Assembly: GCA_043814965.1 (NCBI GenBank)
Contig: JBDRJN010000003.1
Span: 136,677 to 200,676 of the forward strand
Direction of reading: 5' to 3'
Source of the DNA: Candidatus Omnitrophota bacterium
Lineage (GTDB): Bacteria; Omnitrophota; Gorgyraeia; Gorgyraeales; Gorgyraeaceae
Length of the DNA: 64,000 nucleotides
Under the pieces are notes generated by a model. That model worked only from the letters and a program-made list of their open reading frames with translations, did no database searches and was not told the DNA's origin. The translations under genes and the position numbers were made by a program. Shown here piece after piece: positions 1 through 64,000 of the stretch (position 1 is the first letter of the stretch; each line of letters opens with the position of its first letter).

Positions 1-11
1 CCAGACCTTAG

Positions 12-47
12 TTAAGGTAGGGGAGCTTTAAAGCTCCCCTACCTTAA
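12..47. repeat. Palindromic element copy 1 of a multi-copy GTAGGGGAG...CTCCCCTAC family, here TTAAGGTAGGGGAGCTTTAAAGCTCCCCTACCTTAA
   Basis: Perfect 36-bp palindrome read directly. The same arms recur at 17431, 17658, 18351 and 18482. No U-tract follows on either strand. Confidence 0.7.
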
Positions 48-62
48 ATCGCGTCTATAGGC

Positions 63-932
63 TTAGTTTTCGAGTGACGATCTTGCAAAGGGCTTTGATA
101 TTACATCCTTAAAGCCTATGTCTTTTGCCATCACCGCAAATTCATCAAATTCTTCTGGGGCTAAAAATCTCTTTACCTCTACTGAATCAGATCTTGGCCT
201 TAGGTATTGGCCTATTACTATAATATCACACCCTGAAGCCTTGAGATCCCTCATCGTGTTATATATCTCTTCTTTGTCCTCGCCTAGTCCTGCCATCAAG
301 CCGCTCTTAGTAGTAATAAAAGGGCTTGTTGACTTAGCTTGTTTAATAACGCCCAAGGACCTGTCGTAATCAGCTTCTTTCCGTATGTCGCCATACAGCC
401 TGGGCACTGTCTCAATATTGTGAGAAAATACATTAGGCCCGGCAAGGACTACTTTTTCTATAGACTCCCTATTTCCTCCAAAATCTGGCACCAGCACTTC
501 TATATGCAATAGACTCTCAAACCCTCTTAATATCTCTACGGCCTTGGCAAAATGTTTTGCGCCCCCATCTTCTAGATCGTCTCTTGTGACAGAAGTTATG
601 GTAACTCTCTTAGCGCCCATTCTCCTGACAGCCTCCTTTATATTTAAGAGTTCTGTCGGATCTGGCCTTTCTAGGCCTACCTTTTTTGTATCTATCGCGC
701 AAAATGCGCAATTCCTTGTGCAGAATTTTCCCAATATAAGAAAAGTGCACTTCTTCTTCGAAAAACATTCATGTATGTTGGGGCATCTCGCGCTTTGACA
801 GACAGTATTTAACTCCAAGTCTTTCAACAGCATGCTAGTCTCTTTTATGGATATATTATTTTTTACTGACTGCCTTATCCAACAGGGAAATCTCTTCGAA
901 TGAGGCAATGGCTTTAGCTTTAGCATCCTCAA
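63..932 (-). CDS. lipA: Lipoyl synthase
   Basis: Radical-SAM motif CAFC within CTRNCAFC and N-terminal cluster CPNIHEC. LipA-like N-terminus. Overlaps lipB by 77 bp; an alternative start at M34 (about 833) would remove the overlap. Confidence 0.85.
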   Translation of the reverse strand: MRMLKLKPLPHSKRFPCWIRQSVKNNISIKETSMLLKDLELNTVCQSARCPNIHECFSKKKCTFLILGKFCTRNCAFCAIDTKKVGLERPDPTELLNIKEAVRRMGAKRVTITSVTRDDLEDGGAKHFAKAVEILRGFESLLHIEVLVPDFGGNRESIEKVVLAGPNVFSHNIETVPRLYGDIRKEADYDRSLGVIKQAKSTSPFITTKSGLMAGLGEDKEEIYNTMRDLKASGCDIIVIGQYLRPRSDSVEVKRFLAPEEFDEFAVMAKDIGFKDVISKPFARSSLEN

Positions 933-1503
933 AACCTATCTTTCTGCCCAATATATCAGTTAAAGATGTCATGTTTACACTTTCGATACCGCAGGGCCTT
1001 ATAAAAGAAAAACCATCTTTATCTGATGTTATATTAATAGCCATGCCATGATAAGTAGTCCACTTCTTTACGCCTATCCCTATAGAAGCTATTTTATCCT
1101 GGCCTACCCAAACACCTCTAAAACCGTGTTTTCTTACCCCGAACACACCATACTTGGAAAGGAATCTTATGCCTACTTCTTCCAGGTATTCCAAAAATAA
1201 ATGTATATCTCTTGCTTCGTTTTCCAGCCTGACTATAGGGTACAAGACTAATTGTCCAAACCCATGATAAGTAACATCCCCGCCCCTATCGATATTTACA
1301 ATATTGATGCCTTTCGATAAGAGCTCTTCTTCTGAAAGCAGGATATTACCAGCATCGCTGAGCCTTCCAGCAGTTATTACAGGGTAATGCCGAGTGACTA
1401 GAACTGTATTGTCTCTCTTTTTCTCTGAGACATCCTGTACCAGATCAAGCTGTATCTTATATGTATCTAAAAATTCGGTTAGCCCAAGATCAATAATATT
1501 CAT
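856..1503 (-). CDS. lipB: Octanoyltransferase (lipoyl(octanoyl) transferase)
   Basis: 215 aa with LipB-like core (FHGMAINI..., KIASIG) and lipB-lipA gene order. Confidence 0.7.
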   Translation of the reverse strand: MNIIDLGLTEFLDTYKIQLDLVQDVSEKKRDNTVLVTRHYPVITAGRLSDAGNILLSEEELLSKGINIVNIDRGGDVTYHGFGQLVLYPIVRLENEARDIHLFLEYLEEVGIRFLSKYGVFGVRKHGFRGVWVGQDKIASIGIGVKKWTTYHGMAINITSDKDGFSFIRPCGIESVNMTSLTDILGRKIGFEDAKAKAIASFEEISLLDKAVSKK

Positions 1504-1505
1504 CT

Positions 1506-2726
1506 TTATTTAAACCTGACCTTGTATGATTCAAGATGATGTGTCAAACCTTCTATCTTGGTCATCTTCTCGATCGCTACCTTTTCTTTTTCAAGGGCCT
1601 TCTTGGAATAGTTGATAGTATGAGAGCTTTTAAGAAAACTCCTTACATTAAGCCCTGAAAAAAACCTTGCTGTCCCTCCAGTAGGAAGTACGTGGCTTGG
1701 GCCAGCGACATAATCCCCTATACATACAGGAGAATAAGGGCCTATGAATATAGCCCCTGCATTTCTTATAAGCCTCAGGACCTTGTTGGGCCTTTTGACC
1801 AATATCTCTAGATGCTCGGGCGCTATTCTATTGATCACTTCAGCTGCCTGTTCTACATTCTTTGCAAGCACAATATAGCCTTTATCTATCTCTTTTTTTA
1901 TCATATTAGCGAATTTTTTAGAAGTAGTGACTAGTATGCCAGTGCCTTTCAAGTGTTCTCTCTGAGCCAATAGATCCTCTACTACATAATCCTTGTCTGA
2001 AAATTGATTTGCAAATACTACCACTTCGCTAGGGCCAGCGAGCATATCTATATCAACATATCCGAACACCTGCCTCTTGGCCTCTGTCACATAATCATTG
2101 CCAGGCCCGACTATCTTGTCGACCTTAGGGATGGTCTTTGTGCCAAAAGCAAGCGCTGCTATAGCCTGCGCGCCCCCAACTTTATATATCTCATCTACTT
2201 TTAATAGATTTGCGACTGCCAGTATATGAGGATCAATAAATCCGTCTTTATTGGGCGGGGTGGCGAGGATTATCCTTTTTACGCCTGCTATCTTTGCAGG
2301 CAGCACGCTCATATAGACGCTTGATACCAAAGGCGCGGTCCCTGCAGGTACATATATGCCAACTGTCTCTATAGGCCTAAATATCTCTCCGAGCTCTACG
2401 CCTTCATCCTGTTTTATCTTCCATGCCTTGGGAAATTGCTTTTTGTGAAATTTTTCTATATTGCCTATTATACCCTTAAGGCTAGATATAAAATCTGTAT
2501 CGATGTTCTGGTAAGCCCCGTTTATCTCACCTGCGGTAACCCTAAGATCCTTAGGGGAAAGTTTTACACGGTCGAATTTTCTAGTATACCTAAGGACTGC
2601 CTTGTCTCCATTATCCCTGACATCTTCTATTATCCTGCGGACTTTTTCTGTGACCCTTTTTTTATTGCAATAATATCTTTCACATAGGTTGCGTATTTCT
2701 TTGCTGGACAGTTTTAAGATCTTCAT
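1506..2726 (-). CDS. hisD: Histidinol dehydrogenase
   Basis: Motifs VGIYVPAGTAPLVSSVYMSVLPAKIAGV, GGAQAIAALAFGT, IDMLAGPSEVVV and GPSHVLPTGGTARF are typical of HisD. Confidence 0.8.
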   Translation of the reverse strand: MKILKLSSKEIRNLCERYYCNKKRVTEKVRRIIEDVRDNGDKAVLRYTRKFDRVKLSPKDLRVTAGEINGAYQNIDTDFISSLKGIIGNIEKFHKKQFPKAWKIKQDEGVELGEIFRPIETVGIYVPAGTAPLVSSVYMSVLPAKIAGVKRIILATPPNKDGFIDPHILAVANLLKVDEIYKVGGAQAIAALAFGTKTIPKVDKIVGPGNDYVTEAKRQVFGYVDIDMLAGPSEVVVFANQFSDKDYVVEDLLAQREHLKGTGILVTTSKKFANMIKKEIDKGYIVLAKNVEQAAEVINRIAPEHLEILVKRPNKVLRLIRNAGAIFIGPYSPVCIGDYVAGPSHVLPTGGTARFFSGLNVRSFLKSSHTINYSKKALEKEKVAIEKMTKIEGLTHHLESYKVRFK

Positions 2727-2729
2727 GGA

Positions 2730-5312
2730 TCACCTCATCATATTTTTTAGGACAGCTTTTCCTTTTTTTAATATCTCATCTATATCCTGGCCAGGCCTTC
2801 CTCCAGCCTGGGCAAAATCCTTCCTGCCGCCGCCTTTTATGCCAAAACTCGATCCTATTTCATTAAGGATAGTTACAGAATCTATCTTGTCATCTTTTAA
2901 GTCCTGAGAATACCCGATAATCAGTGCAAGTTTTCCATCTTTTTCTGAGGCAAGAATAAAAATAGTATTTTTTGATCTACCCTTGATAGTATCAGATGTC
3001 TTTCTAAGAAGCCCCATGTCAGCATTCTTTATCTCAGAGATGATCACTTCATGGTTCCCTATTCTTTCTTTATTATCCAGCATATCGCCTATATTTGACT
3101 GTGCTATCTTCTGGCCCAACGTCTCAAGATCCTTTTCTATTCTTTTGATCTTACTGGACGACTCTTCTATGGTTCTTTCAATGTGCGCAGGGTCTGTACC
3201 TAGGATAGCCGCTATCTCCAATATCAGGTCATTTTTTTCTTTCACCTTCTTTAATGCCTCGTCGCTTGTAGCAGCCTCGATCCTTCTTATCCCGCTCGCG
3301 ATCGAAGACTCGGACAATATCTTAAATAAACCTATACTGCCTGTTTCTTTTACGTGGCATCCGCCGCAAAGCTCCTTGCTGTACTCTCCAACGCTTACCA
3401 TCCTTACTTCATCTGAATATTTCTCGCCAAAGAGCGCCATTGCGCCCTGTTTTTTTGCATCCTCTAAAGGCATTGACTTTTTATTGACTATGCTGTTCTT
3501 TTTTATGGCTCTATTTACTATTTCTTCTATTCTGGATATCTCATCGCTTGTTAAAGCCTTGAAATGCGTAAAATCGAACCTGAGCCTGTCTGGCGCTACT
3601 AATGAGCCAGCCTGTTTTACATGCTCTCCCAGGACTTTTCTAAGCGCATAGTGAAGAATATGTGTCGCTGTATGGTTCTTCTTTATTTTTTCCCTGCGGG
3701 ATGCATCGACCCTCAACAAGACCTCTTCTCCTTTTTTTAGAGAGCCTTCTTTTACAATGACTTCGTGCTTGACAGCTCCTCCGACATCAACCGCATCCTT
3801 TATTTCTGCTATATTCTTATCGTGTTTTAGTATCTGGCCTGTATCACCTACCTGTCCGCCTTTTTCACCATAAAAATTAGTCTCTTTAAAAAATAAACTA
3901 CCCTTTTCGCCTTTTTGAAGTTCTCCTACTATACTGTTATCCTTTATGAGTTCTTCTATCTTGGCCTTTATCTCGAGCCTATCTTCTATGAACCTGGTTT
4001 CGCCCAATTTTAATCTATCCTCCACTGATACGTTATCGAATATGCTGCTTTTGATCTTGCTCTTTTCCCTTGATTTAGCCCTCTGTTCCTCCATGCAATC
4101 TTCGAATTCTTTAGTATCCACTGCCTTATTATTTGATTCCACTATCTCCTTGGTCAGCTCAAGCGGAAAACCATAAGTATCATAGAGCTTAAAAGCGTCT
4201 TTTCCTGAAAGCCTTTTCGAAGCCCCCTTGATCATTTCATTTAGATTAAGCAATCCTTCTTGAAGAGTTGCCTTGAACCTGTCTTCTTCTGCTTGGACAA
4301 CCTGAGAGATGCCTTCTTTATGTTTACTGATCTCTGGGTATGGCCTTTCCATGACTTTAGCAACTACGGGAACGATTCTATATAAAAATGGCTCTTTCAG
4401 GCCAAGCGATCTTCCATACCAAAAAGCCTTTCTTATGAGCTTGCGTATCACATAACCTCTTCCTTCGTTAGAGGGCAGTACTCCATCGCTTATTGCAAAT
4501 GTCACTGCCCTTACATGGTCAGCTATCGCGCTGATATATTTTACCAGGTCTTCCTTTGGGGAGGCCTGGATAGACTCTATTGAAAGATCCTTTATCATAT
4601 TTACGATAGGCGTGAATGAATCTATCTGGAAATTCGTAGATTTACCCTGTATGACCCTTGCAATTCTTTCCAACCCCATGCCAGTATCTATGTTTTTATT
4701 TGGAAGAGGTTCTAATTTTCCTCCATCATGCCTATCAAACTGGGTAAATACCAGGTTCCAGACTTCTACGCCATCCGCCCCGCCAAAAAAAATCTCCGAG
4801 CACGGCCCGCACGGCCCATTTGGGCCTTCTGTAGGCGCGTTCGCAGGCCAAAAATTATCCTTTTCACCTAATTTCAAGATATTTTCTTTAGGGATCCTTA
4901 TAATATCTTTCCAGATACTGTAGGCTTCCGGGTCATCTTTATATACAGATACCCACAGGTCTTTTTCCTTTAACCCGAGGTCTTTTGTAAGAAATTCCCA
5001 CGCCCAGGATATAGCCTCTTTTTTAAAATAATCCCCAAATGAAAAATTCCCGAGCATCTCAAAAAATGTATGGTGCCCTGCAGTCTTTCCAACATTATAA
5101 AGGTCACCAGTGCGAAGACACTTTTGGCATGTAGCAGCCCTGCGGGAGCCTTTGACTCTTCCTAAAAATTCATCTTTAAATTGATTCATGCCAGCTCCTG
5201 TAAAAAGGAGCGTAGGGTCATTGGAAGGGACCAGCGAATCGCTCGGATGTATAGCGTGCCCTCTATCTTTGAAAAAATCTAAGAATCTATCTCTTATCTC
5301 ATCTACTATCAT
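2730..5312 (-). CDS. alaS: Alanine--tRNA ligase
   Basis: 860 aa with FTGAGMNQFKD, HHTFFEMLGNFSFGDYFK and the editing-domain HxxxH/CGGCH motifs. Confidence 0.9.
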   Translation of the reverse strand: MIVDEIRDRFLDFFKDRGHAIHPSDSLVPSNDPTLLFTGAGMNQFKDEFLGRVKGSRRAATCQKCLRTGDLYNVGKTAGHHTFFEMLGNFSFGDYFKKEAISWAWEFLTKDLGLKEKDLWVSVYKDDPEAYSIWKDIIRIPKENILKLGEKDNFWPANAPTEGPNGPCGPCSEIFFGGADGVEVWNLVFTQFDRHDGGKLEPLPNKNIDTGMGLERIARVIQGKSTNFQIDSFTPIVNMIKDLSIESIQASPKEDLVKYISAIADHVRAVTFAISDGVLPSNEGRGYVIRKLIRKAFWYGRSLGLKEPFLYRIVPVVAKVMERPYPEISKHKEGISQVVQAEEDRFKATLQEGLLNLNEMIKGASKRLSGKDAFKLYDTYGFPLELTKEIVESNNKAVDTKEFEDCMEEQRAKSREKSKIKSSIFDNVSVEDRLKLGETRFIEDRLEIKAKIEELIKDNSIVGELQKGEKGSLFFKETNFYGEKGGQVGDTGQILKHDKNIAEIKDAVDVGGAVKHEVIVKEGSLKKGEEVLLRVDASRREKIKKNHTATHILHYALRKVLGEHVKQAGSLVAPDRLRFDFTHFKALTSDEISRIEEIVNRAIKKNSIVNKKSMPLEDAKKQGAMALFGEKYSDEVRMVSVGEYSKELCGGCHVKETGSIGLFKILSESSIASGIRRIEAATSDEALKKVKEKNDLILEIAAILGTDPAHIERTIEESSSKIKRIEKDLETLGQKIAQSNIGDMLDNKERIGNHEVIISEIKNADMGLLRKTSDTIKGRSKNTIFILASEKDGKLALIIGYSQDLKDDKIDSVTILNEIGSSFGIKGGGRKDFAQAGGRPGQDIDEILKKGKAVLKNMMR

Positions 5313-5392
5313 TACATCTCAAAAGTTAGCAAAAGATACCTTATCAAACAGGCTTGAATTATTGTTCGGACAGCCTATAAAAATAAATAGTC

Positions 5393-6436
5393 TTAAGTTT
5401 TTGCCGGGGATTTGGCAAGTACAGTCTGTTTTATCTTTTTCTCTATTTCACTGCTCATCTTGATATTGTTCCTTAAATACTCTCTGGCTGATTCTCTTCC
5501 CTGGCCGATCTTTTCACTGTTATATGTAAGCCATGATCCGCTTTTCTCAAGTACGCCGGTCTCAACTCCCAGATCAAGTATACTTCCAGACCTGGAGATA
5601 CCTTCGTCATGCATGATATCGAACTCTGCTTTCTTAAAAGGCGGGGCGACTTTATTTTTTACTACCTTTGCCCTTATTCTTGCGCCTATCACATCGTCGC
5701 CTGTCTTTAATGCGCCGATCTTTCTAAGGTCTATCCTTACGGATGCGTAGAACTTTAAAGCCCTTCCTCCAGTAGTAGTCTCAGGATTTCCGAACATTAC
5801 GCCTATTTTTTCTCTTATCTGATTTATAAATATAACGCATGTATTGGTCTTGGAAATAATAGCTGTGAGTTTTCTTAAGGCCTGTGACATGAGGCGAGCT
5901 TGTAAGCCAATATGCCTATCGCCCATTTCGCCCTCTATCTCTGCTTTTGGTACTAATGCTGCAACAGAATCCACTACTATCAGATCCACTGCATTACTCC
6001 TAACGAGCATCTCGGCTATATCCAATGCCTGCTCGCCTGTATCAGGCTGGGAGATCAAAAGATCATCAAGATTGACACCTAGTTTTTTTGCATATGTAGG
6101 GTCAAGCGCGTGTTCAGCATCTATAAACGCAGCTACACCGCCTTGTTTCTGCACCTGAGAGATTATACTTAAGGTCAAAGTAGTCTTTCCTCCTGCCTCA
6201 GGCCCAAATATCTCAACGATCCTTCCTCTAGGCACTCCTCCTACGCCTAAAGCCAGGTCCAGAGATAATGCTCCTGTAGAGATCGAATCTACTTCAAAGT
6301 TTGTGCCCTGCCCTAGCTTCATAATAGAGCCTTTACCGAATTGTTTTTCTATCTGTGAAACCGCTGTATTCAATGCCTTGAGCTTATCATCAGTAGATAT
6401 TGTCTTTTTCTCGCTCTTTTCCATCTTTTTTACCAT
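5393..6436 (-). CDS. recA: Recombinase RecA
   Basis: Walker [13 protein letters not shown] and a RecA core conserved throughout. Confidence 0.92.
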
Positions 6437-6497
6437 GACTTCCTCCTATTGTGATACAGATTGACCTACCATAAATTTTGGCGGGTGAGTTCAGCCA

Positions 6498-6529
6498 GCG
6501 GTTTATGTTTACTTCGTTCCATAAACCGC
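6498..6529. promoter_or_regulatory. Perfect 10-bp inverted repeat GCGGTTTATG-N12-CATAAACCGC in the recA/cinA divergent intergenic region; candidate operator (LexA-type or other)
   Basis: Read directly at 6498-6507 and 6520-6529. Lies about 60-90 bp upstream of the recA start. No U-tract, so unlikely to be a terminator. Confidence 0.3.
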
Positions 6530-6816
6530 GACTTCATTCAAATTATACAACTCTATCCAGTCAATGTAAAGTAATTATTAATAATATGATATATATATAC
6601 CATATGGGCATTTTATTCTCAACTGTTTTCTATCGGACCACCTCCCCCTACTATATAAGACAATTCTAGAGGCTGTTTTCTTTCAAGAAAAATAACTTTT
6701 TTAGGATATGACACCTTCCCGATTGGGCGGGAAACAGCTTCCTTCACGGGTTGGAAAACGTCTCTGATTAGGATTAGGGCTTGATTATATAGCGCTTATT
6801 ACTTATAATAACTGCT

Positions 6817-8055
6817 ATGGATATAAAAGCTACGATAATATGTATAGGAAATGAAATAATGCTGGGGCATATTGCTAATACCAATGCCCAGTACATATCC
6901 AGCGCCCTATCAACCATAGGCATAAAGACTGTAAAGCAGCTCTCTATCCCCGATAACATTGAAGCAATATCCCTAGCAACAACAAAATCTCTCTATCACT
7001 CCAACATTGTCATAGTTACAGGCGGGTTAGGCCCAACAGTGGATGATATAACGCTTGAGTCTATTTCAAAAGCTCTCAATAAAAAATTGATACTCAATGA
7101 AACAGTCGCCAGACATATAAAGGATCATTTCAAAAAAAGGCATCTAGCGATGCCAAAAAACAACATGCGTCAGGCCCTGGTCCCGGAAGAAGCTACTTAT
7201 ATACTGAATAATGTAGGTACTGCGCCTGGGATAGTAATAACGCTTCCCAATAGATTGCTGATAGCTCTTCCAGGAGTGCCATTTGAGATGATGCCGATGA
7301 TGGATGATTTTGTGCTAAGTTATCTAAAAAAACATTTCAAGACAAATAGCACTATAAAATCCCGAGTCATAAAGATGACTGGTTTACCTGAATCAAAAGT
7401 AAATGAAAAACTAGAAGACATACTCAGGCTTTCCGGAAATATAGAGATGGGCATATACCCCTACCCCGAAGAGATAATAGTAAAGATAACTGCGCAGGAA
7501 GAAAACCTAAAAAAAGCTGCCAAGGCCATAGAAGAAATAGAAAAAAAGATACTATCCCGGATGAAAGACTATATATTCGGCTATGACAATGATACCCTGG
7601 AAGAGATCGTAGGTAAACTCCTCTCGAAAAAGAAAAACACTTTATCTATAGCTGAATCATGCACAGGGGGGCTGCTCGCAAATAGGATCACCAATGTTCC
7701 AGGGAGCTCCAGTTACTTTAAGGTGGGGATAGTAACATACTCGAATGAATCAAAAAACAAATCTCTAAATATACCTTTTTCTCTTATTAAAAAACATGGT
7801 GCCGTGTCTAAAGAAATCACTACCCTAATGGCAAAAAACATAAGACTGCTTTCGAGTAGCAGCATTGGCATAGGTATCAGTGGTATTGCCGGCCCTGGAG
7901 GAGGCACAAAAACTAAGCCCGTGGGACTTGTATATATAGCGCTTTCGACCAAAAATAGGACTATATGTAAAAGGTTCGGATTTTTAGGCCAGCGGAATAT
8001 TGTAAAGCAAAAAGCAACACAAGCTGCGCTCAATATGATCAGAACCAGCTTATGA
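6817..8055 (+). CDS. cinA: Competence/damage-inducible protein CinA (MocF-like N-domain plus C-terminal PncC-like NMN deamidase domain)
   Basis: 412 aa. N-terminus IICIGNEIMLGHIANTNAQYIS is CinA-like. C-terminal domain has SIAESCTGGLLA and GPGGGTKTKPVGLVYIAL. Confidence 0.8.
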   Translation: MDIKATIICIGNEIMLGHIANTNAQYISSALSTIGIKTVKQLSIPDNIEAISLATTKSLYHSNIVIVTGGLGPTVDDITLESISKALNKKLILNETVARHIKDHFKKRHLAMPKNNMRQALVPEEATYILNNVGTAPGIVITLPNRLLIALPGVPFEMMPMMDDFVLSYLKKHFKTNSTIKSRVIKMTGLPESKVNEKLEDILRLSGNIEMGIYPYPEEIIVKITAQEENLKKAAKAIEEIEKKILSRMKDYIFGYDNDTLEEIVGKLLSKKKNTLSIAESCTGGLLANRITNVPGSSSYFKVGIVTYSNESKNKSLNIPFSLIKKHGAVSKEITTLMAKNIRLLSSSSIGIGISGIAGPGGGTKTKPVGLVYIALSTKNRTICKRFGFLGQRNIVKQKATQAALNMIRTSL

Positions 8056-8624
8056 ACACCATACGCGCTTTTATAGCTGTAGAGATCCCTCTTGCTATAA
8101 AAGAAAAACTTTCTCTCCTTATAAGCGATTTAAAAAAATCCAATGCTAATGTAAAATGGGTGGGCATAGAAGGCCTGCACTTTACCTTGAAATTCCTGGG
8201 CGATATTGAAAAAGATAAAGTAGGCGATATATCAAAAGAACTAAAAAAGATATCTAGTTCCTCTTCTATATTCTCTGTAAAGTTCTCAAAAATAGGCGCT
8301 TTTCCAAACATGAATAAACCCAGGGTGATATGGCTAGGAATAAGCCAGGGTGAGAATAACCTAATATCTCTTAATAAAAAAATAGAACTTTCTATGGAGG
8401 AACTGGGATTTCAGAAAGAAGGCCGTGAATATAAGGCTCATCTTACGTTAGGAAGGGTAAGGTCCTTTGAGAATATCTCTCAGCTTGCAAAGATAATAAA
8501 TTCTTTAAAAATACACATCAAAGGATCAGTTGAGATAAATAAAATAGTCCTTTATCAAAGCACGCTTACCCCAAAAGGCGCTATCTACACTCCTCTATCA
8601 GATCATACCCTTACAATATCGTAA
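8052..8624 (+). CDS. thpR: RNA 2',3'-cyclic phosphodiesterase (2'-5' RNA ligase family, 2H phosphoesterase)
   Basis: Two H-x-T-x motifs (HFTLKFLG and HLTLGRV). 190 aa. 4-bp overlap with cinA. Confidence 0.7.
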   Translation: MNTIRAFIAVEIPLAIKEKLSLLISDLKKSNANVKWVGIEGLHFTLKFLGDIEKDKVGDISKELKKISSSSSIFSVKFSKIGAFPNMNKPRVIWLGISQGENNLISLNKKIELSMEELGFQKEGREYKAHLTLGRVRSFENISQLAKIINSLKIHIKGSVEINKIVLYQSTLTPKGAIYTPLSDHTLTIS

Positions 8625-8656
8625 AAAGACATGTCCCCGGATAACATGCTCCAGGA

Positions 8657-9118
8657 TTATTTTGAGAACTCAAATACAAAATAATATATACCCTGCATGG
8701 TGAGATTCGCGTATATAGCTGCCAGGACATCGTCCAGGATTATTCCATGGGGGGACTTGAGCTTTTCAAGTTTAAATATCGGCCAAGGCTTGACCACATC
8801 AAAAAGCCTGAAAAAGAAATACGCTCCCGCCACGATCACTGGTTTTAATGGCAAAAGATACAATGCTATGAGCATCCCTATAAATTCATCCAGTACGATC
8901 TCCCTGGGATCCTCCCTGCCAAACTCTTTTTCAGCTTGTTTAATAGTCAAAAATCCTGCTATAAAGGACAATATGATCATTAAACTGTGTAAGGCAATAT
9001 TACCTCTTATAAAATAATATACTACTACAAGGCCTACAAAACTAGCCGCACTACCTGAAGCAAACGGCGCATATCCTACCCCAAATAAGCTGGCAATGGC
9101 CCTGGAAAACTTTTTCAT
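8657..9118 (-). CDS. pgpA: Phosphatidylglycerophosphatase A
   Basis: 153-aa membrane protein with a PgpA-family pattern (GSAASF...DEFIGM). Confidence 0.65.
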   Translation of the reverse strand: MKKFSRAIASLFGVGYAPFASGSAASFVGLVVVYYFIRGNIALHSLMIILSFIAGFLTIKQAEKEFGREDPREIVLDEFIGMLIALYLLPLKPVIVAGAYFFFRLFDVVKPWPIFKLEKLKSPHGIILDDVLAAIYANLTMQGIYYFVFEFSK

Positions 9119-9684
9119 GACTTATCCCCCATAAATATATACTTATTCTTTAGCATAAAAGATACTCCGGATATCAAGGTCATGAGCACTGTTATAAACA
9201 TCAGTATATGAACACCCACAGCATAATAATCTATATAGCGAAAACTAAAACCGCTGTCCCTGATTACCAAAAATATAAGTATCGATATCACAGCCACCAT
9301 CTGCGATACGGTCTTGTGTTTTCCCGCGACCTCAGCTGAGAGCACTTTTTTCTGCGATAGAGCGTGTATCCTTATACCAGTAATAATAAACTCCCTTGTT
9401 ATGATCACCATCACCATCCACGCCGGCACTATCTTCATCTCGACAAATGCTAAAAACGCGCCCAACACCAGTATCTTATCCGCGATAGGGTCCATTAACT
9501 TGCCGAACGTGGTCATGAGGTTCAGCTTTCTTGCTAGAAGGCCATCGTAATAATCTGTGATGCACGCTGTTAAAAATAGCGCTAAAGCCGCAAACTTGGC
9601 GCCGGCGCCCCTGATAAATAAAAACAGTATAAAAAATACTGCTATCACGATCCTGGAAACAGTCAATTTATTGGGCAGGTTCAT
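9115..9684 (-). CDS. pgsA: CDP-diacylglycerol--glycerol-3-phosphate 3-phosphatidyltransferase
   Basis: CDP-alcohol phosphatidyltransferase motif DYYDGLLARK...GKLMDPIADK. Overlaps pgpA by 4 bp. Confidence 0.75.
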   Translation of the reverse strand: MNLPNKLTVSRIVIAVFFILFLFIRGAGAKFAALALFLTACITDYYDGLLARKLNLMTTFGKLMDPIADKILVLGAFLAFVEMKIVPAWMVMVIITREFIITGIRIHALSQKKVLSAEVAGKHKTVSQMVAVISILIFLVIRDSGFSFRYIDYYAVGVHILMFITVLMTLISGVSFMLKNKYIFMGDKS

Positions 9685-10940
9685 TGGGTGACCTCTCCTA
9701 CAAGGTCATATTCATATGTATCTATTATACGGGCATTATAGAATTTTCCAATATTTAATTTTTTATTTTTACTTTTTATATACACCAGGCCATCTACCTC
9801 TGGGGCGTCGTATTCGGTCCTACCTATAAAATCACCGTTAGACTCTTCCTCTACCAATACCTTTAAGACCTTTCCCTTAAGACCTTCATTGATGGTCTTT
9901 GATATAGCCTGCTGAGTGGCCATAGCCTCCTTAAAACGCTCTTCTTTTATATCCTCAGGCACTTGGCCTTTAAAACTATAAGCAGGGGTACTCTCTTCCC
10001 TGGAATATTTAAAAAGTCCGAGCCTTTCAAATCTTATATCTTCTATAAAATCCATCAGCTCTTCAAAATCTTTATCAGTCTCCCCGGGAAAACCAACTAT
10101 AAGAGATGTCCTAAGCGCTGATCCAGGTATCTTGGTACGTATATGATCTATCAAGGAAAGAATATCTTTTTTAGTGGTCTTACGGCCCATACCCTTAAGG
10201 ATCTTACTTGAGACATGTTCTATTGGAAGGTCTATATATCTACAGATATGATGGGAATCTTTTATAATATCTATGGTATCTTTATCAAGATTCTTGGGAT
10301 GGCAGTATAAAAGCCTTATCCAGTTATTATCTGACATGGAATCCAGCTTTTTAAGAAGCTCTCCCAGCCTTCTTTTCTTATACATATCCGTACCATATAA
10401 GGATGTATCCTGCCCTACTAAGACTATCTCTTTTATTCCATTTTTAATAGACGCTTCAGCTTCCTTGATGATATTATCCATAGGTTTACTTTTGTATGGG
10501 CCTTTTAGATAAGGGATAATGCAATATGTACACCTATTGAGGCAACCCTCTGAGATCTTGAGATATGCATAATAGCTGGGGGTCAAGAGTCTTTCTGGAG
10601 GGTCATTAAAAGTAGATTTAAAATCCAGCACTCCCCTAAATTCATCTACTTCCTTAAGTTCTTTCTTGAGCTCTTTCTGGTATCTCTCGCTCAAGCATCC
10701 GGCGACGATGATCCTCTTGATATCGCCTGACTTTTTGGCGTCAATGACCTTTAGGATAGTATCTATGGATTCCTTTTTGGCATCCTCTATAAAACTACAT
10801 GTATTTATGACCACAGTATCGGATCCTAGGGATTCATCCTTAAACACATAACCCTTTTTTTTGAATTCACCGGCTATATGCTCTGAATCCACCAGGTTTC
10901 TGGGGCACCCCAAGCTAATAATACTAAAAGTTTTCTTCAT
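9681..10940 (-). CDS. rimO: Radical-SAM methylthiotransferase of the MiaB/RimO family (probably ribosomal protein S12 methylthiotransferase RimO)
   Basis: N-terminal MTTase domain SLGCPRNLVDSE, radical-SAM CLNRCTYCIIP and a C-terminal TRAM-like domain. 419 aa. Confidence 0.65.
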   Translation of the reverse strand: MKKTFSIISLGCPRNLVDSEHIAGEFKKKGYVFKDESLGSDTVVINTCSFIEDAKKESIDTILKVIDAKKSGDIKRIIVAGCLSERYQKELKKELKEVDEFRGVLDFKSTFNDPPERLLTPSYYAYLKISEGCLNRCTYCIIPYLKGPYKSKPMDNIIKEAEASIKNGIKEIVLVGQDTSLYGTDMYKKRRLGELLKKLDSMSDNNWIRLLYCHPKNLDKDTIDIIKDSHHICRYIDLPIEHVSSKILKGMGRKTTKKDILSLIDHIRTKIPGSALRTSLIVGFPGETDKDFEELMDFIEDIRFERLGLFKYSREESTPAYSFKGQVPEDIKEERFKEAMATQQAISKTINEGLKGKVLKVLVEEESNGDFIGRTEYDAPEVDGLVYIKSKNKKLNIGKFYNARIIDTYEYDLVGEVTQ

Positions 10941-10944
10941 AATA

Positions 10945-10972
10945 GAATAAAAAATAGGGGCGATCGCCCCTT
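10945..10972 (-). terminator. Rho-independent terminator (GGGGCGATCGCCCC hairpin plus U-tract) after the RodZ-like gene
   Basis: Perfect 14-bp palindrome at 10957-10970. The minus strand has a UAUUUUUUAUU tract immediately after it. Confidence 0.55.
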
Positions 10973-11000
10973 TATGTAATATATGACCTTTCCTTCTAGA

Positions 11001-11867
11001 TTACTGTTTTTTTACGCCATCTTTTGCAACCGATAGGATCATCTTCTCTCCTTTTTGCCCAGGAGAGCCCAAGGCCTTGTTATCAAGTTTTAAAAGCACT
11101 GCGCCAGCGTTGCCGACTTTTACTTTTATGGATCTTTCTGCATGCCAGGTGTTTTTTTCATCTTTTTTTAGTATCCCCCTGTACTGCAGCTTATCATCGC
11201 TTACTACTTCCAGCCATACATTGTACCTGGCAAATATCTCAAAATCAAAGTCTGTCTCTATCTTGATCGGTTCTTCTTTAGGTTTCTCGGGTTCTGGGGC
11301 TGGGGTCTCTAAGACAGGTTTTGCTGGTTCCCCTGGAACTTCTTTTGCAAGGGCTGCTTCTTTGGGTTTGATACCTACGAGTTTTTCTTTTTTGACTTCT
11401 TTTTTGTCTTCCTTGGCCAGGGCTCTTTTATAAGCCATCTTTTCCCTGTAGGCGATCAGTGGTTTCCCAGCTATATTCTTTATGCCTAATATACCTAAAA
11501 ATAATATCCATATACCGACTATCGTGACAAATCCTGTCAATAACTGCTGTTTATGGGACGTAAACCAGACAAATAAGGCCCTTGGCTCTACTGGGGGGCG
11601 GGCTTTTATCTCTAAAATAGGGTCGTCTTTTTTGGGTACAGTTTCCAGAAAATCTTTTACAGCCTTTTCATTCTCTGCTCCCAAAAACTTGGAATAAGAC
11701 CTTACAAAATTTCTTGTATAAAAAGCCGACGCTATCTCGCTAAGCCTGTTCTCCTCTATCTTCATGAGGATGTCTTTTGTGATACGGGTCCTCTCTGCCG
11801 CATCTTCCAGAGAAAGATCCTTTGACTCTCTTATATTTCTTAAGACATCCCCCAGGACTTCTGCCAT
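11001..11867 (-). CDS. rodZ: RodZ-like cytoskeleton protein (XRE-type HTH, TM segment, Pro/Lys-rich linker, DUF4115-like C-domain)
   Basis: N-terminal HTH LSLEDAAERTRITKDILMKIEEN, one TM helix, a PEPEKPKEEP linker and a C-terminal beta-rich domain. Confidence 0.55.
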   Translation of the reverse strand: MAEVLGDVLRNIRESKDLSLEDAAERTRITKDILMKIEENRLSEIASAFYTRNFVRSYSKFLGAENEKAVKDFLETVPKKDDPILEIKARPPVEPRALFVWFTSHKQQLLTGFVTIVGIWILFLGILGIKNIAGKPLIAYREKMAYKRALAKEDKKEVKKEKLVGIKPKEAALAKEVPGEPAKPVLETPAPEPEKPKEEPIKIETDFDFEIFARYNVWLEVVSDDKLQYRGILKKDEKNTWHAERSIKVKVGNAGAVLLKLDNKALGSPGQKGEKMILSVAKDGVKKQ

Positions 11868-11872
11868 TTATG

Positions 11873-14074
11873 CTATTCCTCTTGCGAGACTTCGTCTGCT
11901 TCTGTCTTATACTCTTTTATAAGTATCTCTCTTGGTTTACTGCCTCTATAAGAACCTACTATTCCTTCCTCTTCCATGGCATCTATAAGCCTCGCGGCCC
12001 TGGTATAGCCCAGACGAAGCCTTCTCTGAAGCATTGATACAGATGCCTGTCCTGTTTCCATGACCATCTTTACAGCTTCATCAAAATATTCGTCCTTTTC
12101 AAATCCAGCTTTTCCAGTAACACTCTTTTTTTGCTGTTCGAGGATCTCATCATCATAAAAAGGCTCTCTTTGTTCCTTTATAAAATTCACTACCTTCTCT
12201 ATCTCTATGTCTGAGAGTAATGTACCCTGCGCCCTTATAGGCTTTGCATTTCCCGGCTGCATGAACAGCATATCGCCTTTCCCCAGCAGTTTATCAGCGC
12301 CATTCATATCAAGGACAGTTCTCGAATCTACTTTTGAAGCTACCTTAAATGATATCCTCGCTGGAAAATTCGCCTTGATGACCCCTGTCACTACATCTAC
12401 TGACGGCCTCTGTGTTGCCAAGATTATATGTATACCTACAGCTCTTGAGAGCTGGGCAAGCCTGGTAATAGCATTTTCTACATCCTGCTGCGCTATCATC
12501 ATCAGATCCGCCAGTTCATCTATGATCACGACTATATAAGGAAGCCTTTCTTCGTTTTCTACTTTTTTATTGAACGCGTCTATGTTTCTAACTGAAAGTT
12601 TTGCGAGTTTCTTGTATCTCTCTTCCATCTCATTGACTACCCATGCCAAGGCGCCCGCGGCTTTTTTAGAATCAGTCACCACTGGGCAAAGCAAATGCGG
12701 CAGCCCGTTATAGATAGCCAGCTCCACCATCTTTGGGTCTACCATGATAAACTTCAGCTCATCCGGCGTAGCATTGTATATCATACTCATTATAAGTGAA
12801 TTTACGCAAACTGTCTTGCCAGACCCTGTAGTGCCGGCAATAAGTAAATGCGGCATATCCCCAAGATCAGTTACAACGCTCTTGCCTGATATATCTTTTC
12901 CCAGGGCCATTGTAAGCTTTGATAGCTTTGCTTTTTTCTGGTATTCGCTGGACTCCAGTATCTCTCTCAAGGAAACAAGAGAACTGCTTTGGTTTGGGAC
13001 CTCTATGCCAACAGCGGATTTTCCAGGGATAGGCGCGACTATCCTGACAGTAGTAGCCTTCATCGTGAGCGCGATATCATCACTTAAAGAAGTGATCCTA
13101 TTGACCTTTACGCCAGGGGCTGGCTGAAGCTCGTATCTGGTGATAACAGGCCCCTTGCTTACATCCACCACTTTTGCCTCTATACTGAAATCCCTCAGGG
13201 TATCCTCTAATATCCTGGAAGAAGCTTCCAGGTCTTCATCTATCAATATTCCTGGATCAGATAAACCTATCTCCAAGAGATCCAGCGGCGGCATATTGTA
13301 GTCTCCGACAACCCTGGGCTCTATCTTGATAGGTTTTTTAGGAGCTGGCTTGGGAGCCAATTTTATCCTGGGCATAGATATCTTTGGCGCCTGACTCGGT
13401 TCTTCCTCTATATCAACCCCACCTAGCCCCTTTGGCTTTTTATCTACTTTGACTGCTGGTTTCAATCTTGGCCTTGGTCTAAGAGAAAGTATCTTCTCAG
13501 TGACTAATTTTTTCTCGAGCCTTTTTACCTTAAGGTCTTTTATCAGATTCCACATACGCAGTACCAGGAAAGATGCGAGAGGCACTAGCAAAAATTCCGT
13601 GACGAGTAGAAGCGCCAATACGCTCAACGCAAAAGTCACTATATATCCACCGACTACTCCTATATATTTAAGGAGCAAACTCGATGCAAGATAACCCAAC
13701 AAACCTCCTCTTTCCACCATCAATACAGAGTCTTCGCCTCCTGTCAGGCTGAATAAACTAGCTGAAGAAGAAAAGAAAAGCATGAGCCCCAATATCCTCA
13801 CACCTATCCTCTGCTCAAACCTCTCGGCAAGTATCCCTATACCCCACACAAGGCATAAAAATGGCACAAAAAACCCAGCATAACCTACGGCCTTGAAGAT
13901 AAACCAGGCAATATGCGCTCCGACAATACCTGTATAGTTCCTTATGTGTAAGTTTGGAGTTGAAGTCTCAAAGCCGATATCATAGGGAGAGTACGAGAAC
14001 ATTGCGGCAAGCAAAAATACCATCAGTGTAAATAGTCCCAGCGATTTTATAAGGTCGAATTTGTCTCTTTTCAT
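11873..14074 (-). CDS. ftsK: DNA translocase FtsK
   Basis: N-terminal polytopic membrane domain, Walker A GTTGSGKTVCVNS, and a C-terminal gamma winged-helix (SVSMLQRRLRLGYTRAARLIDAMEEEGIV). Confidence 0.9.
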   Translation of the reverse strand: MKRDKFDLIKSLGLFTLMVFLLAAMFSYSPYDIGFETSTPNLHIRNYTGIVGAHIAWFIFKAVGYAGFFVPFLCLVWGIGILAERFEQRIGVRILGLMLFFSSSASLFSLTGGEDSVLMVERGGLLGYLASSLLLKYIGVVGGYIVTFALSVLALLLVTEFLLVPLASFLVLRMWNLIKDLKVKRLEKKLVTEKILSLRPRPRLKPAVKVDKKPKGLGGVDIEEEPSQAPKISMPRIKLAPKPAPKKPIKIEPRVVGDYNMPPLDLLEIGLSDPGILIDEDLEASSRILEDTLRDFSIEAKVVDVSKGPVITRYELQPAPGVKVNRITSLSDDIALTMKATTVRIVAPIPGKSAVGIEVPNQSSSLVSLREILESSEYQKKAKLSKLTMALGKDISGKSVVTDLGDMPHLLIAGTTGSGKTVCVNSLIMSMIYNATPDELKFIMVDPKMVELAIYNGLPHLLCPVVTDSKKAAGALAWVVNEMEERYKKLAKLSVRNIDAFNKKVENEERLPYIVVIIDELADLMMIAQQDVENAITRLAQLSRAVGIHIILATQRPSVDVVTGVIKANFPARISFKVASKVDSRTVLDMNGADKLLGKGDMLFMQPGNAKPIRAQGTLLSDIEIEKVVNFIKEQREPFYDDEILEQQKKSVTGKAGFEKDEYFDEAVKMVMETGQASVSMLQRRLRLGYTRAARLIDAMEEEGIVGSYRGSKPREILIKEYKTEADEVSQEE

Positions 14075-14811
14075 AAGAATATAAGTACCAGCATCCCAGC
14101 TATAATACAGTAAAAACCGAATATATAAAGCTTGTTTTTATAAAGCACCTTTAATAATAATCTTAATGAAAATATCCCCACGATACAAGATGTAATAAAT
14201 CCAAATATATAATTTATGCTAAAACCCTCCAAGCCGCCTTGCTTTACTTTGAGTATAAAAGCGCCTACTATAGCAGGGATACTAAGTAAAAATGAAAATC
14301 TCACCGCAGAATTAGGAGATAGCCCCAGGAACATCGCAGTAGATATCGTAGCCCCGCTTCTAGAGATACCAGGTATAGCCGCTATCCCCTGGCTAATACC
14401 TACGATGACAGACTTGATCCCCGATAGAGTCTCTCCGCCAAACCTTACGAATACTCCTACAAAAAGCCAAACACCAGTAAGTACAAGCATCACACCTACT
14501 AATTTTACATCGCTAAATACACGCTCTATACCCTTGCCAAATATAACCACAAATACCCCTGTAACTAGCGTTGCTATCAATAGATGTATGATATTCCTTT
14601 TTCTTATTGTAAATAGGTCCACTATATCTCTTGCAAACACTATGACTATGGCTAAAAGTGTCCCTAGGTGAAGGAATATATCGAATAAGATCTGAGGTTC
14701 TTTCAGGCCAAATAGATTATGCAGGATAACCAGGTGCCCTGAGCTTGATATAGGAAGGAATTCTGTTAAACCCTGGATAATGCCGGAAAGTACAGCCTCT
14801 AAAAAATTCAT
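14071..14811 (-). CDS. uppP: Undecaprenyl-diphosphatase
   Basis: GLTEFLPISSSGHL and PGISRSGATI motifs. 246-aa polytopic membrane protein. Confidence 0.85.
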   Translation of the reverse strand: MNFLEAVLSGIIQGLTEFLPISSSGHLVILHNLFGLKEPQILFDIFLHLGTLLAIVIVFARDIVDLFTIRKRNIIHLLIATLVTGVFVVIFGKGIERVFSDVKLVGVMLVLTGVWLFVGVFVRFGGETLSGIKSVIVGISQGIAAIPGISRSGATISTAMFLGLSPNSAVRFSFLLSIPAIVGAFILKVKQGGLEGFSINYIFGFITSCIVGIFSLRLLLKVLYKNKLYIFGFYCIIAGMLVLIFL

Positions 14812-14903
14812 GATTCGTAATGTGTGATGCGTAATAAGTAACCTTGCTCTGTAGCCCCCTGCCTGCCGGCAGTCAGGCGTTACCCTTAACCCATTACCCG
14901 TTT

Positions 14904-16976
14904 TTATTCCTGAGCTTGCTTCATGCTAAGGTTGAGCCTGCCCATCTCATCTATCTTTACCAGCTTTACCTTAACCTTATCTCCGACCTTGACAACATCC
15001 TCTACATTCTTTACAAAACCATTCTTTAATTCAGAGACATGCACCAGGCCTTCTCTGCCTGGAAATATCTCACAAAACGCCCCAAAATTCATTATACGGG
15101 TAATAGTGCCATCAAAGATCGTGCCGGGCTCAAGTTCTCCTGCAATACCCTTGACTGCTTCAACAGCCCTTCTGATAGCTTCTTCTTTGTCAGACGAGAT
15201 AGCTACTTTACCATCATCGTCCACTTCGATAGTCGCGCCTGTCTCCTTGATGATCTTTTTTATTATCTTGCCTCCAGGGCCTATAAGATCCCTTATCTTA
15301 TCTTTATCGATCATGAGAGTAATGATCTTTGGCGCATAAGCTGAAAGGTCTTTTCTGGGCTTGTCTATAGCCTCTGCCATCTTATCAAGGATAAATTTCC
15401 TCGCAGGCTTAGTATGCTCCATTATCTCTTTTATCAGATCAATAGAGATACCATCTATCTTCAGGTCCATCTGAAGCGCAGTAAGCCCATCCTCTGTGCC
15501 AGCTGCTTTAAAATCCATATCCCCGAAATGGTCCTCTGAACCTGCTATATCTGTCAGTATCGCGTATTTATCTTTTTCCTTTACCAAGCCCATTGCAATA
15601 CCTGATACAGGTTTTTTGATAGGCACCCCTGCATCCATAAGTGAAAGTGTACTTGCGCACACTGTTGCCATAGAGCTAGAACCATTGGACTCCAGTATCT
15701 CTGATACGATCCTTATGGTATACGGGAACTCTTCGGATTGAGGTATGACTGCCTTTAAAGCCTTTTCAGCTAATGCGCCATGCCCTATCTCACGCCTTCC
15801 AGGGCCTCTGGCAGGGCCTACCTCTCCCACGCTAAAAGCTGGAAAATTATAATGCAGCATGAAGGTCTTGAATCTTTCACCTTCGAGCGCATCCAATCTC
15901 TGCTCATCCTGGCTTGTGCCAAGAGTTGTTGTAGACAGGCTCTGCGTCTCGCCTCTTGTAAATAAACCCGAACCATGGGTCCTGGGCAGTACCCCTACTT
16001 CACAAGCAATAGGCCTTATCTCGGTGTAAGGCCTGCCGTCTGTCCTCTTCGAGTTGCCCAATATGTATTTTCGGATCTCTTCTTTCTCTACCTTATATAA
16101 AGCGTTCTTAATATCTATGTCTTCGAGTGTTTCATCTTCTTTTTTTAATTTTTCCATGACCTCTTTGCCAAGAGCTATCCTCTCCTCGGTCCTTTTTTCT
16201 TTTGTAGGCAATGCGCTGATCTTCTGGATCTCTTTTGCAGCAATATGCTTTACCTTTTCATAGAGTTCTTTTTTGACTGTCTTTAGTTCTGGTTTGAGTT
16301 TTTCCCTGCCGCATTTTTTCTGAAGCTCTTCCTGCAATGCTATAGTATCAGCAATATGCTTTTGGGCAAATTCTATTGCTTCAAGCATCTTTTCTTCAGA
16401 TATCTCATTAGCCCCTGCCTCGATCATGACTACTTTATCTTTTGTACCTACCATGACCAGATTGAGTTCGCTTTTTTCCAGTTCCTGGAAAGTAGGGTTC
16501 ACTATAAATTCATTATCTATAAGCCCTATCTTTACAGCTCCTATCGGGCCTAAGAACGGTATATCTGATATTGTCAACGCTGCTGATGCCCCGACCAAGG
16601 CTGGTATATCAGAGTCATTTGCCCCATCGCTTGACAGCACTGTAGCGAACACCTGCACATCATTTGTATACCCGTCAGGGAAAAGCGGCCTTATGGGCCT
16701 GTCTATGAGGCGGGCAGTAAGTATCTCTTTTTCTGTGGGACGGCCTTCTCTCTTAAAGTAACCTCCAGGGATCCTGCCTGCCGCGTATGTCTTTTCCTTG
16801 TACTCGACTATCAGAGGAAAAAAATCTATCCCCTCCTTGGCCTCTTTTGAACATACTGCTGTCACCAGCACCACGGTCCCGCCATACTGCACGCACACTG
16901 CGCCATTAGCCTGTTTTGCAAGCTTGCCTGTTTCTATTATTAAATTCTCTCTTCCTATTCCTTTTTCAACTTTCAT
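14904..16976 (-). CDS. pnp: Polyribonucleotide nucleotidyltransferase (PNPase)
   Basis: 690 aa with two RNase PH domains and C-terminal KH and S1 domains (FGAFCEIFPGREGLVHVSEL). Confidence 0.92.
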   Translation of the reverse strand: MKVEKGIGRENLIIETGKLAKQANGAVCVQYGGTVVLVTAVCSKEAKEGIDFFPLIVEYKEKTYAAGRIPGGYFKREGRPTEKEILTARLIDRPIRPLFPDGYTNDVQVFATVLSSDGANDSDIPALVGASAALTISDIPFLGPIGAVKIGLIDNEFIVNPTFQELEKSELNLVMVGTKDKVVMIEAGANEISEEKMLEAIEFAQKHIADTIALQEELQKKCGREKLKPELKTVKKELYEKVKHIAAKEIQKISALPTKEKRTEERIALGKEVMEKLKKEDETLEDIDIKNALYKVEKEEIRKYILGNSKRTDGRPYTEIRPIACEVGVLPRTHGSGLFTRGETQSLSTTTLGTSQDEQRLDALEGERFKTFMLHYNFPAFSVGEVGPARGPGRREIGHGALAEKALKAVIPQSEEFPYTIRIVSEILESNGSSSMATVCASTLSLMDAGVPIKKPVSGIAMGLVKEKDKYAILTDIAGSEDHFGDMDFKAAGTEDGLTALQMDLKIDGISIDLIKEIMEHTKPARKFILDKMAEAIDKPRKDLSAYAPKIITLMIDKDKIRDLIGPGGKIIKKIIKETGATIEVDDDGKVAISSDKEEAIRRAVEAVKGIAGELEPGTIFDGTITRIMNFGAFCEIFPGREGLVHVSELKNGFVKNVEDVVKVGDKVKVKLVKIDEMGRLNLSMKQAQE

Positions 16977-17003
16977 AACGACTCCTTTTAGATTGCTTTA
17001 TAG

Positions 17004-17077
17004 TAAAAAAAGCGGATCTTAAAGACTTTCTTCGTGAGCGATTTAAATCCAAAAAAAGTCCTTAAAAAAATCCGCTT
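17004..17077 (-). terminator. rpsO terminator / pnp leader: long hairpin (8-bp stem AAGCGGAU/AUCCGCUU enclosing about 52 nt) followed by a U-run of 7 or more
   Basis: Inverted repeats at 17010-17017 and 17070-17077. The minus-strand U-tract follows at 17004-17009. Position matches the classic rpsO-pnp RNase III/attenuator hairpin. Confidence 0.5.
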
Positions 17078-17079
17078 CT

Positions 17080-17349
17080 TTACTTCTTTAGATTTAGTTT
17101 TTCTATGAGATCCCTGTATTTACTGACATCTTCTCTTTTTAAATATTCCAAGAGCCTTTTTCTCTGGCTTACCAAGCGCAATAACCCTACCCTTGAAGCA
17201 AAATCTTTTCTATGGACCTTAAAGTGTTCTGTAAGGCCGTTGATCCTGTCCGTAAGCAGCGCTACCTGGACACTGCATGAACCCGTGTCCTTTTCATGCT
17301 GAGAAAAATCTCTGATGATCTCTGACTTTTGTCTTATTTGTAGTACCAT
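17080..17349 (-). CDS. rpsO: 30S ribosomal protein S15
   Basis: [27 protein letters not shown]...[15 protein letters not shown] is S15. The track ORF starts at a GTG at 17361, but GGAGGAG sits 5 nt before the ATG at 17349, giving the canonical 89-aa S15. Confidence 0.88.
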
Positions 17350-17369
17350 TTTCTCCTCCACAATGCAAA

Positions 17370-17398
17370 ATTATACTATTTATAACACGCTACGTCAA
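17370..17398 (-). promoter_or_regulatory. Consensus sigma70-type promoter for rpsO: TTGACG, 17-nt spacer, TATAAT
   Basis: Minus strand reads TTGACGtagcgtgttataaatagTATAAT. The -10 lies at 17370-17375 and the -35 at 17393-17398. Confidence 0.6.
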
Positions 17399-17430
17399 GC
17401 ATTTCTTTATATTATTATACAACCCTAATC

Positions 17431-17487
17431 GTAGGGGAGCCTTACCTGTCCTCCGTAGCTTTAGCGGAGGAGGAAGGCTCCCCTACC
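17431..17487. repeat. Palindromic element copy 2 (GTAGGGGAGCCTT...AAGGCTCCCCTAC with a 31-bp internal insert); overlaps the 3' end and stop of the GT2 gene
   Basis: Same arms as the other copies. The GT2 reading frame terminates inside it. Confidence 0.7.
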
Positions 17488-18449
17488 ACTCCCTTAAACA
17501 TTACATTTTTTATATTAACATAAGCCATATAGGTCATAAGTAAAATATCATAGCTCAATATAAAAGGAGAGTTTATTAAATAATTTTTAAAAGTATCGTT
17601 TTTCCTCATACATAAGTAGCGGTTCTTGATATATTCTTCTTTTAGTTCATCCGATAAGTAGGGGAGGCTTAAGCCTCCCCTACGATCTTTATCAGCTCCT
17701 CTAACCGCTGTCCCGCCACGTCTATGATACGCTACAGCCTTAGGAGTGTAATATGCTTTCCATCCTGCCCTGGCTGCTCTCCAGGATACATCAAGGTCTT
17801 CGTAGTACATCCTGAACCTTCTGTCAAAATATCCGTATTGGTCCTTTATATCCTCAAGCATACTTTTTCTATAAAATGCGCACGCCCCGCTCACGCCAAA
17901 TATATATTCTTCTTTATCATACTGCCCCGTACCCCGTAACCCGTAACCCGTAACCCTTTTCCCGTATCCCCTCTCGACAGGCTTTCTATTTCTTCCCAGC
18001 ATTAGTCCAGTTGAATCGATTGTGGACTTATCTTCCCGCAAGATCTTCCCTGACACCATACCGATGCTATCATCCTTACCTATTGCGCACGAAACTTCCT
18101 TTAAATAATCTTTATCCAGATATACATCATTATTGATGCAAAGTATGAATTTTCCCGAAGATCTTTTTATGCCTTCGTTATATGCTTTAGAAAAAAATAA
18201 GTTAGTTGTATTTTGAATAAGCTTTGCTTCAGGGAAATGCGTCCGCACCATCTCTACACTATTATCAGTGGAGGCATTATCTACTACAATTAATTCTATT
18301 TGTTTACCCGCATTGTTCTGTTTATCCGCATTACTCTGTTTATCCGTATTGTAGGGGAGGCTTAAGCCTCCCCTACAAGCTTTTACAGATTCCAGGCATC
18401 GCTTCAATAGATCCGCTTTATTATAATTTACAACTATTACTGATATCAT
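17442..18449 (-). CDS. Family 2 glycosyltransferase with three palindromic element copies and two tandem-repeat tracts in its reading frame
   Basis: GT2 N-terminus VIVVNYNKADLLKRCLESV...IELIVVDNASTDNS and C-terminal YHRRGGTA core. RGGLSLPY, the translated palindrome, occurs twice in the protein. Confidence 0.7.
   Translation of the reverse strand: MISVIVVNYNKADLLKRCLESVKACRGGLSLPYNTDKQSNADKQNNAGKQIELIVVDNASTDNSVEMVRTHFPEAKLIQNTTNLFFSKAYNEGIKRSSGKFILCINNDVYLDKDYLKEVSCAIGKDDSIGMVSGKILREDKSTIDSTGLMLGRNRKPVERGYGKRVTGYGLRGTGQYDKEEYIFGVSGACAFYRKSMLEDIKDQYGYFDRRFRMYYEDLDVSWRAARAGWKAYYTPKAVAYHRRGGTAVRGADKDRRGGLSLPYLSDELKEEYIKNRYLCMRKNDTFKNYLINSPFILSYDILLMTYMAYVNIKNVMFKGVVGEPSSSAKATEDR
17658..17683. 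repeat. Palindromic element copy 3 (GTAGGGGAGGCTTAAGCCTCCCCTAC), in frame inside the GT2 coding sequence
   Basis: Perfect 26-bp palindrome, translated as RRGGLSLPY. Confidence 0.75.
17925..17959. repeat. Heptanucleotide tandem repeat, about 5 copies of (C/A)CCCGTA, inside the GT2 coding sequence
   Basis: ccccgta ccccgta acccgta acccgta acccgta read directly. Encodes GYGKRVTGYGLRGTG. Confidence 0.8.
18299..18351. repeat. Three imperfect tandem copies of an 18-bp unit (TCTGTTTAYCCGYATTRY) inside the GT2 coding sequence
   Basis: Encodes the hexapeptide repeats NTDKQS, NADKQN and NAGKQ near the N-terminus of the GT2. Confidence 0.7.
18351..18376. repeat. Palindromic element copy 4 (GTAGGGGAGGCTTAAGCCTCCCCTAC), in frame in the GT2 N-terminal region
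   Basis: Identical to copy 3. Translated as ACRGGLSLPY. Confidence 0.75.
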
Positions 18450-18481
18450 CTGTTGTGCCTTAATTTTTATACCTCATATAA

Positions 18482-18511
18482 ATGTAGGGCAGGTTTCAAC
18501 CTGCCCTACAT
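18482..18511. repeat. Palindromic element copy 5, variant ATGTAGGGCAGGTTtcAACCTGCCCTACAT, between the ABC exporter stop and the GT2 start
   Basis: Perfect palindrome with 14-bp arms. It is related to the other copies by a G-to-C change in the arm. It may double as a terminator for the ABC gene. Confidence 0.6.
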
Positions 18512-18531
18512 CACACAGTCCTTCAATAAAC

Positions 18532-20307
18532 CTATGTTAAAACCTTATCCTCTGTCTGATCTCTAAATAAATCCTGGAATTCTTTATTATTGCCAAGGAG
18601 TTCTTCTACATTGCCGATCACCATCTCTCCTGAACTATTCAAAAAATACACTAGCTCTGACCGTTTTACAGTAGATAAGCGGTGGGAGACGCTGATAAGC
18701 GTGATATCCTTAGCATATCCCCTGATATTCTCTATTATCCTATCTTCACTCAGGGAATCCATGGAAGCAAATGCCTCATCAAGTATTAAGATCTTTGGCT
18801 TTTTTATAAGCGCGCGCGCAATAGCTATCTTCTGCTTTTGTCCTTCTGATATCTTACATGCATTTTCACCGATTATTGTTTCATACTTATCATGCAGCTT
18901 TTCAGTAAACTCATCTACCAGGGCTATCTTAGCGCACTTTATAACATCTTCAAAGCTAGCCAGGTTATTTCCATAAAGGATATTATTTTTTATGCTATCA
19001 TTAAAGAGGTTCGGCTCCTGCAGCGCCATTCCAATACTATTTTTAAGCGAATTTAGGGACACATCCCTAATATTTTGCCCATCTATTATTATCTCGCCTC
19101 CATCGACCTCGTACAGCCTGGCGATCAGATTCAGGATCGTGGTCTTACCCTGCCCTGAAGGCCCAGCCAAGCTAATGTGCGTTCCCCCTTTTATCTTAAG
19201 ATCGAGGCCTTTTAAAATAAGTTGATCTTTCGAGTATCCAAAATTTACTTTTTTAAATTCTATCTCGCCTTTAGTTACAATAATATATTTTGCGTCTTCC
19301 CTGTCTGCTATCTCCTCTTTTTCATTCAAGATATTCTCTACTCTCTCACATGATACAAGGCCCAGGACAGTGCTTTGAAAAAACGATATAAAGCCGTATT
19401 GCATGTTCACTAGCTGGCCTAGATACACCAGGATCGCTGTGAGAGTGCCAAAGCTTATCTCACCTCTTATCACATGATAGCCTCCATAAAATGTAATAAG
19501 CCCTATTATGACCTTATCCAATACTTTGGCTGAAAACCCGCTAAAGATATCTAGTTTTGTACTGCTTTTTTCTAGCTCAATATTGTTTTTTAAGATGTTT
19601 AGGTATTTTTCTTTTTCATCTTTTTCCTTGCCAAATACCTTTATTAAATACGAGTGAGAAAAACTCTCCTGCAGGAATTTAAATATGCTTTGAGAGCACT
19701 CTATTAGCTTCTCCCAGATCGATCTACGTTTTTTGATAAAATAATACGGCCCTATATAAAGGAATGGCGCTAAAAAAAGTGAAAATAACGCTATCTTCCA
19801 GTTTAGCTTTAATATAATAATAAATATAAAAGCAATCCTAGGGAAAAGCATCACTGCCTTTGGGGGGATGCTTGTAATAAGCGTATTTACCCTATCTATA
19901 TCGCTGCTTATCTTATAGATATTTTCACCTGTTGATCTATCTCTAAACCATGCGAGAGACAACTTATTGATCTTACTAAACACCGCATTATTTAGGCTGT
20001 ATTTGACATCCAGGCTTACTTTTTTCTCTAGATATTCCTTGAGACCTTCTATCGCGCCAAGCGCAATAAATACCAATATCCCTAGGCTAGCAAGCAGCAC
20101 AAACTGCCTCAGGTCTTTTTTTATTATCCCTTCATCAACTATTAGTTTTGTTATATATGGATTTACTACGCTTAATAAGCTCCAGAAACTACCTAATAAG
20201 ATTATTAAAACCCACTTTGCCTTGTGAGGCAGGATAAGCCTTACAAATCTAAAAAAAAGCTGGGTCTGACTTTTTGCCTGATCAAGTTTTGGCTGGAATT
20301 TTCTCAT
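18532..20307 (-). CDS. ABC exporter with fused permease and ATPase (MsbA/type I exporter-like)
   Basis: Six predicted TM helices followed by Walker A LAGPSGQGKTT, signature LSEGQKQKIAIARAL and Walker B ILILDEAFASMD. No N-terminal C39 peptidase domain. 4-bp overlap with the AbiEii gene. Confidence 0.8.
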   Translation of the reverse strand: MRKFQPKLDQAKSQTQLFFRFVRLILPHKAKWVLIILLGSFWSLLSVVNPYITKLIVDEGIIKKDLRQFVLLASLGILVFIALGAIEGLKEYLEKKVSLDVKYSLNNAVFSKINKLSLAWFRDRSTGENIYKISSDIDRVNTLITSIPPKAVMLFPRIAFIFIIILKLNWKIALFSLFLAPFLYIGPYYFIKKRRSIWEKLIECSQSIFKFLQESFSHSYLIKVFGKEKDEKEKYLNILKNNIELEKSSTKLDIFSGFSAKVLDKVIIGLITFYGGYHVIRGEISFGTLTAILVYLGQLVNMQYGFISFFQSTVLGLVSCERVENILNEKEEIADREDAKYIIVTKGEIEFKKVNFGYSKDQLILKGLDLKIKGGTHISLAGPSGQGKTTILNLIARLYEVDGGEIIIDGQNIRDVSLNSLKNSIGMALQEPNLFNDSIKNNILYGNNLASFEDVIKCAKIALVDEFTEKLHDKYETIIGENACKISEGQKQKIAIARALIKKPKILILDEAFASMDSLSEDRIIENIRGYAKDITLISVSHRLSTVKRSELVYFLNSSGEMVIGNVEELLGNNKEFQDLFRDQTEDKVLT

Positions 20308-21077
20308 TTCATGCTTTTTATATACTCACAAAAATACAGCACCTTCTTTGAATCGCTTGGTTTAAATAAAAAAGGTTCTACATCTTTTGACAAGTGTTTA
20401 AAATCCAACTTTTTACATTTTAATAAAAGTTTCTCTTTTAACTCATCTATATCCTTAATGCCTGGCTTCGCTCTTAAATAATCAAAATTAGGCCTTGCCT
20501 TGCCAAAAAGATAAATGGCATCATAAAAATCCCTCCCCATTGCGCGCTTACGTTTAAGGATAGCATATATCTTTTGCGCCAGCAATATGTCAGGCGGCAC
20601 TATATTTATCCGCAAAAATACGTCAAATTTATTTATAATAACTTTGTCAGGGGCATAATCAAAATTCTGGGGTTCAGCATCTAGCTGGATTAGTATCTTT
20701 TCCTCTTTATGCCAGGATAATCCACTTTCAAAAAGTACATTCGGGATCCTTAAATAAGCCCTGTAAGCGCCTTTAAAAACATTCCTGGCCTCTGATATAT
20801 ATCCCTGTAAGGCCAATTGCCTTTTTACTAACCCTGCCAATCGCTCAAATTCTCTTTTATTTAGCCCTAGATTATCAAAATCCAAATCTTCTGAAAACCT
20901 TGTGTTTGAATGTATAATGCGTATAGCTGTCCCTCCCATAAAAGAGAGTTTCCCCCCAAATCTTGAATTAAAAATAATCTCGAGTATTTTATACTGCAGG
21001 TATTCGCGTAGTAAATTTCTCTTAAAAACCTTAAGATATTCAGGATAAAAAGACTCTATCTCTCTTATATCAAGCAT
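20304..21077 (-). CDS. AbiEii/AbiGii-family nucleotidyltransferase toxin (type IV toxin-antitoxin)
   Basis: LSFMGGTAIRIIHSNTRFSEDLDFD matches the DUF1814/AbiEii core. 8-bp overlap with the upstream antitoxin. Confidence 0.65.
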   Translation of the reverse strand: MLDIREIESFYPEYLKVFKRNLLREYLQYKILEIIFNSRFGGKLSFMGGTAIRIIHSNTRFSEDLDFDNLGLNKREFERLAGLVKRQLALQGYISEARNVFKGAYRAYLRIPNVLFESGLSWHKEEKILIQLDAEPQNFDYAPDKVIINKFDVFLRINIVPPDILLAQKIYAILKRKRAMGRDFYDAIYLFGKARPNFDYLRAKPGIKDIDELKEKLLLKCKKLDFKHLSKDVEPFLFKPSDSKKVLYFCEYIKSMK

Positions 21078-21687
21078 GGCTCATAAACCTCAAGAAAGAC
21101 TCTGATCTTTTTCTTAATGCCTTCTGATTAAACCTCTCAAGAAACATATATAGCTTTTCTTTGCTAAGCTGCTTAAAAAACATATCCTTATTTATGCGTA
21201 AACTCGCAAAACCATCTTCATCTTTTATGTTCGGATTAATATATAAATAATCCAAAATAGCCTTTTCCATGCTGGCAATCTTAAAATATTTATCCCCATA
21301 TTTTACCAAAATATACCCAAAAAAAAGCCTGGGCGTTACAGTCCTATATATAAATTCTGCTATCCGGGTCTTGAATCTATATGTCCTGCGGGTAGAAACA
21401 GCGGTAATTCCGTAGACGCTTTCAGGGATCAACTGGTAATAAGAAAGCGCCATCTCAAAAGAAATATATGAAGGAGGATATATCTTGTTGGAGATCTCGA
21501 AAAGCGCCTTTTCATTAAGCTTTAAATCAGAAAAGACATAATACCCCCTCACTACCTTTATAATATACCCCTTATCCTGCCATTCATTCAGCCTTGTGCG
21601 GAAAAAATTACCTTTAAGGGATTTAATGTCATTAAAGGAAAATATCGTGAAGTCCTTTAGGGCATTTCTTAATTCAAGATAGTGCAT
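21070..21687 (-). CDS. AbiEi-family antitoxin / transcriptional regulator
   Basis: 205 aa immediately upstream of and overlapping AbiEii. N-terminal winged-helix-like region (RTRLNEWQDKGYIIKVVRGYYVF). Confidence 0.55.
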   Translation of the reverse strand: MHYLELRNALKDFTIFSFNDIKSLKGNFFRTRLNEWQDKGYIIKVVRGYYVFSDLKLNEKALFEISNKIYPPSYISFEMALSYYQLIPESVYGITAVSTRRTYRFKTRIAEFIYRTVTPRLFFGYILVKYGDKYFKIASMEKAILDYLYINPNIKDEDGFASLRINKDMFFKQLSKEKLYMFLERFNQKALRKRSESFLRFMSHA

Positions 21688-21770
21688 TATATTTCTCCAA
21701 GATACTATTTTTAGTACTTATACGAAATATATTACCCTATTTATGGGGAAAATGCAAGGAATTTTTCATT

Positions 21771-22901
21771 TTAAACTTTTAACTTTTTCGCATCCTCCAG
21801 CATCTTCGCCCTCGCATGCGCCACTTCGCAGAAATAATCTATCGGCTTATCGAGCTCTCCACACTCAAGATGCGCATGAGCAGGACACCATAAACATAGG
21901 TTCACAATATTACAAACCTTACATTTCTCAAGAAATTCTTTCCTGTTTGAAGTCATTGCTCTTACGTTAGGTACAAAGTTCTCCCAAGCATCCCTAAGAG
22001 TCCCTTTTCTTAGATCATACATACATTTAGGATTGTGCAGAGATGAACAAAGCTTGAACATGCCTTCATAGCTGATATCAAAGTTACTATTACCTGCGCC
22101 GCAATAAAATATATTATTTCCATCAGAATGTGAATCTTTAGATAAAATAAGACTTGAACAGTTTTTCTCCAAAAACTGAAACCTCTTGGAGTCCTGACTT
22201 TCTACTATAATTATCTCATCAGGAGAAAGTCTTTCTAAAGATATTTCTTGATTCCTTTTTTTGTCAGAATCAAATCTCATGTGCAGAAAAGGATCAAAAC
22301 GAAAATAATCAGTAGTCCTTTCTCTACAAAAACTAGCTATTTGAGGTAACTCATCAACATTAGAGTGTAGTGCCATTGCTTTAAAACGTACTTTTATCTT
22401 ATTTTTAAGCAATATATCAAGTCCTTTCATAAATGCCTCGAAAGAACCAGGCTTTCTAGTAACCTTTTCATAGGTTTTTTTCGTAACACCATATACTGTC
22501 ACTTCCAGGTTTCTCGGAGGATATTTTTTAAATAAATCTATATGTCTGTCAGTTATCAACGTAGCATTAGTAAACACTGACACAAATAATCCCATTTTTT
22601 TAAGTAATATATAAACCTCAAAAAAATCCTCTCTCAATAATGGCTCACCGCCTGTTATAAGACACCATACAGCCCCCATATTCACTGCTTGAGTTGCTAT
22701 ATGTTCTATCTCGCTAATAGTTAATTCTTTCTTTTTTGCATCAGCATCATTTTTAGGTAGGTTTATATAGCAGTGTCTGCAATTATTATTACATCTTGCG
22801 GTAAGTTCTAGATTAAAAGAAATGATATTCATTCCTTCTTTCATCTTATCCCACATCTTAAAATCAGGTAATTTCTTACGCTTTACGAAAGGACTATCCA
22901 T
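21771..22901 (-). CDS. Radical SAM/SPASM-domain peptide-modifying enzyme (paralog A)
   Basis: CNNNCRHC CX3CX2C motif and GGEPLL. C-terminal Cys-rich SPASM region (CKVCNIVNLCLWCP...CGEL...YFCEVAHA). 8-bp overlap with the peptidase gene. Confidence 0.8.
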   Translation of the reverse strand: MDSPFVKRKKLPDFKMWDKMKEGMNIISFNLELTARCNNNCRHCYINLPKNDADAKKKELTISEIEHIATQAVNMGAVWCLITGGEPLLREDFFEVYILLKKMGLFVSVFTNATLITDRHIDLFKKYPPRNLEVTVYGVTKKTYEKVTRKPGSFEAFMKGLDILLKNKIKVRFKAMALHSNVDELPQIASFCRERTTDYFRFDPFLHMRFDSDKKRNQEISLERLSPDEIIIVESQDSKRFQFLEKNCSSLILSKDSHSDGNNIFYCGAGNSNFDISYEGMFKLCSSLHNPKCMYDLRKGTLRDAWENFVPNVRAMTSNRKEFLEKCKVCNIVNLCLWCPAHAHLECGELDKPIDYFCEVAHARAKMLEDAKKLKV

Positions 22902-23427
22902 TTAACACTACCTTCTTGATCCGATCTCTTATAAAAAGTGGTATCAATATTCTCCATAGATATATAAAAAGATTAATAAGCCTGGTCTTTGTTAAAAAAA
23001 AGATCAGAAAACGCGTTCTCCTGTTGCCAAAAAAAATATTCTTATTATTTCTTTCTATTTTTTCTACAAATGCCAGCATATCTTCTTTTTTAATTATGCC
23101 ATCTATCCATAACATACTATCGCCTTTTAAGACATAACAGTCTCTTTTTCTTCCTATTATTCTATGAACAGTAAGCCGCCTTGTAACAGGATGTATAAAA
23201 GCAGCCATATCTCCAAGACAAAAATCACCTTTGTCGTTTAATCGACAAAGTGTTATTGTATCCCCATCCATAATAAAAGGTGACATACTAAACCCCTTTG
23301 CCTTAAACCTAAATCCAGCGTTTTTGTTTAACGTTACTTTGAGTAACTCTATAAAAGCTGAGCTGTCAAAAACGATGTCCTGTCCTTCTTTTATAAAATA
23401 ACTAGCTTTATTTCTTTCGATTTTCAA
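22894..23427 (-). CDS. S26-family signal peptidase-like protein, probably ER/SipW-type S26B (candidate leader peptidase)
   Basis: GFSMSPFIMDGD (Ser box) and TVHRIIGRKRD (His in place of the box-D Lys, as in S26B). 177 aa. Translationally coupled within the operon. Confidence 0.5.
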   Translation of the reverse strand: MKIERNKASYFIKEGQDIVFDSSAFIELLKVTLNKNAGFRFKAKGFSMSPFIMDGDTITLCRLNDKGDFCLGDMAAFIHPVTRRLTVHRIIGRKRDCYVLKGDSMLWIDGIIKKEDMLAFVEKIERNNKNIFFGNRRTRFLIFFLTKTRLINLFIYLWRILIPLFIRDRIKKVVLNG

Positions 23428-23758
23428 TCACCATCTTTCTTTTTAAAAGCTCATTCGTCAATCCTAGCACATCTTCCTTGATCTCGTCTTTCCCTCCCTC
23501 AAACTTTTCAGCTAGCCGTCCTATGACTTCTTCAAGTGTACTCTTGCCATCAAGCTCATTCCATATGGCCCTACCAGTCTCATTCAGAGTAAATATCTCG
23601 TCCTCCATATCCCCTACTCCGGAAGTTATAGGGATTATTATAAATTCCCCTTGTATTTCGCGAGCCACCACAGCTTCCGATATCTTATAAGTTTTTTTAA
23701 TATCAAGCGCTGTTTTCATAAATCGTCTCCTTTTTTTAAAAAACCTTTTTATTGACAA
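23408..23758 (-). CDS. PqqD-family peptide chaperone (stand-alone RiPP recognition element)
   Basis: 116 aa. VVAREIQGEFIIIPI...FTLNETGRAIWNELDGKSTLEEVIGRLAEKFEG follows the PqqD pattern. Confidence 0.7.
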   Translation of the reverse strand: MSIKRFFKKRRRFMKTALDIKKTYKISEAVVAREIQGEFIIIPITSGVGDMEDEIFTLNETGRAIWNELDGKSTLEEVIGRLAEKFEGGKDEIKEDVLGLTNELLKRKMVIENRKK

Positions 23759-24935
23759 ACCTATCTATTCTTTTTTTCCAATCTTTAACTTCCCATGCAT
23801 TTTCGCTTTTTCCTATAAGACCTAGAAATCTAGCCTGAACATGGGCAATTTTACACAAGTATTCTACAGGAGTATCTAGAGTTCCATGCTCTGACCAGGA
23901 CTTCCCAGGACATTGTTCACATAGGCCTTTTAAAAAACACCTGGCACACCGAGACAGATATTCTGGATCTTTAGCTTTTATCTTTCTTATTTTTGGAAAA
24001 AAATTAATGACAGCATCTCTTAGGGAGCCTTTTTTGAGATCATAAACTAAGTCGGGATGCCTCACCAGCATACAAGGCTGAAAATTGCCATAACTATCCA
24101 CGCAACCGCTATCTTTTCCTGATCCGCAAGAAAAGATATACTCACCTGAAGGATGCATGAACTTTGAACAAAATTCCTGCATACTTTTGATATGGTTTTT
24201 TTGCTTTCCTTTGGAAATATCCAAACTTTCTTTAGGTACAACTCTAAGTTTTTTTATGATATCATTCTTTTTAGTATCATCTCTGCGAGACCTCAGGTCA
24301 AAAGATGCTGAATATGATGGCTTTTTTTTGTCCATCCATGGAATAGTACTAGTCCATTTTTCAAATTCTTCCATGTCTTTTTTATTGGTAGGTAAAAGCG
24401 TTCCTTTAACAATAAAAGGAATATTGTGTTTCAATAATAGGTCTATTCCCCTCTTAAAATCCTTAAAAGACCCTTTGATCCGTGTACAAGCTTCATAAGA
24501 AGACTCTTTCATACCATAGACGCTTACTTCTATTTTTTTTAATGGCGGAATATCATTAAAGAGCTCTGCTAAATGAGGGGTGATCAAGGTAGCATTTGTA
24601 AATAAGATGACCTTTAGCCCTAACTTTCTTGCGTATACATAAAGCTCTTCAAAATCCTCTCTTAAAAGCGGCTCCCCTCCTGTAAATCTTACAACCATAC
24701 AACCAAGCTCAACTGCTTCTTTTAATATGGTCTTTATCTTATCTGTCGAGAGCTCTCTTTTTTTAGCATCTCTGTCATCGATGGGTAGATTTATATAGCA
24801 ATGTATACAATTGCTATTACACCTTTCCGTAATTTCAATGTCAAGATGAGGCAGGGGAGAAGTTTTTATTCTCCAATAAAAATCCTTACCTATTATCTTC
24901 TTAGTAGCATAAGAAATATTCTTTTTCATTATCAC
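23736..24935 (-). CDS. Radical SAM/SPASM-domain peptide-modifying enzyme (paralog B, PqqE-like)
   Basis: CNSNCIHCYINLP and GGEPLLREDF. Closely similar to paralog A over the first 120 aa or so. C-terminal SPASM cysteines (CARCFLKGLCEQCPG...YLCKIAHV). Confidence 0.8.
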   Translation of the reverse strand: MIMKKNISYATKKIIGKDFYWRIKTSPLPHLDIEITERCNSNCIHCYINLPIDDRDAKKRELSTDKIKTILKEAVELGCMVVRFTGGEPLLREDFEELYVYARKLGLKVILFTNATLITPHLAELFNDIPPLKKIEVSVYGMKESSYEACTRIKGSFKDFKRGIDLLLKHNIPFIVKGTLLPTNKKDMEEFEKWTSTIPWMDKKKPSYSASFDLRSRRDDTKKNDIIKKLRVVPKESLDISKGKQKNHIKSMQEFCSKFMHPSGEYIFSCGSGKDSGCVDSYGNFQPCMLVRHPDLVYDLKKGSLRDAVINFFPKIRKIKAKDPEYLSRCARCFLKGLCEQCPGKSWSEHGTLDTPVEYLCKIAHVQARFLGLIGKSENAWEVKDWKKRIDRFVNKKVF

Positions 24936-24950
24936 TGTATATCAGCTGAA

Positions 24951-26918
24951 CTATATATCTTGTAATATGTTCAATATATTTCCGCTTTTGTCAAAATAAA
25001 GATTATAAAATGTACCTTCATCGGCCATTTTTTCGATAAACTGGAGGGATTTTTCCCACCACTCTACCGTAACGAATGGCTTTATTAAACGCGGAAGAAG
25101 CTTTCTGGTTATTTCTCTTTTATCATTGATCAATTCTATCTTATTTTCCTTTGATTTATTCAGAAAAAATACCCCTTTTAGTAGAGCCGAAGCATTAGAG
25201 ACTTCAGGTATCTCACCATGGCTCCATGTACCATACATCTTAAACCCTTCAGGCTGCTTCCTAACGATAATTCTATCATCGCAGAGTATTTTTGAGCTGC
25301 CTTTTAGCATTTTTATCATTGTGGATTTACCAGCTCCTGACACACCAACAAAAAGCAACCCCTTCCCTTCGAGTTCAACGCCACTTGCGTGCAAGACACA
25401 GCCCTCTCTATCTGCCAATAATCTTGCTAAAAATATTTGATCTGTTGGGAGAAGGCTGAGGGTTTGTAAACCTCCTTTAGAAAAATGCTTTCCTATGTTA
25501 CTATACACACTAATGCTGGTATGCTCATTATTGAATACTACTATCTTATGGATCTTTTTTTCTATATTATCCGGCAATATCCCCATATATATCCAGGAAA
25601 GGCCTTTCTTATATATTGCCCAAGGGAGTCTTTTATAATATAGCTCCCCTAAATCCTTTTCCTTAAGATCAGGTAATTTAAAATGATGTCTTATCTTAAC
25701 GATATCTTTCCCTGGTTTATTTACTTCAAATTGCTTAAACTTAGCGCTAAATGTCTTATTATTTATAGGCATATCTGAGTCTACTCGTATTGTTACATCT
25801 GCGATATTAAAATAGCGCCTGTTATTTTTCTTCCAATCTTCTTTAAGCTTCCTATTTTCTTTTGCCATATCACACAGATAGTCGATCTTTTTGCTAAATT
25901 TACGGTGCTCAAGATAACTATACACAGGACAGATAAGGCAATTGCTTTTCAAATCACACTTGCCGCAATTCCTTAAATAATCTTTCGTAACCTTTATCTT
26001 ATCTGCCAAAGATGGGATAAGCTCTTCCCAGACTTTTTTAAAACTGCTTTTTTTTAAACTATACCTAAGGCCAGGTTCTTTGACAAACGAGCAAAAACTC
26101 ATCCCACCATAAGGATCTATATGAAATTCTCTTCTATTCTTTATGCACGAAGAAAAAAGGTGTGTCTCTGGTTTTGGACAAAGACCAGTATTTCTATTAT
26201 CCTCGGTAGATAAATCTATTGTATCAAGCCTTGCTGCCTCTTTCGGCGAAAGACGCTGGTAAATTATCTCTTTATTGACTTTTTCATCACCGCTTGCTGA
26301 TAAAAAAAGCCAGGCTGCTCCTATCCTATAGTGTTTACTCAAAGACCGGGCCAATAGTTTCATTTTCTCAAATTCATGGTAATTATCTCTCATAGGGACA
26401 AGCTGTATCATAAAACCAGCTCTTGCCTCTTTTAGATATCTAATGCCTTGCATGGTAGCCTCAAAAGAACCTGGATTTCTCGTAATATGATCATGCACTT
26501 TGGCTGTAGCGCCATAAAGCGCTATCATCTTTGCTCCGATCCTTTTAAAAAGTCCTGCGATCTTTTTTGTAATAAGTGACCCATTAGTATTAATACTATA
26601 TGATCTTGAATTAGAGGTTATATAATCGAATATCTCTAAAAAATCAGGCCTTAGTATTGGTTCACCGCCTGATATAGACCATTTGTGACAACCCATAGTC
26701 TTTGCATCATCTACTATTTTTTTTATATCTTCCAAGGAAAGTTCATGTCTTTTGTCTTTAGAATCAGGCGATATCCTAAGCCAGCAATGTCTGCAATTAT
26801 TATTACAACGGTATGTCAAGTCAATAATCCCTTCAAAAGGAAGTCTCGGCATATTAAATGACCTTTTCATTAAAACATATCTATCCTGATGTCTATTAGA
26901 TTTTATAAGATTACTCAT
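24951..26918 (-). CDS. Fusion protein: N-terminal radical SAM/SPASM enzyme plus a C-terminal HPr-kinase-like P-loop domain
   Basis: CNNNCRHCW and GGEPIL. SPASM region CGKCDLKSNCLICP...YLCDMAKE. The C-terminal roughly 280 aa carry VLHASGVELEGKGLLFVGVSGAGKST...ILCDDRIIV, matching the HprK C-domain Walker A and LxxDD pattern. Confidence 0.75.
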   Translation of the reverse strand: MSNLIKSNRHQDRYVLMKRSFNMPRLPFEGIIDLTYRCNNNCRHCWLRISPDSKDKRHELSLEDIKKIVDDAKTMGCHKWSISGGEPILRPDFLEIFDYITSNSRSYSINTNGSLITKKIAGLFKRIGAKMIALYGATAKVHDHITRNPGSFEATMQGIRYLKEARAGFMIQLVPMRDNYHEFEKMKLLARSLSKHYRIGAAWLFLSASGDEKVNKEIIYQRLSPKEAARLDTIDLSTEDNRNTGLCPKPETHLFSSCIKNRREFHIDPYGGMSFCSFVKEPGLRYSLKKSSFKKVWEELIPSLADKIKVTKDYLRNCGKCDLKSNCLICPVYSYLEHRKFSKKIDYLCDMAKENRKLKEDWKKNNRRYFNIADVTIRVDSDMPINNKTFSAKFKQFEVNKPGKDIVKIRHHFKLPDLKEKDLGELYYKRLPWAIYKKGLSWIYMGILPDNIEKKIHKIVVFNNEHTSISVYSNIGKHFSKGGLQTLSLLPTDQIFLARLLADREGCVLHASGVELEGKGLLFVGVSGAGKSTMIKMLKGSSKILCDDRIIVRKQPEGFKMYGTWSHGEIPEVSNASALLKGVFFLNKSKENKIELINDKREITRKLLPRLIKPFVTVEWWEKSLQFIEKMADEGTFYNLYFDKSGNILNILQDI

Positions 26919-27050
26919 GTAAAGTTAATATATTTACTCTTGGGCCTTTGGCGGGAAACAAAATGTGAATAATAAAAACAAGACCAGGCTACTAAGTAAT
27001 TTCCTAGTCACAACTGCTTCATCGATAAAATATCAAGCAATGATTAAAAA

Positions 27051-27254
27051 TCAAGACTGATCAAGATTATAACAAACTGCGCATTCTCGCGGCCATGAAA
27101 TCGCAGTAAAAGACTGACAGCCGCCAAATACTGAGCCTGCATAGATATAATATGTCTCATCCTTCTTACAGATCGTCAAGACATTTTCACCCTTGGCTTT
27201 TACCATTACGACCAGATTTGGTTTTTTCCACTTGTTTCTTGGTTTCTTCACCAT
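27051..27254 (-). CDS. Candidate RiPP precursor peptide (67 aa) with a PqqA-like leader (KWKKP...), a Cys-containing core and a C-terminal Ser
   Basis: First gene of the operon. RBS AGAGGGA sits 6 nt before the ATG. Leader MVKKPRNKWKKPNLVVMVKAKGENVLTICKKDET is shared with a paralog at 33999-34223. Core ends ...RECAVCYNLDQS. Confidence 0.55.
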   Translation of the reverse strand: MVKKPRNKWKKPNLVVMVKAKGENVLTICKKDETYYIYAGSVFGGCQSFTAISWPRECAVCYNLDQS

Positions 27255-27410
27255 CTTATCCCTCTAACCTCAATATTATAAGAAGTTACATATATCATTT
27301 TCTTTATTAAAGAGTACATTATATATGTTAGATTGTCAAGAGAATTTGTTACTTCTATTACCCAATAATATATATTGCTTTATACCTAGCTATATGCTAT
27401 TTATTATAGT

Positions 27411-28403
27411 ATGGAAAAGAATAAAAAAAGCATACTTTTACTCTGCAAAATAGATTTGACTGGATCTGAAAAAAAAGAGATATCTATATCATTTAACACA
27501 GAAGGCTTCTGGGCTGATTTGGACAAATTCGCCGAGATTAACCGCGTGTACCCTCTAATATATTCTCAACTTAAAAAAATAGACTCTGACCTTATTATCC
27601 CTGAAAAAATGACAAAAATTTATCTTTATAGCTTAAAAATAAATACTTTATTAAAAAAAGAATTTTTATCCGTGCGAGATAAGCTATTGGAAAACAAAAT
27701 ACCTGTGATCCCTCTGAAAGGAATAGACCTAGAAGATAGGATATATAAAAACATTGGCGCAAGAAATATGGTAGATATCGATATATTAGTCAAAAAGGAG
27801 GATTCGGAAAAAGCAAAAACAGTGCTCAAAAGTCTGTCTTACAGCGCTTATCCAAAAATATCACCAGAATCTCAAATAATACTATCGAAAAAGATGTCTC
27901 CCAGTGTTATCTCTAACATAGACCTTCACTGGGAGATTTTTCCTCCCAGGCCATACAAGATCAGCTTGCCTGGCATATGGACCTCTGACAAACTAAGGCT
28001 TGAAGATGCGGTCATTGTTACGACACTTCATATTAGACGCCATATTAGACAAGCTACTTTTAAAGATTTTTGCGATGTCCTCAATATCTTAGAACAAAAA
28101 GAATCTAATATTGACTATTCGTACCTTAAAAAAATTGCTAAAAAAAATCATATCAAAAACTGCCTTAGCTTCTCTATCTTCGCTATCAATAACATATTCG
28201 GGACTGACTTACCTCAACTTTTTAAGATAAGCTCTTTTAGAAAAAAAATATTACTTTACCTTTTCCCTCAAGACATATTTTTCAAAGAAACAAAAAATAA
28301 AGTCAAGCTATCCATTTTAAGGATTTTTCTATTCGATTCGATCATAGACATCATTGTTTACATTGTCAGGGTCAGTTTATTCGAAAGAAGATTCAAGATA
28401 TGA
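27411..28403 (+). CDS. Nucleotidyltransferase-family protein (uncharacterised NTase family resembling those beside HPr-kinase-like genes in lasso-peptide clusters)
   Basis: N-terminus ILLLCKIDLTGSEKKEI...FWADLDKFAEINRVYPLIYSQL and LKGIDLEDRIY...DIDILV match that family pattern as recalled. Divergent from the precursor gene. Confidence 0.5.
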   Translation: MEKNKKSILLLCKIDLTGSEKKEISISFNTEGFWADLDKFAEINRVYPLIYSQLKKIDSDLIIPEKMTKIYLYSLKINTLLKKEFLSVRDKLLENKIPVIPLKGIDLEDRIYKNIGARNMVDIDILVKKEDSEKAKTVLKSLSYSAYPKISPESQIILSKKMSPSVISNIDLHWEIFPPRPYKISLPGIWTSDKLRLEDAVIVTTLHIRRHIRQATFKDFCDVLNILEQKESNIDYSYLKKIAKKNHIKNCLSFSIFAINNIFGTDLPQLFKISSFRKKILLYLFPQDIFFKETKNKVKLSILRIFLFDSIIDIIVYIVRVSLFERRFKI

Positions 28404-29515
28404 TAATCTCCCATATTGGTTCAAGAGGTATCCCTGCTGTGTATAGTGGGGTCGAAAACGCCATAGAAGAACTTTCAAAACGCCTAGTAGAGCAAGGTAT
28501 TGATATAACTGTATACTGCCATTCAAAAAAAATAAAAACATCCTATTACAGCTTTACAAAACTGATAGAACTTCCTACTATACATACAAAACACCTTGCA
28601 ACCATTGTCCATTCCCTTATATCGACTATTCATGTAATATTTACAGATACTGACATAGTACATTACCATGGGATCGGCTCGTCAATCTTTTCATTTATCC
28701 CTCGCATATTTGGCAAAAAAACTATTGTGACCGTACACGCCCTGGACTGGAAAAGAAAAAAATGGAATAAACTCGTACAATTTTTATTAAAACTGTGTGA
28801 GATAAGCGCCTTATATTTCCCAAACAAAACAATAGTAGTGTCAAAGCATCTAAAAAATTATTTTAAAAATAAGTATAATAAAGAAACTTATTTCATTCCC
28901 AATGGTGTAAATATACAAAAAGGTCTCCAGGATACCCCATCAGAAGACTATATACTCTTTGTTGGACGACTAGTACCAGAGAAGGGTATACAATATTTAA
29001 TAAGGGCATTTAACGATATAAATACCGATAAAGAACTTTGGATAGCAGGCCAAGCTAGTTATACTGATTGGTATTTCAGGGAATTAAAAAAAATCTCTCA
29101 AAAAAATATAAGGTTTTTAGGGCCTATTTATGGGGAAAAACTGTCTGCTTTATACAATAATGCCTATATATTCGTATTGCCTTCTGAAATAGAGGGCTGC
29201 CCTATAGCGCTTTTGGAAGCAATGTCACACAAAAAATGCTGCCTAATAAGTAATATACCTGAATGTGTAGAAATAGGCTCTGATTGCACCATGACTTTTG
29301 AAAATAAAGATCATGCTGATCTAAAGAAAAAACTAGAATTGCTTCTAAATGACCCTCAGTTGGTATATGACTTAGGTAAAAAGGCTTGGGGGAAAATAAA
29401 GATAGATTACGACTGGGGTAATATAGTCCTAACATTAAAAAACATCTATCTTTCGCTAGATGAAATCTCTCTATCAAAAGATATTATTAGACCGATGACT
29501 AACCAAAATAAATAA
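28400..29515 (+). CDS. GT4 (group 1) glycosyltransferase
   Basis: 371 aa with a GT-B fold pattern and the E-x7-E region (SEIEGCPIALLEAMSHKKCC). 4-bp overlap with the NTase gene. Confidence 0.7.
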   Translation: MIISHIGSRGIPAVYSGVENAIEELSKRLVEQGIDITVYCHSKKIKTSYYSFTKLIELPTIHTKHLATIVHSLISTIHVIFTDTDIVHYHGIGSSIFSFIPRIFGKKTIVTVHALDWKRKKWNKLVQFLLKLCEISALYFPNKTIVVSKHLKNYFKNKYNKETYFIPNGVNIQKGLQDTPSEDYILFVGRLVPEKGIQYLIRAFNDINTDKELWIAGQASYTDWYFRELKKISQKNIRFLGPIYGEKLSALYNNAYIFVLPSEIEGCPIALLEAMSHKKCCLISNIPECVEIGSDCTMTFENKDHADLKKKLELLLNDPQLVYDLGKKAWGKIKIDYDWGNIVLTLKNIYLSLDEISLSKDIIRPMTNQNK

Positions 29516-30699
29516 AAAGAAGTTTTCCATAAGAATGCATCAAATGTATTCACGTTGAATAACATAGCTGTAAAACCTATCAAAACAACTGAAAACATCT
29601 CTTTTCTATATCCTTCTGATTTCTTGTAGCACAAAAAAGACCTTTTTATAATGCTCTCCAGAAATATTATAAAACCTACAGAACCTATCACCCCTGTCTC
29701 CGCCAAATGCATAAGATAGACACTATCAGGTATCATAAGTTCATGTGGAAGTCTTAGGCTTGAGTATTCGTTAAAAACCAACCTGAAGTTATTAAGCCCT
29801 ATGCCTACGAAAGGGTGGTGTCTTAACATGTTCCATGTAACAAGATACGCGCCAGTCCTATGCCCTGTGCTCAAATAGCTCCATAACCTTTGTATGCTGA
29901 ACCTATGTGTAAACTCTGAGATAACATATAACCTGAGTGAACAAAAAATAATAAACAAAATCCCTAAACACAGAACAAAAATTACAGTTTTAAATCTCTT
30001 CTTTAAGATCAGTAAAATCAAAAATGTCAGAAATCCTGCCAGATAGGTGCCTCTTGAAAAAGTAAAGACCATTGCGGAAAATATAACTAAAAATACTGTG
30101 AAATTAAAATTCTTTAGCGTTTTTCTCTTCTCACTTTTATAAAAATAATACGCTAACGGCAAGCAAGTTATAAGGTAAGACCCCAATATGTTAGGGTGTG
30201 CCAATGTCGACATCATGCGTTTTTCTTCTATTAAATACCTATGATAAAAATAGTTACTTATATATCTTTCGTATATTATATTGCGTTCGAACAGCATCTC
30301 TAAGAAACCAAAAAATGCTACTAGTCCAGCACATATACATAAAACATATAAGACGCTCTTTACATTTTTAGAATTAATTTCGTTTCTAGCCAAATAATAT
30401 ATCGGGATTGCGCTAAGGACAAAATCTCTATAATAAACATAGGAAGATAGTTTATTTTGAGAAAAGTATATGTTTATAGAAAAAAGAAAAAGATATACCC
30501 AGAAAAATTTACCATTATCAAGAAAATATTCTTTAAAATCATGCCTTTTTTTAAAGAAACTGACTAAAAACAAAATCCATAATATTATATTAAATACATT
30601 ATTATACTGAAATTTTATTGGGTCTGGGACAAAAGATATCCAAATGATAAATAGGATCATAAAAAAAAGAACTATTCTTTCACTAGATATTTTCGACAT
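29446..30699 (-). CDS. O-antigen ligase / Wzy_C-domain polytopic membrane protein (paralog 1)
   Basis: 417 aa, 10 or more TM helices, and a periplasmic loop with H-x-x-L-x-x-L-x-E-x-G-x-x-G (HLAETGVIGSVGF). Confidence 0.6.
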   Translation of the reverse strand: MSKISSERIVLFFMILFIIWISFVPDPIKFQYNNVFNIILWILFLVSFFKKRHDFKEYFLDNGKFFWVYLFLFSINIYFSQNKLSSYVYYRDFVLSAIPIYYLARNEINSKNVKSVLYVLCICAGLVAFFGFLEMLFERNIIYERYISNYFYHRYLIEEKRMMSTLAHPNILGSYLITCLPLAYYFYKSEKRKTLKNFNFTVFLVIFSAMVFTFSRGTYLAGFLTFLILLILKKRFKTVIFVLCLGILFIIFCSLRLYVISEFTHRFSIQRLWSYLSTGHRTGAYLVTWNMLRHHPFVGIGLNNFRLVFNEYSSLRLPHELMIPDSVYLMHLAETGVIGSVGFIIFLESIIKRSFLCYKKSEGYRKEMFSVVLIGFTAMLFNVNTFDAFLWKTSFYLFWLVIGLIISFDREISSSER

Positions 30700-31927
30700 T
30701 CTCTTCTCTTCCAGTCAATGACATTATAATGCCGCAATAAAACCAGAACATAAAATATGGAGTCCTCCAGTACAGTGAATCATACGTCATCATAGTTACT
30801 AATATCGCTACCATCCCTCCCAATGCAATAGAAATAACCTCTTTATACTTAGAAGACATTCTTATCATCGGTAAAGCCCTTGAAATAATCAGAAACAAAA
30901 AACCAATAAAAGACAATAATCCTAAAACACCACTTTCACAAAGCATCATAAGAAACATATTTTCCGGAGTTTTCCTGTATTCATTATGCTCCTTGGGCTC
31001 TTTATCATATTTATTGAATACAATCTTATAATTACCCAATCCAACACCCCAAATAATGTTATGTCTAGCAATAGTCCCAGCAATCTCAAATCTAGTAATT
31101 CTATACTTATGATACTCCTTATTAAAAAATCCGTATCTACCTATGCTGATCCTTTGCTTATTGATATCTTTACTTGATGAAAACACTAATAGTAAGCTAA
31201 ATATAAATAAGAGAAAAATCAGGGCTATCTTTTTATTTTTAAATACTAGATATATAAAAGTTGCGGCGGTAAAAGCGCAGATCGCAACTCGCTCTAGAGA
31301 TAAAAAAGCTCCTACGAGAATAAATAACCAACAAAAAATACCTATTAGAATCAATGATTTTTTATTTGCATTGAAAGCTAGAAAACAAGCAAAAGGTGAA
31401 CTCGCAGCTAAGTAAGTCCCAAAAACTTGAGGAACGTATTGGGTAGACATTACCCTACCTTGAGAAAGATAATAGATATAATACTGATTTTTAATAAAAA
31501 TCTCGTATATTAAATTTCTATGGAATATATGCTCCAGTATCCCAATAAAACCAACTATAGCTCCTAATATGCATATAGTTAAAGCTACCTCGTTTTTATT
31601 TTTAAATAAATAAATGTTACTTTTAAAGAAAAAATAGACTACTAATGCTGGGATCGCATAATCGTAGTATTTATTTATGGCTATATCTCTATTCTGCGCA
31701 AAGTTCAATCCTATTGTTAATATAAATATATAACTCCATAAAAATAGATCATTTTTATCAATAAACAGTCTCTTAATATTAATCTTATCTAAAAAAATAA
31801 TGCTTATAAAACCAAAAAAAAGAATTATAACTATATATTTAGGTTGTATCAGGCTAGAAAAAAATGATATCCATATAAAAAATAGTATAAAAATAACAAG
31901 AAATATAGTTTCGGATATCTTTTTCAT
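30683..31927 (-). CDS. O-antigen ligase / Wzy_C-domain polytopic membrane protein (paralog 2)
   Basis: 414 aa. ARHNIIWGVGLGNY...MLCESGVLGLLSF. Confidence 0.6.
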   Translation of the reverse strand: MKKISETIFLVIFILFFIWISFFSSLIQPKYIVIILFFGFISIIFLDKINIKRLFIDKNDLFLWSYIFILTIGLNFAQNRDIAINKYYDYAIPALVVYFFFKSNIYLFKNKNEVALTICILGAIVGFIGILEHIFHRNLIYEIFIKNQYYIYYLSQGRVMSTQYVPQVFGTYLAASSPFACFLAFNANKKSLILIGIFCWLFILVGAFLSLERVAICAFTAATFIYLVFKNKKIALIFLLFIFSLLLVFSSSKDINKQRISIGRYGFFNKEYHKYRITRFEIAGTIARHNIIWGVGLGNYKIVFNKYDKEPKEHNEYRKTPENMFLMMLCESGVLGLLSFIGFLFLIISRALPMIRMSSKYKEVISIALGGMVAILVTMMTYDSLYWRTPYFMFWFYCGIIMSLTGREENVENI

Positions 31928-32115
31928 ATTAAATTATAAAGTTAGAATAATAAAAATCTGGCAGTCACTGCTGCTGATCTTTTCTGTTCTCTAACGCTTT
32001 TTTTATCAACAGTATACTTCAGATTTAGATTTATAAAATCCATGTAATCCTCCATGGATAACCATTTGGAAGGAATATCTTTAGATTTAGTGACAGGCAA
32101 GTTTAATTTTTCCAT

Positions 32116-32658
32116 CTATGCTTTCTCCAGTATCTTGTTGTAAAGCTCTTCTGTACCATATGTAAGGCATATGTCTTTGAACTCGGTATCTTTGACATCG
32201 ATTTTATTGACATTGATCAATTGAATGATATCCGGCATGTCCCTATATTCTCGAATAGACGGGTTATACTTTATCGCGTGTAGTTTCAGTGCGATCAGAT
32301 GACTTAGGCTTGGTACGATAAACTTTTGTTTTGCGATAGAGATCTTTTTCCCATCTTTAATGATCTTATCCAACGTATCCTTATCTACAAACATAAAATC
32401 TGTATCCATTAGATAGGGCTCATCTCCTAAAAGCCTCGTGAATACTTCATGCTCATAGTCTTTCTTAAATCCTTTTTTTATCAATATATCCGATATTTTC
32501 TCAAAATCCTCTTTAGTGATCAAAAAATCTATATCTGCTGTCTGCCGGCTTACCTTATAGTAATTCACCGCAAAACCACCTATCAAAACACAATTCACTT
32601 TGCTCTTAGAAAATATATCCGAAAAAAGATGGAAAATACTAGGGTATTGTCTGGCCAT
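32116..32658 (-). CDS. Small nucleotidyltransferase-fold protein (Pol-beta superfamily, putative)
   Basis: LIGGFAVNYYKVSRQTADIDFLI resembles the G-[GS]/D-x-D minimal NTase motif. 180 aa. Confidence 0.35.
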   Translation of the reverse strand: MARQYPSIFHLFSDIFSKSKVNCVLIGGFAVNYYKVSRQTADIDFLITKEDFEKISDILIKKGFKKDYEHEVFTRLLGDEPYLMDTDFMFVDKDTLDKIIKDGKKISIAKQKFIVPSLSHLIALKLHAIKYNPSIREYRDMPDIIQLINVNKIDVKDTEFKDICLTYGTEELYNKILEKA

Positions 32659-32781
32659 TTCTTATCTATCGATTCTCCTTTATATTATATTGTACCATAA
32701 AATTAAAAATACGGTATAAATGTTTGATAAATTTACTATTGTAATTACCAAAAATAGTGCTATTATTAGACTAATCATACC

Positions 32782-34068
32782 ATGCAAAAATTAAACTCAA
32801 AACCCATATCGCCTATTATACTTTCAATACTTGCTTTCTTTATCTTTATCCGGCCCTTCTTCTCTGGTCTTGTCTATCCCCTTCTAGAGTTATACTATGA
32901 AGTCGCTTTAATTATGCTAGGATTCATAACTCTTTTTATCTATAGGAAATATGAATTCAAGAGTCCTTTTGTGATGCCTATAGCTATTATGCTTTTGTCT
33001 TATCTTATATCGCATATATTTTCAGTAAATTTTGAAAATTCTACAAAAGAGATCATTAGGTTTATTAGCTATATAATGATATTTTCTATGGTGGGGTTGT
33101 CAAATCGGTCTCAAAAAGACACCCTTATAAAGATCATGGTATTTTCAGCCTCTATTGTAAGCATCTATGCAATATACCAATACTTTTGGGGATATGACAT
33201 CCTTCTAAATGGCTTAAACTCTACTCAGAATTTTCTAGTCTCCAATTCTTCATACGCCAAAGATATCCTTATAGGGAAACGAGCTATAAGCACCTTTCCC
33301 TCTCCTAACATATTAGGAGGATATCTAATAATGATGTTCTTTCTGGCTTTATATCTATCAAAAAGATATAAAATAGCTTTAATAGCCGTGATCCTTATAT
33401 CCTTTGCGCTTCTTTTAACAAAATCAATGGGCGCATGGCTCAGCCTTATAGTTGCATTAATTATTTATGTGGTAGTTGGCTATAAAACATTAAGATTTGA
33501 AAAAAGAATCGCTATTATCTCTTCCATCTTCATAGTATTAGCCCTAATATTTATCCTACTAAGTCGTGGGGAAAGATTAATAAACCTTGAAAACCCGCAA
33601 AATTCCATCACCCAACGCATAGCATACTGGAAAACTGCTATCAATATCATAAAGTATCATCCAATATTCGGGGTCGGTCCTGGAAATTTTCAGGAAGTCT
33701 TTTTAAAATATAAAATCGGATCAGATACAGATACTAGATACGCTCATAATCTATTTTTGCAGATTTGGGTCGAGCTTGGGATTCTAGGCTTAATAGGTCT
33801 AATATATCTATTATCTATGATTGTAAAAAATTTAAGGACAAAACTTCAAAATAACCTAATACTATTTGTCAGCATTGTCTTCATGATGCATAATATAATA
33901 GATATAACTTATTTTATCCCTCAGGTATCTTTTTTTTGGTGGGTAATCTTAGGTATACTATTAAGAGTGACTACGGAATCACTGAATAGATCTTTGCCTT
34001 ATGATGGGCCAAGTTCTGAACAAAAGTTACAGACTTCATCTGGCGCAGGGCCTCCGACACGGATATAA
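32782..34068 (+). CDS. O-antigen ligase family protein (paralog 3)
   Basis: 428 aa. YAHNLFLQIWVELGILGLIGL is the Wzy_C signature. Its C-terminal tail overlaps the precursor paralog antisense by about 70 bp. Confidence 0.6.
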   Translation: MQKLNSKPISPIILSILAFFIFIRPFFSGLVYPLLELYYEVALIMLGFITLFIYRKYEFKSPFVMPIAIMLLSYLISHIFSVNFENSTKEIIRFISYIMIFSMVGLSNRSQKDTLIKIMVFSASIVSIYAIYQYFWGYDILLNGLNSTQNFLVSNSSYAKDILIGKRAISTFPSPNILGGYLIMMFFLALYLSKRYKIALIAVILISFALLLTKSMGAWLSLIVALIIYVVVGYKTLRFEKRIAIISSIFIVLALIFILLSRGERLINLENPQNSITQRIAYWKTAINIIKYHPIFGVGPGNFQEVFLKYKIGSDTDTRYAHNLFLQIWVELGILGLIGLIYLLSMIVKNLRTKLQNNLILFVSIVFMMHNIIDITYFIPQVSFFWWVILGILLRVTTESLNRSLPYDGPSSEQKLQTSSGAGPPTRI

Positions 34069-34223
34069 CATGAAAAATGTAAAAAATTAGGTCCATATTT
34101 AGCATACTCTCTCGGCACCGTATCGTCATCGGTACTGCAAAAAGCAAGCACTGCTTCTTGCTTATCACCTCTTATTAAAACAATAAGCTCCGGCCTATCC
34201 CATTTAAGTTTCTTTTTTGCCAC
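33999..34223 (-). CDS. Second candidate RiPP precursor peptide (74 aa), paralog of 27051-27254; GTG start
   Basis: Strong RBS GGGGAGG 6 nt before the GTG. Leader MAKKKLKWDRPELIVLIRGDKQEAVLAFCSTDDDT aligns with the first precursor. Divergent Cys-containing core ending ...EVCNFCSELGPS, also with a C-terminal Ser. Confidence 0.5.
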   Translation of the reverse strand: MAKKKLKWDRPELIVLIRGDKQEAVLAFCSTDDDTVPREYAKYGPNFLHFSCYIRVGGPAPDEVCNFCSELGPS

Positions 34224-34280
34224 CTCAAACCTCCCCAGGAATGATTGTATTACTTATATCCAATAAGATAAGTATATACC

Positions 34281-35576
34281 TTATAAGATTTTTGTCAATA
34301 CTTTCGAGTCTATAGTTTCTTGACGTTTAACCAATAAACTATAGATCTTCTCTATTTCCACTGCATCCTCTTTGATATCTTTTACAGTAGTTACTGCGGG
34401 ATTATGCTCGTTTAGCTTATCCGAATTATCAATAAAGAACTTTATCTTGTTATAAAGCTCTTCTACATTGCCTCGTTCAAATAAAAAAAAGCTATCTTTT
34501 ATAAGTTCAGACACTCCCCCTACTTTACTAGCTAAGATAGGTGTATTTGATAATATCGCTTCATGCAATATCAAAGGTGAGTTTTCTTCCCACATGGATG
34601 GAAATATTAAAACATCTATATCTTTAAATACTTTCGCTATATCCTTATTGTCAAAGCTTCCCATAAAATAAATATTTTTATTACCTCTTACAATTCTCTT
34701 TATTTTTTTATAATAACTAAATATTCCATTGTTCACAGGAGGTTTTCCATAAATTTTAAGCATTACATTACTCTCTTCTATCTTATTAAAAGCCTTTATT
34801 GCTACATGAACTCCTTTGGTAGGTATAAGAGTACCTATAAAGCCAAATCTTACTTTATCTGATAAAGTTTTTTTAATATCCTTGAATAAATCAGCGTTCA
34901 TTCCATAATCCGAATATCTGATTTTCCCCTGCGGCATACCCAACTCTATAAATCTATTCCTTAAAAACTTTGAAGGCGCTATAAATAAATCGACCTTATC
35001 GAAAACTTCACTAAGTTCAACATTATATCTTTTGGAAATTTTTCTAGGGATACTAAACGTGAATATTTTTCTGCTAATGTTACTCGGACTCATACCAGAT
35101 ATTAAGCAATATAAACAATTAGAATTAACTGGATCACTGCATAGTCTCGAATTAGGCTTTAATAATTGACCCCTAGGACACATAAGCCAATAATCGTGCA
35201 GAGTAAAAACTATAGGTATATTGCGTTCTTTGATTATATCTATAATGCCTAGCGATAAGAACAATAGATGGTGTATATGAACTATATCTGGCTTAACCTC
35301 ATCTAGGACTTTAATAAAAATATCTTCAATGTTTTTATTTTTATATATATTTTCAAGCGTAGTATATCTATTAAGGATATTGTTTACTTTATAGACGCTT
35401 AACCCGTCGTAATTCCCTTTGACCAATTCATAGTTTTTTCTTGATCTATCGTTAATCCTATAAAAAATACTTATGTCATGAGATTTTGACAGTTCTTTTG
35501 AGAGGTTATACGCATATATTTCAGAACCAGACATGCTCTCAGGAGGAAAACAATGGATTATGTTAAGCATTTTCAT
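34281..35576 (-). CDS. GT4 glycosyltransferase
   Basis: 431 aa. EENSPLILHEAILSNTPILASKVGGVSELI is the GT4 EX7E region. Confidence 0.7.
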   Translation of the reverse strand: MKMLNIIHCFPPESMSGSEIYAYNLSKELSKSHDISIFYRINDRSRKNYELVKGNYDGLSVYKVNNILNRYTTLENIYKNKNIEDIFIKVLDEVKPDIVHIHHLLFLSLGIIDIIKERNIPIVFTLHDYWLMCPRGQLLKPNSRLCSDPVNSNCLYCLISGMSPSNISRKIFTFSIPRKISKRYNVELSEVFDKVDLFIAPSKFLRNRFIELGMPQGKIRYSDYGMNADLFKDIKKTLSDKVRFGFIGTLIPTKGVHVAIKAFNKIEESNVMLKIYGKPPVNNGIFSYYKKIKRIVRGNKNIYFMGSFDNKDIAKVFKDIDVLIFPSMWEENSPLILHEAILSNTPILASKVGGVSELIKDSFFLFERGNVEELYNKIKFFIDNSDKLNEHNPAVTTVKDIKEDAVEIEKIYSLLVKRQETIDSKVLTKIL

Positions 35577-35582
35577 AAAAAG

Positions 35583-37160
35583 TTAGATATTGGTTAGAAA
35601 GCCGTCTTTTGCACAATTATAGCAATGTTCAAAACGCCCCTCTTCCACAAAAGTCTCTCTCATTTTTTGATAAACCTCTCCATTCCAGATGCTTTCAAAA
35701 CTAGCTATCTCTATATTTCCTGCTATTGGTGGTTCAGGTGCGCAGCAAGGTAATATCGTTCCTTTATTATTTATAAAGACTTGATCCCATAAGAATGGAC
35801 ATTGTTTTAATTTTTTGCTACATGAAAGACTCTCCGCATCTATCTTAGGCTGGACGTCATCTTTAAATTGTCCAATATTTATATGATTGGGATATAGATA
35901 CTTATGATAAAAAGGTGCTGAGTGAAAAGTAATATCTAGTTCTTTAGCCAGTTTTATTGCCTTTTTTAAATATAGAACAACCTCTTCCGTGTTATCATCT
36001 AATGACTCTTCTTTCATGCCATCAAAATGCATAACTATTCTAGGGGCAACTAAAACATCAACTCCAATTTTTTTGGCAAACTCAACCATTTGAGGTAATT
36101 CTTTAAAATTCCTTTTCATTAATACCATGACTAAAACAAAATAAGGCCTATTGTTTTCTGGTAACTGGTATTTGTATTTTTGAAATAGGCCAATATTTTC
36201 TATAACCTCTGAGTAATTTGCTCCTATTCTAATACTTTCATAAGTCTCTTTGATTGGCGAATCAAAAGATAATGTAAATTTTTTAGTACACTGCGTTAAT
36301 CTCTTAAGGCGACCCTTTTTCGCATTTAGCAATGTACCATTAGTTATAAGATCAAGTCTAACCTTGTATCTATCAGCTAATTCCAACTCTAAGTCAAATG
36401 TTCGTGACATTAATGGTTCACCCGCTGTGTTTAATCTCAAAACTTGCGCCGTTGGAAAAACCTCCTCTGCGAATTTAATCAGGCTCCTCTCGTTAATTCC
36501 TTTCGACATAAGCATATTTAAATCACTGTCATTTACTGTCCTCTGTATACACATACGACACCTTAGATTGCATAAATAATCTGTTGCCAAAGATGGCACT
36601 ATAGGAAACGATCGCAATATAGACCTTTTCTCAGCTATATCTTGTTGCAAGAGTATGTGGTTTTGATGTTTTAATCTTTTAAGAAGGGCTTCCGACATGC
36701 TACTCTTTTCAAAAAAACAACACCACCATGATCCATCTTTTTTATAAAAACTATCCAATCTTATATCGTGAAGCCGTATGCCTAAATCTCTAATGTCAGA
36801 GTTGTTCAACATTATCCTTGGAGACCATAATTCTGAAACTTCCAGCCTAACATTTGACGTTCCTTCTGGAACATTTATAGTACTTATGTTTTCTGAAAGC
36901 TGATAAATACTGTTAAATTGTTTTGTTTCATCAAAGAGAGATAATTCTATTTTCTTTCCTTTCACTGGACAACCGGAAAGATCGATACTTACTCCCTTAT
37001 GATTTTCTGGAAATTTTAAAAAAGCTACTTTTTTAGACCATACCCAAATAGAAGCAACATCTGATTCAATGTCGTACCAGCCTTCGCCTAACATATCTTT
37101 TAAATAACCAGGCTCGAATAAACCTTTATCGCCATTTTTATTTTTCATTTGGATCTCCAT
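35583..37160 (-). CDS. Radical SAM/SPASM-domain protein with a roughly 170-aa N-terminal extension
   Basis: CNLRCRMC CX3CX2C motif. C-terminal CPFLWDQVFINNKGTILPCCAPEPP is a SPASM/twitch-type Cys cluster. 525 aa. Confidence 0.65.
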   Translation of the reverse strand: MEIQMKNKNGDKGLFEPGYLKDMLGEGWYDIESDVASIWVWSKKVAFLKFPENHKGVSIDLSGCPVKGKKIELSLFDETKQFNSIYQLSENISTINVPEGTSNVRLEVSELWSPRIMLNNSDIRDLGIRLHDIRLDSFYKKDGSWWCCFFEKSSMSEALLKRLKHQNHILLQQDIAEKRSILRSFPIVPSLATDYLCNLRCRMCIQRTVNDSDLNMLMSKGINERSLIKFAEEVFPTAQVLRLNTAGEPLMSRTFDLELELADRYKVRLDLITNGTLLNAKKGRLKRLTQCTKKFTLSFDSPIKETYESIRIGANYSEVIENIGLFQKYKYQLPENNRPYFVLVMVLMKRNFKELPQMVEFAKKIGVDVLVAPRIVMHFDGMKEESLDDNTEEVVLYLKKAIKLAKELDITFHSAPFYHKYLYPNHINIGQFKDDVQPKIDAESLSCSKKLKQCPFLWDQVFINNKGTILPCCAPEPPIAGNIEIASFESIWNGEVYQKMRETFVEEGRFEHCYNCAKDGFLTNI

Positions 37161-38638
37161 TTAAATATAAATTTCAAAATAGATAAAAAAGGCCAGATAA
37201 TAGGTCTTATAAAAAATCTATAACTTTCTGAATGATATACACACTCTAACTCTTTGGTTAATAAATCAATTTTCTGATCCTTTAAATTTATATCTTTCTC
37301 TAAATCTGAAGCCTTTAACTGCCATTGAGACTTTGAATTTAAATCATTTTCTTTTTGATTCTCATGTGAATTATTAATATTATTCGTTAATTTTTTAAAA
37401 GGGATTTCTCTTAAGAGGTTATTTTTAATTTCGAGAGAGTCTAATTTTCTATTCAAAACCTTGCTCAGGCAATCCTTATCCTTTTTTTTTGCTCTTAATA
37501 TTTCATGATAAGTTGCTACTGCTTTTGTAAAATTTAAATGCTTTTCAGAGTACTCGATAAAAGCATTTTTCTTTTTGTCGTAATATTCTTTTATAAAGTA
37601 CTTTTTTAGAATTTTAGTTAGTTCATCTTTCATATTAACAAGAGGCACTTTATCAACAAAGCCCGGTAATTCGCTGTACCAACCCGTTTTACTCACAATG
37701 ACAGGTATTGCCCGTTGAATAGCTCGCATTACTACCCCAGAGGTCTCTCCCATAGTTGGATTTCTTAAGGACACAACAACATCTGACTGCGCTAAAAGTT
37801 CCTCAAATTTTTCTAAATCTACTCTGCCAAAAATATAAACTTTCTTAGAAATACCTAGCCTATTGACTAGTTTATAAATATCTACGCAATCGCAACCCAC
37901 TTGCCCCGCTATATACAGCTCAAGTTCAAAGCCTTCTTTTAATAACTGAGCGCAGGACATAATAATCATATCTACATGTCTATTTTTCTCTACTCCGCCA
38001 AAAACGCCTATCCTAAATGTCTTTTTTTTATTATCATGTAAGGTTTTTATTATGTTTTGGTTGTAAAATAAATGGTCTATACGATGAGTTTCTATATAAG
38101 GAAAAACATTTCTAATTCTCTTTTTAACATACTCTGAATGCACAATACATGAATCAGCGTGTTGAAGCACTTCTTCAAACATTGGAATGTGCGTTACAAT
38201 ATCTTCATATAAAAAAGTATTATCTAATTTTATCAATTTTTGAAATAACAATGAGATTGTTTTACCATACCACTTATCAACGGAAGAACTTAACTCAAGC
38301 AAGTTAGACTTTTTATGTGCTATCATCATATGAAGAAGTACCATGTCATGAAGATGCACTACTCCTCCATGTTTTTTAAGTAAGTCGATTATGTATCCAT
38401 GATATTCAATATTATTTCCTATATGATAAACTATAAGATCATAATCGTCTCTACTATTGATTGCTGTCTCGTTGATATTAAAAACATTTACTCTATCTAG
38501 TTTCTTAGGGGTTTGACAATTAGAATACACTTCTATCTGGATATCAAATTTCGACAAACCTTTTATCAAATCATATACATAATCAGATATACCGCTTTTC
38601 TGTGGCGGCCATGGGGTAACAAAAGCTATTTTTTTCAT
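37145..38638 (-). CDS. GT4 glycosyltransferase with a C-terminal coiled-coil and a conserved RPIIWP tail
   Basis: 497 aa. GT-B core followed by a Lys/Glu-rich coiled-coil and ...SESYRFFIRPIIWPFLSILKFIFKWRSK. Confidence 0.65.
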   Translation of the reverse strand: MKKIAFVTPWPPQKSGISDYVYDLIKGLSKFDIQIEVYSNCQTPKKLDRVNVFNINETAINSRDDYDLIVYHIGNNIEYHGYIIDLLKKHGGVVHLHDMVLLHMMIAHKKSNLLELSSSVDKWYGKTISLLFQKLIKLDNTFLYEDIVTHIPMFEEVLQHADSCIVHSEYVKKRIRNVFPYIETHRIDHLFYNQNIIKTLHDNKKKTFRIGVFGGVEKNRHVDMIIMSCAQLLKEGFELELYIAGQVGCDCVDIYKLVNRLGISKKVYIFGRVDLEKFEELLAQSDVVVSLRNPTMGETSGVVMRAIQRAIPVIVSKTGWYSELPGFVDKVPLVNMKDELTKILKKYFIKEYYDKKKNAFIEYSEKHLNFTKAVATYHEILRAKKKDKDCLSKVLNRKLDSLEIKNNLLREIPFKKLTNNINNSHENQKENDLNSKSQWQLKASDLEKDINLKDQKIDLLTKELECVYHSESYRFFIRPIIWPFLSILKFIFKWRSK

Positions 38639-39687
38639 AAATTATCTAAGACCAACCTTTTTATTATATTATCCCAAGTAATATTTTTAGCTAACTCATA
38701 TCCCCGCATACTGATATTTTCTAATTCTTTATCGTTCATATCGTAGACCTTATTAATATTTTTTGCAATCTCTTCAGGATCACTATTAGACAAAAAGCCT
38801 GCGCCTGTTTCTTCAATGAATGTCCTTATCTCTCCGCTATCAATACAGCTTATGACAGGTTTTTTTGCTAAAAACGCCTCTATTGTAATAAACCCGTAAT
38901 CCTCGTCTAATGGCGCATAGAATACCGCCCTTGCTTTTGAAAGGCGGGATATAAGCTCTTCGTCTTTCAAAAATCCAAGAATTTCACATCTATCAAAAAG
39001 ATCATAATCATTGATCAGGCCTTGTAAGCTCTTCGAGTAATCTTCAGGACCTGCCCCGATAATAGAAATTTTTGCTTTTTTTACATATTTAATGGCTTTT
39101 ATCAATAAATCTGGTCTTTTAAGTTCGTTTAATCTGCCTATATAAAGAATTCTATCGTCATATGGTCCTGGCAAAATCCTGTCAGCAAGCCTGGGCGGCG
39201 GAAATAAAGGCGTACTATCGATCTCGCAAAACCTGCTTAATCTATTGGTGACATTTCTTGATATAGTAAATCTAGGACTGCACTCATATATAAATTTCTT
39301 ATCAAGGGCCCTGATTTCGTTCCTCAATATATAAGCATCTTTTGAAGATCTCATGAAATCAAATTCTGTGTTTTCTAAATCATAAAAGATCCTATGCTGA
39401 TGAAACAACCACAATACTTTTTTACTATGTTCCACAGCATATGTAGGGAATTTTGTTCCAATTATAAGGTCTATTGCTTTACCATCAGATCCTGACAAAT
39501 CCAATAATCTCCACGAAATAACATTATTTAAAATTTCTTCTTCTGGATACCATTTAAAAGGAACCTGCACTAATTCTGCCTGAATACCCTCTAACTGATT
39601 TATCTCGTTAACAAGGCTTTGATTTAAAAATTCAGCACCACCTTGAACAAATGGCACTTGTGCCCCTAAAACAATTACTTTTTTCAT
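38635..39687 (-). CDS. GT4 glycosyltransferase
   Basis: 350 aa with a GT-B C-domain (RLNELKRPDLLIKA...GFITIEAFLAKKPVI). Confidence 0.65.
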   Translation of the reverse strand: MKKVIVLGAQVPFVQGGAEFLNQSLVNEINQLEGIQAELVQVPFKWYPEEEILNNVISWRLLDLSGSDGKAIDLIIGTKFPTYAVEHSKKVLWLFHQHRIFYDLENTEFDFMRSSKDAYILRNEIRALDKKFIYECSPRFTISRNVTNRLSRFCEIDSTPLFPPPRLADRILPGPYDDRILYIGRLNELKRPDLLIKAIKYVKKAKISIIGAGPEDYSKSLQGLINDYDLFDRCEILGFLKDEELISRLSKARAVFYAPLDEDYGFITIEAFLAKKPVISCIDSGEIRTFIEETGAGFLSNSDPEEIAKNINKVYDMNDKELENISMRGYELAKNITWDNIIKRLVLDNL

Positions 39688-39700
39688 TTTTTAACCTAAT

Positions 39701-40978
39701 TCAGTTTTTGCTGTTACAAATCTTAGTATAAACATCTATGACTTTTTCGCCTACCTTATCCATGTTATACTCCTGACAAAGCCTGTCCCAACCTCTTCTG
39801 CCTAGCTCTTCTGATAGATTTTTATTATATAATATCCTACTGATTTTATCTTTTAAATCTGCAGTATCTCCAAGCTTTGATATAAGGCCTGCTTCTTTTA
39901 TTATCTCAGAAATAGCCCCTCCATCAGAACCAACAACGGGTTTTTTACATCTCCATGCTTCCAAAAAAACTATACCAAAAGACTCAAATCTAGATGGTAA
40001 TGCTAATAAATCTGACATTTTTATCAAAAACTCTTTCTTTTTGCTGTCAATAACTCCAAAATTGATAACTTTCAGTTTTTTTATACACTTGCCTTCAAAT
40101 ATCCCATATTTATTAATAAACTCATCAGTATCTGGACCGACCAAAAAAAGATTTAAATATATGTTTTTTTCTCTGGCTATCTCACTTAAAGCATTAATGA
40201 GTAAATCTATTCCCTTGTATGGCTCTTTTCTGCCTATAAAAATTATATTCCTATCGTTTTCTCTAATGCCATATTTGCTGGTCACGGTATTTCTAAAAAC
40301 ATCAAAATCATCGTATCCACAGCCCCTACTGTCTTCAGTTATAGAACATCCTGTCACATAAATCTTGAATGGATCAATCCCTTTATCAATAAGATACTTC
40401 TTTTCATAACTAGTCAATGCTATAACAGCGTCACATTTCTTTAAGATGTTTAAGATAATATTTTTTTCATATAAAGAATGTCCTGTATGAAAATAAGGTG
40501 TACTAACAATTTTTTTATGGAGCATTTTAGCAGCAAAAAACCCCGCTATGTTATGAAAATAAGGCATTGTATGCAAATGCACCACGTCTATATCTTTCAT
40601 TTCCTTAAAAAAATTTAAATACATCCATAAAGAATGAGGGCTATGCTTAAATATTTTTCCCAAATCTATCTTTTCGAACCCTAATTTATTTAATAATATT
40701 CTTGCAATTACTGCATCCGGCCTATAAGAATGCAGCTTCCATAACTTATATCTCTTTATGGTGATTTTACTGTTTTCGGATATTTCATAACGTTTCAACA
40801 TTATATTGTTTCTTCTGTTATAATGCGGTTTATAAAATTCCTCCAGATCACACATATCAAGTGTTAAAACTTTACTACTAATATCATGTTTGGATAAAAA
40901 ATCGCATATATTTTTACACCAAACCTCTGATCCGCCAATGGCAGGAGAATAGCGCTGAATCACATGCAATATCTTCAT
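39701..40978 (-). CDS. GT4 glycosyltransferase
   Basis: 425 aa. ESFGIVFLEAWRCKKPVVGSDGGAISEII. Confidence 0.7.
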   Translation of the reverse strand: MKILHVIQRYSPAIGGSEVWCKNICDFLSKHDISSKVLTLDMCDLEEFYKPHYNRRNNIMLKRYEISENSKITIKRYKLWKLHSYRPDAVIARILLNKLGFEKIDLGKIFKHSPHSLWMYLNFFKEMKDIDVVHLHTMPYFHNIAGFFAAKMLHKKIVSTPYFHTGHSLYEKNIILNILKKCDAVIALTSYEKKYLIDKGIDPFKIYVTGCSITEDSRGCGYDDFDVFRNTVTSKYGIRENDRNIIFIGRKEPYKGIDLLINALSEIAREKNIYLNLFLVGPDTDEFINKYGIFEGKCIKKLKVINFGVIDSKKKEFLIKMSDLLALPSRFESFGIVFLEAWRCKKPVVGSDGGAISEIIKEAGLISKLGDTADLKDKISRILYNKNLSEELGRRGWDRLCQEYNMDKVGEKVIDVYTKICNSKN

Positions 40979-40982
40979 AAAT

Positions 40983-42554
40983 TTATTTCTTTTTAATACG
41001 AATTATCTTTTTTATAAGTCTTAATATAGGCCAAATAATAGGTCTCACAACAAATCTAAAGCTTTCTGAATCATAAATAGACTGTATTTCTTTTTCCTTC
41101 TTGTACACTTCCACATCTTTAGCTATTACCGCACAATTCAAATCATCTATATGCTGCATTTTTAATTTCAGTTCATTATTATTCTTTGCCATTACATCAT
41201 CCATATGGAAAATAATCTTTTTAAAACTATCTTCTCTTGTTTCTAATGTTTTTTCAAAGATCTTTATACTTTCGTCTTTAGATACAATCTCTTTCTCTAG
41301 GTTAGCTGTATACTCTTTTTTTTCTCGAAACTCGGATTCTTTATGTGCGAGGTTAATATTTTTTTCATCTATTGATTTCATTAGATTGTTTATATGTTTG
41401 TCTCTATCTCTAATAAATCCGTCTTGTTCAGCTAGGATTTTATCTCTTTTTAATATTTCTTCTTTTAGTTTCTCAATGTGGCCCAAGGCATCACTTAAGG
41501 ATTGATTAATGCTTACTATAGAGCGATCTTTTTCCTTTATAGACTCTTCTAAATTTAAAATTTTTGTTTTTCTCTCACTCAGAGTATTCTTGATATTTTC
41601 TAGTTCATTGCGTAGATTGTGGAGGTTGAGCGCTGTAACCTTATCTACACTTTCGCATAGCTTAGAAAGTATATCATAAACTTTTGATGCCTTATGATGC
41701 TTAGTCAGCTTTTTTGCTATAGAAAACAGTATCTCAAGATTTTTAGAATCATTTAACGTCCAAATCATATCATCGCCTTTTAATAAATCAGGAAGCTTAT
41801 CTGGAAAATGCTTAGCAAGAAACAAAAGACGATTTCTTTCACTGTAAAATCGCCTATCCTCTGTTTTCATAGAAGTACCATGAAGCCTATGGTAAACAAT
41901 ACTATTTGGTGCATATAGTATTGTTTTCTTTTTCTCTCTAAGGCGATAACATAGGTCAACGTCTTCCATATACATAATATAATCCTCGTCTAACATTCCT
42001 ACATCTAATAAAAATCTTCTACTATATAATGCAGCGCAATTTGATATGCTTTTGACCTCACATATCTCATCGTAATTCTCTCTCTTATCCAATAACCCTC
42101 TATCTCCATAATAAAAATGAGGAAATTCCTGATGCCCTGCACTTTGTAGTCTCCCATCCATAAATAAAATCCTGCTTCCAACAGCAGCTACTTTTTTATC
42201 CTTATCAAATAATCTCACTGATTCTTTTAAACAATTTTTATCAAGCTTCGTATCGTTATTTATCAAAAAGATATAGTCGCTTCTTGACTGCCTAATTGCT
42301 ATATTATTAGCTCTACAGAAATTATTAATATCATTTTTTATAATATTAACTTTTGGATATATTTTAGACACATACCCTATAGAGTCATCGCTAGAGCCAT
42401 TATCAACCATAGTTACTTTTAGTTTATTTTGTGAATAATTTAAATTAAAAACAGAATCGAAAAAAATTCTTAAATGTTTTTTTCCATTCAAATTAACTGT
42501 AATTATATCTACTGAGGGGTATTTCATCTGATTGCTTTCTCTTTTATACTCCAA
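40983..42554 (-). CDS. GT2 glycosyltransferase with a C-terminal coiled-coil and the same RPIIWP tail
   Basis: SVDIITVNLNGKKHL...VTMVDNGSSDDS GT2 core, followed by about 200 aa of coiled-coil and ...SESFRFVVRPIIWPILRLIKKIIRIKKK. Confidence 0.7.
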   Translation of the reverse strand: MEYKRESNQMKYPSVDIITVNLNGKKHLRIFFDSVFNLNYSQNKLKVTMVDNGSSDDSIGYVSKIYPKVNIIKNDINNFCRANNIAIRQSRSDYIFLINNDTKLDKNCLKESVRLFDKDKKVAAVGSRILFMDGRLQSAGHQEFPHFYYGDRGLLDKRENYDEICEVKSISNCAALYSRRFLLDVGMLDEDYIMYMEDVDLCYRLREKKKTILYAPNSIVYHRLHGTSMKTEDRRFYSERNRLLFLAKHFPDKLPDLLKGDDMIWTLNDSKNLEILFSIAKKLTKHHKASKVYDILSKLCESVDKVTALNLHNLRNELENIKNTLSERKTKILNLEESIKEKDRSIVSINQSLSDALGHIEKLKEEILKRDKILAEQDGFIRDRDKHINNLMKSIDEKNINLAHKESEFREKKEYTANLEKEIVSKDESIKIFEKTLETREDSFKKIIFHMDDVMAKNNNELKLKMQHIDDLNCAVIAKDVEVYKKEKEIQSIYDSESFRFVVRPIIWPILRLIKKIIRIKKK

Positions 42555-44197
42555 AGATGTGGCATATATACAATCCCATGGTCTTTCTTATCAAAAAATA
42601 CTGTAAATTCTTTTGGCTTATCTTTGGATAACAAGACACTGCTGTTCTTGTCCTTTATCTCTATTGATATATAATACTCTCCTGCCAATAGGTTTAATTC
42701 TTCAATGTCAACCTCAAGCCTTACCGTACCTTTCTTTATAAACGGACTCTTTATTTTTTCTTTGATAACAAAACACAATGTCTTGTCTTTTCTATAGACT
42801 TTTGCAATGATCTCTCTTATATTTTCTATATAATCTGTTTCTATCAGCATCTTTACAAAATCCTCTGTATTGAATACTTGTTTTTCTTTTCCGTTCTTAT
42901 CAGCAAGCTTTATAGATATATCATCTTCCTTAAGCCTTGCAGTATCTTTATCCAAAAACTCCGGACTGCTTTTATATGGTTGAAAAAACAAGGCCCTATT
43001 GTTATCACCGTTTATAATGATTTTGTAACGCGCACAGTGATAGTCATAGGGGAAACTTTCTTCCTTTTCCCAGATAGCCGCTGAAAGACAATAAACGCCT
43101 GGGGATAACAATAGTTTTGGATAATACAGAGAGACTGTACCTTCCCCCTGGCATAATCTATCTATCAGAAAATTATCGAATCGCGTATTGGGACCATAAC
43201 AATAAAGTTTGTCTTTCCTGAATATAGCTACTCCAAAATGTGGGTCCAAGATCTCTTTATTTACCTTATAGGATATATCTATTCTTAACACATCTAAAGT
43301 ATTAATAGAATTTATCTCGTTATCTTCTTTATCATAAAAAGCTACTTTTGTTATTTCTACATCTTTATTTCCGAGACATTTGCCCCAGGTAGGTTCCACT
43401 CTATACGGAGATTCTCTTTCTTTTTTCTCTCTCATAGACTCGCTTAAAGCGTTCTTGTCAAAAAGTTTTACAGTTCTTTTTGCAGAATCTTCATACATCC
43501 TGGTTATCCTTGAAGACTCCCCTATTCCTTCAAGCCTGCCCTTTTTAAGATATAGGGCCTTATCTGTGACGTCTCTTATAAAATCAACTACCTGGGAAGC
43601 TATGACCAGATTCTTGCCTTGCACTTTGAATTCCTTTAGTTTTGCAGTGCATTTTTCTGAAAAACCAAGGTCCCCTACGCCTATGATCTCATCTATTAAA
43701 AGCACATCAAAATCAACATGTATCGCTATTGAAAACCCTAGCCTCATAAGCATACCTGTAGAATAGGTCTGGATAGGCGCGTCTATAAATCCGTCTAGCT
43801 CTGAGAAATCCACTATCGACTTATACTTTTCCCTTATCTCTTTTAATGACATGCCTAGGATAGTAGCGTTTAAATAGATATTCTCTTCCCCCGTAAGCTC
43901 CATATTAAACCCCGCGCCAAGAGTAAGAAGTGTAGAGACCCTGCCTTTTAGTTCTACGATGCCGCTTGTAGGGCTAGTAATACCAGCCAATACATTTAAA
44001 AGCACACTTTTACCTGCTCCGTTTAAGCCTACTATACCGAGCGATTCTCCCTTTTTTAGGCTAAAACTTATGTCCTTTAGAGCCCAGAGCTCTTCCCTCT
44101 GGACAGGCTTTATGAGTGTCGGAAGAATTGACCTAATAAGCGCGTCCTTTTCATGCGATACGATAAATTTTTTACTTAGATTTTTTACTTCTATCAT
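42524..44197 (-). CDS. wzt: Polysaccharide ABC transporter ATP-binding protein (Wzt/TagH-like) with a large C-terminal extension
   Basis: Walker A GLNGAGKSVLLNVLAG and signature YSTGMLMRLGFSIA. The roughly 300-aa C-terminal domain is like the glycan-binding domains of Wzt. Confidence 0.75.
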   Translation of the reverse strand: MIEVKNLSKKFIVSHEKDALIRSILPTLIKPVQREELWALKDISFSLKKGESLGIVGLNGAGKSVLLNVLAGITSPTSGIVELKGRVSTLLTLGAGFNMELTGEENIYLNATILGMSLKEIREKYKSIVDFSELDGFIDAPIQTYSTGMLMRLGFSIAIHVDFDVLLIDEIIGVGDLGFSEKCTAKLKEFKVQGKNLVIASQVVDFIRDVTDKALYLKKGRLEGIGESSRITRMYEDSAKRTVKLFDKNALSESMREKKERESPYRVEPTWGKCLGNKDVEITKVAFYDKEDNEINSINTLDVLRIDISYKVNKEILDPHFGVAIFRKDKLYCYGPNTRFDNFLIDRLCQGEGTVSLYYPKLLLSPGVYCLSAAIWEKEESFPYDYHCARYKIIINGDNNRALFFQPYKSSPEFLDKDTARLKEDDISIKLADKNGKEKQVFNTEDFVKMLIETDYIENIREIIAKVYRKDKTLCFVIKEKIKSPFIKKGTVRLEVDIEELNLLAGEYYISIEIKDKNSSVLLSKDKPKEFTVFFDKKDHGIVYMPHLWSIKEKAIR

Positions 44198-44201
44198 AGT
44201 C

Positions 44202-45029
44202 TTACTTCACCAAATCTATATAAATACTTTCTCTCTTCTTAAAATACCTGTAGCCTATTAAAAATATAGCTATTGAGCATATTGCTGAATACAAGATCAC
44301 TTTACCTAGGGCTATTTCTTTTGGCACTGAATTTAAGTAGGTATTTCCTAATAAAGATACCCTATATAAAGATATAAGACCTACAAATGGATTTACTGAA
44401 TAGAGATTAAAGGCATTTCTTGATATATTGATCACAAGCTCCAGTGGATAGAATATAGGGCTTAAATAAAACCAAAAAAGTAAGCCCACCTCTACCAGGA
44501 ACTTGACATCCCTATGCAGCACTTGAGCGCCTGCGACTATAAGGGCTAAACCGCTTATTAAAAGTATCTGCAGGATAAAAGCTACTGGAAGCAGTAATAA
44601 ATAAATGCTTGGTTTGATACCAAATATAATGACAAACAATACCACTATGACCAGAGTAAATAAGAAATTTATCACATTTGCCAGGACTATTGATAGAGGC
44701 ACTATCTCGCGTGGGAAATATACCTTTTTTATAAGCGCCCCTCCTTCCAATATGCTCATACAGGATGCTGAAAAAGTAAGAGCAAATAAGTTCCAAGGAA
44801 AAAGCCCGGTTATTAAAAATATAAAAAATGGATAACCCCTTACAGGTACTTTGAATAATCTGGTAAATACGAACATAAATATAAGGGTCATGAATATTGG
44901 TACGAGTAGTGCCCACAAAAACCCTAGTATCGGCTCTTTATATTTGACCCTTATCTCTTTCCAGGCAAGCATAAGAAGCAGTTCCCTATGTTTGATCAAC
45001 TCTTTGATATCTTTAACCCATACGTTCAT
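44202..45029 (-). CDS. wzm: ABC-2 type polysaccharide export permease (Wzm/TagG-like)
   Basis: 275 aa with six TM helices. Immediately upstream of the ATPase gene. Confidence 0.7.
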   Translation of the reverse strand: MNVWVKDIKELIKHRELLLMLAWKEIRVKYKEPILGFLWALLVPIFMTLIFMFVFTRLFKVPVRGYPFFIFLITGLFPWNLFALTFSASCMSILEGGALIKKVYFPREIVPLSIVLANVINFLFTLVIVVLFVIIFGIKPSIYLLLLPVAFILQILLISGLALIVAGAQVLHRDVKFLVEVGLLFWFYLSPIFYPLELVINISRNAFNLYSVNPFVGLISLYRVSLLGNTYLNSVPKEIALGKVILYSAICSIAIFLIGYRYFKKRESIYIDLVK

Positions 45030-45417
45030 AATAGCCTTTCGTAAATATGTCTTTTTTTCGTTTTACCCAATAGCTAGCAATATTCTTATCAATAGTTTCA
45101 TTCAATAAGTCTTTTTTGAATATCTTAAGTAAGATCGAGACAGGTGTAAAAATGAGATAAAACCCTACGCTCAGCGTAACTACAGTAACTATCCGGTTTA
45201 GAAGAAATATTACCTTATCTATGATATATTTTAAGGGTTTTAAAATATGAGGCTCCAATATAGCTAATATAAAAACTGAGGAACCTATGAGAGAAAAATA
45301 GATAAAATGCCCCCTCCCTCTATAAAACATGATACATCCCAGGATATTCATGCCCAGGGCCATGTTAAACCCGAATTTTCGTAACTCAGTCGAGCTCAAA
45401 ATATTCCTCCTTATCAA
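45013..45417 (-). CDS. Small membrane protein, SxtJ-like (often paired with carbamoyltransferases)
   Basis: 134 aa with two to three TM helices. Immediately downstream of and overlapping the carbamoyltransferase gene. Confidence 0.35.
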   Translation of the reverse strand: MIRRNILSSTELRKFGFNMALGMNILGCIMFYRGRGHFIYFSLIGSSVFILAILEPHILKPLKYIIDKVIFLLNRIVTVVTLSVGFYLIFTPVSILLKIFKKDLLNETIDKNIASYWVKRKKDIFTKGYYERMG

Positions 45418-47197
45418 GATATGTATCTGGCTGCTCTCTTTTATCTAGTATAAAACTTCCCAAAACCAGGTAATCCATCTCTGTCCTCATAAAACACCTA
45501 TAAGAATCCTCGGGCGTACATACTATAGGCTCCCCTCTTACATTAAAAGATGTATTGATCACAACAGGGCAATTTGTCTTTTTATCAAGTTCCTTTAAAA
45601 GCTCGTAATACATATGATTTGGGCTGTCTTTGGATATAGTCTGCACTCTCGCTGAATAATCTACATGTGTCACAGCCGGGATAGTAGAGCGAGAGATCTT
45701 GAGCCTTTCAAAGCCCTTAGGTTCTTCGTAGGGCCTTGGCTCCAGCTTATCCTCTTTTACCTTTGCTACCAAAAGCATATAAGGGCTTTCCGAAGATATA
45801 TCAAAATACTCCCCTACTTTTTCAGCTAATACGCTTGGCGCAAAGGGCCTGAAAGATTCTCTAAATTTTATCTTTAAGTTTATCCTGGACTGCATGTCTT
45901 GACTTCTTGCGTCCCCCAGGATGCTTCTACCTCCAAGCGCCCTAGGCCCAAACTCCATCCTGCCCTGGAACCAGCCTATGACTTTTTCATCGATTATAAG
46001 CTCAGCTGTCTTCTTTAAAAGATCTTCTTTGGGGTATTTTTTAAAAGGGATATTACATCTAGTTAGATATTCTTCTATATATTCATCAGAAAAAGACGGC
46101 CCAAGAAAAGAGCCTTTTTGGCTGTCCCCATTAGAAACATGTCTAGGTTTATCGAGATATTTATGCCATATCCTTAATGCTGCTCCTATGGCTCCTCCCG
46201 CGTCCCCAGCTGCTGGCTGGATCCAGATATTTTTAAAAGGCCCTTCTTTTAGTACTTTTCCATTTGCTACACAATTAAGCGCCACTCCTCCTGCTAGACA
46301 TAGATTCTCCATGCCAGTTACTCTATGTACATACTTTACAGTCCTTAGCATGGCCTCTTCAGTCACTGCCTGGATAGACCTAGCCAGGTCCATGTCCTTC
46401 TGAGTGATCTTAGTCTCTTGCCTTCTGGGAGGGCCTCCAAATAGCTTGTTAAACCGATCATTTGTCATTGTAAGGCCCACACAGTAATTGAAATAATCCA
46501 TATTGAGCTTAAAAGAACCGTCTTCCTTGAGATCTATAAGGTTCTCTAGTATCAGGTCCTTATATTTAGGCTCACCATAAGGCGCAAGGCCCATGACCTT
46601 GTACTCAGCTGAATTTACCTTAAAACCTGTATAATAAGTAAACGCTGAATACAAAAGACCTAAAGAATGAGGGAATTTTATCTCATACATAAGGTCCAGG
46701 TCATTGCCGCTGCCTTTGCCAAAACTCGCTGTAGCCCATTCCCCCACGCCATCCATAGTGATAATAGCTGCTTCTTTGAATGGTGATGGATAAAAAGCAG
46801 AAGACGCATGAGACTCATGATGTTCCAGATATAGGATCTTTCCATGGTAATCAAGCTCTTCAGATATAAGAGACGGGATCCAAAGCCTTTCCTTAAGCCA
46901 TAAAGGTATTGCCTTGTAAAAAGACCTGAATCCAGAAGGCGCGTATGAAAGATATGTGGAAAGTATCCTCTCGAATTTTAAAAATATCTTATCATAAAAT
47001 GCTACATAGCTTAGGTCCTTTGCCTTGATACCAGTTTCCTTGAAGCAATATTGAATAGCATTTTTTGGAAAATTAAAATCCTGCTTTTTGCGTGTAAAGC
47101 GCTCTTCCTGCGCTGCGGCAATGATCTCGCCGTCTTTAATAAGAGCGCATGCTGAGTCATGATAAAAACAAGATATCCCAAGTATATAATTATTCAT
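45386..47197 (-). CDS. Carbamoyltransferase (NodU/CmcH family)
   Basis: N-terminus ILGISCFYHDSAACLIKDGEIIAAAQEERFTRKK is typical. 603 aa with an N-terminal YrdC-like/Kae1-like architecture. Confidence 0.8.
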   Translation of the reverse strand: MNNYILGISCFYHDSACALIKDGEIIAAAQEERFTRKKQDFNFPKNAIQYCFKETGIKAKDLSYVAFYDKIFLKFERILSTYLSYAPSGFRSFYKAIPLWLKERLWIPSLISEELDYHGKILYLEHHESHASSAFYPSPFKEAAIITMDGVGEWATASFGKGSGNDLDLMYEIKFPHSLGLLYSAFTYYTGFKVNSAEYKVMGLAPYGEPKYKDLILENLIDLKEDGSFKLNMDYFNYCVGLTMTNDRFNKLFGGPPRRQETKITQKDMDLARSIQAVTEEAMLRTVKYVHRVTGMENLCLAGGVALNCVANGKVLKEGPFKNIWIQPAAGDAGGAIGAALRIWHKYLDKPRHVSNGDSQKGSFLGPSFSDEYIEEYLTRCNIPFKKYPKEDLLKKTAELIIDEKVIGWFQGRMEFGPRALGGRSILGDARSQDMQSRINLKIKFRESFRPFAPSVLAEKVGEYFDISSESPYMLLVAKVKEDKLEPRPYEEPKGFERLKISRSTIPAVTHVDYSARVQTISKDSPNHMYYELLKELDKKTNCPVVINTSFNVRGEPIVCTPEDSYRCFMRTEMDYLVLGSFILDKREQPDTYLDKEEYFELD

Positions 47198-47241
47198 CTA
47201 TCCTTTTTGTTGGTTTCAAGACACAAGACACATGTCACAAG

Positions 47242-47592
47242 TTAAAAGCTTTTATATAGCTTGTATAGCAAACCGCCGACATCCGATCTTATACTTTCTA
47301 AACTATTAAAAACTTCATTATTTAAATATCCTAATTGAAAACAAAATTCTAGCAAATATTCAGTTTCAGCCAATGAACCCAATGCTACGTTAACAAATTG
47401 CTTAAACTCTCCCTTGTTTTGGCGCCCTGAGCCTTCAACTATATTTGTCGGAACTGACAAAGATGCCCTGCGCAATTGTGAAGTCACTCCATACATCTCA
47501 TCTTTTGGAAAATTTTTAGTAACTAAATAAACTTTGTAGGCCAAATCATGAGCCTTCTGCCATACTAATAACTTCTTATATCCTTTTTCCAT
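47242..47592 (-). CDS. Four-helix-bundle protein (23S rRNA intervening-sequence protein family)
   Basis: YKKLLVWQKAHDLAYKVYLVTKNFPKDEMYGVTSQLRRASLSVPTNIVEG is diagnostic of this family. Confidence 0.8.
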   Translation of the reverse strand: MEKGYKKLLVWQKAHDLAYKVYLVTKNFPKDEMYGVTSQLRRASLSVPTNIVEGSGRQNKGEFKQFVNVALGSLAETEYLLEFCFQLGYLNNEVFNSLESIRSDVGGLLYKLYKSF

Positions 47593-48917
47593 TTTCTTTC
47601 TTTGCTTGTGTCTTGCAACTTTTTAGCTGTTTCTTTTCCATCCAAGATAACATCTTCCATAGACATATATCTCCATGAGCCATATCTACCTGCTAGATGT
47701 ATATCAAAACCTTCAAGATAACCTTTTATCTTGTCTAGCGCGCTAGTCCTATGCTTATCGTAGACAACATATCCGTATTTTATATCTATTGGCACGCATG
47801 TCTCAATATCGCTTTCATTTTCTATGATATGCGTCTTCTTTAGAGACCTTGTTACATCATCCACTATCTTTTCTTTATTAATAGCGTCTTTTTCTACATA
47901 AGAGACTTCAGCATATAAAGAGGTCCTGCCTTGAGGCGCTACGCTCGTTGAAAAATTTGTAGGAAAACCCAATCTATAGAAATCCACGGACTCTTCAGGG
48001 TAATAGACCCAATGCTTATCTACAATGTCATCTTTTTTAATACCCAGATTGACAACATAGATAGATATATATTTAAGCATCGAGACTGCCTCTTTTATAT
48101 CGCTAGGCACATCATTTAAAAGGCTTATTAGTTCAGGTAGAGGAATGCTTGAAATAAGCCTTTCATAGCGCCTAGTGTCTTTATCTTTAAAATGTATCTT
48201 TTTATTGTATTGATCTATTGATAAAGCATGTTTTTCTAGATAGACATTATCCAGTGTTTTAGAAAAACTTTTTACTAATTCTGATATGCCTCCTTTTATC
48301 GGATACCAGAATCTCGCATTGTAACCATACGGCTTAGTATTTGAAGAAATAGCGCCTGTCACAGTGTCTTCAAGGCTTGGTACTGGGATAAAGCCATCCA
48401 GCCAGTCGCAGGTAATATCTCTCGGCTCTTCTCTCCAGAATTTTCTATTGTAGGGGAGCATAAAATGCTCTGCTATGCCATCACCAAACGTCTTTCTGAT
48501 CCAGTTCTCGAAATTTCCATTTAACTTTACATTGCCAGCCTTGACCTCTCCTCTGGCATTTATAAAACCGACCAGGCATTCTTTTACTATATCCTTTGGA
48601 AGGCCGTAAAGATTAGCCTGAAAAGGGTACCTTGTAAAACTTCCTTTGGAATATATCCATGAATTTCTCTTATGAGGAGCAAGATTCCCCTCTAAAAGTT
48701 CATTAAGCAATGAAAATACGTACTCTCCTCTAAAATGGAGCAGGTGTCCGTCATAATCAAATATATAGCCATCCTTGGCTATGGACCTAGCCATACCGCC
48801 TAATTCAGATTCCTTCTCGAACAGCGCGTAATCTTTTTTAAGGTGATAGGCTGAGCTAAGGCCTGCCAGCCCTCCCCCCAAGATAAGAACATTTTCTCTT
48901 TTTTCATCCATAAACAT
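47565..48917 (-). CDS. FAD/NAD(P)-dependent oxidoreductase of the amine-oxidase / UDP-galactopyranose-mutase-like superfamily
   Basis: N-terminal Rossmann motif VLILGGGLAGLSSAY and GG-x9-G...DYDGHLLHF. 450 aa. Confidence 0.45.
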   Translation of the reverse strand: MFMDEKRENVLILGGGLAGLSSAYHLKKDYALFEKESELGGMARSIAKDGYIFDYDGHLLHFRGEYVFSLLNELLEGNLAPHKRNSWIYSKGSFTRYPFQANLYGLPKDIVKECLVGFINARGEVKAGNVKLNGNFENWIRKTFGDGIAEHFMLPYNRKFWREEPRDITCDWLDGFIPVPSLEDTVTGAISSNTKPYGYNARFWYPIKGGISELVKSFSKTLDNVYLEKHALSIDQYNKKIHFKDKDTRRYERLISSIPLPELISLLNDVPSDIKEAVSMLKYISIYVVNLGIKKDDIVDKHWVYYPEESVDFYRLGFPTNFSTSVAPQGRTSLYAEVSYVEKDAINKEKIVDDVTRSLKKTHIIENESDIETCVPIDIKYGYVVYDKHRTSALDKIKGYLEGFDIHLAGRYGSWRYMSMEDVILDGKETAKKLQDTSKERKWKKDIRSY

Positions 48918-48954
48918 TTAAACCTTTAGACCTTTAAACTTTTAGACTTTTAAA

Positions 48955-49953
48955 CTAATCCTCTATCCTGACCATCCCGACTTTTTTACCCATGATAAAA
49001 AAAAGCATTACTACTATTAAAAGAATAATACCTGCTGCCTTAGTAGAGCCAAATGCGACTATAAGCGAAGAAACCGCAATGACAATGCTAAAAAAATACA
49101 TCGCCAGCACGCTCTTTCTGACACTATACCCCATAGTGACTAACCTCAGCGCTATATGGTCATCTGACTTTTTAAAAACTATTTTCTTCTTCTTCATCCT
49201 CATAAATACCAAAAATAAAGTGTCATATATAGGTAAGCTTAAAACAACTATAGGGGTAAGCAATGCTATAGGCCTATTAATAGGAGCATAGCTGATATTT
49301 ATAGAGGCCACTCCCAATAAAAACCCCAAAAATAAGCTTCCTGTATCCCCCATATATAACTTAGCGGGATTAAAATTATACAATAAAAATCCAAGATTAG
49401 CGCCTATAAATCCAGCAAGGACTATGCTGGACAAACTATCCCCTTTTATGGCTGATATCACCAAAAGGCTCGAGGATATGATGACCGCAAGCCCTGATGC
49501 CAGGCCATCCGCGATATCCAAAAGATTAAACGCATTTATTATAAAGATCATCCATGCGACTGTAAGTAGTATATTGAGAAAACCCGGTAAATATACGGTC
49601 TTTATATGTATACCAAAAAATATCATTATAGCTATAGCAATAAGCTCTACTATGATCTTTTTAAAGGGCGATAGGTCCTTCATGTCATCCAAAAATCCTA
49701 AAGCCACTATTAAACCCGAAGAAACCACTAGTCCTATCAATTTAACGCCAAAGCCATTTACATATTTATAAAATAACGCCATCGCTATAATAAAAGAGAC
49801 AAATATAGCTATCCCTCCCAGGCAAGGCATGCGCTTATCGCTATCTTTTTTAGGCCTTGAAAATATATCAAGCCCTTTACTGATCTTTATGGTAAAAGGC
49901 GTAAGAAAGACTGCTATAATGAATGTTACTAAGATACATATTAGATAGATCAA
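48955..49953 (-). CDS. wecA: Undecaprenyl-phosphate sugar-1-phosphate transferase (MraY/WecA family); initiating enzyme
   Basis: 332-aa polytopic membrane protein. DDMKDLSP and NAFNLLDIADGLASG motifs. Confidence 0.7.
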   Translation of the reverse strand: MIYLICILVTFIIAVFLTPFTIKISKGLDIFSRPKKDSDKRMPCLGGIAIFVSFIIAMALFYKYVNGFGVKLIGLVVSSGLIVALGFLDDMKDLSPFKKIIVELIAIAIMIFFGIHIKTVYLPGFLNILLTVAWMIFIINAFNLLDIADGLASGLAVIISSSLLVISAIKGDSLSSIVLAGFIGANLGFLLYNFNPAKLYMGDTGSLFLGFLLGVASINISYAPINRPIALLTPIVVLSLPIYDTLFLVFMRMKKKKIVFKKSDDHIALRLVTMGYSVRKSVLAMYFFSIVIAVSSLIVAFGSTKAAGIILLIVVMLFFIMGKKVGMVRIED

Positions 49954-51083
49954 TTTACACCCCTATATAAAAGATCCGTATCTTTTACCATCCTACTGAT
50001 ACAAAAAGAATCATCCATGGATGCCTTTGCCTTATTTTTCATAGCATCAAGCTGTTCAATATCTTTCAGTAAATAAACTACCCTGCTGGCGATCTCGGAA
50101 GGGTTTCCCTTTTTAGTGATAAATCCTGTCTCTCCGTCTCTTACCAGCTCTCTTACGCCTCCTGTATCAGTTGCAACAACTACGCATCCTTTTACGAGCG
50201 ACTCTATAACTGCCATAGGAAGCCCTTCCCACTTACTTGTCAGGATAGATATATCCATGAGATCTATTATCTCTTTAATATCCCTTCTCCATCCAAGCAT
50301 CTTGAACCTTACATCAAGGCTGGAGTCTTTTAAAAGTTTTTCGCATAGAGGACGCAACCTACCATCCCCTATAAGCAGAAAATTGACTTTATCTATGTTT
50401 TTATAGATATCAAGGGACGCCTTTATATAATCCTGGGGGGATTTTTGAGGCTTCAGGCAAGAGATCATGCCGACTATAGGATCATTATTCAATATCCCGA
50501 GCTCTCTTCTCTTGCTTGATACATCAGTTGTATTATTCTTGAATCTCGCCAGGTCTATTCCGTATTTTATGAGTATAAATTTTTCTTTTGGGGCTATCTT
50601 ATGCTTCAGGCCTAAGTCAATATCACTATTGGATACACAGATTATCTTTTCTGTAAAAAGGCTGCATATCCTCTCCAGCAATATATAAACTTTCTTAATA
50701 AATAAATTCTGGTAGTCATTAAAAGGCCAGCCATGCACTGTATGATATATATGCTGTACGCCTGCTAGCTTAGCTGTAAAGCGTCCCAATATGCCAGCCT
50801 TTGAGCTATGTGTATGAACTATATCATATTTATGGGTTATATATATAAGCCATATATTAATAGAAACCAATATATCAAGTATTGGATTAATATGCCTTAC
50901 TAATAATAGCAGCATAAAGACCTTTACGCCTAAGAGGCGCTCAAAGTCGTCCTTAATAGTGCCTCTTGAAGAAGTAATGATGGATAATTCGTATTTATCC
51001 TTTGGAAGGTTTTTTAATAGGCTAAGTGTCGAAAGCTGGGCTCCGCCAAGCTCTGGTTTTGTTATAATATGGCAGACTTTCAT
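49950..51083 (-). CDS. GT4 glycosyltransferase
   Basis: 377 aa. MKVCHIITKPELGGAQ N-terminus and EGLPMAVIESLVKGCVVVATDTGGVRELV. Confidence 0.7.
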   Translation of the reverse strand: MKVCHIITKPELGGAQLSTLSLLKNLPKDKYELSIITSSRGTIKDDFERLLGVKVFMLLLLVRHINPILDILVSINIWLIYITHKYDIVHTHSSKAGILGRFTAKLAGVQHIYHTVHGWPFNDYQNLFIKKVYILLERICSLFTEKIICVSNSDIDLGLKHKIAPKEKFILIKYGIDLARFKNNTTDVSSKRRELGILNNDPIVGMISCLKPQKSPQDYIKASLDIYKNIDKVNFLLIGDGRLRPLCEKLLKDSSLDVRFKMLGWRRDIKEIIDLMDISILTSKWEGLPMAVIESLVKGCVVVATDTGGVRELVRDGETGFITKKGNPSEIASRVVYLLKDIEQLDAMKNKAKASMDDSFCISRMVKDTDLLYRGVN

Positions 51084-51149
51084 ATTTGTCCATCAGTATA
51101 ACAAAGAAAAAATATATTGTCAATTTATGTTCGCTCAACCTTAAACTTA

Positions 51150-51662
51150 CTACTTCCTCTCCAAGCTAAAGGTCAGAAGCAGGCCGAATCCTCCGCTTAT
51201 TATATTCAGGAGGACGTCTGTAGCCTGGTAATAACGGTTTGGCAGGAGATATTGGATACCCTCGTCTATCCACCCCACTATCGAGGTAAGCAAAAAAGCT
51301 GCTATGTATAGTAAAACACCTTTTAGGCTGGGCTTAAGCGCTTTTAAAAATAGGTATGATAAAAATCCATATTCTACGAGATGTATCTTTTCTTCCGGAT
51401 ATTCTATATATCTAAGGGAGATCGCGTATAAAATTATCACCAATATAAATAAGGCCTTACTGGAAAGCTGCTTTTCTAATAATCTCTTCCTAAAAACTAT
51501 CACTATACCGATAAATACACTTAAAAGCCCTATTAATATCAAAAACTCGAACTCAGTATTCCTTTTAAGGAAATTGCATATGGGCCTGACGACATAAAGC
51601 GTTGAGTATATTAGGAGTATCCAGGAGATAGAAAATACCCAGTATCTTCTATCAGTCTTCAT
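51150..51662 (-). CDS. VanZ-family membrane protein
   Basis: WIDEGIQYLLPNRYYQATDVLLNIISGGFG matches the VanZ signature. 170 aa. Confidence 0.55.
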   Translation of the reverse strand: MKTDRRYWVFSISWILLIYSTLYVVRPICNFLKRNTEFEFLILIGLLSVFIGIVIVFRKRLLEKQLSSKALFILVIILYAISLRYIEYPEEKIHLVEYGFLSYLFLKALKPSLKGVLLYIAAFLLTSIVGWIDEGIQYLLPNRYYQATDVLLNIISGGFGLLLTFSLERK

Positions 51663-52530
51663 TGACTACCTTTACATTCTCGCCATCACTTTCCAATACA
51701 ATAGTGCCCAGGACATCCGTCCTCAAGACAAAACCTATTAATTTATCAAGTTCTTTCTGGTAAGGTTTATGGAATTTATTTTCCCCGGAAGATACTATAA
51801 AGATCTTGTCTACAAAAAATCCTGCGAATTCATCTGTTATAAATCCGCCATGATGGGGCACCTGTACTACGTTAGCTAACTTTATATAAGGAAAACTAGT
51901 TATAAGCACTAACTGCTGTCCTACCTGGATATCAGACGTAAAAAGGAATGAAGTGTCCTTGAATGTAAAATAACTTACTATGCTATTCTCATTAGCTTTA
52001 CCTGAGAGGCCTTTTGGGTTCAATATCTCTAGTTTTATATCCTTTTGATCACTGAAAAGCGTGTCCCCTCTCTTTAATACCTTGGTTGGGATATTTTTTT
52101 CTTTTACTTTCTCCATAACTTCCTTATAGCCCTCTTCAGCACGTGATACATCATCATTGATATAAAAATTATGAACCTTGCATTTTTCGATGAGGCTCTC
52201 TATGCCGCTAAAGTGATTCTCATGGGGATGGGTCAATATAAGGGTATCTATATCTTTTATATGTATATCTTCCAGATATTTGATAAATTCCTGTACATAT
52301 TCGCTGGTACCTGTATCTATAAGGATGATTTTTTTGCTAGGAAGCTCTATTAATATAGAATCTCCATATCCTACATCTATGACATGCACTTTTACTGTTT
52401 CTTTTTGTTTTTTTGTGTAGGAGTAGGTAGGCTTGATAGCTACAGCAAAACAGACAGCAAAAGCTATAGATAGGATCAGAAAAAACTTCAGGGAGATTTT
52501 TCTTTTTGAGGTTATTTTGTCGTGGACCAT
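51652..52530 (-). CDS. MBL-fold metallo-hydrolase (ComEC C-terminal lactamase-like domain homolog) with a signal/TM anchor
   Basis: DTLILTHPHENHFSG and HHGG motifs. 292 aa. Confidence 0.6.
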   Translation of the reverse strand: MVHDKITSKRKISLKFFLILSIAFAVCFAVAIKPTYSYTKKQKETVKVHVIDVGYGDSILIELPSKKIILIDTGTSEYVQEFIKYLEDIHIKDIDTLILTHPHENHFSGIESLIEKCKVHNFYINDDVSRAEEGYKEVMEKVKEKNIPTKVLKRGDTLFSDQKDIKLEILNPKGLSGKANENSIVSYFTFKDTSFLFTSDIQVGQQLVLITSFPYIKLANVVQVPHHGGFITDEFAGFFVDKIFIVSSGENKFHKPYQKELDKLIGFVLRTDVLGTIVLESDGENVKVVNED

Positions 52531-53117
52531 TTATTTAAAGACTCACTTAAGCCTTTTAGGTCGGATTGCATGGCATCTATTGAAGATTCTATGTCTGAGC
52601 GGTTCCACGAGTCTTTGGAAAACTCATTCTTTGTATTATCCATGCGTTTTTGTATCTTAAAGGCTATCTCTTTACTGATAGATATGTCTTTATCTACTGC
52701 CTCGACCATAGTGTTTATTGTATCAGCGAGATCCCATAGTTCGTCACCAGTCCTCAGCTTGATCCTTTTTGCCAGATTACCCTTTCTGATCTCATCTATA
52801 GTGCGCTCTATCCTCAATACAGGGCCTGCTATCTTATGTGAAAACAGCACTGCAAGAAGGAATACTATGGGTAATATAAATAAAAGATTTTTAAGCAGCG
52901 CCAAATTTATACCTCTAAGGACGTACAAGAGCCTCCCTTGAGGATAGACAGCAGCGAGTTTTTGAGTAAAAAGCGACCAACCTGTGACAAAAACAGTAAA
53001 CCCTGAAACAGAAAACGCAAACAACACCAAGGCAAGCACGACTCCTACATACCTAAATTGCAACCCTGTCTTGACTATATATTCTCTTCTTCTTTTAATA
53101 AAGATCGGGCCTGTCAT
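52512..53117 (-). CDS. Membrane protein with a HAMP-like domain
   Basis: Two TM helices followed by an amphipathic HAMP-like region (AGPVLRIERTIDEIRKGNLAKRIKLRTGDELWDLADTIN). Confidence 0.4.
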   Translation of the reverse strand: MTGPIFIKRRREYIVKTGLQFRYVGVVLALVLFAFSVSGFTVFVTGWSLFTQKLAAVYPQGRLLYVLRGINLALLKNLLFILPIVFLLAVLFSHKIAGPVLRIERTIDEIRKGNLAKRIKLRTGDELWDLADTINTMVEAVDKDISISKEIAFKIQKRMDNTKNEFSKDSWNRSDIESSIDAMQSDLKGLSESLNKWSTTK

Positions 53118-54079
53118 AAGTCACCTTCTCTCCTCAAGGTTATATTCCTCCTGACCGTAAAATCAATTGTATTGTTTTCTATCGACTTTTTATCGATAAG
53201 ATCTATGGCATCATCCAGCGGAAGATACCTTGTGTTATACCCTCCTATTGCGATTATCAGGTCTCCTTTTTTTAGACCAGAGGATTCTGAGATACCGCCC
53301 TCCTCAATATCTTTTATCTGAAGCCCATCGTACTCAAATCCGAGATCAATGCCAAGATTTTGATATATATTTGGCTCTTTTGATCTTATAGGTACAGTGA
53401 CTTCTCTTTCTATATCTATCTTCACCTCTGAATACTTAGGGCCTTTCAGCTCTTCTACTATATAATCCAGCTCGGCAAAACTCACCATCTTGCCCCATAC
53501 AGCAACAAGTACATCGTTTGCTTTTAGCCTTGCGCGAGAAGAAGATGAATAAGGCTTGATCTCATCTATAATAAATATGCCTTTTTTCTCGACTAACCTA
53601 AAACCTAAGATATCCCATAATAAAGAGATCTTATCTTTCTCGGTAGAGGGCGTTATCTTTTCTCTTTTGTGCCAGTTGACTACCATATCCCTGCGCGCGA
53701 TCTCTTTTCTGACCAGTTTATCTTTTTCGCGGAGCAGCTTATCATGCGTTGCTATATAAGCCATACGAGCGTCCTTGTATTCTGGGTTTATCTTCATAGC
53801 CTCTCTATAATAAAACGCGGCATTTTCATACATGCCCCTCTCATCATAGAGCCTCCCCAGCTGTAAATAACTATGTTCTTTAGCATCATACTGGATATCT
53901 TTTATGTCGTTTCTAAGTATCTTTTTTTCACCATCTACTGTACTAAACACGACCCTATCCTTATATTCTTCCACCACAAGCCCCTTGATAGAAGTATTAT
54001 CTTTTAAGGTAATAGTATCTGCGTAGCTAAATGAAACCATCATAGCCATAGTGATCATAACAAGGCTTATTTTCCACAT
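53114..54079 (-). CDS. Secreted PDZ-domain protein with a TPR-like segment
   Basis: Signal peptide, a TPR-like region (GMYENAAFYYREAMKINPEYKDA) and PDZ-like GLKKGDLIIAIGG. Confidence 0.45.
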   Translation of the reverse strand: MWKISLVMITMAMMVSFSYADTITLKDNTSIKGLVVEEYKDRVVFSTVDGEKKILRNDIKDIQYDAKEHSYLQLGRLYDERGMYENAAFYYREAMKINPEYKDARMAYIATHDKLLREKDKLVRKEIARRDMVVNWHKREKITPSTEKDKISLLWDILGFRLVEKKGIFIIDEIKPYSSSSRARLKANDVLVAVWGKMVSFAELDYIVEELKGPKYSEVKIDIEREVTVPIRSKEPNIYQNLGIDLGFEYDGLQIKDIEEGGISESSGLKKGDLIIAIGGYNTRYLPLDDAIDLIDKKSIENNTIDFTVRRNITLRREGDL

Positions 54080-54202
54080 ATCTCAAAATATATCATATAG
54101 TTGGATAAATTACAAGGCGCATCTAACCAGGTTATCAGAATGATTTTCAAAAATCTTTGTTAGAGTAACCTGGTCAAATAACTTTTTTGGGGGGATGAAA
54201 AT

Positions 54203-54654
54203 ATGGCGTAGGCCTATAAGCCGGGTTCTGTTCCGCCCAAGGCGGATGATAGCTATCTATCTAGCCTTGGCATTGCTGCCAAGATCTTGCAACCTACCCG
54301 TCTCGCTATTACGAACGGGCCGTTCTTCTTAGCGAGACCTATTTGGTTTTGCTCCGCATAGAGATTGCCGCGTTTCACCCTAAAGAAACAGTGACGCATG
54401 CTTAAGCATTATACGTCACTAAAGAGCTTCTTTAGACTCGTCTCTGTGGCTCTCCCGAATATCAGACTTACTAGAAGCATGACGCTCGGGATCCCGAGGC
54501 ACCATTGCTTGATTTTATGTGCCGAGGGATGATCCGTCCCGAGCCAGCCATAGATATTGGCTGACGAGGGAGACGGGTATTACCCGCTATACTGCCCTGT
54601 GGAGCCCGGACTTTCCTCCCATCTATAAAGACAGGCAGCTATCCAGCCTACGCC
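54203..54654 (-). ncRNA. rnpB: RNase P RNA, bacterial type A
   Basis: Minus strand contains GGAGGAAAGUCCGGGCUCCACAGGGCAG (P4 5' strand) and ACAGAACCCGGCUUAUAGG (P4 3' strand). A P1 helix GGCGUAGGC/GCCUACGCC closes the molecule at about 452 nt. Confidence 0.88.
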
Positions 54655-54656
54655 AA

Positions 54657-55091
54657 TTATTCAGTTTTTAAAGAATTGTCGAATCTTGCATCTATAGCAT
54701 TGTTTGCGAGTTTGTCTGCTATAGTATTGTCTTCTCTGGGTATTGTGACTATATCTATCTTTTGAAAACCCCTTTTTAGATGCTGGTACATATCAAAATA
54801 CATCCTTAGGTTTTCATTTTTTACCTTGTATTCACCTCTTAGCTGCTTTGTAAGAAGTTCACTGTCAGATCTTACAGTCACTTCTTCATATCTATCAATG
54901 ACCGCTTCCTGCAAGGCATATATAAGGGCACTATACTCGGCTATATTGTTTGTAGTATCTCCTATGAACTTATATATCTTTTTCAGGACTTTCTTGTCTT
55001 TGCCAACAAAAGCTATGCCTATCCCCGAAGGGCCGGGATTCCCCCTAGAAGCGCCATCTATGAATAGCTCAATCGATCTCGACATCGTCAT
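54657..55091 (-). CDS. rnhA: Ribonuclease HI
   Basis: IELFIDGASRGNPGPSGIGIAF (Asp1), SDSELL and NTIADKLAN motifs. 144 aa. Its stop lies 2 nt from the rnpB 5' end. Confidence 0.8.
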   Translation of the reverse strand: MTMSRSIELFIDGASRGNPGPSGIGIAFVGKDKKVLKKIYKFIGDTTNNIAEYSALIYALQEAVIDRYEEVTVRSDSELLTKQLRGEYKVKNENLRMYFDMYQHLKRGFQKIDIVTIPREDNTIADKLANNAIDARFDNSLKTE

Positions 55092-55806
55092 CTATATATA
55101 GTATCCTTGAGCAGCTTCCGCAGCTCACAATGTTCTCTTTTATTTTTGCTTCACTTACAACCTGTGGAGGAAGGTTCATATGACACCCCCCGCATGAGCC
55201 GTTTTCAACACACACTATAGCAAGGCCTCCTCTATTATCAAGGACCTTCTCGTAATGCTTTAATATAACACTCTCTACGTTCGGTGCTATGACTTCTCTC
55301 CTGGATAGAAGCTCCTTTAATTTGGCGTCTATCTCTTTATCCCTTTTAAAGACCTCTTCCTTCTTTACCTTAAAATCTTCTTCTTCTTTCTTAAATAACT
55401 CTTTCTCTTCGAGGACGTTTTTCTTGGAAGCATCTATAGCATCCATTGTCTTTAATATATCTTCTTCTATCAATGAATTGTCCGCCTTGATACCTTCTAT
55501 CTCTCTAAGCATCGCGGAATATTCTTTATTTGTCTTTATCTGTGAGAGCTGGGAGTCCAGTTTCTTGATCTGTCCTTCTTTTTGTTGAAGCGTGATCTCT
55601 TTTTCTTTTAACTTTATCTGTAAAGACCTTAGATCGTCGTCTGCTTTTTTTATGCCTTCTTTTTTTGATTCCAGGCTGGTTTCTATATCTTTTATAAATT
55701 TTGGGGTCTTTTCTTTCTCGCTCTTTAATTCATAGATCTCCAAGTCCAAGACTTGCAATTCCTTAAGAAGCAGTATCTGTTCTTTTGTCGATTTTTTTTT
55801 AGTCAA
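55069..55806 (-). CDS. Coiled-coil protein with a C-terminal C4 zinc-ribbon (COG1579 family)
   Basis: Long coiled-coil followed by CGGCHMNLPPQ...CGSCSRILY. Confidence 0.55.
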   Translation of the reverse strand: MTKKKSTKEQILLLKELQVLDLEIYELKSEKEKTPKFIKDIETSLESKKEGIKKADDDLRSLQIKLKEKEITLQQKEGQIKKLDSQLSQIKTNKEYSAMLREIEGIKADNSLIEEDILKTMDAIDASKKNVLEEKELFKKEEEDFKVKKEEVFKRDKEIDAKLKELLSRREVIAPNVESVILKHYEKVLDNRGGLAIVCVENGSCGGCHMNLPPQVVSEAKIKENIVSCGSCSRILYIDDDVEID

Positions 55807-55842
55807 AACTTTCTATCCCTTCTTTGGTTGTTACCTCTGAAT

Positions 55843-55928
55843 CTTTATGCCCCTCGCGACATACTTTCAAACAATAGTCTCTCGGGACGAATTTGCCTGT
55901 AATCACATTTCCAGCAAATTCGATGGGC
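55843..55928. repeat. tRNA-trailer repeat, copy 1 (no tRNA body; retains only TGGGC of a tRNA 3' end)
   Basis: About 86 bp almost identical to 55945-56030 and 56446-56531. Tandem with copy 2. Confidence 0.75.
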
Positions 55929-55929
55929 T

Positions 55930-56025
55930 AGTCACTGATTATTTCTTTATGCCCCTCGCGACATACTTTCAAACAATAGTCTCTCGGGACGAATTTGCCT
56001 GTAATCACATTTCCAGCAAATTCGG
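55930..56025. repeat. tRNA-trailer repeat, copy 2 (96 bp, directly 3' of tRNA-Val on the minus strand)
   Basis: Contains the hairpin CGAATTTGC-N17-GCAAATTCG. Identical to copy 3 over the full 96 bp. Confidence 0.8.
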
Positions 56026-56099
56026 TGGGCAATACTGGACTCGAACCAGTGACCTCTGCCATGTGAGGGCAGCACTCTAACCAGCTGAGCTAATTGCCC
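56026..56099 (-). tRNA. tRNA-Val (anticodon CAC)
   Basis: Reverse complement GGGCAATTAGCTCAGCTGGTTAGAGTGCTGCCCTCACATGGCAGAGGTCACTGGTTCGAGTCCAGTATTGCCCA folds as a cloverleaf: 7-bp acceptor stem, anticodon loop CUCACAU, T-loop TTCGAGT. Confidence 0.85.
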
Positions 56100-56132
56100 C
56101 AGAATACTTCCCCCGATCAATGTAAAGAACCT

Positions 56133-56390
56133 TTAATTTTTTCCAAATTTTATAAGACCGTCCTTTTCTTTTTTACTTAGGCTTTTTATCTCGCACTCTC
56201 TCTTAAGCGCCTGGCTTTTGGAGCTAAGATCTTCTGCATATATCAATCTTAGAGGCCTTCTAGATCTTGTATATTTTGAAGCTTTTCCCTCATTATGCCG
56301 CAACAGCCTTTTATTAACATCTGTCGATATACCTGTATATAAGGACTTGCGAGCTCGTCGCAGACGAGCGAGTCCCGAGGCATCCCAGCC
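56133..56390 (-). pseudogene. GIY-YIG nuclease family (UPF0213-like) gene fragment lacking its N-terminus and start codon
   Basis: Minus-strand frame encodes ...SLYTGISTDVNKRLLRHNEGKASKYTRSRRPLRLIYAEDLSSKSQALKRECEIKSLSKKEKDGLIKF. Two in-frame stops fall where the YVYIL... N-terminus should be. No ATG, GTG or TTG start. Confidence 0.5.
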
Positions 56391-56430
56391 CTAGCACTAT
56401 TTGCCGAGGGAAACCTTTACAGTAACCCAT

Positions 56431-56526
56431 AGTCACTGATTATTTCTTTATGCCCCTCGCGACATACTTTCAAACAATAGTCTCTCGGGACGAATTTGCC
56501 TGTAATCACATTTCCAGCAAATTCGG
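56431..56526. repeat. tRNA-trailer repeat, copy 3 (96 bp, directly 3' of tRNA-Met on the minus strand)
   Basis: Identical to copy 2. Confidence 0.8.
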
Positions 56527-56600
56527 TGGGCCTGCAAGGACTTGAACCTTGGACCCTCTGATTATGAGTCAGATGCTCTAACCAACTGAGCTATGGGCCC
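56527..56600 (-). tRNA. tRNA with anticodon CAT (elongator tRNA-Met, or tRNA-Ile2 if lysidinylated)
   Basis: Reverse complement GGGCCCATAGCTCAGTTGGTTAGAGCATCTGACTCATAATCAGAGGGTCCAAGGTTCAAGTCCTTGCAGGCCCA. G1 and C72 are paired and the anticodon stem lacks three G-C pairs, so it is not an initiator. Confidence 0.8.
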
Positions 56601-56687
56601 TCTCTACAGAAAAATAATTATACCATCTTGCCCATACCATGACAAGAAGAAACTTTCTAAAAAAACGGTCACTGTCCCTATTTTAAT

Positions 56688-57278
56688 TTATGATATGATC
56701 GCTATAGTTATCATATCCAGGCTCTTGTCGTATATTACTTTTATTGACCTTCCTCCAAAATGCAAACTATCTTCCTTCTTCATGCCAGCTCCCAATCCAT
56801 CGAATTCATCTATTAGTTCTTGTGTTTTTTCGAACCAGTCGCCATAAGCTGGCGCGCAATTTCTTAAAAATCTTGTCATTATTGCTGTGTTCAGGTCTTT
56901 ATCTGATTCGTTTATATTGGAGGGGTATAAAAACGTAATGGAAACTTCTTGCATGTCATCCTTGCGCCCGACAGCCTCAAACACTACAAGACTATTCCCT
57001 GATCTACCAGAAAATCTAGGGATACCTGCCACATTTCCGCTAGCCTTGACATCTATAAATTCATCTATTAAATGAATTGCATCATCCAAGCTTATACCAA
57101 GCCCCTTTTTCGGTTTTGGGGCCTCCTTCTCAGGTTCCTTGGCCTTAACAGGCTCTTCTTCTTTCTTGACTATTATGCTTTGTGTCTTTTTATCCTCTAT
57201 AACAAGTTCTGATGTCTGGACACATCCTGATATAAAAGACGCAGCAACTAAAAAAATTATTATCGATCTCACTTTCAT
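56688..57278 (-). CDS. Lipoprotein of unknown function
   Basis: Signal peptide with lipobox ISGC (MKVRSIIIFLVAASFISGC). 196 aa. Confidence 0.5.
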   Translation of the reverse strand: MKVRSIIIFLVAASFISGCVQTSELVIEDKKTQSIIVKKEEEPVKAKEPEKEAPKPKKGLGISLDDAIHLIDEFIDVKASGNVAGIPRFSGRSGNSLVVFEAVGRKDDMQEVSITFLYPSNINESDKDLNTAIMTRFLRNCAPAYGDWFEKTQELIDEFDGLGAGMKKEDSLHFGGRSIKVIYDKSLDMITIAIIS

Positions 57279-57296
57279 GATAATCTCCTCCTATAT

Positions 57297-57327
57297 AAAA
57301 AAAGGGGCTAGATATAAATCCAGCCCC
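57297..57327 (-). terminator. Rho-independent terminator downstream of rpoD
   Basis: GGGGCUGGAUUUAUAUCUAGCCCC hairpin (57304-57327) followed on the minus strand by UUUUUUUAUAUAGG. Confidence 0.65.
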
Positions 57328-57352
57328 TTTGCCCTCGCCTTTGTCTTTATCT

Positions 57353-58933
57353 TTATATAACATCCTGACTAAATGCCATCTCAAGAAAACTTTTTAAACG
57401 CCTGCTTCTGATAGGGTGTCTTAATTTCCTTAATGCCTTTGCTTCTATCTGCCTTACTCTTTCTCTAGTCACATTAAAGATACTCCCCACTTCTTCGAGT
57501 GTCCTTGGATAACCATCACCTATTCCGAACCTTAACCTTAATACCCTCTTTTCTCTTTCTGTAAGAGTATCAAGCGTCTTATCCATCTCTTCCTTAAGCA
57601 TAGTATAAGCAGTTGCATTAGCCGGTGAAACTGCTTTCTTATCTTCTATAAAATCACCGAAGCTAGTATCACCTTCATCTCCTATAGGTGTCTGTAGAGA
57701 TATAGGCTCCTGAGCGATCTTTAAGATACTTCTTACTTTTTCAACGCTCATTCTTATCTCAGATGCTATCTCTTCAGCAGCAGGTTCTCTCCCGTTTTCC
57801 TGGACAAGTATCCTGGAGACCCTTATCAACTTGTTTATAGTCTCTGTCATGTGTACAGGTATCCTGATGGTCCTAGCCTGGTCAGCTATAGAACGTGTCA
57901 CAGCCTGCCTTATCCACCATGTAGCATACGTAGAGAACTTATAACCACGTCTATATTCAAACTTCTCTACTGCCTTCATCAGGCCGATATTGCCTTCCTG
58001 TATAAGATCCAGGAATGAAAGCCCTCTATTAGTGTATTTCTTAGCAATACTTACTACGAGCCTTAAGTTCGCCTCGACCATAGCCTTTTTCACTCTGTTG
58101 AATTTCAGGGCTTGTCTTCTGATCAGAGAAAAATCCCTCTTTGCATCTTCATGTTTCTTGCCGAACTTTGATTCTATCTCTTTCTTCCTCTTTTCAAAGC
58201 TGTTTATACCTCCCCTGATCCTACGTTTTCTCATCCTGAGTATTTCTCTGTCAATAGAATCCATCTCAGCGATCGCAGATCCTATGTCCTTGGAGAAATT
58301 CTCTATCGCAGATGTGCAGAGGTTGAAGTTTAGACAGATATTCAGTATAGACCTGCCTTTTTTGGAAGCCCTTATCTTTCTTACTAGCTTCTCTATCCTC
58401 TTGAACGTATCTTCCTCTTTCTTTATGTCAGTAGGCTCTTCCTTCATAACCTCTTCCATATTGATACGTCTATCTAATATGTCATTTGTAAGGGCTAATA
58501 TAGAATCCTTTATGTGAGGAGAAGAAAGCACAATGTTCTTATAGTCTTCCTCTGCTTTCTCTATCTCCTTCGCGAGCCTTATCTCCTCTTCCCTTGTAAG
58601 TAGAGGGATCTGGCCCATCTGCCTGAGATACATCTTGACAGGGTCTTCTATGCTCACAATTTCACTACGCTTCTCAGAACTTGGTTTGACTTTTTCAACC
58701 CCTGAGGTCTTTTTCTTCTCTTTATATTCTTCTTCTGAGTCAACTATGGATATCTTTTCATTGTCGAGAATAGTAAACACCTTCTCTATATCAGGTTCTG
58801 ATATCACGTTCTCTGGAAGATGATTATTTATCTCTTCGTAAGTCAAGAAGCCTTTTTTATTGCCCAGCGCTATGAGTTTGTCAAAATACTTTTCCGAAGA
58901 AGTATTTCTTTCCTTCTTTGCTATCTTTTTCAT
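57353..58933 (-). CDS. rpoD: RNA polymerase sigma factor RpoD (sigma-70)
   Basis: Region 2 [36 protein letters not shown]. Region 4 [28 protein letters not shown]. Confidence 0.92.
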
Positions 58934-58936
58934 TCT

Positions 58937-60703
58937 TTACGCTCCTTTTTTTATAAGCCTATTGAACTCTTCTAAAAGACTTTTAGTTTCACCTTCATGA
59001 CCATTCTTTTGTGCTATTACTAATCTATTTTGAATATCCTTAAGCCTCAGATCCCTTCTATCTTTCTTTATGCTGTTTATACAATCAGAAACATTCTTGC
59101 CCTTGTCCCTTATGTTCATATCCTCGTTTACAAGAAAAGAGATCAGATGCGGCTCTACCTTGTTCTCAAGATAATTAATAAGTTTTCCTGCATCCATTGA
59201 AGAAATATCCTTGTCCAGACTAAAAAGCGTCTCCACAAGATGTCTTATGCTTGAATTCTTAAAATCAAAAGGTTTTAAATTGTCCCTTACTACATCTATT
59301 ACTTTTATATCCTCTAGCATGAGCCTTAACAATATCTTCTCTGCGGGTGTCACAGTTATGTCTTTCTTTGGTTCTTCTTTTCCTCTAGGCCTGATAGGTT
59401 CGCTTATTCTGGGCTTCTTAAGCTTTTTAAGTTCCTCCCATACCATCTCTTCCTTAGTTGAAAGTTCCTGTGCAAGCCTCTTTATATACTCTGCCTTTAA
59501 TACAGAATTCCGGACCTTGCATATAGTAAAAAGCATCTCCTTCGAGATCTCTGTCTTACCTTCTGGTTCTTCGATATTATATTTTTCCTTTAGAATGTTC
59601 AATTTATAGGTAAAAAGGCTCTCTGACTTCTTTATCGCCTGGATAAGCCCTCTAGGCCCGAACTTACGGATAAAACTGTCAGGATCATGGCCTTTATCTA
59701 AACTAGCTACTTTAACGCTCATGCCTTCTTCCAAAAATAGGTCCAATCCTCTCAGTGTAGCCATCTCTCCAGCCTGGTCAGCATCATATACCATGACTAC
59801 ATGACGGGTATATTTTCTAAGAAGCCTTATCTGCTCCACTGTAAGGGCTGTCCCCGATGAAGAGATCGCATTGCATATCCCATACTGATGACTTGTTATG
59901 ACATCCAGGTATCCCTCGCATATGATAGCAAAGCCTTTTTCTCTTATAAAAGAACGCGCTAGATCCAGTCCATACAAGCTCTGTGCTTTTTTATACACTG
60001 CTGTCTCTGGAGAATTGATATATTTAGGGAGACTGTCATCTAAAACCCTGGCCCCAAAACCTATGACCTTGCCCCTGGCATCATGTATAGGAAAAGTAAG
60101 CCTTTTCCTGAAAAGGTCATAAAAAGAATTCTCCTTGCCTTTTAATATCAATCCTGCTTTCAGCGCTATATCCTTAGCTATGCCTCTCTTTAATAGATAT
60201 TCACAGAGTGAACTCCAAGACTGCTCTGCATACCCTATCTTGAACTTTTTAATAGTCGCTTCTTCTAGTCCTCTTCTTTCGATGTAGCGTTTTATATCTG
60301 AGGATTGAGGAGCGTTCTTAAGTTTTTCACTATAAAAATTTGCTGCTAGTTCATTGACGTTATAAATGCTTGCTACCAGTGAAGTTTCTTCAAAGCTCAC
60401 ATCTTTATATTTAGGCAGCTTCACCCCTACTTTTTCTGCGAGCATCTTCACTGCATCGATAAAATCAACTTTTTCATACTCTTTTATGAAATTAAAGACA
60501 TTGCCTCCTGAGTTACAACCAAAACAATGGTATATCTGCTTGTCAGGGCTCACTATAAAAGACGGCGTCTTCTCGTGGTGGAATGGACACTGCGTCTTAA
60601 AGTTCCTGCCAGCTGATTTTAGAGGGATATAGCTTGATATTACTTCTACTATATCGCATCTATCCTGTATCTCATTTAGTATGTGTTCTGGTATTTTTCC
60701 CAT
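58937..60703 (-). CDS. dnaG: DNA primase
   Basis: Zinc-binding CPFHHEKTPSFIVSPDKQIYHCFGC and a Toprim domain (EGYLDVI...VYDADQAGEMAT). Canonical dnaG-rpoD order. Confidence 0.9.
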   Translation of the reverse strand: MGKIPEHILNEIQDRCDIVEVISSYIPLKSAGRNFKTQCPFHHEKTPSFIVSPDKQIYHCFGCNSGGNVFNFIKEYEKVDFIDAVKMLAEKVGVKLPKYKDVSFEETSLVASIYNVNELAANFYSEKLKNAPQSSDIKRYIERRGLEEATIKKFKIGYAEQSWSSLCEYLLKRGIAKDIALKAGLILKGKENSFYDLFRKRLTFPIHDARGKVIGFGARVLDDSLPKYINSPETAVYKKAQSLYGLDLARSFIREKGFAIICEGYLDVITSHQYGICNAISSSGTALTVEQIRLLRKYTRHVVMVYDADQAGEMATLRGLDLFLEEGMSVKVASLDKGHDPDSFIRKFGPRGLIQAIKKSESLFTYKLNILKEKYNIEEPEGKTEISKEMLFTICKVRNSVLKAEYIKRLAQELSTKEEMVWEELKKLKKPRISEPIRPRGKEEPKKDITVTPAEKILLRLMLEDIKVIDVVRDNLKPFDFKNSSIRHLVETLFSLDKDISSMDAGKLINYLENKVEPHLISFLVNEDMNIRDKGKNVSDCINSIKKDRRDLRLKDIQNRLVIAQKNGHEGETKSLLEEFNRLIKKGA

Positions 60704-61646
60704 ATCTCCTGAATCCTGAACAGTTAATTACGTTTAATCTCTCTTTTTTCTCTATCTCATCTATCACCAGATTGATGCCGATATTGTCACTTGCTATATG
60801 CCCTGCGACTATCACGTTCATATGTTCAGCTTGTGCTTTTTTAAAATGCTCTTCACTTAGGTGCATGCATACCATGGTAGATACGCCAGCTTGCGAGAGT
60901 TTATTGAATATATCCTTAGAGCCTTCTGTGCCGCCTGTCATATCTACGAAGATCTTGCCAGAGTTGCTGGAAGAAGATCCTCTTATGATCTTAGGAGGCG
61001 CGTTATTAGCTGCAGCATCTTTATACTCGGGTATCCCGATCAGGATGTCTATGATGTCTCCTAGAGTATCTGGCTTTTTCTTATCCATCAGGCCTTGTAA
61101 ATATGTTGCCACACAGTTATCAGCTGGAGTATGGCATGTCATAAAAGGTATATTAAGAAGCTTGGCTGCATCTACTGCCCTAGAATGATTAGCAGGAAGA
61201 ACTCTCCTTTCAACCTCTTTAATACGATCTTTCATCAATGATTCAGCTATATTTATAGGTACGCCAAGTTTATTTAATATTCCTATCTGCATGTACATCA
61301 CATTATAAAATCCTGCAAGAGCTGTCCCTTCAGGGTGATGCCCTATCAAAAGATCTATCTTCTTGCCTTTTTGATTAAGCCTGTCAGCTAAAACTACTTC
61401 CCCTACTTCAACATCTACCCCCACCATCACTGTCTTTACGTTGAGGTTTTTCTCGCCAAAAAGTATTCTAGTATCAGCATAAGGGTGGACCAATCTCTCT
61501 TTGTCATAATAAGCCTTGGCTTTTTTATCAAGTGCCTCATACTCCTTATTAGCTCTTTTCAGTTCTTTTTTTACTGACTCTATCCCTCGTGGGTCTTTCT
61601 TCATCCCAAAATCAACTATTTGTTTATAAAGGTCTCCTAATTTCAT
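60672..61646 (-). CDS. Nif3-like dinuclear-metal-centre protein (GTP cyclohydrolase 1 type 2 homolog family)
   Basis: KIDLLIGHHPEG and VIVAGHIASDNIG correspond to the NIF3 His clusters. 324 aa. Confidence 0.5.
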   Translation of the reverse strand: MKLGDLYKQIVDFGMKKDPRGIESVKKELKRANKEYEALDKKAKAYYDKERLVHPYADTRILFGEKNLNVKTVMVGVDVEVGEVVLADRLNQKGKKIDLLIGHHPEGTALAGFYNVMYMQIGILNKLGVPINIAESLMKDRIKEVERRVLPANHSRAVDAAKLLNIPFMTCHTPADNCVATYLQGLMDKKKPDTLGDIIDILIGIPEYKDAAANNAPPKIIRGSSSSNSGKIFVDMTGGTEGSKDIFNKLSQAGVSTMVCMHLSEEHFKKAQAEHMNVIVAGHIASDNIGINLVIDEIEKKERLNVINCSGFRRYGKNTRTHTK

Positions 61647-62398
61647 CTATCCTCCGTATTTTTATTTATTATTTCAACTACCGGCGTCTCTATCTTTTCT
61701 CCTGGGTAACAATTTATCCCATACCTATATATAGTAGGTAGCACATCCTGGATATATTTAGCTGAGAAAGCGTTTTCTTTTGTGCTTAAAATAAGGTACT
61801 CAAAAGGACTATTAATAAATAAGGTATAAACAAGGCTTATTACTAATAAACCTCTAGCAAAACCGAACAAAACCCCTATTACCCTGCTTGATAAAGGCAC
61901 GTTCTTGGTGCCTACGAGTAGACCAATAAGTACAGCTAATATCTTAAAGATCAATAATATGACAAAAAATTCGAATACGAACGATAAAACTTCTAGTTTT
62001 TCTACTTCCAACTTAGTGCGGTCAGCTATGTATTGGGCTAGCAAAATATAGTTATTAAAAGTGAAAATTACTGCGCAAAAAATTCCTACCAGCCTAAAAA
62101 ACTCTGGCAGTAGGCCTTTTCTAAAACTTATGTAACCTATTCTAATTAATATGGTTACAAAAAGAATATCGACCCAGTTGAAATTAATATGAGGCATATA
62201 TGATAACGCGGGTAAAAAAATTATGTAATATAAGTATAGCACATGTTTCCGATTTGTCAAGGTGGGCAAAGGCCTTATTTTATCGACGACATAAACCCTG
62301 TCCTCTATATTAATTAAATCTAAAAGGAGCTCTGTCCGCTCATATGAAAATTTCCCCATACCGGACCCGGGGTCCCGGGGTCGCCTTTTATTCAGCAT
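61643..62398 (-). CDS. cvpA: CvpA-family membrane protein (colicin V production protein homolog); true start probably the internal Met near 62194
   Basis: NWVDILFVTILIRIGYISFRKGLLPEFFRLVGIF matches the CvpA N-terminus. The first 68 aa or so of the track ORF are not CvpA-like and overlap a GC-rich structured element. Confidence 0.6.
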   Translation of the reverse strand: MLNKRRPRDPGSGMGKFSYERTELLLDLINIEDRVYVVDKIRPLPTLTNRKHVLYLYYIIFLPALSYMPHINFNWVDILFVTILIRIGYISFRKGLLPEFFRLVGIFCAVIFTFNNYILLAQYIADRTKLEVEKLEVLSFVFEFFVILLIFKILAVLIGLLVGTKNVPLSSRVIGVLFGFARGLLVISLVYTLFINSPFEYLILSTKENAFSAKYIQDVLPTIYRYGINCYPGEKIETPVVEIINKNTEDR

Positions 62399-62585
62399 TT
62401 TTCGGGGCTCGAAGAACTTGCCACCGCAAAATCTGGCGCGGTGGCTTCGAACAACTTCGAGCCTTTTCGCCTCATGGAATGTGGCATAAAAACCGAAAAT
62501 TGCTTCATAAAAGTCTAAATTTCAAATTCGCAGACAGAGTCTCCATTTTAGCTTTAACTGATATGTATGGCAGGCAAGTTGATAG

Positions 62586-63737
62586 TTATTTTGTCATTAA
62601 GTCTTGCAGGTATTCATGGAGTTTTTTGGAGTCGTAGTCCCCTGCTTTTTGCCGATTATTGGCTCCAAACTTATGCCTGAGATCAGCATGATCCACTAAG
62701 AGCCTTATAGCTTTTGCTAAACTAGCAGCATCCCCAGGAGGGACAAGTATACCATTCACATCATTCTTTATCAATTCTCTGTGAGCAGGCAGGTCTGTTG
62801 CAATTATCGGCAAGCCGCATGCCATTGCTTCCAGGATAGTGATATTAAACGATTCATCGAGCGAGGGTGTTATAAATATATCTGCTTCTTTATAATATAA
62901 AGGAAGGCTCTTCCTATCCATCCAGCCTAAAAATGATACTTTCCTCTTTATGTCCAAATCCTTTGCCTGTTGTGCTAAACTCCATCTCTCTGGTCCATCC
63001 CCGATCAATTTCAGGGAAAAATGCAGGCCTATACTCCATTTATTTAACAAGGAAAGGGCTTCTAGTAAAAAAGTAAGTCCCTTTTGCTTGTTTAACCTTC
63101 CTATAAAAACAAGTTTCGGCTCATGATCATCCGTGCCTGCCACTGCAGGAGAAAAGCTTTCCAGATCAATAACATTTGGTATGACATGGATCTCTTTTTT
63201 ATCATAGGTCTTTAGCGCCAGATCTTTAAAGCTCTGGCTATTAGCGACTACCTTATCTGCATTAGCCCAGACATATCTTATCAGCGGGCTCAACAACTTA
63301 TTTAAAAAACTAAACCTTCCCCCATAGAAACCCGGCACATCAATGCCGCGTAAAAAAACATAATAAGGTATCTTGTAAAGTTTTTTTACGAACAGAGCTA
63401 AAAAACCCGCCGGAAGAGTAAAAAAAGCAAGCACCAGGTCAGGCCTCTCGTGTTTTTCCCCGAGGCTTCTTAAAAAATACCACATACCGTGCAGCATAAA
63501 TATCGCTACTTCTAAAAGTCTTCCAGCATATAAGTATTTTCTTGTACCTATAGCCCTTTTTACTTTATAACCATCCAGGTTTTCTTCGGACTTCATATCC
63601 TTTGACCTGGAGGTGACCACTTCTACATTATAACCCTCTGACGAAAGAGCCTCGGCAAAATTCTTAGTAGCCATAGACGCGCCCCCGCCTACAGGAGGAA
63701 ATTCATGATTGATTATAGTTATCTTCTTTTTATCCAT
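62586..63737 (-). CDS. GT4 glycosyltransferase
   Basis: ITIINHEFPPVGGGASMAT N-terminus and ESFNITILEAMACGLPIIATDLPAHRELI. Confidence 0.7.
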   Translation of the reverse strand: MDKKKITIINHEFPPVGGGASMATKNFAEALSSEGYNVEVVTSRSKDMKSEENLDGYKVKRAIGTRKYLYAGRLLEVAIFMLHGMWYFLRSLGEKHERPDLVLAFFTLPAGFLALFVKKLYKIPYYVFLRGIDVPGFYGGRFSFLNKLLSPLIRYVWANADKVVANSQSFKDLALKTYDKKEIHVIPNVIDLESFSPAVAGTDDHEPKLVFIGRLNKQKGLTFLLEALSLLNKWSIGLHFSLKLIGDGPERWSLAQQAKDLDIKRKVSFLGWMDRKSLPLYYKEADIFITPSLDESFNITILEAMACGLPIIATDLPAHRELIKNDVNGILVPPGDAASLAKAIRLLVDHADLRHKFGANNRQKAGDYDSKKLHEYLQDLMTK

Positions 63738-64000
63738 CTCTTATACCATAACTCAAACATCAATATTGTCCAGAGTTTTTTTCTATTATCTTTCTTCATG
63801 TTAAAATGCTCATTCAATAAAAGCTGCACGTGGTCTGGGTTCAATATGCCTTCATTCTTTATCTTCTCGTAGGAAAGTTCTTCCCTCACTAGATCCTTAA
63901 GGTCATCTTTTATCCACTTAGCTATAGGCACTCCAAATCCTTTTTTAGGCCTTTTGGTCACAAAGCTCGGCAGATATGGTTTCATAGCTTTTTTTAAGAT
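63719..64000 (-). CDS. asnB: Asparagine synthetase (glutamine-hydrolysing) family protein, C-terminal fragment; the gene continues beyond the window
   Basis: KKGFGVPIAKWIKDDLKDL...KLWTILMFELWYKRWI is the AsnB C-terminal region. The ORF remains open at position 64000. Confidence 0.55.
   Translation of the reverse strand: MLKKAMKPYLPSFVTKRPKKGFGVPIAKWIKDDLKDLVREELSYEKIKNEGILNPDHVQLLLNEHFNMKKDNRKKLWTILMFELWYKRWIKRR

Follow-up and report, generated by a model that had tools for sequence, protein, structure and literature searches.

Five perfect palindromes in a 64-kb stretch of Omnitrophota DNA (hereafter the window, meaning the whole stretch analysed) probably belong to a dispersed, REP-like repeat family of this phylum, some copies of which are tolerated in frame within protein-coding genes. 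The family would be non-autonomous. The window copies share the pattern GTAGGG[G/C]AG…CT[C/G]CCCTAC, and all five lie where an earlier note on this DNA had placed them, save that copy 2 ends at 17486 rather than 17487. The features are as follows.

12–47, intergenic: copy 1, a 36-nt perfect palindrome, TTAAGGTAGGGGAGCTTTAAAGCTCCCCTACCTTAA
17–42: core of copy 1, GTAGGGGAGCTTTAAAGCTCCCCTAC, with 5 bp of palindromic flank on each side
17431–17486: copy 2, a composite with arms GTAGGGGAGCCTT and AAGGCTCCCCTAC split by a 30-nt insert
17442–18449, minus strand: host gene, a family-2 glycosyltransferase (GT2) of 335 aa
17449–17471, within the loop of copy 2: nested hairpin TCCTCCG-TAGCTTTAG-CGGAGGA with a 9-nt spacer
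17658–17683, in frame within GT2: copy 3, the 26-mer GTAGGGGAGGCTTAAGCCTCCCCTAC
18301–18352: 18-nt tandem repeat (2.9 copies) adjoining copy 4, translated as NTDKQSNADKQNNAGKQ
18351–18376: core of copy 4, identical to copy 3 (GTAGGGGAGGCTTAAGCCTCCCCTAC), within a 30-nt perfect palindrome at 18349–18378
18482–18511, intergenic: copy 5, ATGTAGGGCAGGTT-TC-AACCTGCCCTACAT, with 14-bp arms and a 2-nt loop

Copy 1 lies 16 nt downstream of the stop codon of the lipA open reading frame (ORF; 63–932, minus strand), and the ABC exporter and GT2 flank copy 5, which is 20 nt past the exporter stop (18532) and 32 nt ahead of the GT2 start (18449); both locations agree with the earlier description. Copy 5 is a GGCAGG/CCTGCC variant in which the G>C change is matched by a compensating change in the opposite arm. 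Scanning the window with a 10-mer at no more than one mismatch returned 16 matches, compared with 2.74 ± 1.45 in shuffled sequence (none of 100 shuffles reached 16), and the palindrome arms account for 10 of the 16. A span of 1.1 kb in the 64-kb window takes in four of the five copies, a clustering for which we estimate a random-placement probability of roughly 2e-5, and the 45 kb past 18511 hold no copy.

A dispersed palindrome family

The core of the element is a perfect palindrome of 24–29 bp, GTAGGG[G/C]AGG-(Y)TTTAA(R)-CCT[C/G]CCCTAC, with arms of 12–13 bp. Because the core is palindromic and its GTAG pairs with CTAC, GTAG stands at the start on both strands, within the stem. Scanning a genome collection located the element at no fewer than 17 Omnitrophota loci; the pattern, which allowed a gap of 6–36 nt, also drew many chance matches from other phyla, and only matches from Omnitrophota and a few labelled as Planctomycetia were used. 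Exact 26-mers occur in many Omnitrophota metagenome-assembled genomes and on at least 120 metagenome contigs (130 copies, every context different); for the contigs, the chance expectation is about 0.004, which we estimated from the specificity of the motif and an assumed collection of ~1e12 bases. Viral contigs held no exact copy. More than 150 copies were recovered from public assemblies, with up to 4–5 on a single contig of 12–15 kb. These copies stand in unrelated contexts, which bears out the proposal that the palindromes are a dispersed family rather than coding sequence specific to GT2.

Pooled across assemblies, 119 of 155 copies (77%) are intergenic, 15 overlap ORF ends and 21 (about 14%) lie inside ORFs of at least 90 aa. 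The last group is read in frame, consistent with the suggested tolerance of coding sequence; its hosts include RsmE, KsgA, FolC, an MFS transporter, DUF1015, HlyD-like, LpxL-like and NuoL/Mrp-like proteins. Whichever strand is read, two of the three frames through the palindrome meet a stop codon, so an intragenic copy can persist only in the frame left open and with an added length that is a multiple of three. Such a copy adds RGGL[NS]LPY in its 26-nt form or VGEG[LF]KPSPT in its 29-nt form.

The arms are fully Watson–Crick in 171 of 181 copies, although this near-absence of decayed copies is biased, since most were retrieved by an exact-match pattern. The constancy of GTAG among retrieved copies is likewise uninformative because the retrieval patterns fixed it; near-matches with up to four substitutions have GCAG for GTAG in three copies, and ortholog P0003 has GTAA paired with TTAC. 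In 100 of 130 copies the locus-specific flanks continue the palindrome, and 35 of the 130 show 4 bp or more of such extension. The 26-bp core that had been taken as the unit is smaller than the full element, since some copies have inverted DnaA-box arms.

The intergenic copies lie between co-directional genes, at a median of 25 nt after the upstream stop codon, a placement that would also suit elements retained as host RNA or DNA structures, such as 3′-end hairpins that stabilize or terminate transcripts, with the coding copies incidental. Within the window, lipA, the ABC exporter and GT2 each have a copy downstream, the one after GT2 being copy 2, which sits directly ahead of the conserved rpsO promoter and sets it apart from the gene. 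Predicted folds of the palindrome copies are very stable (z −6 to −12.5), including −42.9 kcal/mol and z −6.2 for copy 2 and −24.4 kcal/mol and z −7.8 for copy 5, and the arms co-vary at the orthologous GT2 site. We nevertheless regard a host-structure role as doubtful. No U-tract follows the hairpins, a search of 16900–18700 against Rfam at a permissive threshold gave no match on the palindromes, and few of the mismatches in imperfect copies would allow a G:U pair (3 of 13, with no wobble excess among what are few unbiased imperfect copies). Such a role would also leave the DnaA-box arms unexplained. Moreover, in the closest syntenic relative the equivalent positions hold unrelated palindromes, a sign of selfish families turning over and not of one conserved regulator.

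Copies within a glycosyltransferase gene

The GT2 of the window keeps all 64 columns that are invariant in an alignment of 27 sequences (the window protein and 26 orthologs). Its ORF translation confirms that three copies are read within the gene with the frame kept and that RGGLSLPY appears twice in the protein. Copy 4 is translated as CRGGLSLPY (C25-RGGLSLPY-33). Copy 3 is translated as R256-RGGLSLPY-264 (RGGLSLPY at residues 257–264), in a loop ahead of the conserved DELK..Y-I-x-N-R helix. Copy 2 encodes the C-terminal tail VGEPSSSAKATEDR, which makes up the final 15 codons and is followed by a TAA stop (17442–17444). It had been claimed that one copy supplies this stop codon; two of the three bases do come from the copy 2 arm, but the third does not. 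The composite copy has replaced the 3′ end of the ORF and gives part of its stop. The hairpin nested in copy 2 represents a second hairpin family, translated as SSAKATED, and the closest GT2 ortholog (locus L120) has a related sequence in frame, read as PSYAKATEG.

The window has the conserved gene order ABC/Wzy–GT2–rpsO–pnp–uppP–ftsK. GT2 lies directly upstream of rpsO in all seven ortholog loci fetched; pnp, uppP and ftsK follow in loci L120, L121, L123 and L124, and the upstream neighbour of GT2 varies. None of the loci examined is from the genome of the window, the nearest having 73–75% nucleotide identity to it. In this region, the Rfam search gave only a weak S15-leader match, and chance miRNA matches on the rpsO–pnp hairpin.

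The two identical 26-mers have different histories. The N-terminal linker is 9 aa in 67 of 68 scorable homologs and 30 aa only in the window GT2, so that copy 4, judged from this alignment, is part of a lineage-specific 21-aa insertion. For this copy, the claim of an insertion into GT2 is upheld. An AlphaFold model of low confidence places the insert between helix 12–27 and strand 51–57 as a disordered loop (residues 30–48, pLDDT below 50); as the mean pLDDT is 57 and the N-terminal half alone is usable, the model does not place the C-terminal site. The N-terminal copy lies between helix 1 and strand 2 and has a single degenerate arm that has since been tandemly triplicated. Each 18-nt unit of the tandem repeat contains such a degenerate DnaA-box-like arm (TTATCCGCA / TTATCCGTA), the last of them at the canonical spacing of 2 nt from the copy 4 core. 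The N-terminal copy probably arose by local duplication of its C-terminal counterpart.

At the C-terminal site the copy is no recent insertion but an old, inherited segment of the GT2 family, in which the loop has a modal length of 27 aa. The earlier note held that orthologs with the peptide but no palindromic DNA would refute its reading, and the orthologs do not do so: at the same codon we find perfect palindromes in five of the seven examined and decayed ones in the other two. Counting the window, the perfect palindromes comprise five sequence variants, including one of 40 nt and one of 34 nt, which differ by complementary double changes in both arms. The decayed versions retain a G-x-N-[FL]-x-Y pattern, and a crude neighbour-joining tree of GT2 scatters perfect-type peptides among decayed ones; the closest ortholog has a loop of 16 aa, 11 aa shorter than the mode. 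Inherited with GT2, this copy originally had at least a left arm, giving …VIHK-x-RGGLNLPY-xx-D-x-LK… in orthologs. In support of such an origin, an unrelated 150-aa ORF reads the full element as KVIHSSRGGLNLPYNVDNLK, which matches the GT2 loop AVIHKGRGGLNLPYLPDKLK. On this evidence, the loop peptide VIHK…RGGLNLPY derives from an armed copy, although only the left arm is clearly element-derived and the D-x-L-K side may be native.

As the GT2 family diversified, one insertion was thus retained as a loop of the protein with its DNA still a perfect palindrome. We infer that the palindromes are kept perfect by repeated correction, either of one arm against the other (through template switching or hairpin-templated repair) or with other copies in the genome as the template, rather than by a need for the peptide. 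The GT2 loop offers a natural test case for palindrome maintenance, in which arm-to-arm correction can be set against re-insertion.

Could the segments instead be ordinary conserved coding sequence, or an assembly artefact, with palindromy incidental? The C-terminal segment is indeed of equal length in most homologs, and its decayed versions keep the peptide pattern. The idea is contradicted by the dispersed copies and the ortholog palindromes, and we give it almost no weight: more than 100 independent assemblies have the 26-mer in non-coding DNA and within unrelated genes, ORFs are intact across the copies, and perfect palindromes of 24–40 nt with complementary double changes are inexplicable by protein-level selection alone. 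Slightly less improbable, and still very unlikely, is a recombination switch, in which exchange between the identical 26-mers of GT2 would turn off a surface-glycan enzyme by deletion or inversion of its 693-bp catalytic core (phase variation). Being palindromic, the 26-mers are direct and inverted repeats of each other at once; they stand 693 nt apart, a multiple of three, inside a cell-envelope glycosyltransferase that also holds two slippage-prone repeats (a heptamer at 4.4 copies and the 18-mer at 2.9). However, no recombinase or invertase gene lies nearby, 26 bp is short for homologous exchange, and the N-terminal copy is found in only 1 of the 68 homologs, which argues against a conserved design.

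DnaA-box arms and mode of spread

Some 12% of the copies carry a perfect DnaA-box 9-mer, TTATCCACA, on one or both sides, 2–3 nt outside the core, in the layout (A)GTTATCCACA...TGTGGATAAC(T). With both arms present the element becomes a hairpin of about 54 nt, with a perfect DnaA box within the stem and a predicted fold of −43.9 kcal/mol. Taking an assumed DnaA-box consensus for Omnitrophota, TTATCCACA with at most one mismatch stands 2–3 nt from the core at 36 of 312 half-sites (32 of them perfect), where about 0.12 would be expected. Armed copies number 27 of about 156, nine of which have arms on both sides, inverted relative to each other. The window's own copies have degenerate arms and no perfect DnaA box. 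We also considered whether DnaA-box palindromes form a family of their own into which the cores insert, and dropped this idea because 1.75 Mb of locus sequence contained no inverted box pair without a core.

The arms raise the possibility that the full element recruits DnaA as a hairpin which, once extruded in single-stranded form, has a duplex DnaA box in its stem in the manner of the ABC-primosome A-site, or that the boxes are bound by a Y1 transposase with a helix-turn-helix like that of DnaA domain IV. The element might use such recruitment for second-strand synthesis after single-strand transposition, and the host for helicase reloading or DnaA titration. The nine-of-nine match to the high-affinity DnaA box, the fixed spacing, the excess at half-sites, the doubly armed inverted copies and the absence of box pairs without a core all favour this reading. 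It would also accord with a known loading site for DnaA, DnaB and DnaC, a hairpin whose stem contains a DnaA box (PMC6127211), and with a large Y1 subclass that has a C-terminal domain like Bac_DnaA_C and whose DNA target is unknown (PMC6006769). We hold it to be unlikely all the same, as arms are found on a minority of copies, the 1.75 Mb of locus sequence contained no DnaA-C-like domain, and the conserved Omnitrophota Y1 gene has a PF01797 domain only. Equally tentative is its fullest form: a phylum-wide mobile hairpin, its GC stem with a GTAG foot set between two perfect DnaA boxes in inverted orientation, that would recruit DnaA or a Y1 transposase with DnaA domain IV, would be kept perfect by arm-against-arm correction even in essential genes and across speciation, and would have been taken up whole (about 18 codons) by the GT2 family as a permanent loop. 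If functional, the association of core and DnaA box would tie the replication initiator to a REP-like repeat, and the element could be the missing DNA target of Y1 transposases that have a DnaA-like DNA-binding domain.

As for how the repeat family spreads, the likeliest route, though one we put forward with less than even confidence, is that an HUH/Y1 (RAYT-type) transposase acts in trans on a hairpin of single-stranded DNA. Two further routes are each rather unlikely, namely a DDE-type MITE mechanism and purely replicative template switching or gene conversion. Searching about 1.7 Mb yielded no cognate transposase for the family. In tblastn searches, the window gave no match to a TIRYT consensus, the Y1 protein of locus L153 or the E. 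coli proteins RayT and DnaA (domain IV), while the loci yielded two Y1 genes, each associated with other repeats. Clustering of about 580 proteins that neighbour cores showed no recurrent mobile-element gene and no transposase enrichment, and the locus sequence examined held no insertion sequence with AGTTATCCACA ends. Genes of the Y1_Tnp family are present at loci L153, L221 and L246-248, flanked by other repeats (GTAGACAGTnTACGTAA; TCGACCGG...CGGTCGA) rather than GTAGGG cores. This Omnitrophota Y1 family is a conserved, syntenic, single-copy gene with GTAG-headed repeats of its own, and it proved not to be linked to the present element.

Insertion sites gave no sign of a target duplication. 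The TTAA duplication suggested for copy 1 is not supported, as the flanks merely extend the palindrome and the other copies are without TTAA. No direct duplication flanks the copies, and pooled flanks show a weak R-Y-N preference only.

Relation to known repeat systems

Among described repeats, the element is most readily compared with GTAG-type REPs and REPINs and their RAYT transposases (Nunvar 2010; Bertels & Rainey 2011; Di Nocera et al. 2013, PMC3733652; Quentin et al. 2018, PMC6006769), which are short, GC-rich, multi-copy hairpins with a GTAG foot. To judge by copies pooled across assemblies, the two agree in lying mostly just 3′ of ORFs between co-directional genes, in forming sub-families by complementary stem changes and in having occasional in-frame intragenic copies, sometimes two per gene, and the Omnitrophota cores, at 24–29 bp, fall within the 20–40 bp of a GC-rich palindromic REP stem–loop. 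They differ in architecture. The GTAG foot of described REPs is unpaired (PMC3733652), whereas in Omnitrophota it pairs with CTAC in a fully symmetric element that bears the tag on both strands, with long stems (12–13 bp) and essentially no loop. DnaA-box arms are not a REP feature, and the ~1.7 Mb searched held no REPtron, that is, no RAYT gene flanked by the same repeat. In-frame intragenic copies of GTAG REPs are documented in several phyla, including Opitutus terrae, a PVC relative (PMC3733652), so the view that such insertions are unusual outside Rickettsia and a few other lineages was overstated.

Rickettsia palindromic elements (RPEs; Ogata et al. 2000, in the summary given by PMC3733652) also lie in frame in functional protein genes, where they are tolerated in surface loops, and in an AT-rich genome. 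The likeness is one of behaviour: the present element is not known to be related to RPEs in sequence, host phylum and lifestyle differ and the Omnitrophota copies are mostly intergenic. RPE-1, at around 100–150 bp, is also much longer. The range of palindromes that invade protein genes in frame, of which Rickettsia offers the best-known case, thereby extends to an uncultured phylum of free-living or episymbiotic bacteria.

Like MITEs (Correia/NEMIS, Nezha, RUP), the element is non-autonomous, has inverted terminal sequences (its AGTTATCCACA arms can be read as terminal inverted repeats) and can be co-transcribed or read through. However, MITEs usually measure 70–300 bp, as opposed to 26–54 bp here, the centre of the present element rather than its ends is most conserved, and it has neither a target-site duplication nor a parent insertion sequence among the sequences searched. 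Yeast mitochondrial GC clusters and the palindromes of algal and fungal organelles are similarly GC-rich in an AT-rich genome, sometimes in frame and nested, but are unrelated in sequence and differ in their presumed mechanism of spread. In the ABC-primosome A-site (Masai et al. 1990; Masai & Arai 1995, as outlined in PMC6127211), as in the predicted fold of the full element, the hairpin stem holds a DnaA box; in that outline the A-site is a single plasmid or phage priming signal, whereas the present element is a dispersed chromosomal repeat.

The repeats also leave a mark on Omnitrophota annotations, in which they yield spurious ‘conserved’ peptides (RGGLNLPY, VGEGLKPSPT, VIHK...) and variable C-termini.

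Palindromic copies in the window and their host gene

The window palindromes quite probably represent a palindromic repeat, of the kind of repetitive extragenic palindromes (REPs) and Rickettsia palindromic elements, that is tolerated in coding sequence. This much of an earlier interpretation stands; one of the two coding copies, by contrast, is an ancient inherited loop. All five palindromes were found where they had been placed.

Palindromic copies in the window
12-47: copy 1, 36-nt perfect palindrome
17431-17486: copy 2 (composite), 13-nt arms with a 30-nt insert between them that holds another hairpin
17658-17683: copy 3 (C-terminal), 26-mer GTAGGGGAGGCTTAAGCCTCCCCTAC
18351-18376: copy 4 (N-terminal), 26-mer GTAGGGGAGGCTTAAGCCTCCCCTAC, identical to copy 3
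18482-18511: copy 5, GGCAGG/CCTGCC variant, the change compensated in both arms

The 10-mer occurs 16 times at up to one mismatch (2.7 expected), a count reached in no shuffle. Four of the five copies fall inside 1.1 kb, and none lies in the 45 kb of the window past 18511. The sole long open reading frame (ORF) over the palindrome region is that of a family-2 glycosyltransferase, GT2 (335 aa, minus strand, 17442-18449). RGGLSLPY does occur twice in the protein, as the earlier note had read it: aa 25-33 (CRGGLSLPY) come from copy 4 and aa 256-264 (RRGGLSLPY) from copy 3. Copy 2 gives VGEPSSSAKATEDR in the GT2 frame, followed by a TAA stop; the proposal that a palindrome supplies the stop codon holds for the two bases that the TAA shares with the arm of copy 2, and no further.

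The GT2 protein has the same sequence as an NCBI entry from a Candidatus Omnitrophota metagenome-assembled genome, and its ~1,900 homologs are overwhelmingly from Omnitrophota. We compared seven GT2 orthologs fetched with their DNA; rpsO lies directly downstream of GT2 in all seven loci, with pnp, uppP and ftsK following in the longer ones, an order that identifies the seven proteins as true orthologs. The window GT2 retains 64/64 columns that are invariant among 27 aligned sequences, and is probably functional.

Several other features were seen in the region. Inside GT2, a heptanucleotide repeat (CCCGTAA, 4.4 units; 17926-17956, extending to 17970) encodes VTGYGLRGTG. The linker there, 14 aa in 107 of 109 homologs, is longer by 7 aa (3 x 7 nt) in the window protein, and the repeat was seeded by native GGT TAC GGG (G-Y-G) codons. 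The closest ortholog has two units and a hairpin insert there. The rpsO promoter, TTGACG-17-TATAAT (17362-17425), is conserved between the window and L120, the closest syntenic relative, and adjoins composite copy 2 downstream. A weak S15-leader match (17293-17397) scores 20 bits, below the gathering score of 39.5, and the rpsO-pnp gap (17002-17084) holds a long hairpin. Beside the ABC exporter are an AbiEii/AbiEi-like toxin-antitoxin pair (20304-21687) and radical-SAM genes with small ORFs (21771-26918) that form a peptide-maturation cluster, both identified by eye; L120 has radical SAM/SPASM, PqqD and ScmC genes there.

The two coding copies within GT2

At the C-terminal site, orthologs carry GGLNLPY, GALRLPY or AGLNLPY in the same place. 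Orthologs encoding the peptide without palindromic DNA, as ordinary coding sequence, would have refuted the earlier note; where the copies are intact, the DNA is palindromic.

DNA at the C-terminal codon position in GT2 orthologs
P0018: palindromic DNA GTAGGGGAGCCTTAAGGCTCCCCTAC
P0017: palindromic DNA TAGGGGAGGTTTAAACCTCCCCTA
P0003: 40-nt perfect palindrome CACAAATGTAAGGGAGCCTTAAGGCTCCCTTACATTTGTG
P0010: 34-nt perfect palindrome AGATGTAGGGCAGGTTTAAACCTGCCCTACATCT
P0005 and P0007: palindrome decayed

The C-terminal loop has a modal length of 27 aa among 98 homologs, and three proteins have short loops; that of P0006, the closest ortholog (67% identity), is 11 aa shorter, at 16 aa. Palindromic DNA at the same codon and this survey of loop lengths together argue that the C-terminal copy is old and inherited, its two arms having changed together. 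In a crude tree, perfect-type peptides are interspersed among decayed ones, and the decayed ortholog copies seem to go back to that one insertion event. The C-terminal copy of the window has outlying arms in decayed form only.

An unrelated 150-aa ORF translates the full element, with its outlying arms, as KVIHSSRGGLNLPYNVDNLK, and the ortholog GT2 loop reads AVIHKGRGGLNLPYLPDKLK, in which GTT ATC CAC AAA encodes VIHK. Comparison of the two readings indicates that at least the left arm and core of the loop derive from a copy armed with an outlying DnaA-box 9-mer; the right-arm-like D-x-L-K side may be native sequence.

Paired changes at the orthologous site comprise G·C to A·T (4/23), G·C to C·G (7/20) and GG/CC to GC/GC (10-11), and in two species the palindrome has extended into its flanks, which cost the protein one or two amino-acid changes; in P0003, for example, Ser became Cys. 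Template switching that turns quasi-palindromes into palindromes is a known mutational route. The paired arm changes fit both hairpin-templated correction and conversion from other genomic copies. The few imperfect copies have no excess of G:U among their mismatches, and selection for an RNA helix is therefore not indicated.

The N-terminal linker measures 9 aa in 67 of 68 scorable homologs and 30 aa in the window GT2 only, the extra 21 aa consisting of the palindrome and 2.9 copies of an 18-nt tandem repeat. In a low-confidence structure model, residues 30-48 (pLDDT < 50) follow a confident helix (12-27) and precede a confident strand (51-57), and the insert is predicted to form a GT-A-fold loop. 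TTATCCGTA stands at the correct 2-nt distance from the core of the N-terminal copy, and each adjoining 18-nt unit contains TTATCCGCA. The 26-mer and a CGGAT(A/G)AAC flank are common to both coding copies, which suggests local copying from one to the other, although the flanks are only modestly alike.

A dispersed repeat family and its DnaA-box arms

When one genome per species was scanned permissively, perfect palindromes of the GTAGGG type, 26-29 nt long, came up in 17 Omnitrophota loci, together with chance matches elsewhere. The specific 26-nt pattern occurs in at least 120 metagenome contigs (130 copies, every context different), where we estimate ~0.004 by chance, given the specificity of the motif and a collection taken to hold ~1e12 bases; it was absent from viral contigs. 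Most copies are intergenic (119/155, median 25 nt past the upstream stop), 15/155 overlap ORF ends and 21/155 sit within ORFs that are 90 aa or longer. Among the proteins that hold a copy in frame are RsmE, KsgA, FolC, a DUF1015 protein, an LpxL-like protein, a NuoL/Mrp-like subunit, an MFS transporter and a CODH/ACS-like protein; in one locus (L198), one copy lies within KsgA and another shortly before the likely KsgA start.

On either strand of the 26-nt form, GTAG and a central TAA close two of the three frames, and the only one left open reads RGGL(N/S)LPY; the open frame of the 29-nt form is a different one and gives VGEG(L/F)KPSPT. Because only one frame is open, unbroken translation reflects a survivorship filter and is not evidence of targeting.

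Two loci labelled 'uncultured Planctomycetia/Planctomycetales' (L018, CAYIQH010000015.1, and L060) contain the exact Omnitrophota-type 26-mer; L018 has ~69% nucleotide identity to the hisD-alaS region of the window, and both bins may be Omnitrophota-like or mis-binned.

Palindromy runs past the core into locus-specific flanks in 100/130 copies (by at least 4 bp in 35/130), where random flanks would leave ~72% of copies without any extension by a rough estimate. The 9-mer TTATCCACA flanks the core at a distance of exactly 2 or 3 nt in 36/312 half-sites (up to one mismatch; 32 perfect); its background frequency in these loci predicts ~0.12. One or both arms are present in 27 copies, and nine carry the pair in inverted orientation. 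By sequence, TTATCCACA is the high-affinity DnaA-box consensus, quoted as TT(A/T)TNCACA (PMC6006769). No inverted DnaA-box pair without a core was found in 1.75 Mb, and armed copies occupy many unrelated intergenic contexts, not the replication origin.

An element with both arms forms a 24-bp stem (-43.9 kcal/mol, z -12.5). It resembles the A-site, a hairpin that likewise has a DnaA box within the stem and is known for DnaA-dependent helicase loading (PMC6127211). That the element is a putative A-site-like structure, or a substrate of a DnaA-C-type Y1 protein, is an unlikely reading by analogy that we keep as a novel case.

Mode of spread and turnover

The Omnitrophota family resembles GTAG-tagged REPs in its GTAG foot, which is base-paired here and unpaired in described REPs, and in its hairpin, post-ORF position, sub-families with complementary stem changes and occasional intragenic copies. 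Such REPs are believed to be mobilised by transposases of the RAYT (Y1/HUH) type, and intragenic REPs, sometimes two per gene, are known from species that include Opitutus terrae and Rickettsia conorii (PMC3733652); in-frame copies are thus less exceptional than the earlier 'otherwise unusual' implied. Full symmetry (GTAG on both strands), the DnaA-box arms and a perfect palindrome persisting at one codon position across a gene family appear to be new, and we found no description of the GTAGGG/TTATCCACA family in the literature on Omnitrophica palindromes or DnaA-box repeats.

Searching the window by tblastn with E. coli RayT, a TIRYT consensus and DnaA domain IV gave no match, no recurrent family emerged among proteins neighbouring the cores, and the suggested TTAA target duplication is absent. 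Y1_Tnp genes in the fetched loci are of two kinds, each flanked by other repeats.

Y1_Tnp genes
228 aa, RAYT-like: L246:9880-11885, L247:9363-16165, L248:4786-19195, L153:641
211 aa: a palindromic repeat of ~40 nt, TCGACCGGGkCGGTGGGACCGGGGCGGTCGA, in three flanking copies (L221:4484-4646, 5322-5360)

The first is a conserved, single-copy family, syntenic in several Omnitrophota genomes (S1 - tyrS - Y1 - brnT/brnA) and bracketed by inverted GTAGACAGTnTACGTAA, a different GTAG repeat dispersed at 5-8 copies per 20 kb; it looks like a REPtron, a RAYT gene flanked by its own REP, of a different GTAG family. The second is another REPtron/TIRtron-like unit. Y1_Tnp genes with their own flanking repeats therefore establish that RAYT-type systems exist in Omnitrophota, and such systems may be linked to the GTAGGG core family. 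A large Y1 subclass has a DnaA-C-like helix-turn-helix domain, with flanking repeats unlike DnaA boxes (Quentin et al., PMC6006769). The armed element would suit such a protein as its natural substrate; no Y1 protein with this domain was seen in the sequence examined.

L120 (~73% nucleotide identity) has no GTAGGG-family copy in 21 kb. Its ABC exporter-GT2 gap, equivalent in position to that of the window, holds two copies of an unrelated palindrome, AGACCCGGGGTCT (9945-9995); a ~50-nt tandem unit with AGATCCSGGATCT makes up the GT2 C-terminal tail and 3' flank (10845-10945), and a relative of the window's nested hairpin lies in frame at a third GT2 site. In the P0007 genome, a GTAGGGGCGGGGT-N-ACCCCGCCCCTAC sub-family ((A)ATGTAGGGGCGGGGT-N-ACCCCGCCCCTAC) directly follows the pnp and uppP stops (L124:7500-7532 and 8283-8315). 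With unlike palindromes at matching positions in relatives, different GC-rich families thus fill the same niches in each lineage, as expected for selfish repeats under a selective filter. Hairpin families also nest in each other's loops, in L087 and in window copy 2.

Further hairpins were seen in coding sequence. P0018 has a translated 57-nt hairpin in its C-terminal tail (L122:3537-3593; 26-bp arms, CGAGGTTTAACCTCG in each), P0007 a translated insert of three hairpins, RLKPAATEQGVAATFRLR, immediately before its decayed core (L124:4673-4728), and other GT2 orthologs ...PKQSQERLLRFARNDR... inserts in that same loop. A 56-nt perfect palindrome lies inside a 677-aa LpxL/ELM1-like ORF (L087:4514-4569), its GTAGGGCAGG core nested centrally in a second GC-rich palindrome, CCCTCTCCCCACCCT...AGGGTGGGGAGAGGG.

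Follow-up and report, generated by a model that had tools for sequence, protein, structure and literature searches.

The closest described counterpart of the locus reported here is Neisseria pglE (PMC5953494), in which a 7-nt unit likewise lies within a glycosyltransferase ORF and changes by non-multiples of three switch the enzyme off. The pglE tract, (CAAACAC)5–34, has phase-variable alleles that recur across Neisseria species, whereas the tract in our sequence has 3.4 units and is found in one genome. In Haemophilus influenzae, heptamers also lie at surface-structure genes, namely at hmw1A and hmw2A and as an intragenic (AATTTTG)14 of PittAA, the latter causing a frameshift; these heptamers have 13–38 copies and are mostly in promoters, whereas the present tract stands at the detection threshold of 3 (PMC2651432). 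Heptamer tracts known to be phase-variable have 5–38 units, and the screening cut-off for units of 6–9 nt is at least 3 copies (PMC5953494, PMC2651432). Mutability scales with repeat number: at least 3 copies of one pentanucleotide are already hypermutable, and 3–12 tetranucleotide copies are termed "mutable" (PMC4235727). Several Neisseria hexamer tracts are listed at 3 copies only and exemplify such short "mutable" repeats (PMC5953494). The present tract resembles "mutable" or "proto-mutable" repeats (PMC4235727) in its low copy number, its sporadic distribution and its apparent derivation from composition and from a cryptic repeat; it differs in that its alignment with 119 homologues allows a net gain of three units to be inferred.

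The tract lies in a 64,000-nt stretch of Candidatus Omnitrophota DNA (hereafter the window). Our analysis indicates a short repeat in coding sequence with nothing out of the ordinary about it, lying in a conserved Omnitrophota GT2 gene of which this copy is unusual and laden with repeats.

The heptamer tract and its gene

The gene and the parts of the tract are as follows.

17442..18449, minus strand: GT2 glycosyltransferase gene, intact ORF of 335 aa (orthologues about 285–300 aa)
17925..17971, minus strand: degenerate seven-unit period-7 array, encoding GYGKRVTGYGLRGTGQ
17933..17956, minus strand: perfect heptamer tract from the perfect-repeat census, (GGGTTAC)3.43 on the coding strand and CCCGTAA on the plus strand
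17937..17957, minus strand: extra 21 nt encoding residues 165–171 (RVTGYGL), located by alignment and codon-level comparison, the exact placement being ambiguous within the repeat

The 335-aa protein matches Pfam Glycos_transf_2 (PF00535, E = 7.7e-23) and shares 100% identity with NCBI MFH1478492.1, which is encoded on a 213-kb contig of a Candidatus Omnitrophota MAG; no NCBIfam equivalog scored above its cut-off. We aligned it with 119 homologues (120 sequences in total), in which D108, D218 and D220 are invariant, the GT2 protein included. An AF2 model built from 112 sequences has a mean pLDDT of 80.6, a pTM of 0.81 and a core pLDDT above 90; it replaced an earlier model from 18 sequences that was too poor (pLDDT 57.8). 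Searching the PDB with Foldseek returned generic GT-A glycosyltransferase matches only (E ~1e-13), and a PDB sequence search aligned only the N-terminal nucleotide-binding half, leaving the repeat loop outside the alignment. The Pfam domain, the conserved acidic motifs and the GT-A-like fold of the predicted model together mark the protein as a GT2 enzyme of the GT-A fold.

The order GT2–rpsO–pnp is common to five genomes (the window, L001, L002, L003 and L090). In all four of them whose sequence extends that far, uppP comes next after pnp, and an ABC exporter lies upstream of GT2 in two, the window and L001. Judging by sequence and gene order, GT2 is a conserved syntenic core gene (ABC exporter–GT2–rpsO–pnp–uppP) of a family that is well conserved across Omnitrophota. 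It also sits at the edge of a glycan/radical-SAM cluster with GT4 and Wzy_C genes. Rfam at gathering thresholds returned nothing in or near the gene.

The plus strand at 17925–17971 reads C CCCGTAC CCCGTAA CCCGTAA CCCGTAA CCCTTTT CCCGTAT CCCC, and the array reads GGGATAC GGGAAAA GGGTTAC GGGTTAC GGGTTAC GGGGTAC GGGGCAG on the coding strand. Its translation is G-Y-G-K-R-V-T-G-Y-G-L-R-G-T-G-Q, with the first codon at 165 of 335, i.e. mid-gene. Tandem Repeats Finder (TRF) reported a period-7 repeat at 17926–17956 with 4.4 copies and 95% matches, as well as a period-21 reading of the region with 79% matches. Three units are perfect and one has a single mismatch; the flanks are degenerate, and CCCTTTT, the supposed fifth unit, agrees with the heptamer at only 3 of 7 bases. 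The run of consecutive lag-7 matches reaches 17 in the tract, compared with a maximum of 14 over lags 4–12 when the window was simulated 200 times under a first-order Markov model. Since a run of 17 was never reached in the simulations, the tract is real and non-random. It is furthermore the sole case in the 64 kb of a unit of at least 5 nt with at least 3 perfect copies. The sequence-only reading, which had placed five tandem heptanucleotide repeats inside the coding sequence of a GT2 gene, was thus right about the repeat and about its position within an ORF (17442–18449) that matches Glycos_transf_2, but five is an over-count of what are three perfect units (3.43).

The repeat loop in homologous proteins

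The best homologues are 50–67% identical to the GT2 protein, and nearly all have about 285–300 aa. Among the 119 sequences, all but one agree in the length of the loop ...ERGYGKxDxGQY... (118 of 119), and the GT2 protein exceeds this length by exactly 7 aa, that is, by 21 nt or three heptamer units. Next to the tract, the near-invariant Asp of xDxGQY is replaced by Gly. At the DNA level, the orthologues use unrelated synonymous codons at the tract site and have no repeat there, except for the nearest relative (genome L001, protein P0006). The latter reads GGT TAC GGG TTA C, equivalent to (GGGTTAC)2, and is the only one to share GGTTACGGGTTAC with the window gene at this site. Its loop also carries a different insertion, of 30 nt and encoding LPSYAKATEG, from which it follows that the loop tolerates insertions.

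Removing the three units in silico left GGA TAC GGG AAA AGG GGT ACG GGG CAG (GYGKRGTGQ), a remnant of family length in which GGxTACGGG already occurs twice, 14 nt apart. The family loop ...ERGYGKxDTGQY... can already hold a cryptic period-7 repeat, two copies of GG(A/T)TACGGG spaced by 14 nt, which encode GYG and D/G-T-G in different frames.

In the AF2 model, confidence is lowest at residues 160–173, the heptamer insertion (pLDDT <50), and is also low at about 31–50, an N-terminal insertion, and at 247–258, just before a palindrome in the C-terminal part. All of the repeat-derived sequence thus falls within, or next to, loops left unplaced by the model, consistent with tolerated insertions.

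Neither a variant allele nor a frameshifted fragment was found in a search of 5.8 billion proteins, where the closest relative is ~62–67% identical, or in JGI metagenome contigs, where the best match has 57% identity. A cluster look-up at 90% identity returned the GT2 protein as a singleton.

Palindromes and further in-frame repeats

Besides the heptamer tract, the gene and other parts of the window hold the following repeats.

18301..18352, minus strand: 18-nt imperfect in-frame repeat, 2.9 copies, encoding NTDKQS NADKQN NAGKQI (TRF, 82% matches)
18351..18376: perfect 26-nt palindrome GTAGGGGAGGCTTAAGCCTCCCCTAC, in frame as RGGLSLPY, in the N-terminal insertion and abutting the 18-nt repeat
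17658..17683: identical 26-nt palindrome GTAGGGGAGGCTTAAGCCTCCCCTAC, in frame as RRGGLSLPY, in the C-terminal variable loop
17431..17486: hairpin of this palindrome family, longer than the others, arms GTAGGGGAGCCTT / AAGGCTCCCCTAC, spanning the stop codon at 17442–17444
18482..18511: related palindrome ATGTAGGGCAGGTT..AACCTGCCCTACAT, intergenic, in the spacer that precedes the start codon of GT2
17..42: related hairpin of the same palindrome family

The hairpin at 17431–17486 encodes the C-terminal tail GEPSSSAKATEDR. The 18-nt repeat and its adjoining palindrome make up a 21-aa N-terminal insertion that is missing from all 119 homologues. An in-frame 18-bp triplet repeat had been noted at 18299–18351 as a device for varying protein length; we recovered it, at 18301–18352 with 2.9 copies, and it is indeed in frame, but it forms part of a 63-nt insertion that contains the palindrome and gives no appearance of being a length-varying device in its own right. 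Each 18-nt unit holds a TGYGGRTAA-like 9-mer, the first of them at the offset at which DnaA-box-like flanks occur elsewhere. Most probably, the 18-bp repeat belongs to the inserted element or arose by slippage in the element's flank.

REP and REPIN elements were reportedly described by Nunvar in 2010 and by Bertels and Rainey in 2011, and Rickettsia palindromic elements (RPEs) were reported by Ogata in 2000 to insert in frame into protein genes. REP and RPE elements are short GTAG...CTAC palindromes that are dispersed, mostly intergenic and occasionally in frame in protein loops. We scanned species-representative genomes for GTAGGGGAG-N8-CTCCCCTAC and found at least 106 stretches, mostly in Omnitrophota MAGs, often with many copies per genome and with many of the copies contributed by a single MAG. 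Among the matches listed, 78 of 114 palindrome copies have the loop GTTTAAAC, and 19% of copies fall in ORFs of at least 150 aa, compared with 87% of random positions. The copies inside ORFs nearly always read xRGGLxLPY, which for the common loop is the sole stop-free frame. Again among the matches listed, about 19% of copies have TTATCCACA or TGTGGATAA 2–3 nt outside the palindrome (9-mers counted at up to 1 mismatch), against a background of 0.2%. These are the marks of a REP-like element, a short GTAG-headed palindrome with many copies that are mainly extragenic (matches listed), and as far as sequence and distribution tell, the behaviour of the 26-nt palindrome is REP-like with occasional RPE-like tolerance in frame.

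The palindromes of the GT2 gene, though not the heptamer, thus resemble REP, REPIN and RPE elements in the GTAG...CTAC form, the many dispersed copies and the mostly intergenic location. In contrast to those elements, the present family has a perfect 26-nt palindrome, carries DnaA-box-like 9-mers as outer arms in about 19% of copies, and recurs across species at one site of the GT2 family. At this C-terminal site, 13 of 120 proteins, the window protein included, have a full palindrome-type peptide (CRGALRLPY, RRGGLNLPY etc.), and 51 of 120 keep an (L/F)PY motif. Here L090 holds the canonical palindrome, and that of L003 is a perfect palindrome whose stem differs, GTAGACCAGGTTTAAACCTGGTCTAC. 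The pattern suggests that insertion at the site is either old or recurrent. Literature searches on the palindrome string, or on Omnitrophota with "palindromic", returned nothing relevant.

Two further ideas about the repeats were considered and set aside. A "SAKATE"-type motif as an abundant dispersed element has just two occurrences in ~863 kb of DNA, a set made up of the window and 118 loci, mostly from Omnitrophota. Derivation of the heptamer from the palindrome arms was judged unconvincing on similarity (CCCCTAC versus CCCGTAA/C).

Origin of the tract and its possible roles

We consider it probable that the tract is a slippage-derived, in-frame indel that is now fixed and "mutable" at most. 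In the putative mechanism, the cryptic GGxTACGGG repeat would have seeded a lineage-specific replication slippage or tandem duplication, by which a flexible loop of this conserved Omnitrophota GT2 enzyme would have gained 21 nt (+7 aa, RVTGYGL) with the frame preserved. The G-run-rich, quadruplex-prone DNA would have favoured misalignment. The enzyme would have been kept only when the number of units was a multiple of three, and the observed allele would be the survivor. The tract would then be at most "mutable" in the sense of PMC4235727 and a by-product of composition, not an evolved hypermutable switch. The same gene has taken up other in-frame repeats: the REP-like palindrome in two identical copies, the 18-nt unit in three, and a C-terminal tail encoded by a hairpin. 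Like the heptamer insertion, these are additions to loops that tolerate them. This model is favoured by the loop length, constant in all but one of the homologues and extended by 7 aa in the window protein, and by the position of the inserted residues in the least confident segment of the AF2 model. It is also favoured by the syntenic gene order, by the absence from the ~863 kb of any simple repeat with a 4–9-nt unit above 3.6 copies, and by the 5–38 units of heptamer tracts known to be phase-variable (PMC5953494, PMC2651432). On the other side, reaching +3 by single-unit steps implies frameshifted (OFF) intermediates, as in a phase-variable locus. Three units also reach the published cut-off for units of 6–9 nt (PMC2651432, PMC5953494); at least 3 pentanucleotide copies count as hypermutable in PMC4235727, making appreciable slippage possible; and the G-quadruplex motif could push instability beyond what copy number predicts. 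A lone 21-nt in-frame duplication (GYGKRVT / GYGLRGT, 16 of 21 nt identical) followed by divergence is conceivable as a first step, but on its own leaves the perfect 24-nt period-7 run unexplained unless more slippage came later.

It is rather improbable that the tract is a true contingency switch, in which slipped-strand mispairing of GGGTTAC at a useful rate would turn the glycosyltransferase ON at 0, 3 or 6 units and OFF at other numbers. Such switching would serve to alter a glycan, either secreted or at the surface, for instance when phages or predators exert pressure. We simulated alleles with different unit numbers: with 1, 2, 4 or 5 units, a stop follows at 172–190 aa, upstream of the conserved E217–D218, and with 0, 3 or 6 units the frame remains open. 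A one-unit change would thus alter expression by frameshift, and the claim of the sequence-only reading that gain or loss of units shifts the frame is borne out by these alleles, one or two units more or fewer sufficing for truncation. Further in favour of a switch, the tract reaches the 3-unit minimum for 7-mers in phase-variation surveys (PMC2651432, PMC5953494), a length change did happen at its site in the window lineage, the gene borders the glycan/radical-SAM cluster with GT4 and Wzy_C, and pglE offers a precedent of a glycosyltransferase with an intragenic heptamer repeat (PMC5953494). The comparison with established loci argues against it. The tract has just 3.43 perfect units, reaching the minimum unit number and no more, and its 3.4 units compare with 5–34 in pglE and 13–38 in hmw. 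It lies mid-gene, is missing from 118 of 119 homologues and shows no conservation at the DNA level, nor, among these homologues and in the ~863 kb, does it recur in orthologues or paralogues or belong to a phasome. Its gene is syntenic and conserved beside rpsO–pnp. Neither the window nor ~800 kb of related DNA contains a further candidate locus based on repeats, the window has no G/C homopolymer of 8 or more, and the protein and JGI contig searches described above yielded neither variant alleles nor frameshifted fragments. The "classic contingency-locus configuration" proposed from the sequence is therefore not supported for a tract that sits at the screening minimum, mid-gene and almost alone among its homologues.

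A variant of this idea, to which we give little credence, holds that a low-copy ON/OFF switch, its instability raised by a quadruplex on the G-rich coding strand, toggles an envelope or secreted-glycan glycosyltransferase. Negative GC skew suggests that the G-rich coding strand could be the lagging-strand template.

A similarly doubtful explanation is that this gene copy is under relaxed constraint and slowly decaying, the repeats being accumulating junk. Of 121 near-invariant columns, the GT2 protein shows departures from the family at 14, the highest number among 112 sequences (median 3), and these include the Asp-to-Gly change of xDxGQY beside the tract. It also bears three separate insertions derived from repeats and exceeds its orthologues in length by ~40 aa. 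Against decay, the ORF is intact, the 36 columns invariant in the whole alignment, this protein counted (D108, D218 and D220 among them), all fall outside the inserted loops, and every insertion is in frame and in a low-confidence loop. Moreover, P0006 of the sister lineage has 9 such departures, and part of the signal is thus clade divergence. Relaxed constraint on this copy as such is possible.

It is very improbable that the array acts through its structure, as a DNA or mRNA G-quadruplex that modulates transcription, translation or replication. The array at 17925–17971 has seven runs of three or more G on the coding strand, separated by loops of 3–4 nt, and so satisfies the motif definition of at least four runs with loops of 1–7 nt. 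No other G4-type motif occurs in the 64-kb window (1 found versus 0.3 expected), and the predicted fold dominates the local mRNA, with a minimum free energy of -22.4 kcal/mol with G-quadruplexes versus -11.3 kcal/mol without (ViennaRNA). These energies are an in-silico thermodynamic prediction, however, and the motif is not conserved: a G-run array is missing at this site from the other orthologues, and in the nearest relative there is no motif of four runs with short loops. A slippage by-product, too, would look like a one-off motif. The G4 motif may have promoted misalignment, as a by-product and not as a selected element.

Finally, although the source is a metagenome-assembled genome, an assembly or sequencing artefact can be virtually dismissed, given a tract of 24–31 nt that is much shorter than a read, a preserved reading frame in an otherwise well-conserved gene, and two units at the same site in an independently assembled sister genome.

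If the tract is the fixed slippage indel that we favour, it matters little in itself: it illustrates that slippage can start from a cryptic codon-level repeat (GYG...DTG) and lengthen a loop by whole units. It also carries a caution, that three heptamer copies in a glycosyltransferase do not alone make a contingency locus. Were the switch true, repeat-mediated phase variation would reach beyond host-adapted pathogens, into an uncultivated phylum of the environment. A low-copy switch of this kind would give Omnitrophota their first described repeat-based contingency locus. It would have been observed shortly after arising from a cryptic repeat, and its gene would also be one into which REP-like palindromes recurrently insert in frame. 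The more useful by-product of the analysis is the dispersed GTAG...CTAC palindrome family of Omnitrophota, which appears to be tolerated in frame and recurrent at one site of the GT2 family.

A dispersed palindrome family with copies clustered at the GT2 gene

A scan for the palindrome GTAGGGGAG-N8-CTCCCCTAC in species-representative genomes identified at least 106 loci (L013-L118). This dispersed, mostly intergenic and REP-like element is hosted chiefly by Omnitrophota MAGs. The window carries five full hairpins of the family, four of which fall in the GT2 glycosyltransferase gene (17442-18449, minus strand) or its immediate surroundings.

Full hairpins of the palindrome family in the window
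17-42, hairpin
17431-17486, hairpin
17658-17683, hairpin
18351-18376, hairpin
18482-18511, hairpin

About 19% of the palindrome copies possess, as outer arms, a 9-mer matching the DnaA-box consensus TTATCCACA / TGTGGATAA with at most one mismatch, against a background of 0.2%; loci with such arms include L021, L023, L029, L030, L033, L043 and L046, among others. The DnaA-box-like 9-mer is located at a fixed offset of 2-3 nt from the palindrome. A similar motif, TGYGGRTAA, is found in the units of the 18-nt repeat of the GT2 gene (18301-18352).

Palindromes within GT2 coding sequences

Comparison of GT2 orthologues revealed a perfect palindrome at one and the same C-terminal loop in different species, namely at 17658-17683 in the window, 3073-3098 in L003 and 3929-3954 in L090, the latter two being loci of other orthologues. 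The stem of the L003 copy differs from those of the other copies at this site, yet the changes are compensated. In the alignment, 13 of the 120 proteins have xRG(G/A)LxLPY encoded at this position. The palindrome at this site could derive from an ancient insertion combined with gene conversion or from recurrent insertion, or it could be a selected intragenic hairpin.

The two 26-nt palindromes of the window gene (17658-17683 and 18351-18376) are identical and share the loop variant GCTTAAGC, which is rare elsewhere. They are spaced by 693 nt, a multiple of three, with the catalytic core between them. Because they are palindromic, the two copies are direct as well as inverted repeats of each other and, speculatively, could in principle mediate deletion or inversion.

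Divergence of the window GT2 protein

The window protein departs from the family at 14 of 121 near-invariant columns, the highest count among 112 sequences (median 3). One of these departures is residue 173, directly beside the heptamer repeat, where the xDxGQY motif has Gly in place of its near-invariant Asp. Across about 863 kb, a motif of roughly 30 nt, CCTCCTMCGCYAARGCTACGGAGGRCAGG, which encodes PS(S/Y)AKATE(D/G)R, has just two copies, one in the window and one in L001, the locus of the sister lineage.

Occurrences of CCTCCTMCGCYAARGCTACGGAGGRCAGG
Window 17445-17474, C-terminal tail of the window GT2 gene
L001 about 6431-6460, heptamer loop of the sister-lineage GT2 gene

Other features of the window

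Elsewhere, the window has three copies of a sequence of about 100 nt (55842-56030 and 56440-56526), two of them in tandem with 98% identity and the third on its own. Each set directly follows, on its downstream side, a tRNA gene of the minus strand (56026-56099 and 56527-56600, respectively).

RNA gene in the window
54201-54654, minus strand, RNase P RNA, bacterial class A (Rfam, 190.9 bits)

The region 20304-21687 contains a gene for an AbiEii-type nucleotidyltransferase toxin and, next to it, a small ORF; the pair is flanked by an ABC exporter on one side and radical-SAM genes on the other, whereas in the sister genome (L001) the exporter directly adjoins the radical-SAM genes. The stretch at about 20000-44000 has a GC content of 0.29-0.36, compared with about 0.40-0.44 in its flanks. 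Three radical-SAM genes are located there, together with genes for a GT4 glycosyltransferase, a Wzy_C protein and an NTP_transf_5 protein, and the stretch probably represents a variable envelope/glycan or peptide-modification island.

Follow-up and report, generated by a model that had tools for sequence, protein, structure and literature searches.

What a radical SAM enzyme does on the same polypeptide as a kinase-like domain is the question raised by one gene in the 64,000-nucleotide stretch of Candidatus Omnitrophota DNA analyzed here (the window). The gene (24951..26918, minus strand) is an open reading frame that runs from ATG to stop without interruption and codes for a 655-amino-acid protein with a radical SAM (rSAM)/SPASM-type domain followed by a ScmC domain of the HprK/PEPCK fold. 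A public-collection protein (P0121, NCBI MFH1478500.1) is 100% identical to it and carries precomputed matches to PF04055 and PF27840 (ScmC). The NCBI start is 22 codons downstream and yields a protein of 633 amino acids. Because a near-invariant tyrosine (Y14), as scored over 117 full-length homologs, precedes the NCBI start, we favor the longer ORF.

The first-pass annotation had described a single polypeptide with an unusual domain combination and had raised the alternative that a sequencing or assembly frameshift hides two separate genes. The single polypeptide recurs: among the 78 closest species-representative loci, all from independent genomes, the rSAM-ScmC ORF is full-length in 65 and partial in 6, and it is present in more than ten phyla, methanogens included. 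Such recurrence excludes a frameshift or assembly artefact. Furthermore, the best 120 database homologs are about 650 amino acids long and contain both domains without exception (120/120). Far from being unusual, the fusion is the majority architecture within its subfamily, with both domains already annotated in public databases. Orthologs exist in both states, since ScmC is also encoded by standalone genes in some loci, and two related loci (L064 and L066) show split or partial forms. Apart from these forms we found no support for an artefact of frameshift, assembly or a lost stop codon in the MAG, an explanation made practically inconceivable by 65 full-length ORFs in independent assemblies of many phyla and by the conserved junction sequence (...W-x-K-N-H-R-R-Y-F/Y...). 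In the AF2 model the last helix of the rSAM half (residues 346–366) passes straight into the ScmC domain, forming a continuous helix-to-strand junction (pLDDT around 90) with no disordered linker, and the full-length model has a pTM of 0.78. We also rejected a simple joining of ScmC to its usual rSAM neighbor, because standalone-ScmC loci retain both downstream rSAM genes and have no third. The paralog that has diverged furthest is the fused rSAM. In a NJ tree the standalone ScmC forms are scattered among the fused ones; as this tree has no support values, we do not infer the number of fusion events from it.

The N-terminal half of the protein (residues 1–365; 25824..26918, minus strand) was delimited with PF04055, Foldseek, conserved cysteines and the secondary structure of the junction and comprises an rSAM core and a SPASM-like auxiliary-cluster region. 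It is a member of the Radical SAM superfamily (PF04055; 76.6 bits, cutoff 29.5, E 3e-21) and matches the folds of SuiB, SkfB, PqqE and anSME in Foldseek searches. The [4Fe-4S] ligands C38, C42 and C45 lie in the CX3CX2C motif CNNNCRHC (residues 38–45; 26784..26807, minus strand), which is invariant in the 117 homologs. A second group of cysteines (C258, C276, C318-x2-C321-x5-C327-x2-C330 and C349; 25872..26147, minus strand) is invariant or >90% conserved and resembles the SPASM region, defined (PF13186/TIGR04085) as a C-terminal 7-Cys region of the form CX9-15GX4C ... CX2CX5CX3C ... C with two auxiliary [4Fe-4S] clusters. The Pfam SPASM model PF13186 gave no match to the fusion at E <= 0.1, and the auxiliary cysteines are spaced CX2CX5CX2C instead of the usual CX2CX5CX3C. 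The CX3CX2C motif and the C-terminal multi-Cys region are shared with rSAM/SPASM RiPP maturases, among them the sactipeptide and ranthipeptide synthases SkfB, AlbA, PapB and CteB as well as SuiB and PqqE, and the pathways of these enzymes, like the present one, have a PqqD/RRE partner and Cys-rich precursors. The fusion differs from them in having a kinase-fold domain at its C-terminus and no N-terminal RRE, a separate PqqD protein being encoded instead.

By its profile match, the C-terminal half (residues 366–655; 24954..25823, minus strand) belongs to the catalogued ScmC family: PF27840.1 matches to this domain of roughly 290 amino acids are precomputed on P0121 and on all 120 best homologs. 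Its N-terminal part is a beta subdomain unlike anything in the catalytic domain of HprK; the remainder is a P-loop domain with the HprK/PEPCK fold. The latter contains the Walker A motif GVSGAGKST (G525–T533; 25320..25346, minus strand), in which G525, G530 and K531 are invariant, and the CDDR motif (within LCDDRII; 25272..25283, minus strand) with the invariant pair Asp547-Asp548; they align with the HprK P-loop and 'ADD' motif, respectively. Indeed, H510, K531 and D547-D548 are invariant in the 117 homologs and align with the His, the P-loop Lys and the Asp-Asp pair of L. casei HprK/P. All of the motifs singled out in the first-pass annotation (CNNNCRHC, the SPASM-like cysteines, GVSGAGKST and LCDDRII) are thus present in the gene and invariant or >90% conserved among the full-length homologs.

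How close this domain is to HprK depends on whether fold or sequence is compared. A fold search aligned it with PEPCK over 184–205 residues and with HprK over 112–124 residues and ruled out the generic P-loop identity of an AAA or ABC fragment. ABC and RsgA P-loop matches do appear in Pfam and PDB sequence searches at E-values like those of HprK, and they cover about 25 residues of Walker A only. The top four NCBIfam matches are all from the HprK superfamily and all under their cutoffs: ScmC itself (TIGR04249, the SynChlorMet ScmC equivalog; 41.4 bits, E 1e-10, residues 136–237 of the domain, cutoff 125), HprK-related kinase B (TIGR04355; 40.4 bits, E 2e-10, cutoff 200), HPr kinase (TIGR00679; 27.3 bits, E 2e-6, cutoff 240) and HprK-related kinase A (TIGR04352; 18.9 bits, E 6.5e-4, cutoff 200). 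PF07475 (Hpr_kinase_C) also scored below its cutoff (19.4–20.5 bits versus 33.3). The HprK profile matches are restricted to the stretch bounded by the P-loop and the Asp-Asp pair. Similarity to HprK, under every curated cutoff, spans about 60 residues around the P-loop. A profile of 96 aligned sequences searched against PDB sequences did not strengthen the link (E 0.028), so outside the P-loop region homology to HprK cannot be established by sequence alone. The domain is 15–21% identical to the HprK/P catalytic domain and ATP-dependent PEPCK in the aligned core and falls short of membership by Pfam/TIGRFAM thresholds. The HprK-like label given earlier therefore stands for the HprK-type catalytic fold with its P-loop, active-site His and Asp-Asp pair but not for membership in HprK, the domain being a family of its own.

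The signature loop and oligomerisation helices of HprK/P are not evident in the ScmC domain. We take the E-I-R-G-L-G-I-I-N loop that follows the Asp-Asp strand to be the HprK signature. The ScmC domain has Y-G-T-W-S-H-G at the position of E-I-R-G-L-G, within the conserved segment F-K-I-Y-G-T-W-S-H-G-D/E, and this replacement means that substrate and chemistry could differ from those of HprK. Neither the window cassette nor the related loci have PTS genes in the genomic context of the ScmC domain, and the substrate of the domain cannot be HPr.

The genes around the fusion form a cassette, the conservation of which we counted over 49 large related loci. Its order is one or more precursors, rSAM-ScmC, rSAM, PqqD, S24/S26-like peptidase and rSAM; in many cases an ABC exporter and NTP_transf_5 come next. 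The second rSAM/SPASM-type maturase (399 amino acids; 23736..24935, minus strand) is present in all 49 loci and the third (376 amino acids; 21771..22901, minus strand) in 47. The PqqD-family protein (116 amino acids; 23408..23758, minus strand; PF05402, E 1.5e-15; 47/49 loci) is a presumed leader-recognition (RRE) chaperone. The S24/S26-like peptidase (177 amino acids; 22894..23427, minus strand; PF00717, 24.7 bits versus a cutoff of 23.3; 40/49 loci), with its 'SMSP' motif, hydrophobic C-terminus and weak signal peptidase I matches, is the presumed leader peptidase. The 591-amino-acid ABC exporter (18532..20307, minus strand; 24/49 loci) fuses permease and ATPase and probably exports the product. 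A divergently transcribed gene encodes a nucleotidyltransferase-fold protein (NTP_transf_5, PF14907, E 3.4e-34; 330 amino acids; 27411..28403, plus strand), which has counterparts in at least 22 of the 49 loci and in loci L001, L002 and L004 and is a frequent rather than universal partner.

The known system nearest to this cassette is SynChlorMet (SCM), with ScmC, ScmD, ScmE and ScmF (TIGR04249, TIGR04248, TIGR04250 and TIGR04251), which shares the ScmC-type domain, the PqqD protein and a pair of rSAM/SPASM enzymes. Of the NCBIfam models, TIGR04249 matches the C-terminal domain of the fusion best, and ScmD, ScmE and ScmF are among the matches to the neighboring genes. However, the scores of the fusion cassette do not come near the equivalog cutoffs (ScmC, 41 versus 125; ScmE and ScmF, 67–89 versus 400), and the cassette differs from SCM in the fusion of ScmC to a third rSAM paralog and in the S24/S26-like peptidase; the comparison is with a catalogue entry, not with a mechanism. 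A literature search found no published description of an rSAM-ScmC system or of the SCM cassette.

The likely substrates are encoded nearby. Precursor peptide A (67 amino acids; 27051..27254, minus strand) has the leader KWKKPNLVVMV...ENVLTICK and a 4-Cys core ending in CAVCYNLDQS. A second precursor-like ORF (74 amino acids with the GTG start as listed; 33999..34223, minus strand) has the same leader and a 4-Cys core ending in CNFCSELGPS. We identified 119 such peptides in 70 loci, all with one common leader (consensus W-x-K/R-P-x-L-I/V-V-L-x-R-G-x-P-E-E-x-V-L-x-x-C-K). Ser occupies the last position in 107 of them and Thr in 6 (95% together, against a Ser background of 10%). In 86/119 the last Cys precedes the C-terminus by exactly six residues, with variable positions -6 to -2. 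The number of cysteines in the core follows the number of rSAM genes per locus, which is three at fusion loci and two at standalone-ScmC loci: at least four Cys are found in 97 of the 102 fusion-locus precursors and three or fewer in all nine precursors from standalone loci. Only where the fused rSAM domain exists is there an additional Cys, located at -10 or -11. The spacing between the -7 Cys and the Ser is also found at standalone loci and, therefore, does not explain the fusion.

From what has been established (domain architecture and folds, conserved residues for cluster binding, nucleotide binding and catalysis, the cassette, and the family of precursors), we infer a mechanism for the pathway. 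The PqqD protein would bind the conserved leader, and each rSAM/SPASM domain would install a single crosslink that depends on Cys and is most likely a sacti- or ranthipeptide-type thioether, with the fused rSAM handling the extra Cys at -10 or -11. The ScmC domain, with ATP, would place a phosphate on the hydroxyl group of the Ser/Thr with which almost every precursor ends, as HprK-homologous kinases do on lasso-peptide precursors. The rigid fusion would set the kinase and rSAM sites on one body, and we propose therefore that both act on the C-x2/3-C-x5-Ser tail. The peptidase may then remove the leader and the ABC transporter export the product; NTP_transf_5, where present, may decorate the phosphate in the manner of PsmN in pseudomycoidin. 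By analogy with the lasso kinases, the fusion probably phosphorylates the serine that ends nearly every substrate peptide. We consider the chances evenly balanced that it is a bifunctional RiPP maturase that, within a conserved operon, forms a single Cys-dependent crosslink as well as phosphorylating the C-terminal Ser. The combination of two chemistries on a shared scaffold, as the first-pass annotation had envisaged, is plausible and supported by the rigid junction, the kinase activity being the predicted part.

The lasso kinases PadeK (paeninodin), ThcoK and PsmK (pseudomycoidin) are the closest functional parallel. Like the ScmC domain, they are HprK-superfamily P-loop kinases in RiPP clusters, and their substrates end in Ser, as do 107/119 of the precursors here. 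In lasso precursors, the C-terminal Ser is the residue that HprK homologs phosphorylate, and they show little specificity for the rest of the sequence. The PsmK D158A/D159A mutant is inactive, and this essential D158/D159 pair corresponds to the invariant Asp547-Asp548. Furthermore, a nucleotidyltransferase-fold partner is frequent in both settings; PsmN adds a hexose to the phosphate of pseudomycoidin after PsmK has acted. The lasso kinases differ in being separate proteins, whose clusters also encode a cyclase and a B1/B2 protease, whereas the domain described here is fused to an rSAM, has an extra beta subdomain and is accompanied by no lasso machinery. Neither a lasso (Asn-synthetase-like) cyclase nor a transglutaminase-like B/B2 peptidase is among the cassette genes of the window or the annotated related loci. 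We therefore rejected a lasso system in favor of a multi-rSAM/PqqD cassette. To our knowledge, HprK-type peptide kinases have so far been tied only to lasso peptides and have always been separate proteins.

An HprK-type fold is thus joined to a radical SAM enzyme in a non-lasso, multi-rSAM pathway. Hundreds of genomes at species level encode this pathway, including those of Omnitrophota, Aminicenantes, Planctomycetota, Desulfobacterota, Chloroflexota and Methanothrix. The fusion is common in uncultured anaerobes; nearly all of the hosts are uncultured, and their natural products are essentially unknown. A broader and more tentative proposal, which we hold with more doubt than belief, is that of a widespread RiPP class of uncultured anaerobic bacteria and methanogenic archaea, in which peptides of about 30–35 residues would carry two or three rSAM-made Cys crosslinks and a C-terminal phospho-Ser (perhaps glycosylated via NTP_transf_5), with the fusion truly bifunctional on the C-x2/3-C-x5-Ser tail. 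If so, the class and the type of bifunctional maturase would both be new, the fusion would be the first radical-SAM/kinase hybrid maturase, its product the first phosphorylated sacti- or ranthipeptide-like one, and the C-terminal phospho-Ser a possible handle for peptide engineering. The precursor family, with its conserved leader, its Cys count following the rSAM count and its C-terminal Ser, turns the 'ScmC' label into a concrete experiment.

The conserved C-terminal Ser could instead serve recognition, elimination or attachment. ScmC could be a nucleotide-dependent module for substrate handling or regulation, such as an ATP-gated clamp that binds the C-terminal tail of the precursor and presents it to the rSAM active sites, or one that ties the turnover of ATP to the sequence in which the three crosslinks are made. 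The predicted rigidity of the fusion and its high pTM, the beta subdomain that could bind peptide, the constant proximity of standalone ScmC to rSAM genes and the lack of conservation of the HprK signature loop are all consistent with such a role. Yet pure binding would not need the phosphotransfer Asp-Asp and His, which are invariant besides Walker A, and the PqqD protein already supplies leader recognition, making a clamp unlikely. The same fold, motif and C-terminal Ser evidence that supports phosphorylation is also compatible with ScmC as an activating enzyme. Phosphate put on the C-terminal Ser, or on another Ser/Thr, would in this case be eliminated to give dehydroalanine, which would either capture a Cys (lanthionine-like) or, owing to its C-terminal place, hydrolyze to a C-terminal amide, leaving no phosphate in the product. 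Class III/IV lanthipeptide synthetases phosphorylate and then eliminate, and the cores here are Cys-rich. However, the cassette (window genes and 49 loci) yielded no match to a lyase or elimination domain, known HprK-like RiPP kinases retain the phosphate, and a Cys count that tracks the rSAM count points to crosslinking by the rSAM enzymes, not Michael addition. We regard the elimination route as decidedly unlikely.

The longer fold match to PEPCK, a small-molecule enzyme, than to HprK also runs against peptide phosphorylation. The substrate of ScmC might be something other than a peptide, and the reaction PEPCK-like or of a small-molecule/sugar-phosphate kind; it might produce or use up a phosphorylated metabolite or glycan precursor destined for attachment to the peptide. 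The PEPCK alignments, the frequent NTP_transf_5 partner and the glycan genes near the cassette in the window are in line with this idea. Nonetheless, ScmC co-occurs strictly with precursor, rSAM and PqqD genes, the beta subdomain of ScmC is much smaller than the N-terminal domain with which PEPCK binds its substrate, and glycan genes are not conserved neighbors (GT in 10/49 loci and Wzy-like in 6/49), so we give a non-peptide substrate very little weight relative to phosphorylation of the C-terminal Ser. These low counts also led us to reject the glycan genes as parts of the system, including a Wzy_C-type glycosylation of the C-terminal Ser comparable to that of pilin by PilO/PglL. We therefore treat the GT, Wzy-like and Wzm/Wzt genes, of which the window has many next to the cassette, as local context.

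The window gene at 24951–26918 (minus strand) reads through 655 codons without interruption and joins two folds, a radical SAM (rSAM)/SPASM-type domain with conserved cluster ligands (residues 1–365) and a ScmC domain with conserved kinase-type residues (366–655). The motifs on which the first-pass annotation had based this architecture were all located in the ORF: the rSAM motif CNNNCRHC at 26784–26807, GVSGAGKST at 25320–25346 and LCDDRII, whose CDDR lies at 25272–25283. A seven-cysteine cluster spans 25872–26147. The protein scores 76.6 bits against Pfam Radical_SAM (threshold 29.5), and its rSAM half matches SuiB, SkfB, PqqE, anSME and BlsE. NCBI holds an identical protein from a 213-kb contig (MFH1478500.1, [quoted passage not shown]) that starts 22 codons downstream; we favor the longer ORF because a near-invariant tyrosine (Tyr14) precedes the NCBI start. 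In the full-length AF2 model (pLDDT 85.6, pTM 0.78), the last SPASM helix (346–366) runs straight into the first ScmC strand (367–372) with a pLDDT of ~90 at the junction, and the two domains look like a rigid two-domain body.

With the full protein as query, 1599 proteins matched at E ≤ 1e-50; the 120 best-scoring ones are all ~650 residues long, carry PF04055 and PF27840 and show 55–63% identity. Orthologs, which the first-pass annotation had proposed to check for split or fused genes, occur in both forms. A species-level scan (one genome per species; 346 relatives) had among its best 78 loci 65 full-length fused ORFs, 6 partial ones, five of them at contig ends, and ~9 standalone ScmC genes. 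Genuine standalone genes were confirmed by gene context, and several "long" matches to the C-terminal query are fusions truncated at the N-terminus. A census over 1.84 billion cluster representatives (446 at E ≤ 1e-30) returned a mixture of ~650-aa fusions and ~300-aa standalone forms among the best 150. The hosts in the species scan are bacteria (Omnitrophota, Aminicenantes/Acidobacteriota, Planctomycetota, Desulfobacterota, Chloroflexota, Actinomycetota, Bacillota, Victivallales, NC10 and Margulisbacteria/WOR-1) and the archaea Methanothrix and Methanoregula. At two related loci, L064 (8902–10870) and L066 (1615–2972), the rSAM and ScmC parts are separate adjacent ORFs; these are possibly recent fissions, frameshifts or sequencing errors, and would provide useful natural split controls.

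The C-terminal domain had been described as HPr kinase (HprK)-like, which holds for its fold and active-site residues but not for family scores. With residues 366–655 alone as query, the top four NCBIfam matches all belong to the HprK superfamily (ScmC TIGR04249, E 1e-10; HprK-related kinase B, 2e-10; HPr(Ser) kinase, 2e-6; HprK-related kinase A, 6.5e-4), yet all fall far under their curated cutoffs. Pfam Hpr_kinase_C reaches 20.5 bits (cutoff 33.3), and the ABC and RsgA P-loop models score close behind, covering the Walker A motif only. Homologs in a large protein collection carry PF27840, named "ScmC". A confident AF2 model of the domain, built from 96 homologs (pLDDT 93.2, pTM 0.89), was searched with Foldseek, and the 50 best PDB matches comprise 49 ATP-dependent PEP carboxykinases (PEPCK) or HPr kinase/phosphorylases and one Euglena complex I subunit. 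ABC and AAA proteins are absent from these 50, so the fold search speaks against a generic P-loop NTPase with no relation to HprK. The likeness to HprK is limited to the fold and the active site; when PDB sequences were searched with a profile, nothing better than E 0.03 was obtained. The phmmer alignment with L. casei HprK/P pairs LHAS with MHG, GVSGAGKST with GDSGVGKSE and LCDDR with IADDR, and H510, K531, D547 and D548 in these segments are invariant in 117 full-length homologs. We take these residues to correspond to the HprK active-site His140, Lys161, Asp178 and Asp179; a conserved Y-G-T-W-S-H-G replaces the HprK signature loop. The PEPCK structural alignments are the longer ones (184–205 residues), and therefore the N-terminal beta subdomain is also closer to PEPCK than to HprK.

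The fusion belongs to a cassette of overlapping or abutting minus-strand genes. A precursor gene (27051–27254) is followed by the fusion, a 399-aa rSAM (rSAM399), a 116-aa PqqD, a 177-aa S24/S26-like peptidase, and a 376-aa rSAM/SPASM protein (rSAM376); next come an inserted AbiEi/AbiEii-like pair and the ABC exporter, and NTP_transf_5 is encoded divergently. This order recurs at other loci. Among the 49 loci that span 13 kb or more, BLAST identified, as lower bounds, rSAM399 orthologs in 49, PqqD in 47, rSAM376 in 47, the peptidase in 40, the exporter in 24 and NTP_transf_5 in 22. Standalone-ScmC loci keep ScmC, PqqD, the peptidase and two rSAMs without the third. The fusion thus carries an extra rSAM paralog and did not arise by joining ScmC to its neighboring rSAM gene; this paralog shares 30–31% identity with either of the other two, which share 39% with each other.

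The AbiEii-type nucleotidyltransferase toxin gene (20304–21077, minus) and its 205-aa upstream partner (21070–21687, minus; without a Pfam match, possibly AbiEi-like) separate the exporter from the last rSAM gene, breaking the otherwise conserved order. A 180-aa AbiEii/NTP_transf_5-like ORF lies at 32116–32658 (minus). The metagenomic locus L002 (8001–12684) has two standalone ScmC genes, one after a 550-aa glycosyltransferase and the other before two rSAM/SPASM genes; the latter has a variant precursor (leader YETPKLVSL, five cysteines, terminal threonine). This arrangement suggests further cassette subtypes.

A common leader, W-x-[KR]-P-x-L-[IV]-[VI]-L-x-R-G-x-P-E-E-x-V-L-x-x-C-K, unites small ORFs beside the cassettes, and a strict pattern identified 119 peptides at 70 loci (up to 11 per locus; two in the window). 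The C-terminal residue is serine in 107 and threonine in 6 (background in other ORFs of the same DNA, 10% and 4.5%). In 86 of the 119, exactly six residues follow the last cysteine; 72 of 90 have an additional cysteine at −10 or −11, and positions −6 to −2 are variable. Precursors at fusion loci have at least four cysteines in 97 of 102 cases (exactly four in 80), versus three or fewer in 9 of 9 at standalone loci. The extra rSAM domain therefore co-varies with one extra near-C-terminal cysteine.

Arrays of paralogs occur beside single cassettes: 11 at L025 (10977–18612, a Dehalococcoidia MAG), 6 at L061, and 5 each at L023 and L045. Their leaders are near-identical and their cores hypervariable, with cysteine positions and the terminal serine retained, which suggests a diversified peptide library. 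The second precursor-like ORF of the window (33999–34223, minus; GTG listed as start) is ~7 kb from the cassette and has the family leader and a four-cysteine core ending in CNFCSELGPS. The same strand encodes, immediately upstream of this ORF, a GT1 glycosyltransferase and another rSAM/SPASM protein, the fourth, which is 525 aa long and extended by ~190 aa at its N-terminus (34281–35576 and 35583–37160).

In the pathway that we propose, PqqD would bind the precursor leader, each rSAM/SPASM domain would install one cysteine-dependent crosslink, the fused rSAM taking the extra cysteine, the ScmC domain would phosphorylate the C-terminal serine, and the peptidase and exporter would complete the process. 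A kinase is proposed because the sole characterized RiPP enzymes of the superfamily phosphorylate a C-terminal serine. Lasso HprK-like kinases modify this residue in lasso precursors, with the remaining sequence mattering little, and the D158A/D159A mutant of one of them, PsmK, is inactive. For pseudomycoidin a second step follows, in which a nucleotidyltransferase-fold protein glycosylates the serine phosphate. Phosphorylation of the terminal serine by ScmC fits its invariance, the variable residues before it and the frequent NTP_transf_5 partner, and the proposed pathway has, as a whole, about an even chance of being correct. Among other roles for the domain, a non-catalytic, ATP-gated substrate clamp appears unlikely, phosphorylation serving elimination less likely still, and a small-molecule, PEPCK-like role the least probable.

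The closest catalog entry is the SynChlorMet cassette (ScmC, ScmD, ScmE and ScmF), although the fusion protein scores under its equivalog cutoffs; our literature search found no publication on this cassette. Lasso HprK-like kinases are the closest mechanistic precedent, but the ScmC domain is not a family member by score and its pathway is multi-rSAM rather than lasso. From its predicted function, we classify the fusion as a case of RiPP tailoring in which the HprK-superfamily enzyme is joined to an rSAM maturase and the pathway uses several rSAMs. The architecture is not new, being already in public databases with its domains annotated; the precursor family, the C-terminal serine rule and the match between cysteine and rSAM numbers appear unreported. 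The system extends known logic and is not categorically new; it is directly testable and would be of interest to RiPP and radical SAM specialists.

The cassette is surrounded by a large glycan-biosynthesis region (28400–51083) with several GT1, GT2 and GT4 genes, three Wzy_C (O-antigen-ligase-like) membrane proteins (29446–30699, 30683–31927 and 32782–34068), a Wzm/Wzt ABC exporter (42524–45029), a carbamoyltransferase (45386–47197) and a flavin amine oxidase (47565–48917). The association is weak in other genomes (glycosyltransferases at 10 and Wzy-like genes at 6 of the 49 loci). A GT2 glycosyltransferase (17442–18449, minus) contains RGGLSLPY twice (residues 27–34 and 257–264), bordering low-complexity inserts; the motif is also read in an opposite-strand ORF (18224–18463). 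Amid the glycan genes is a "23S rRNA-intervening sequence protein" gene (PF05635; 47242–47592, minus). Another PF05635 gene is near the ScmC cassette of an unrelated metagenomic locus (L004, 5231–5611), which may be a coincidence.
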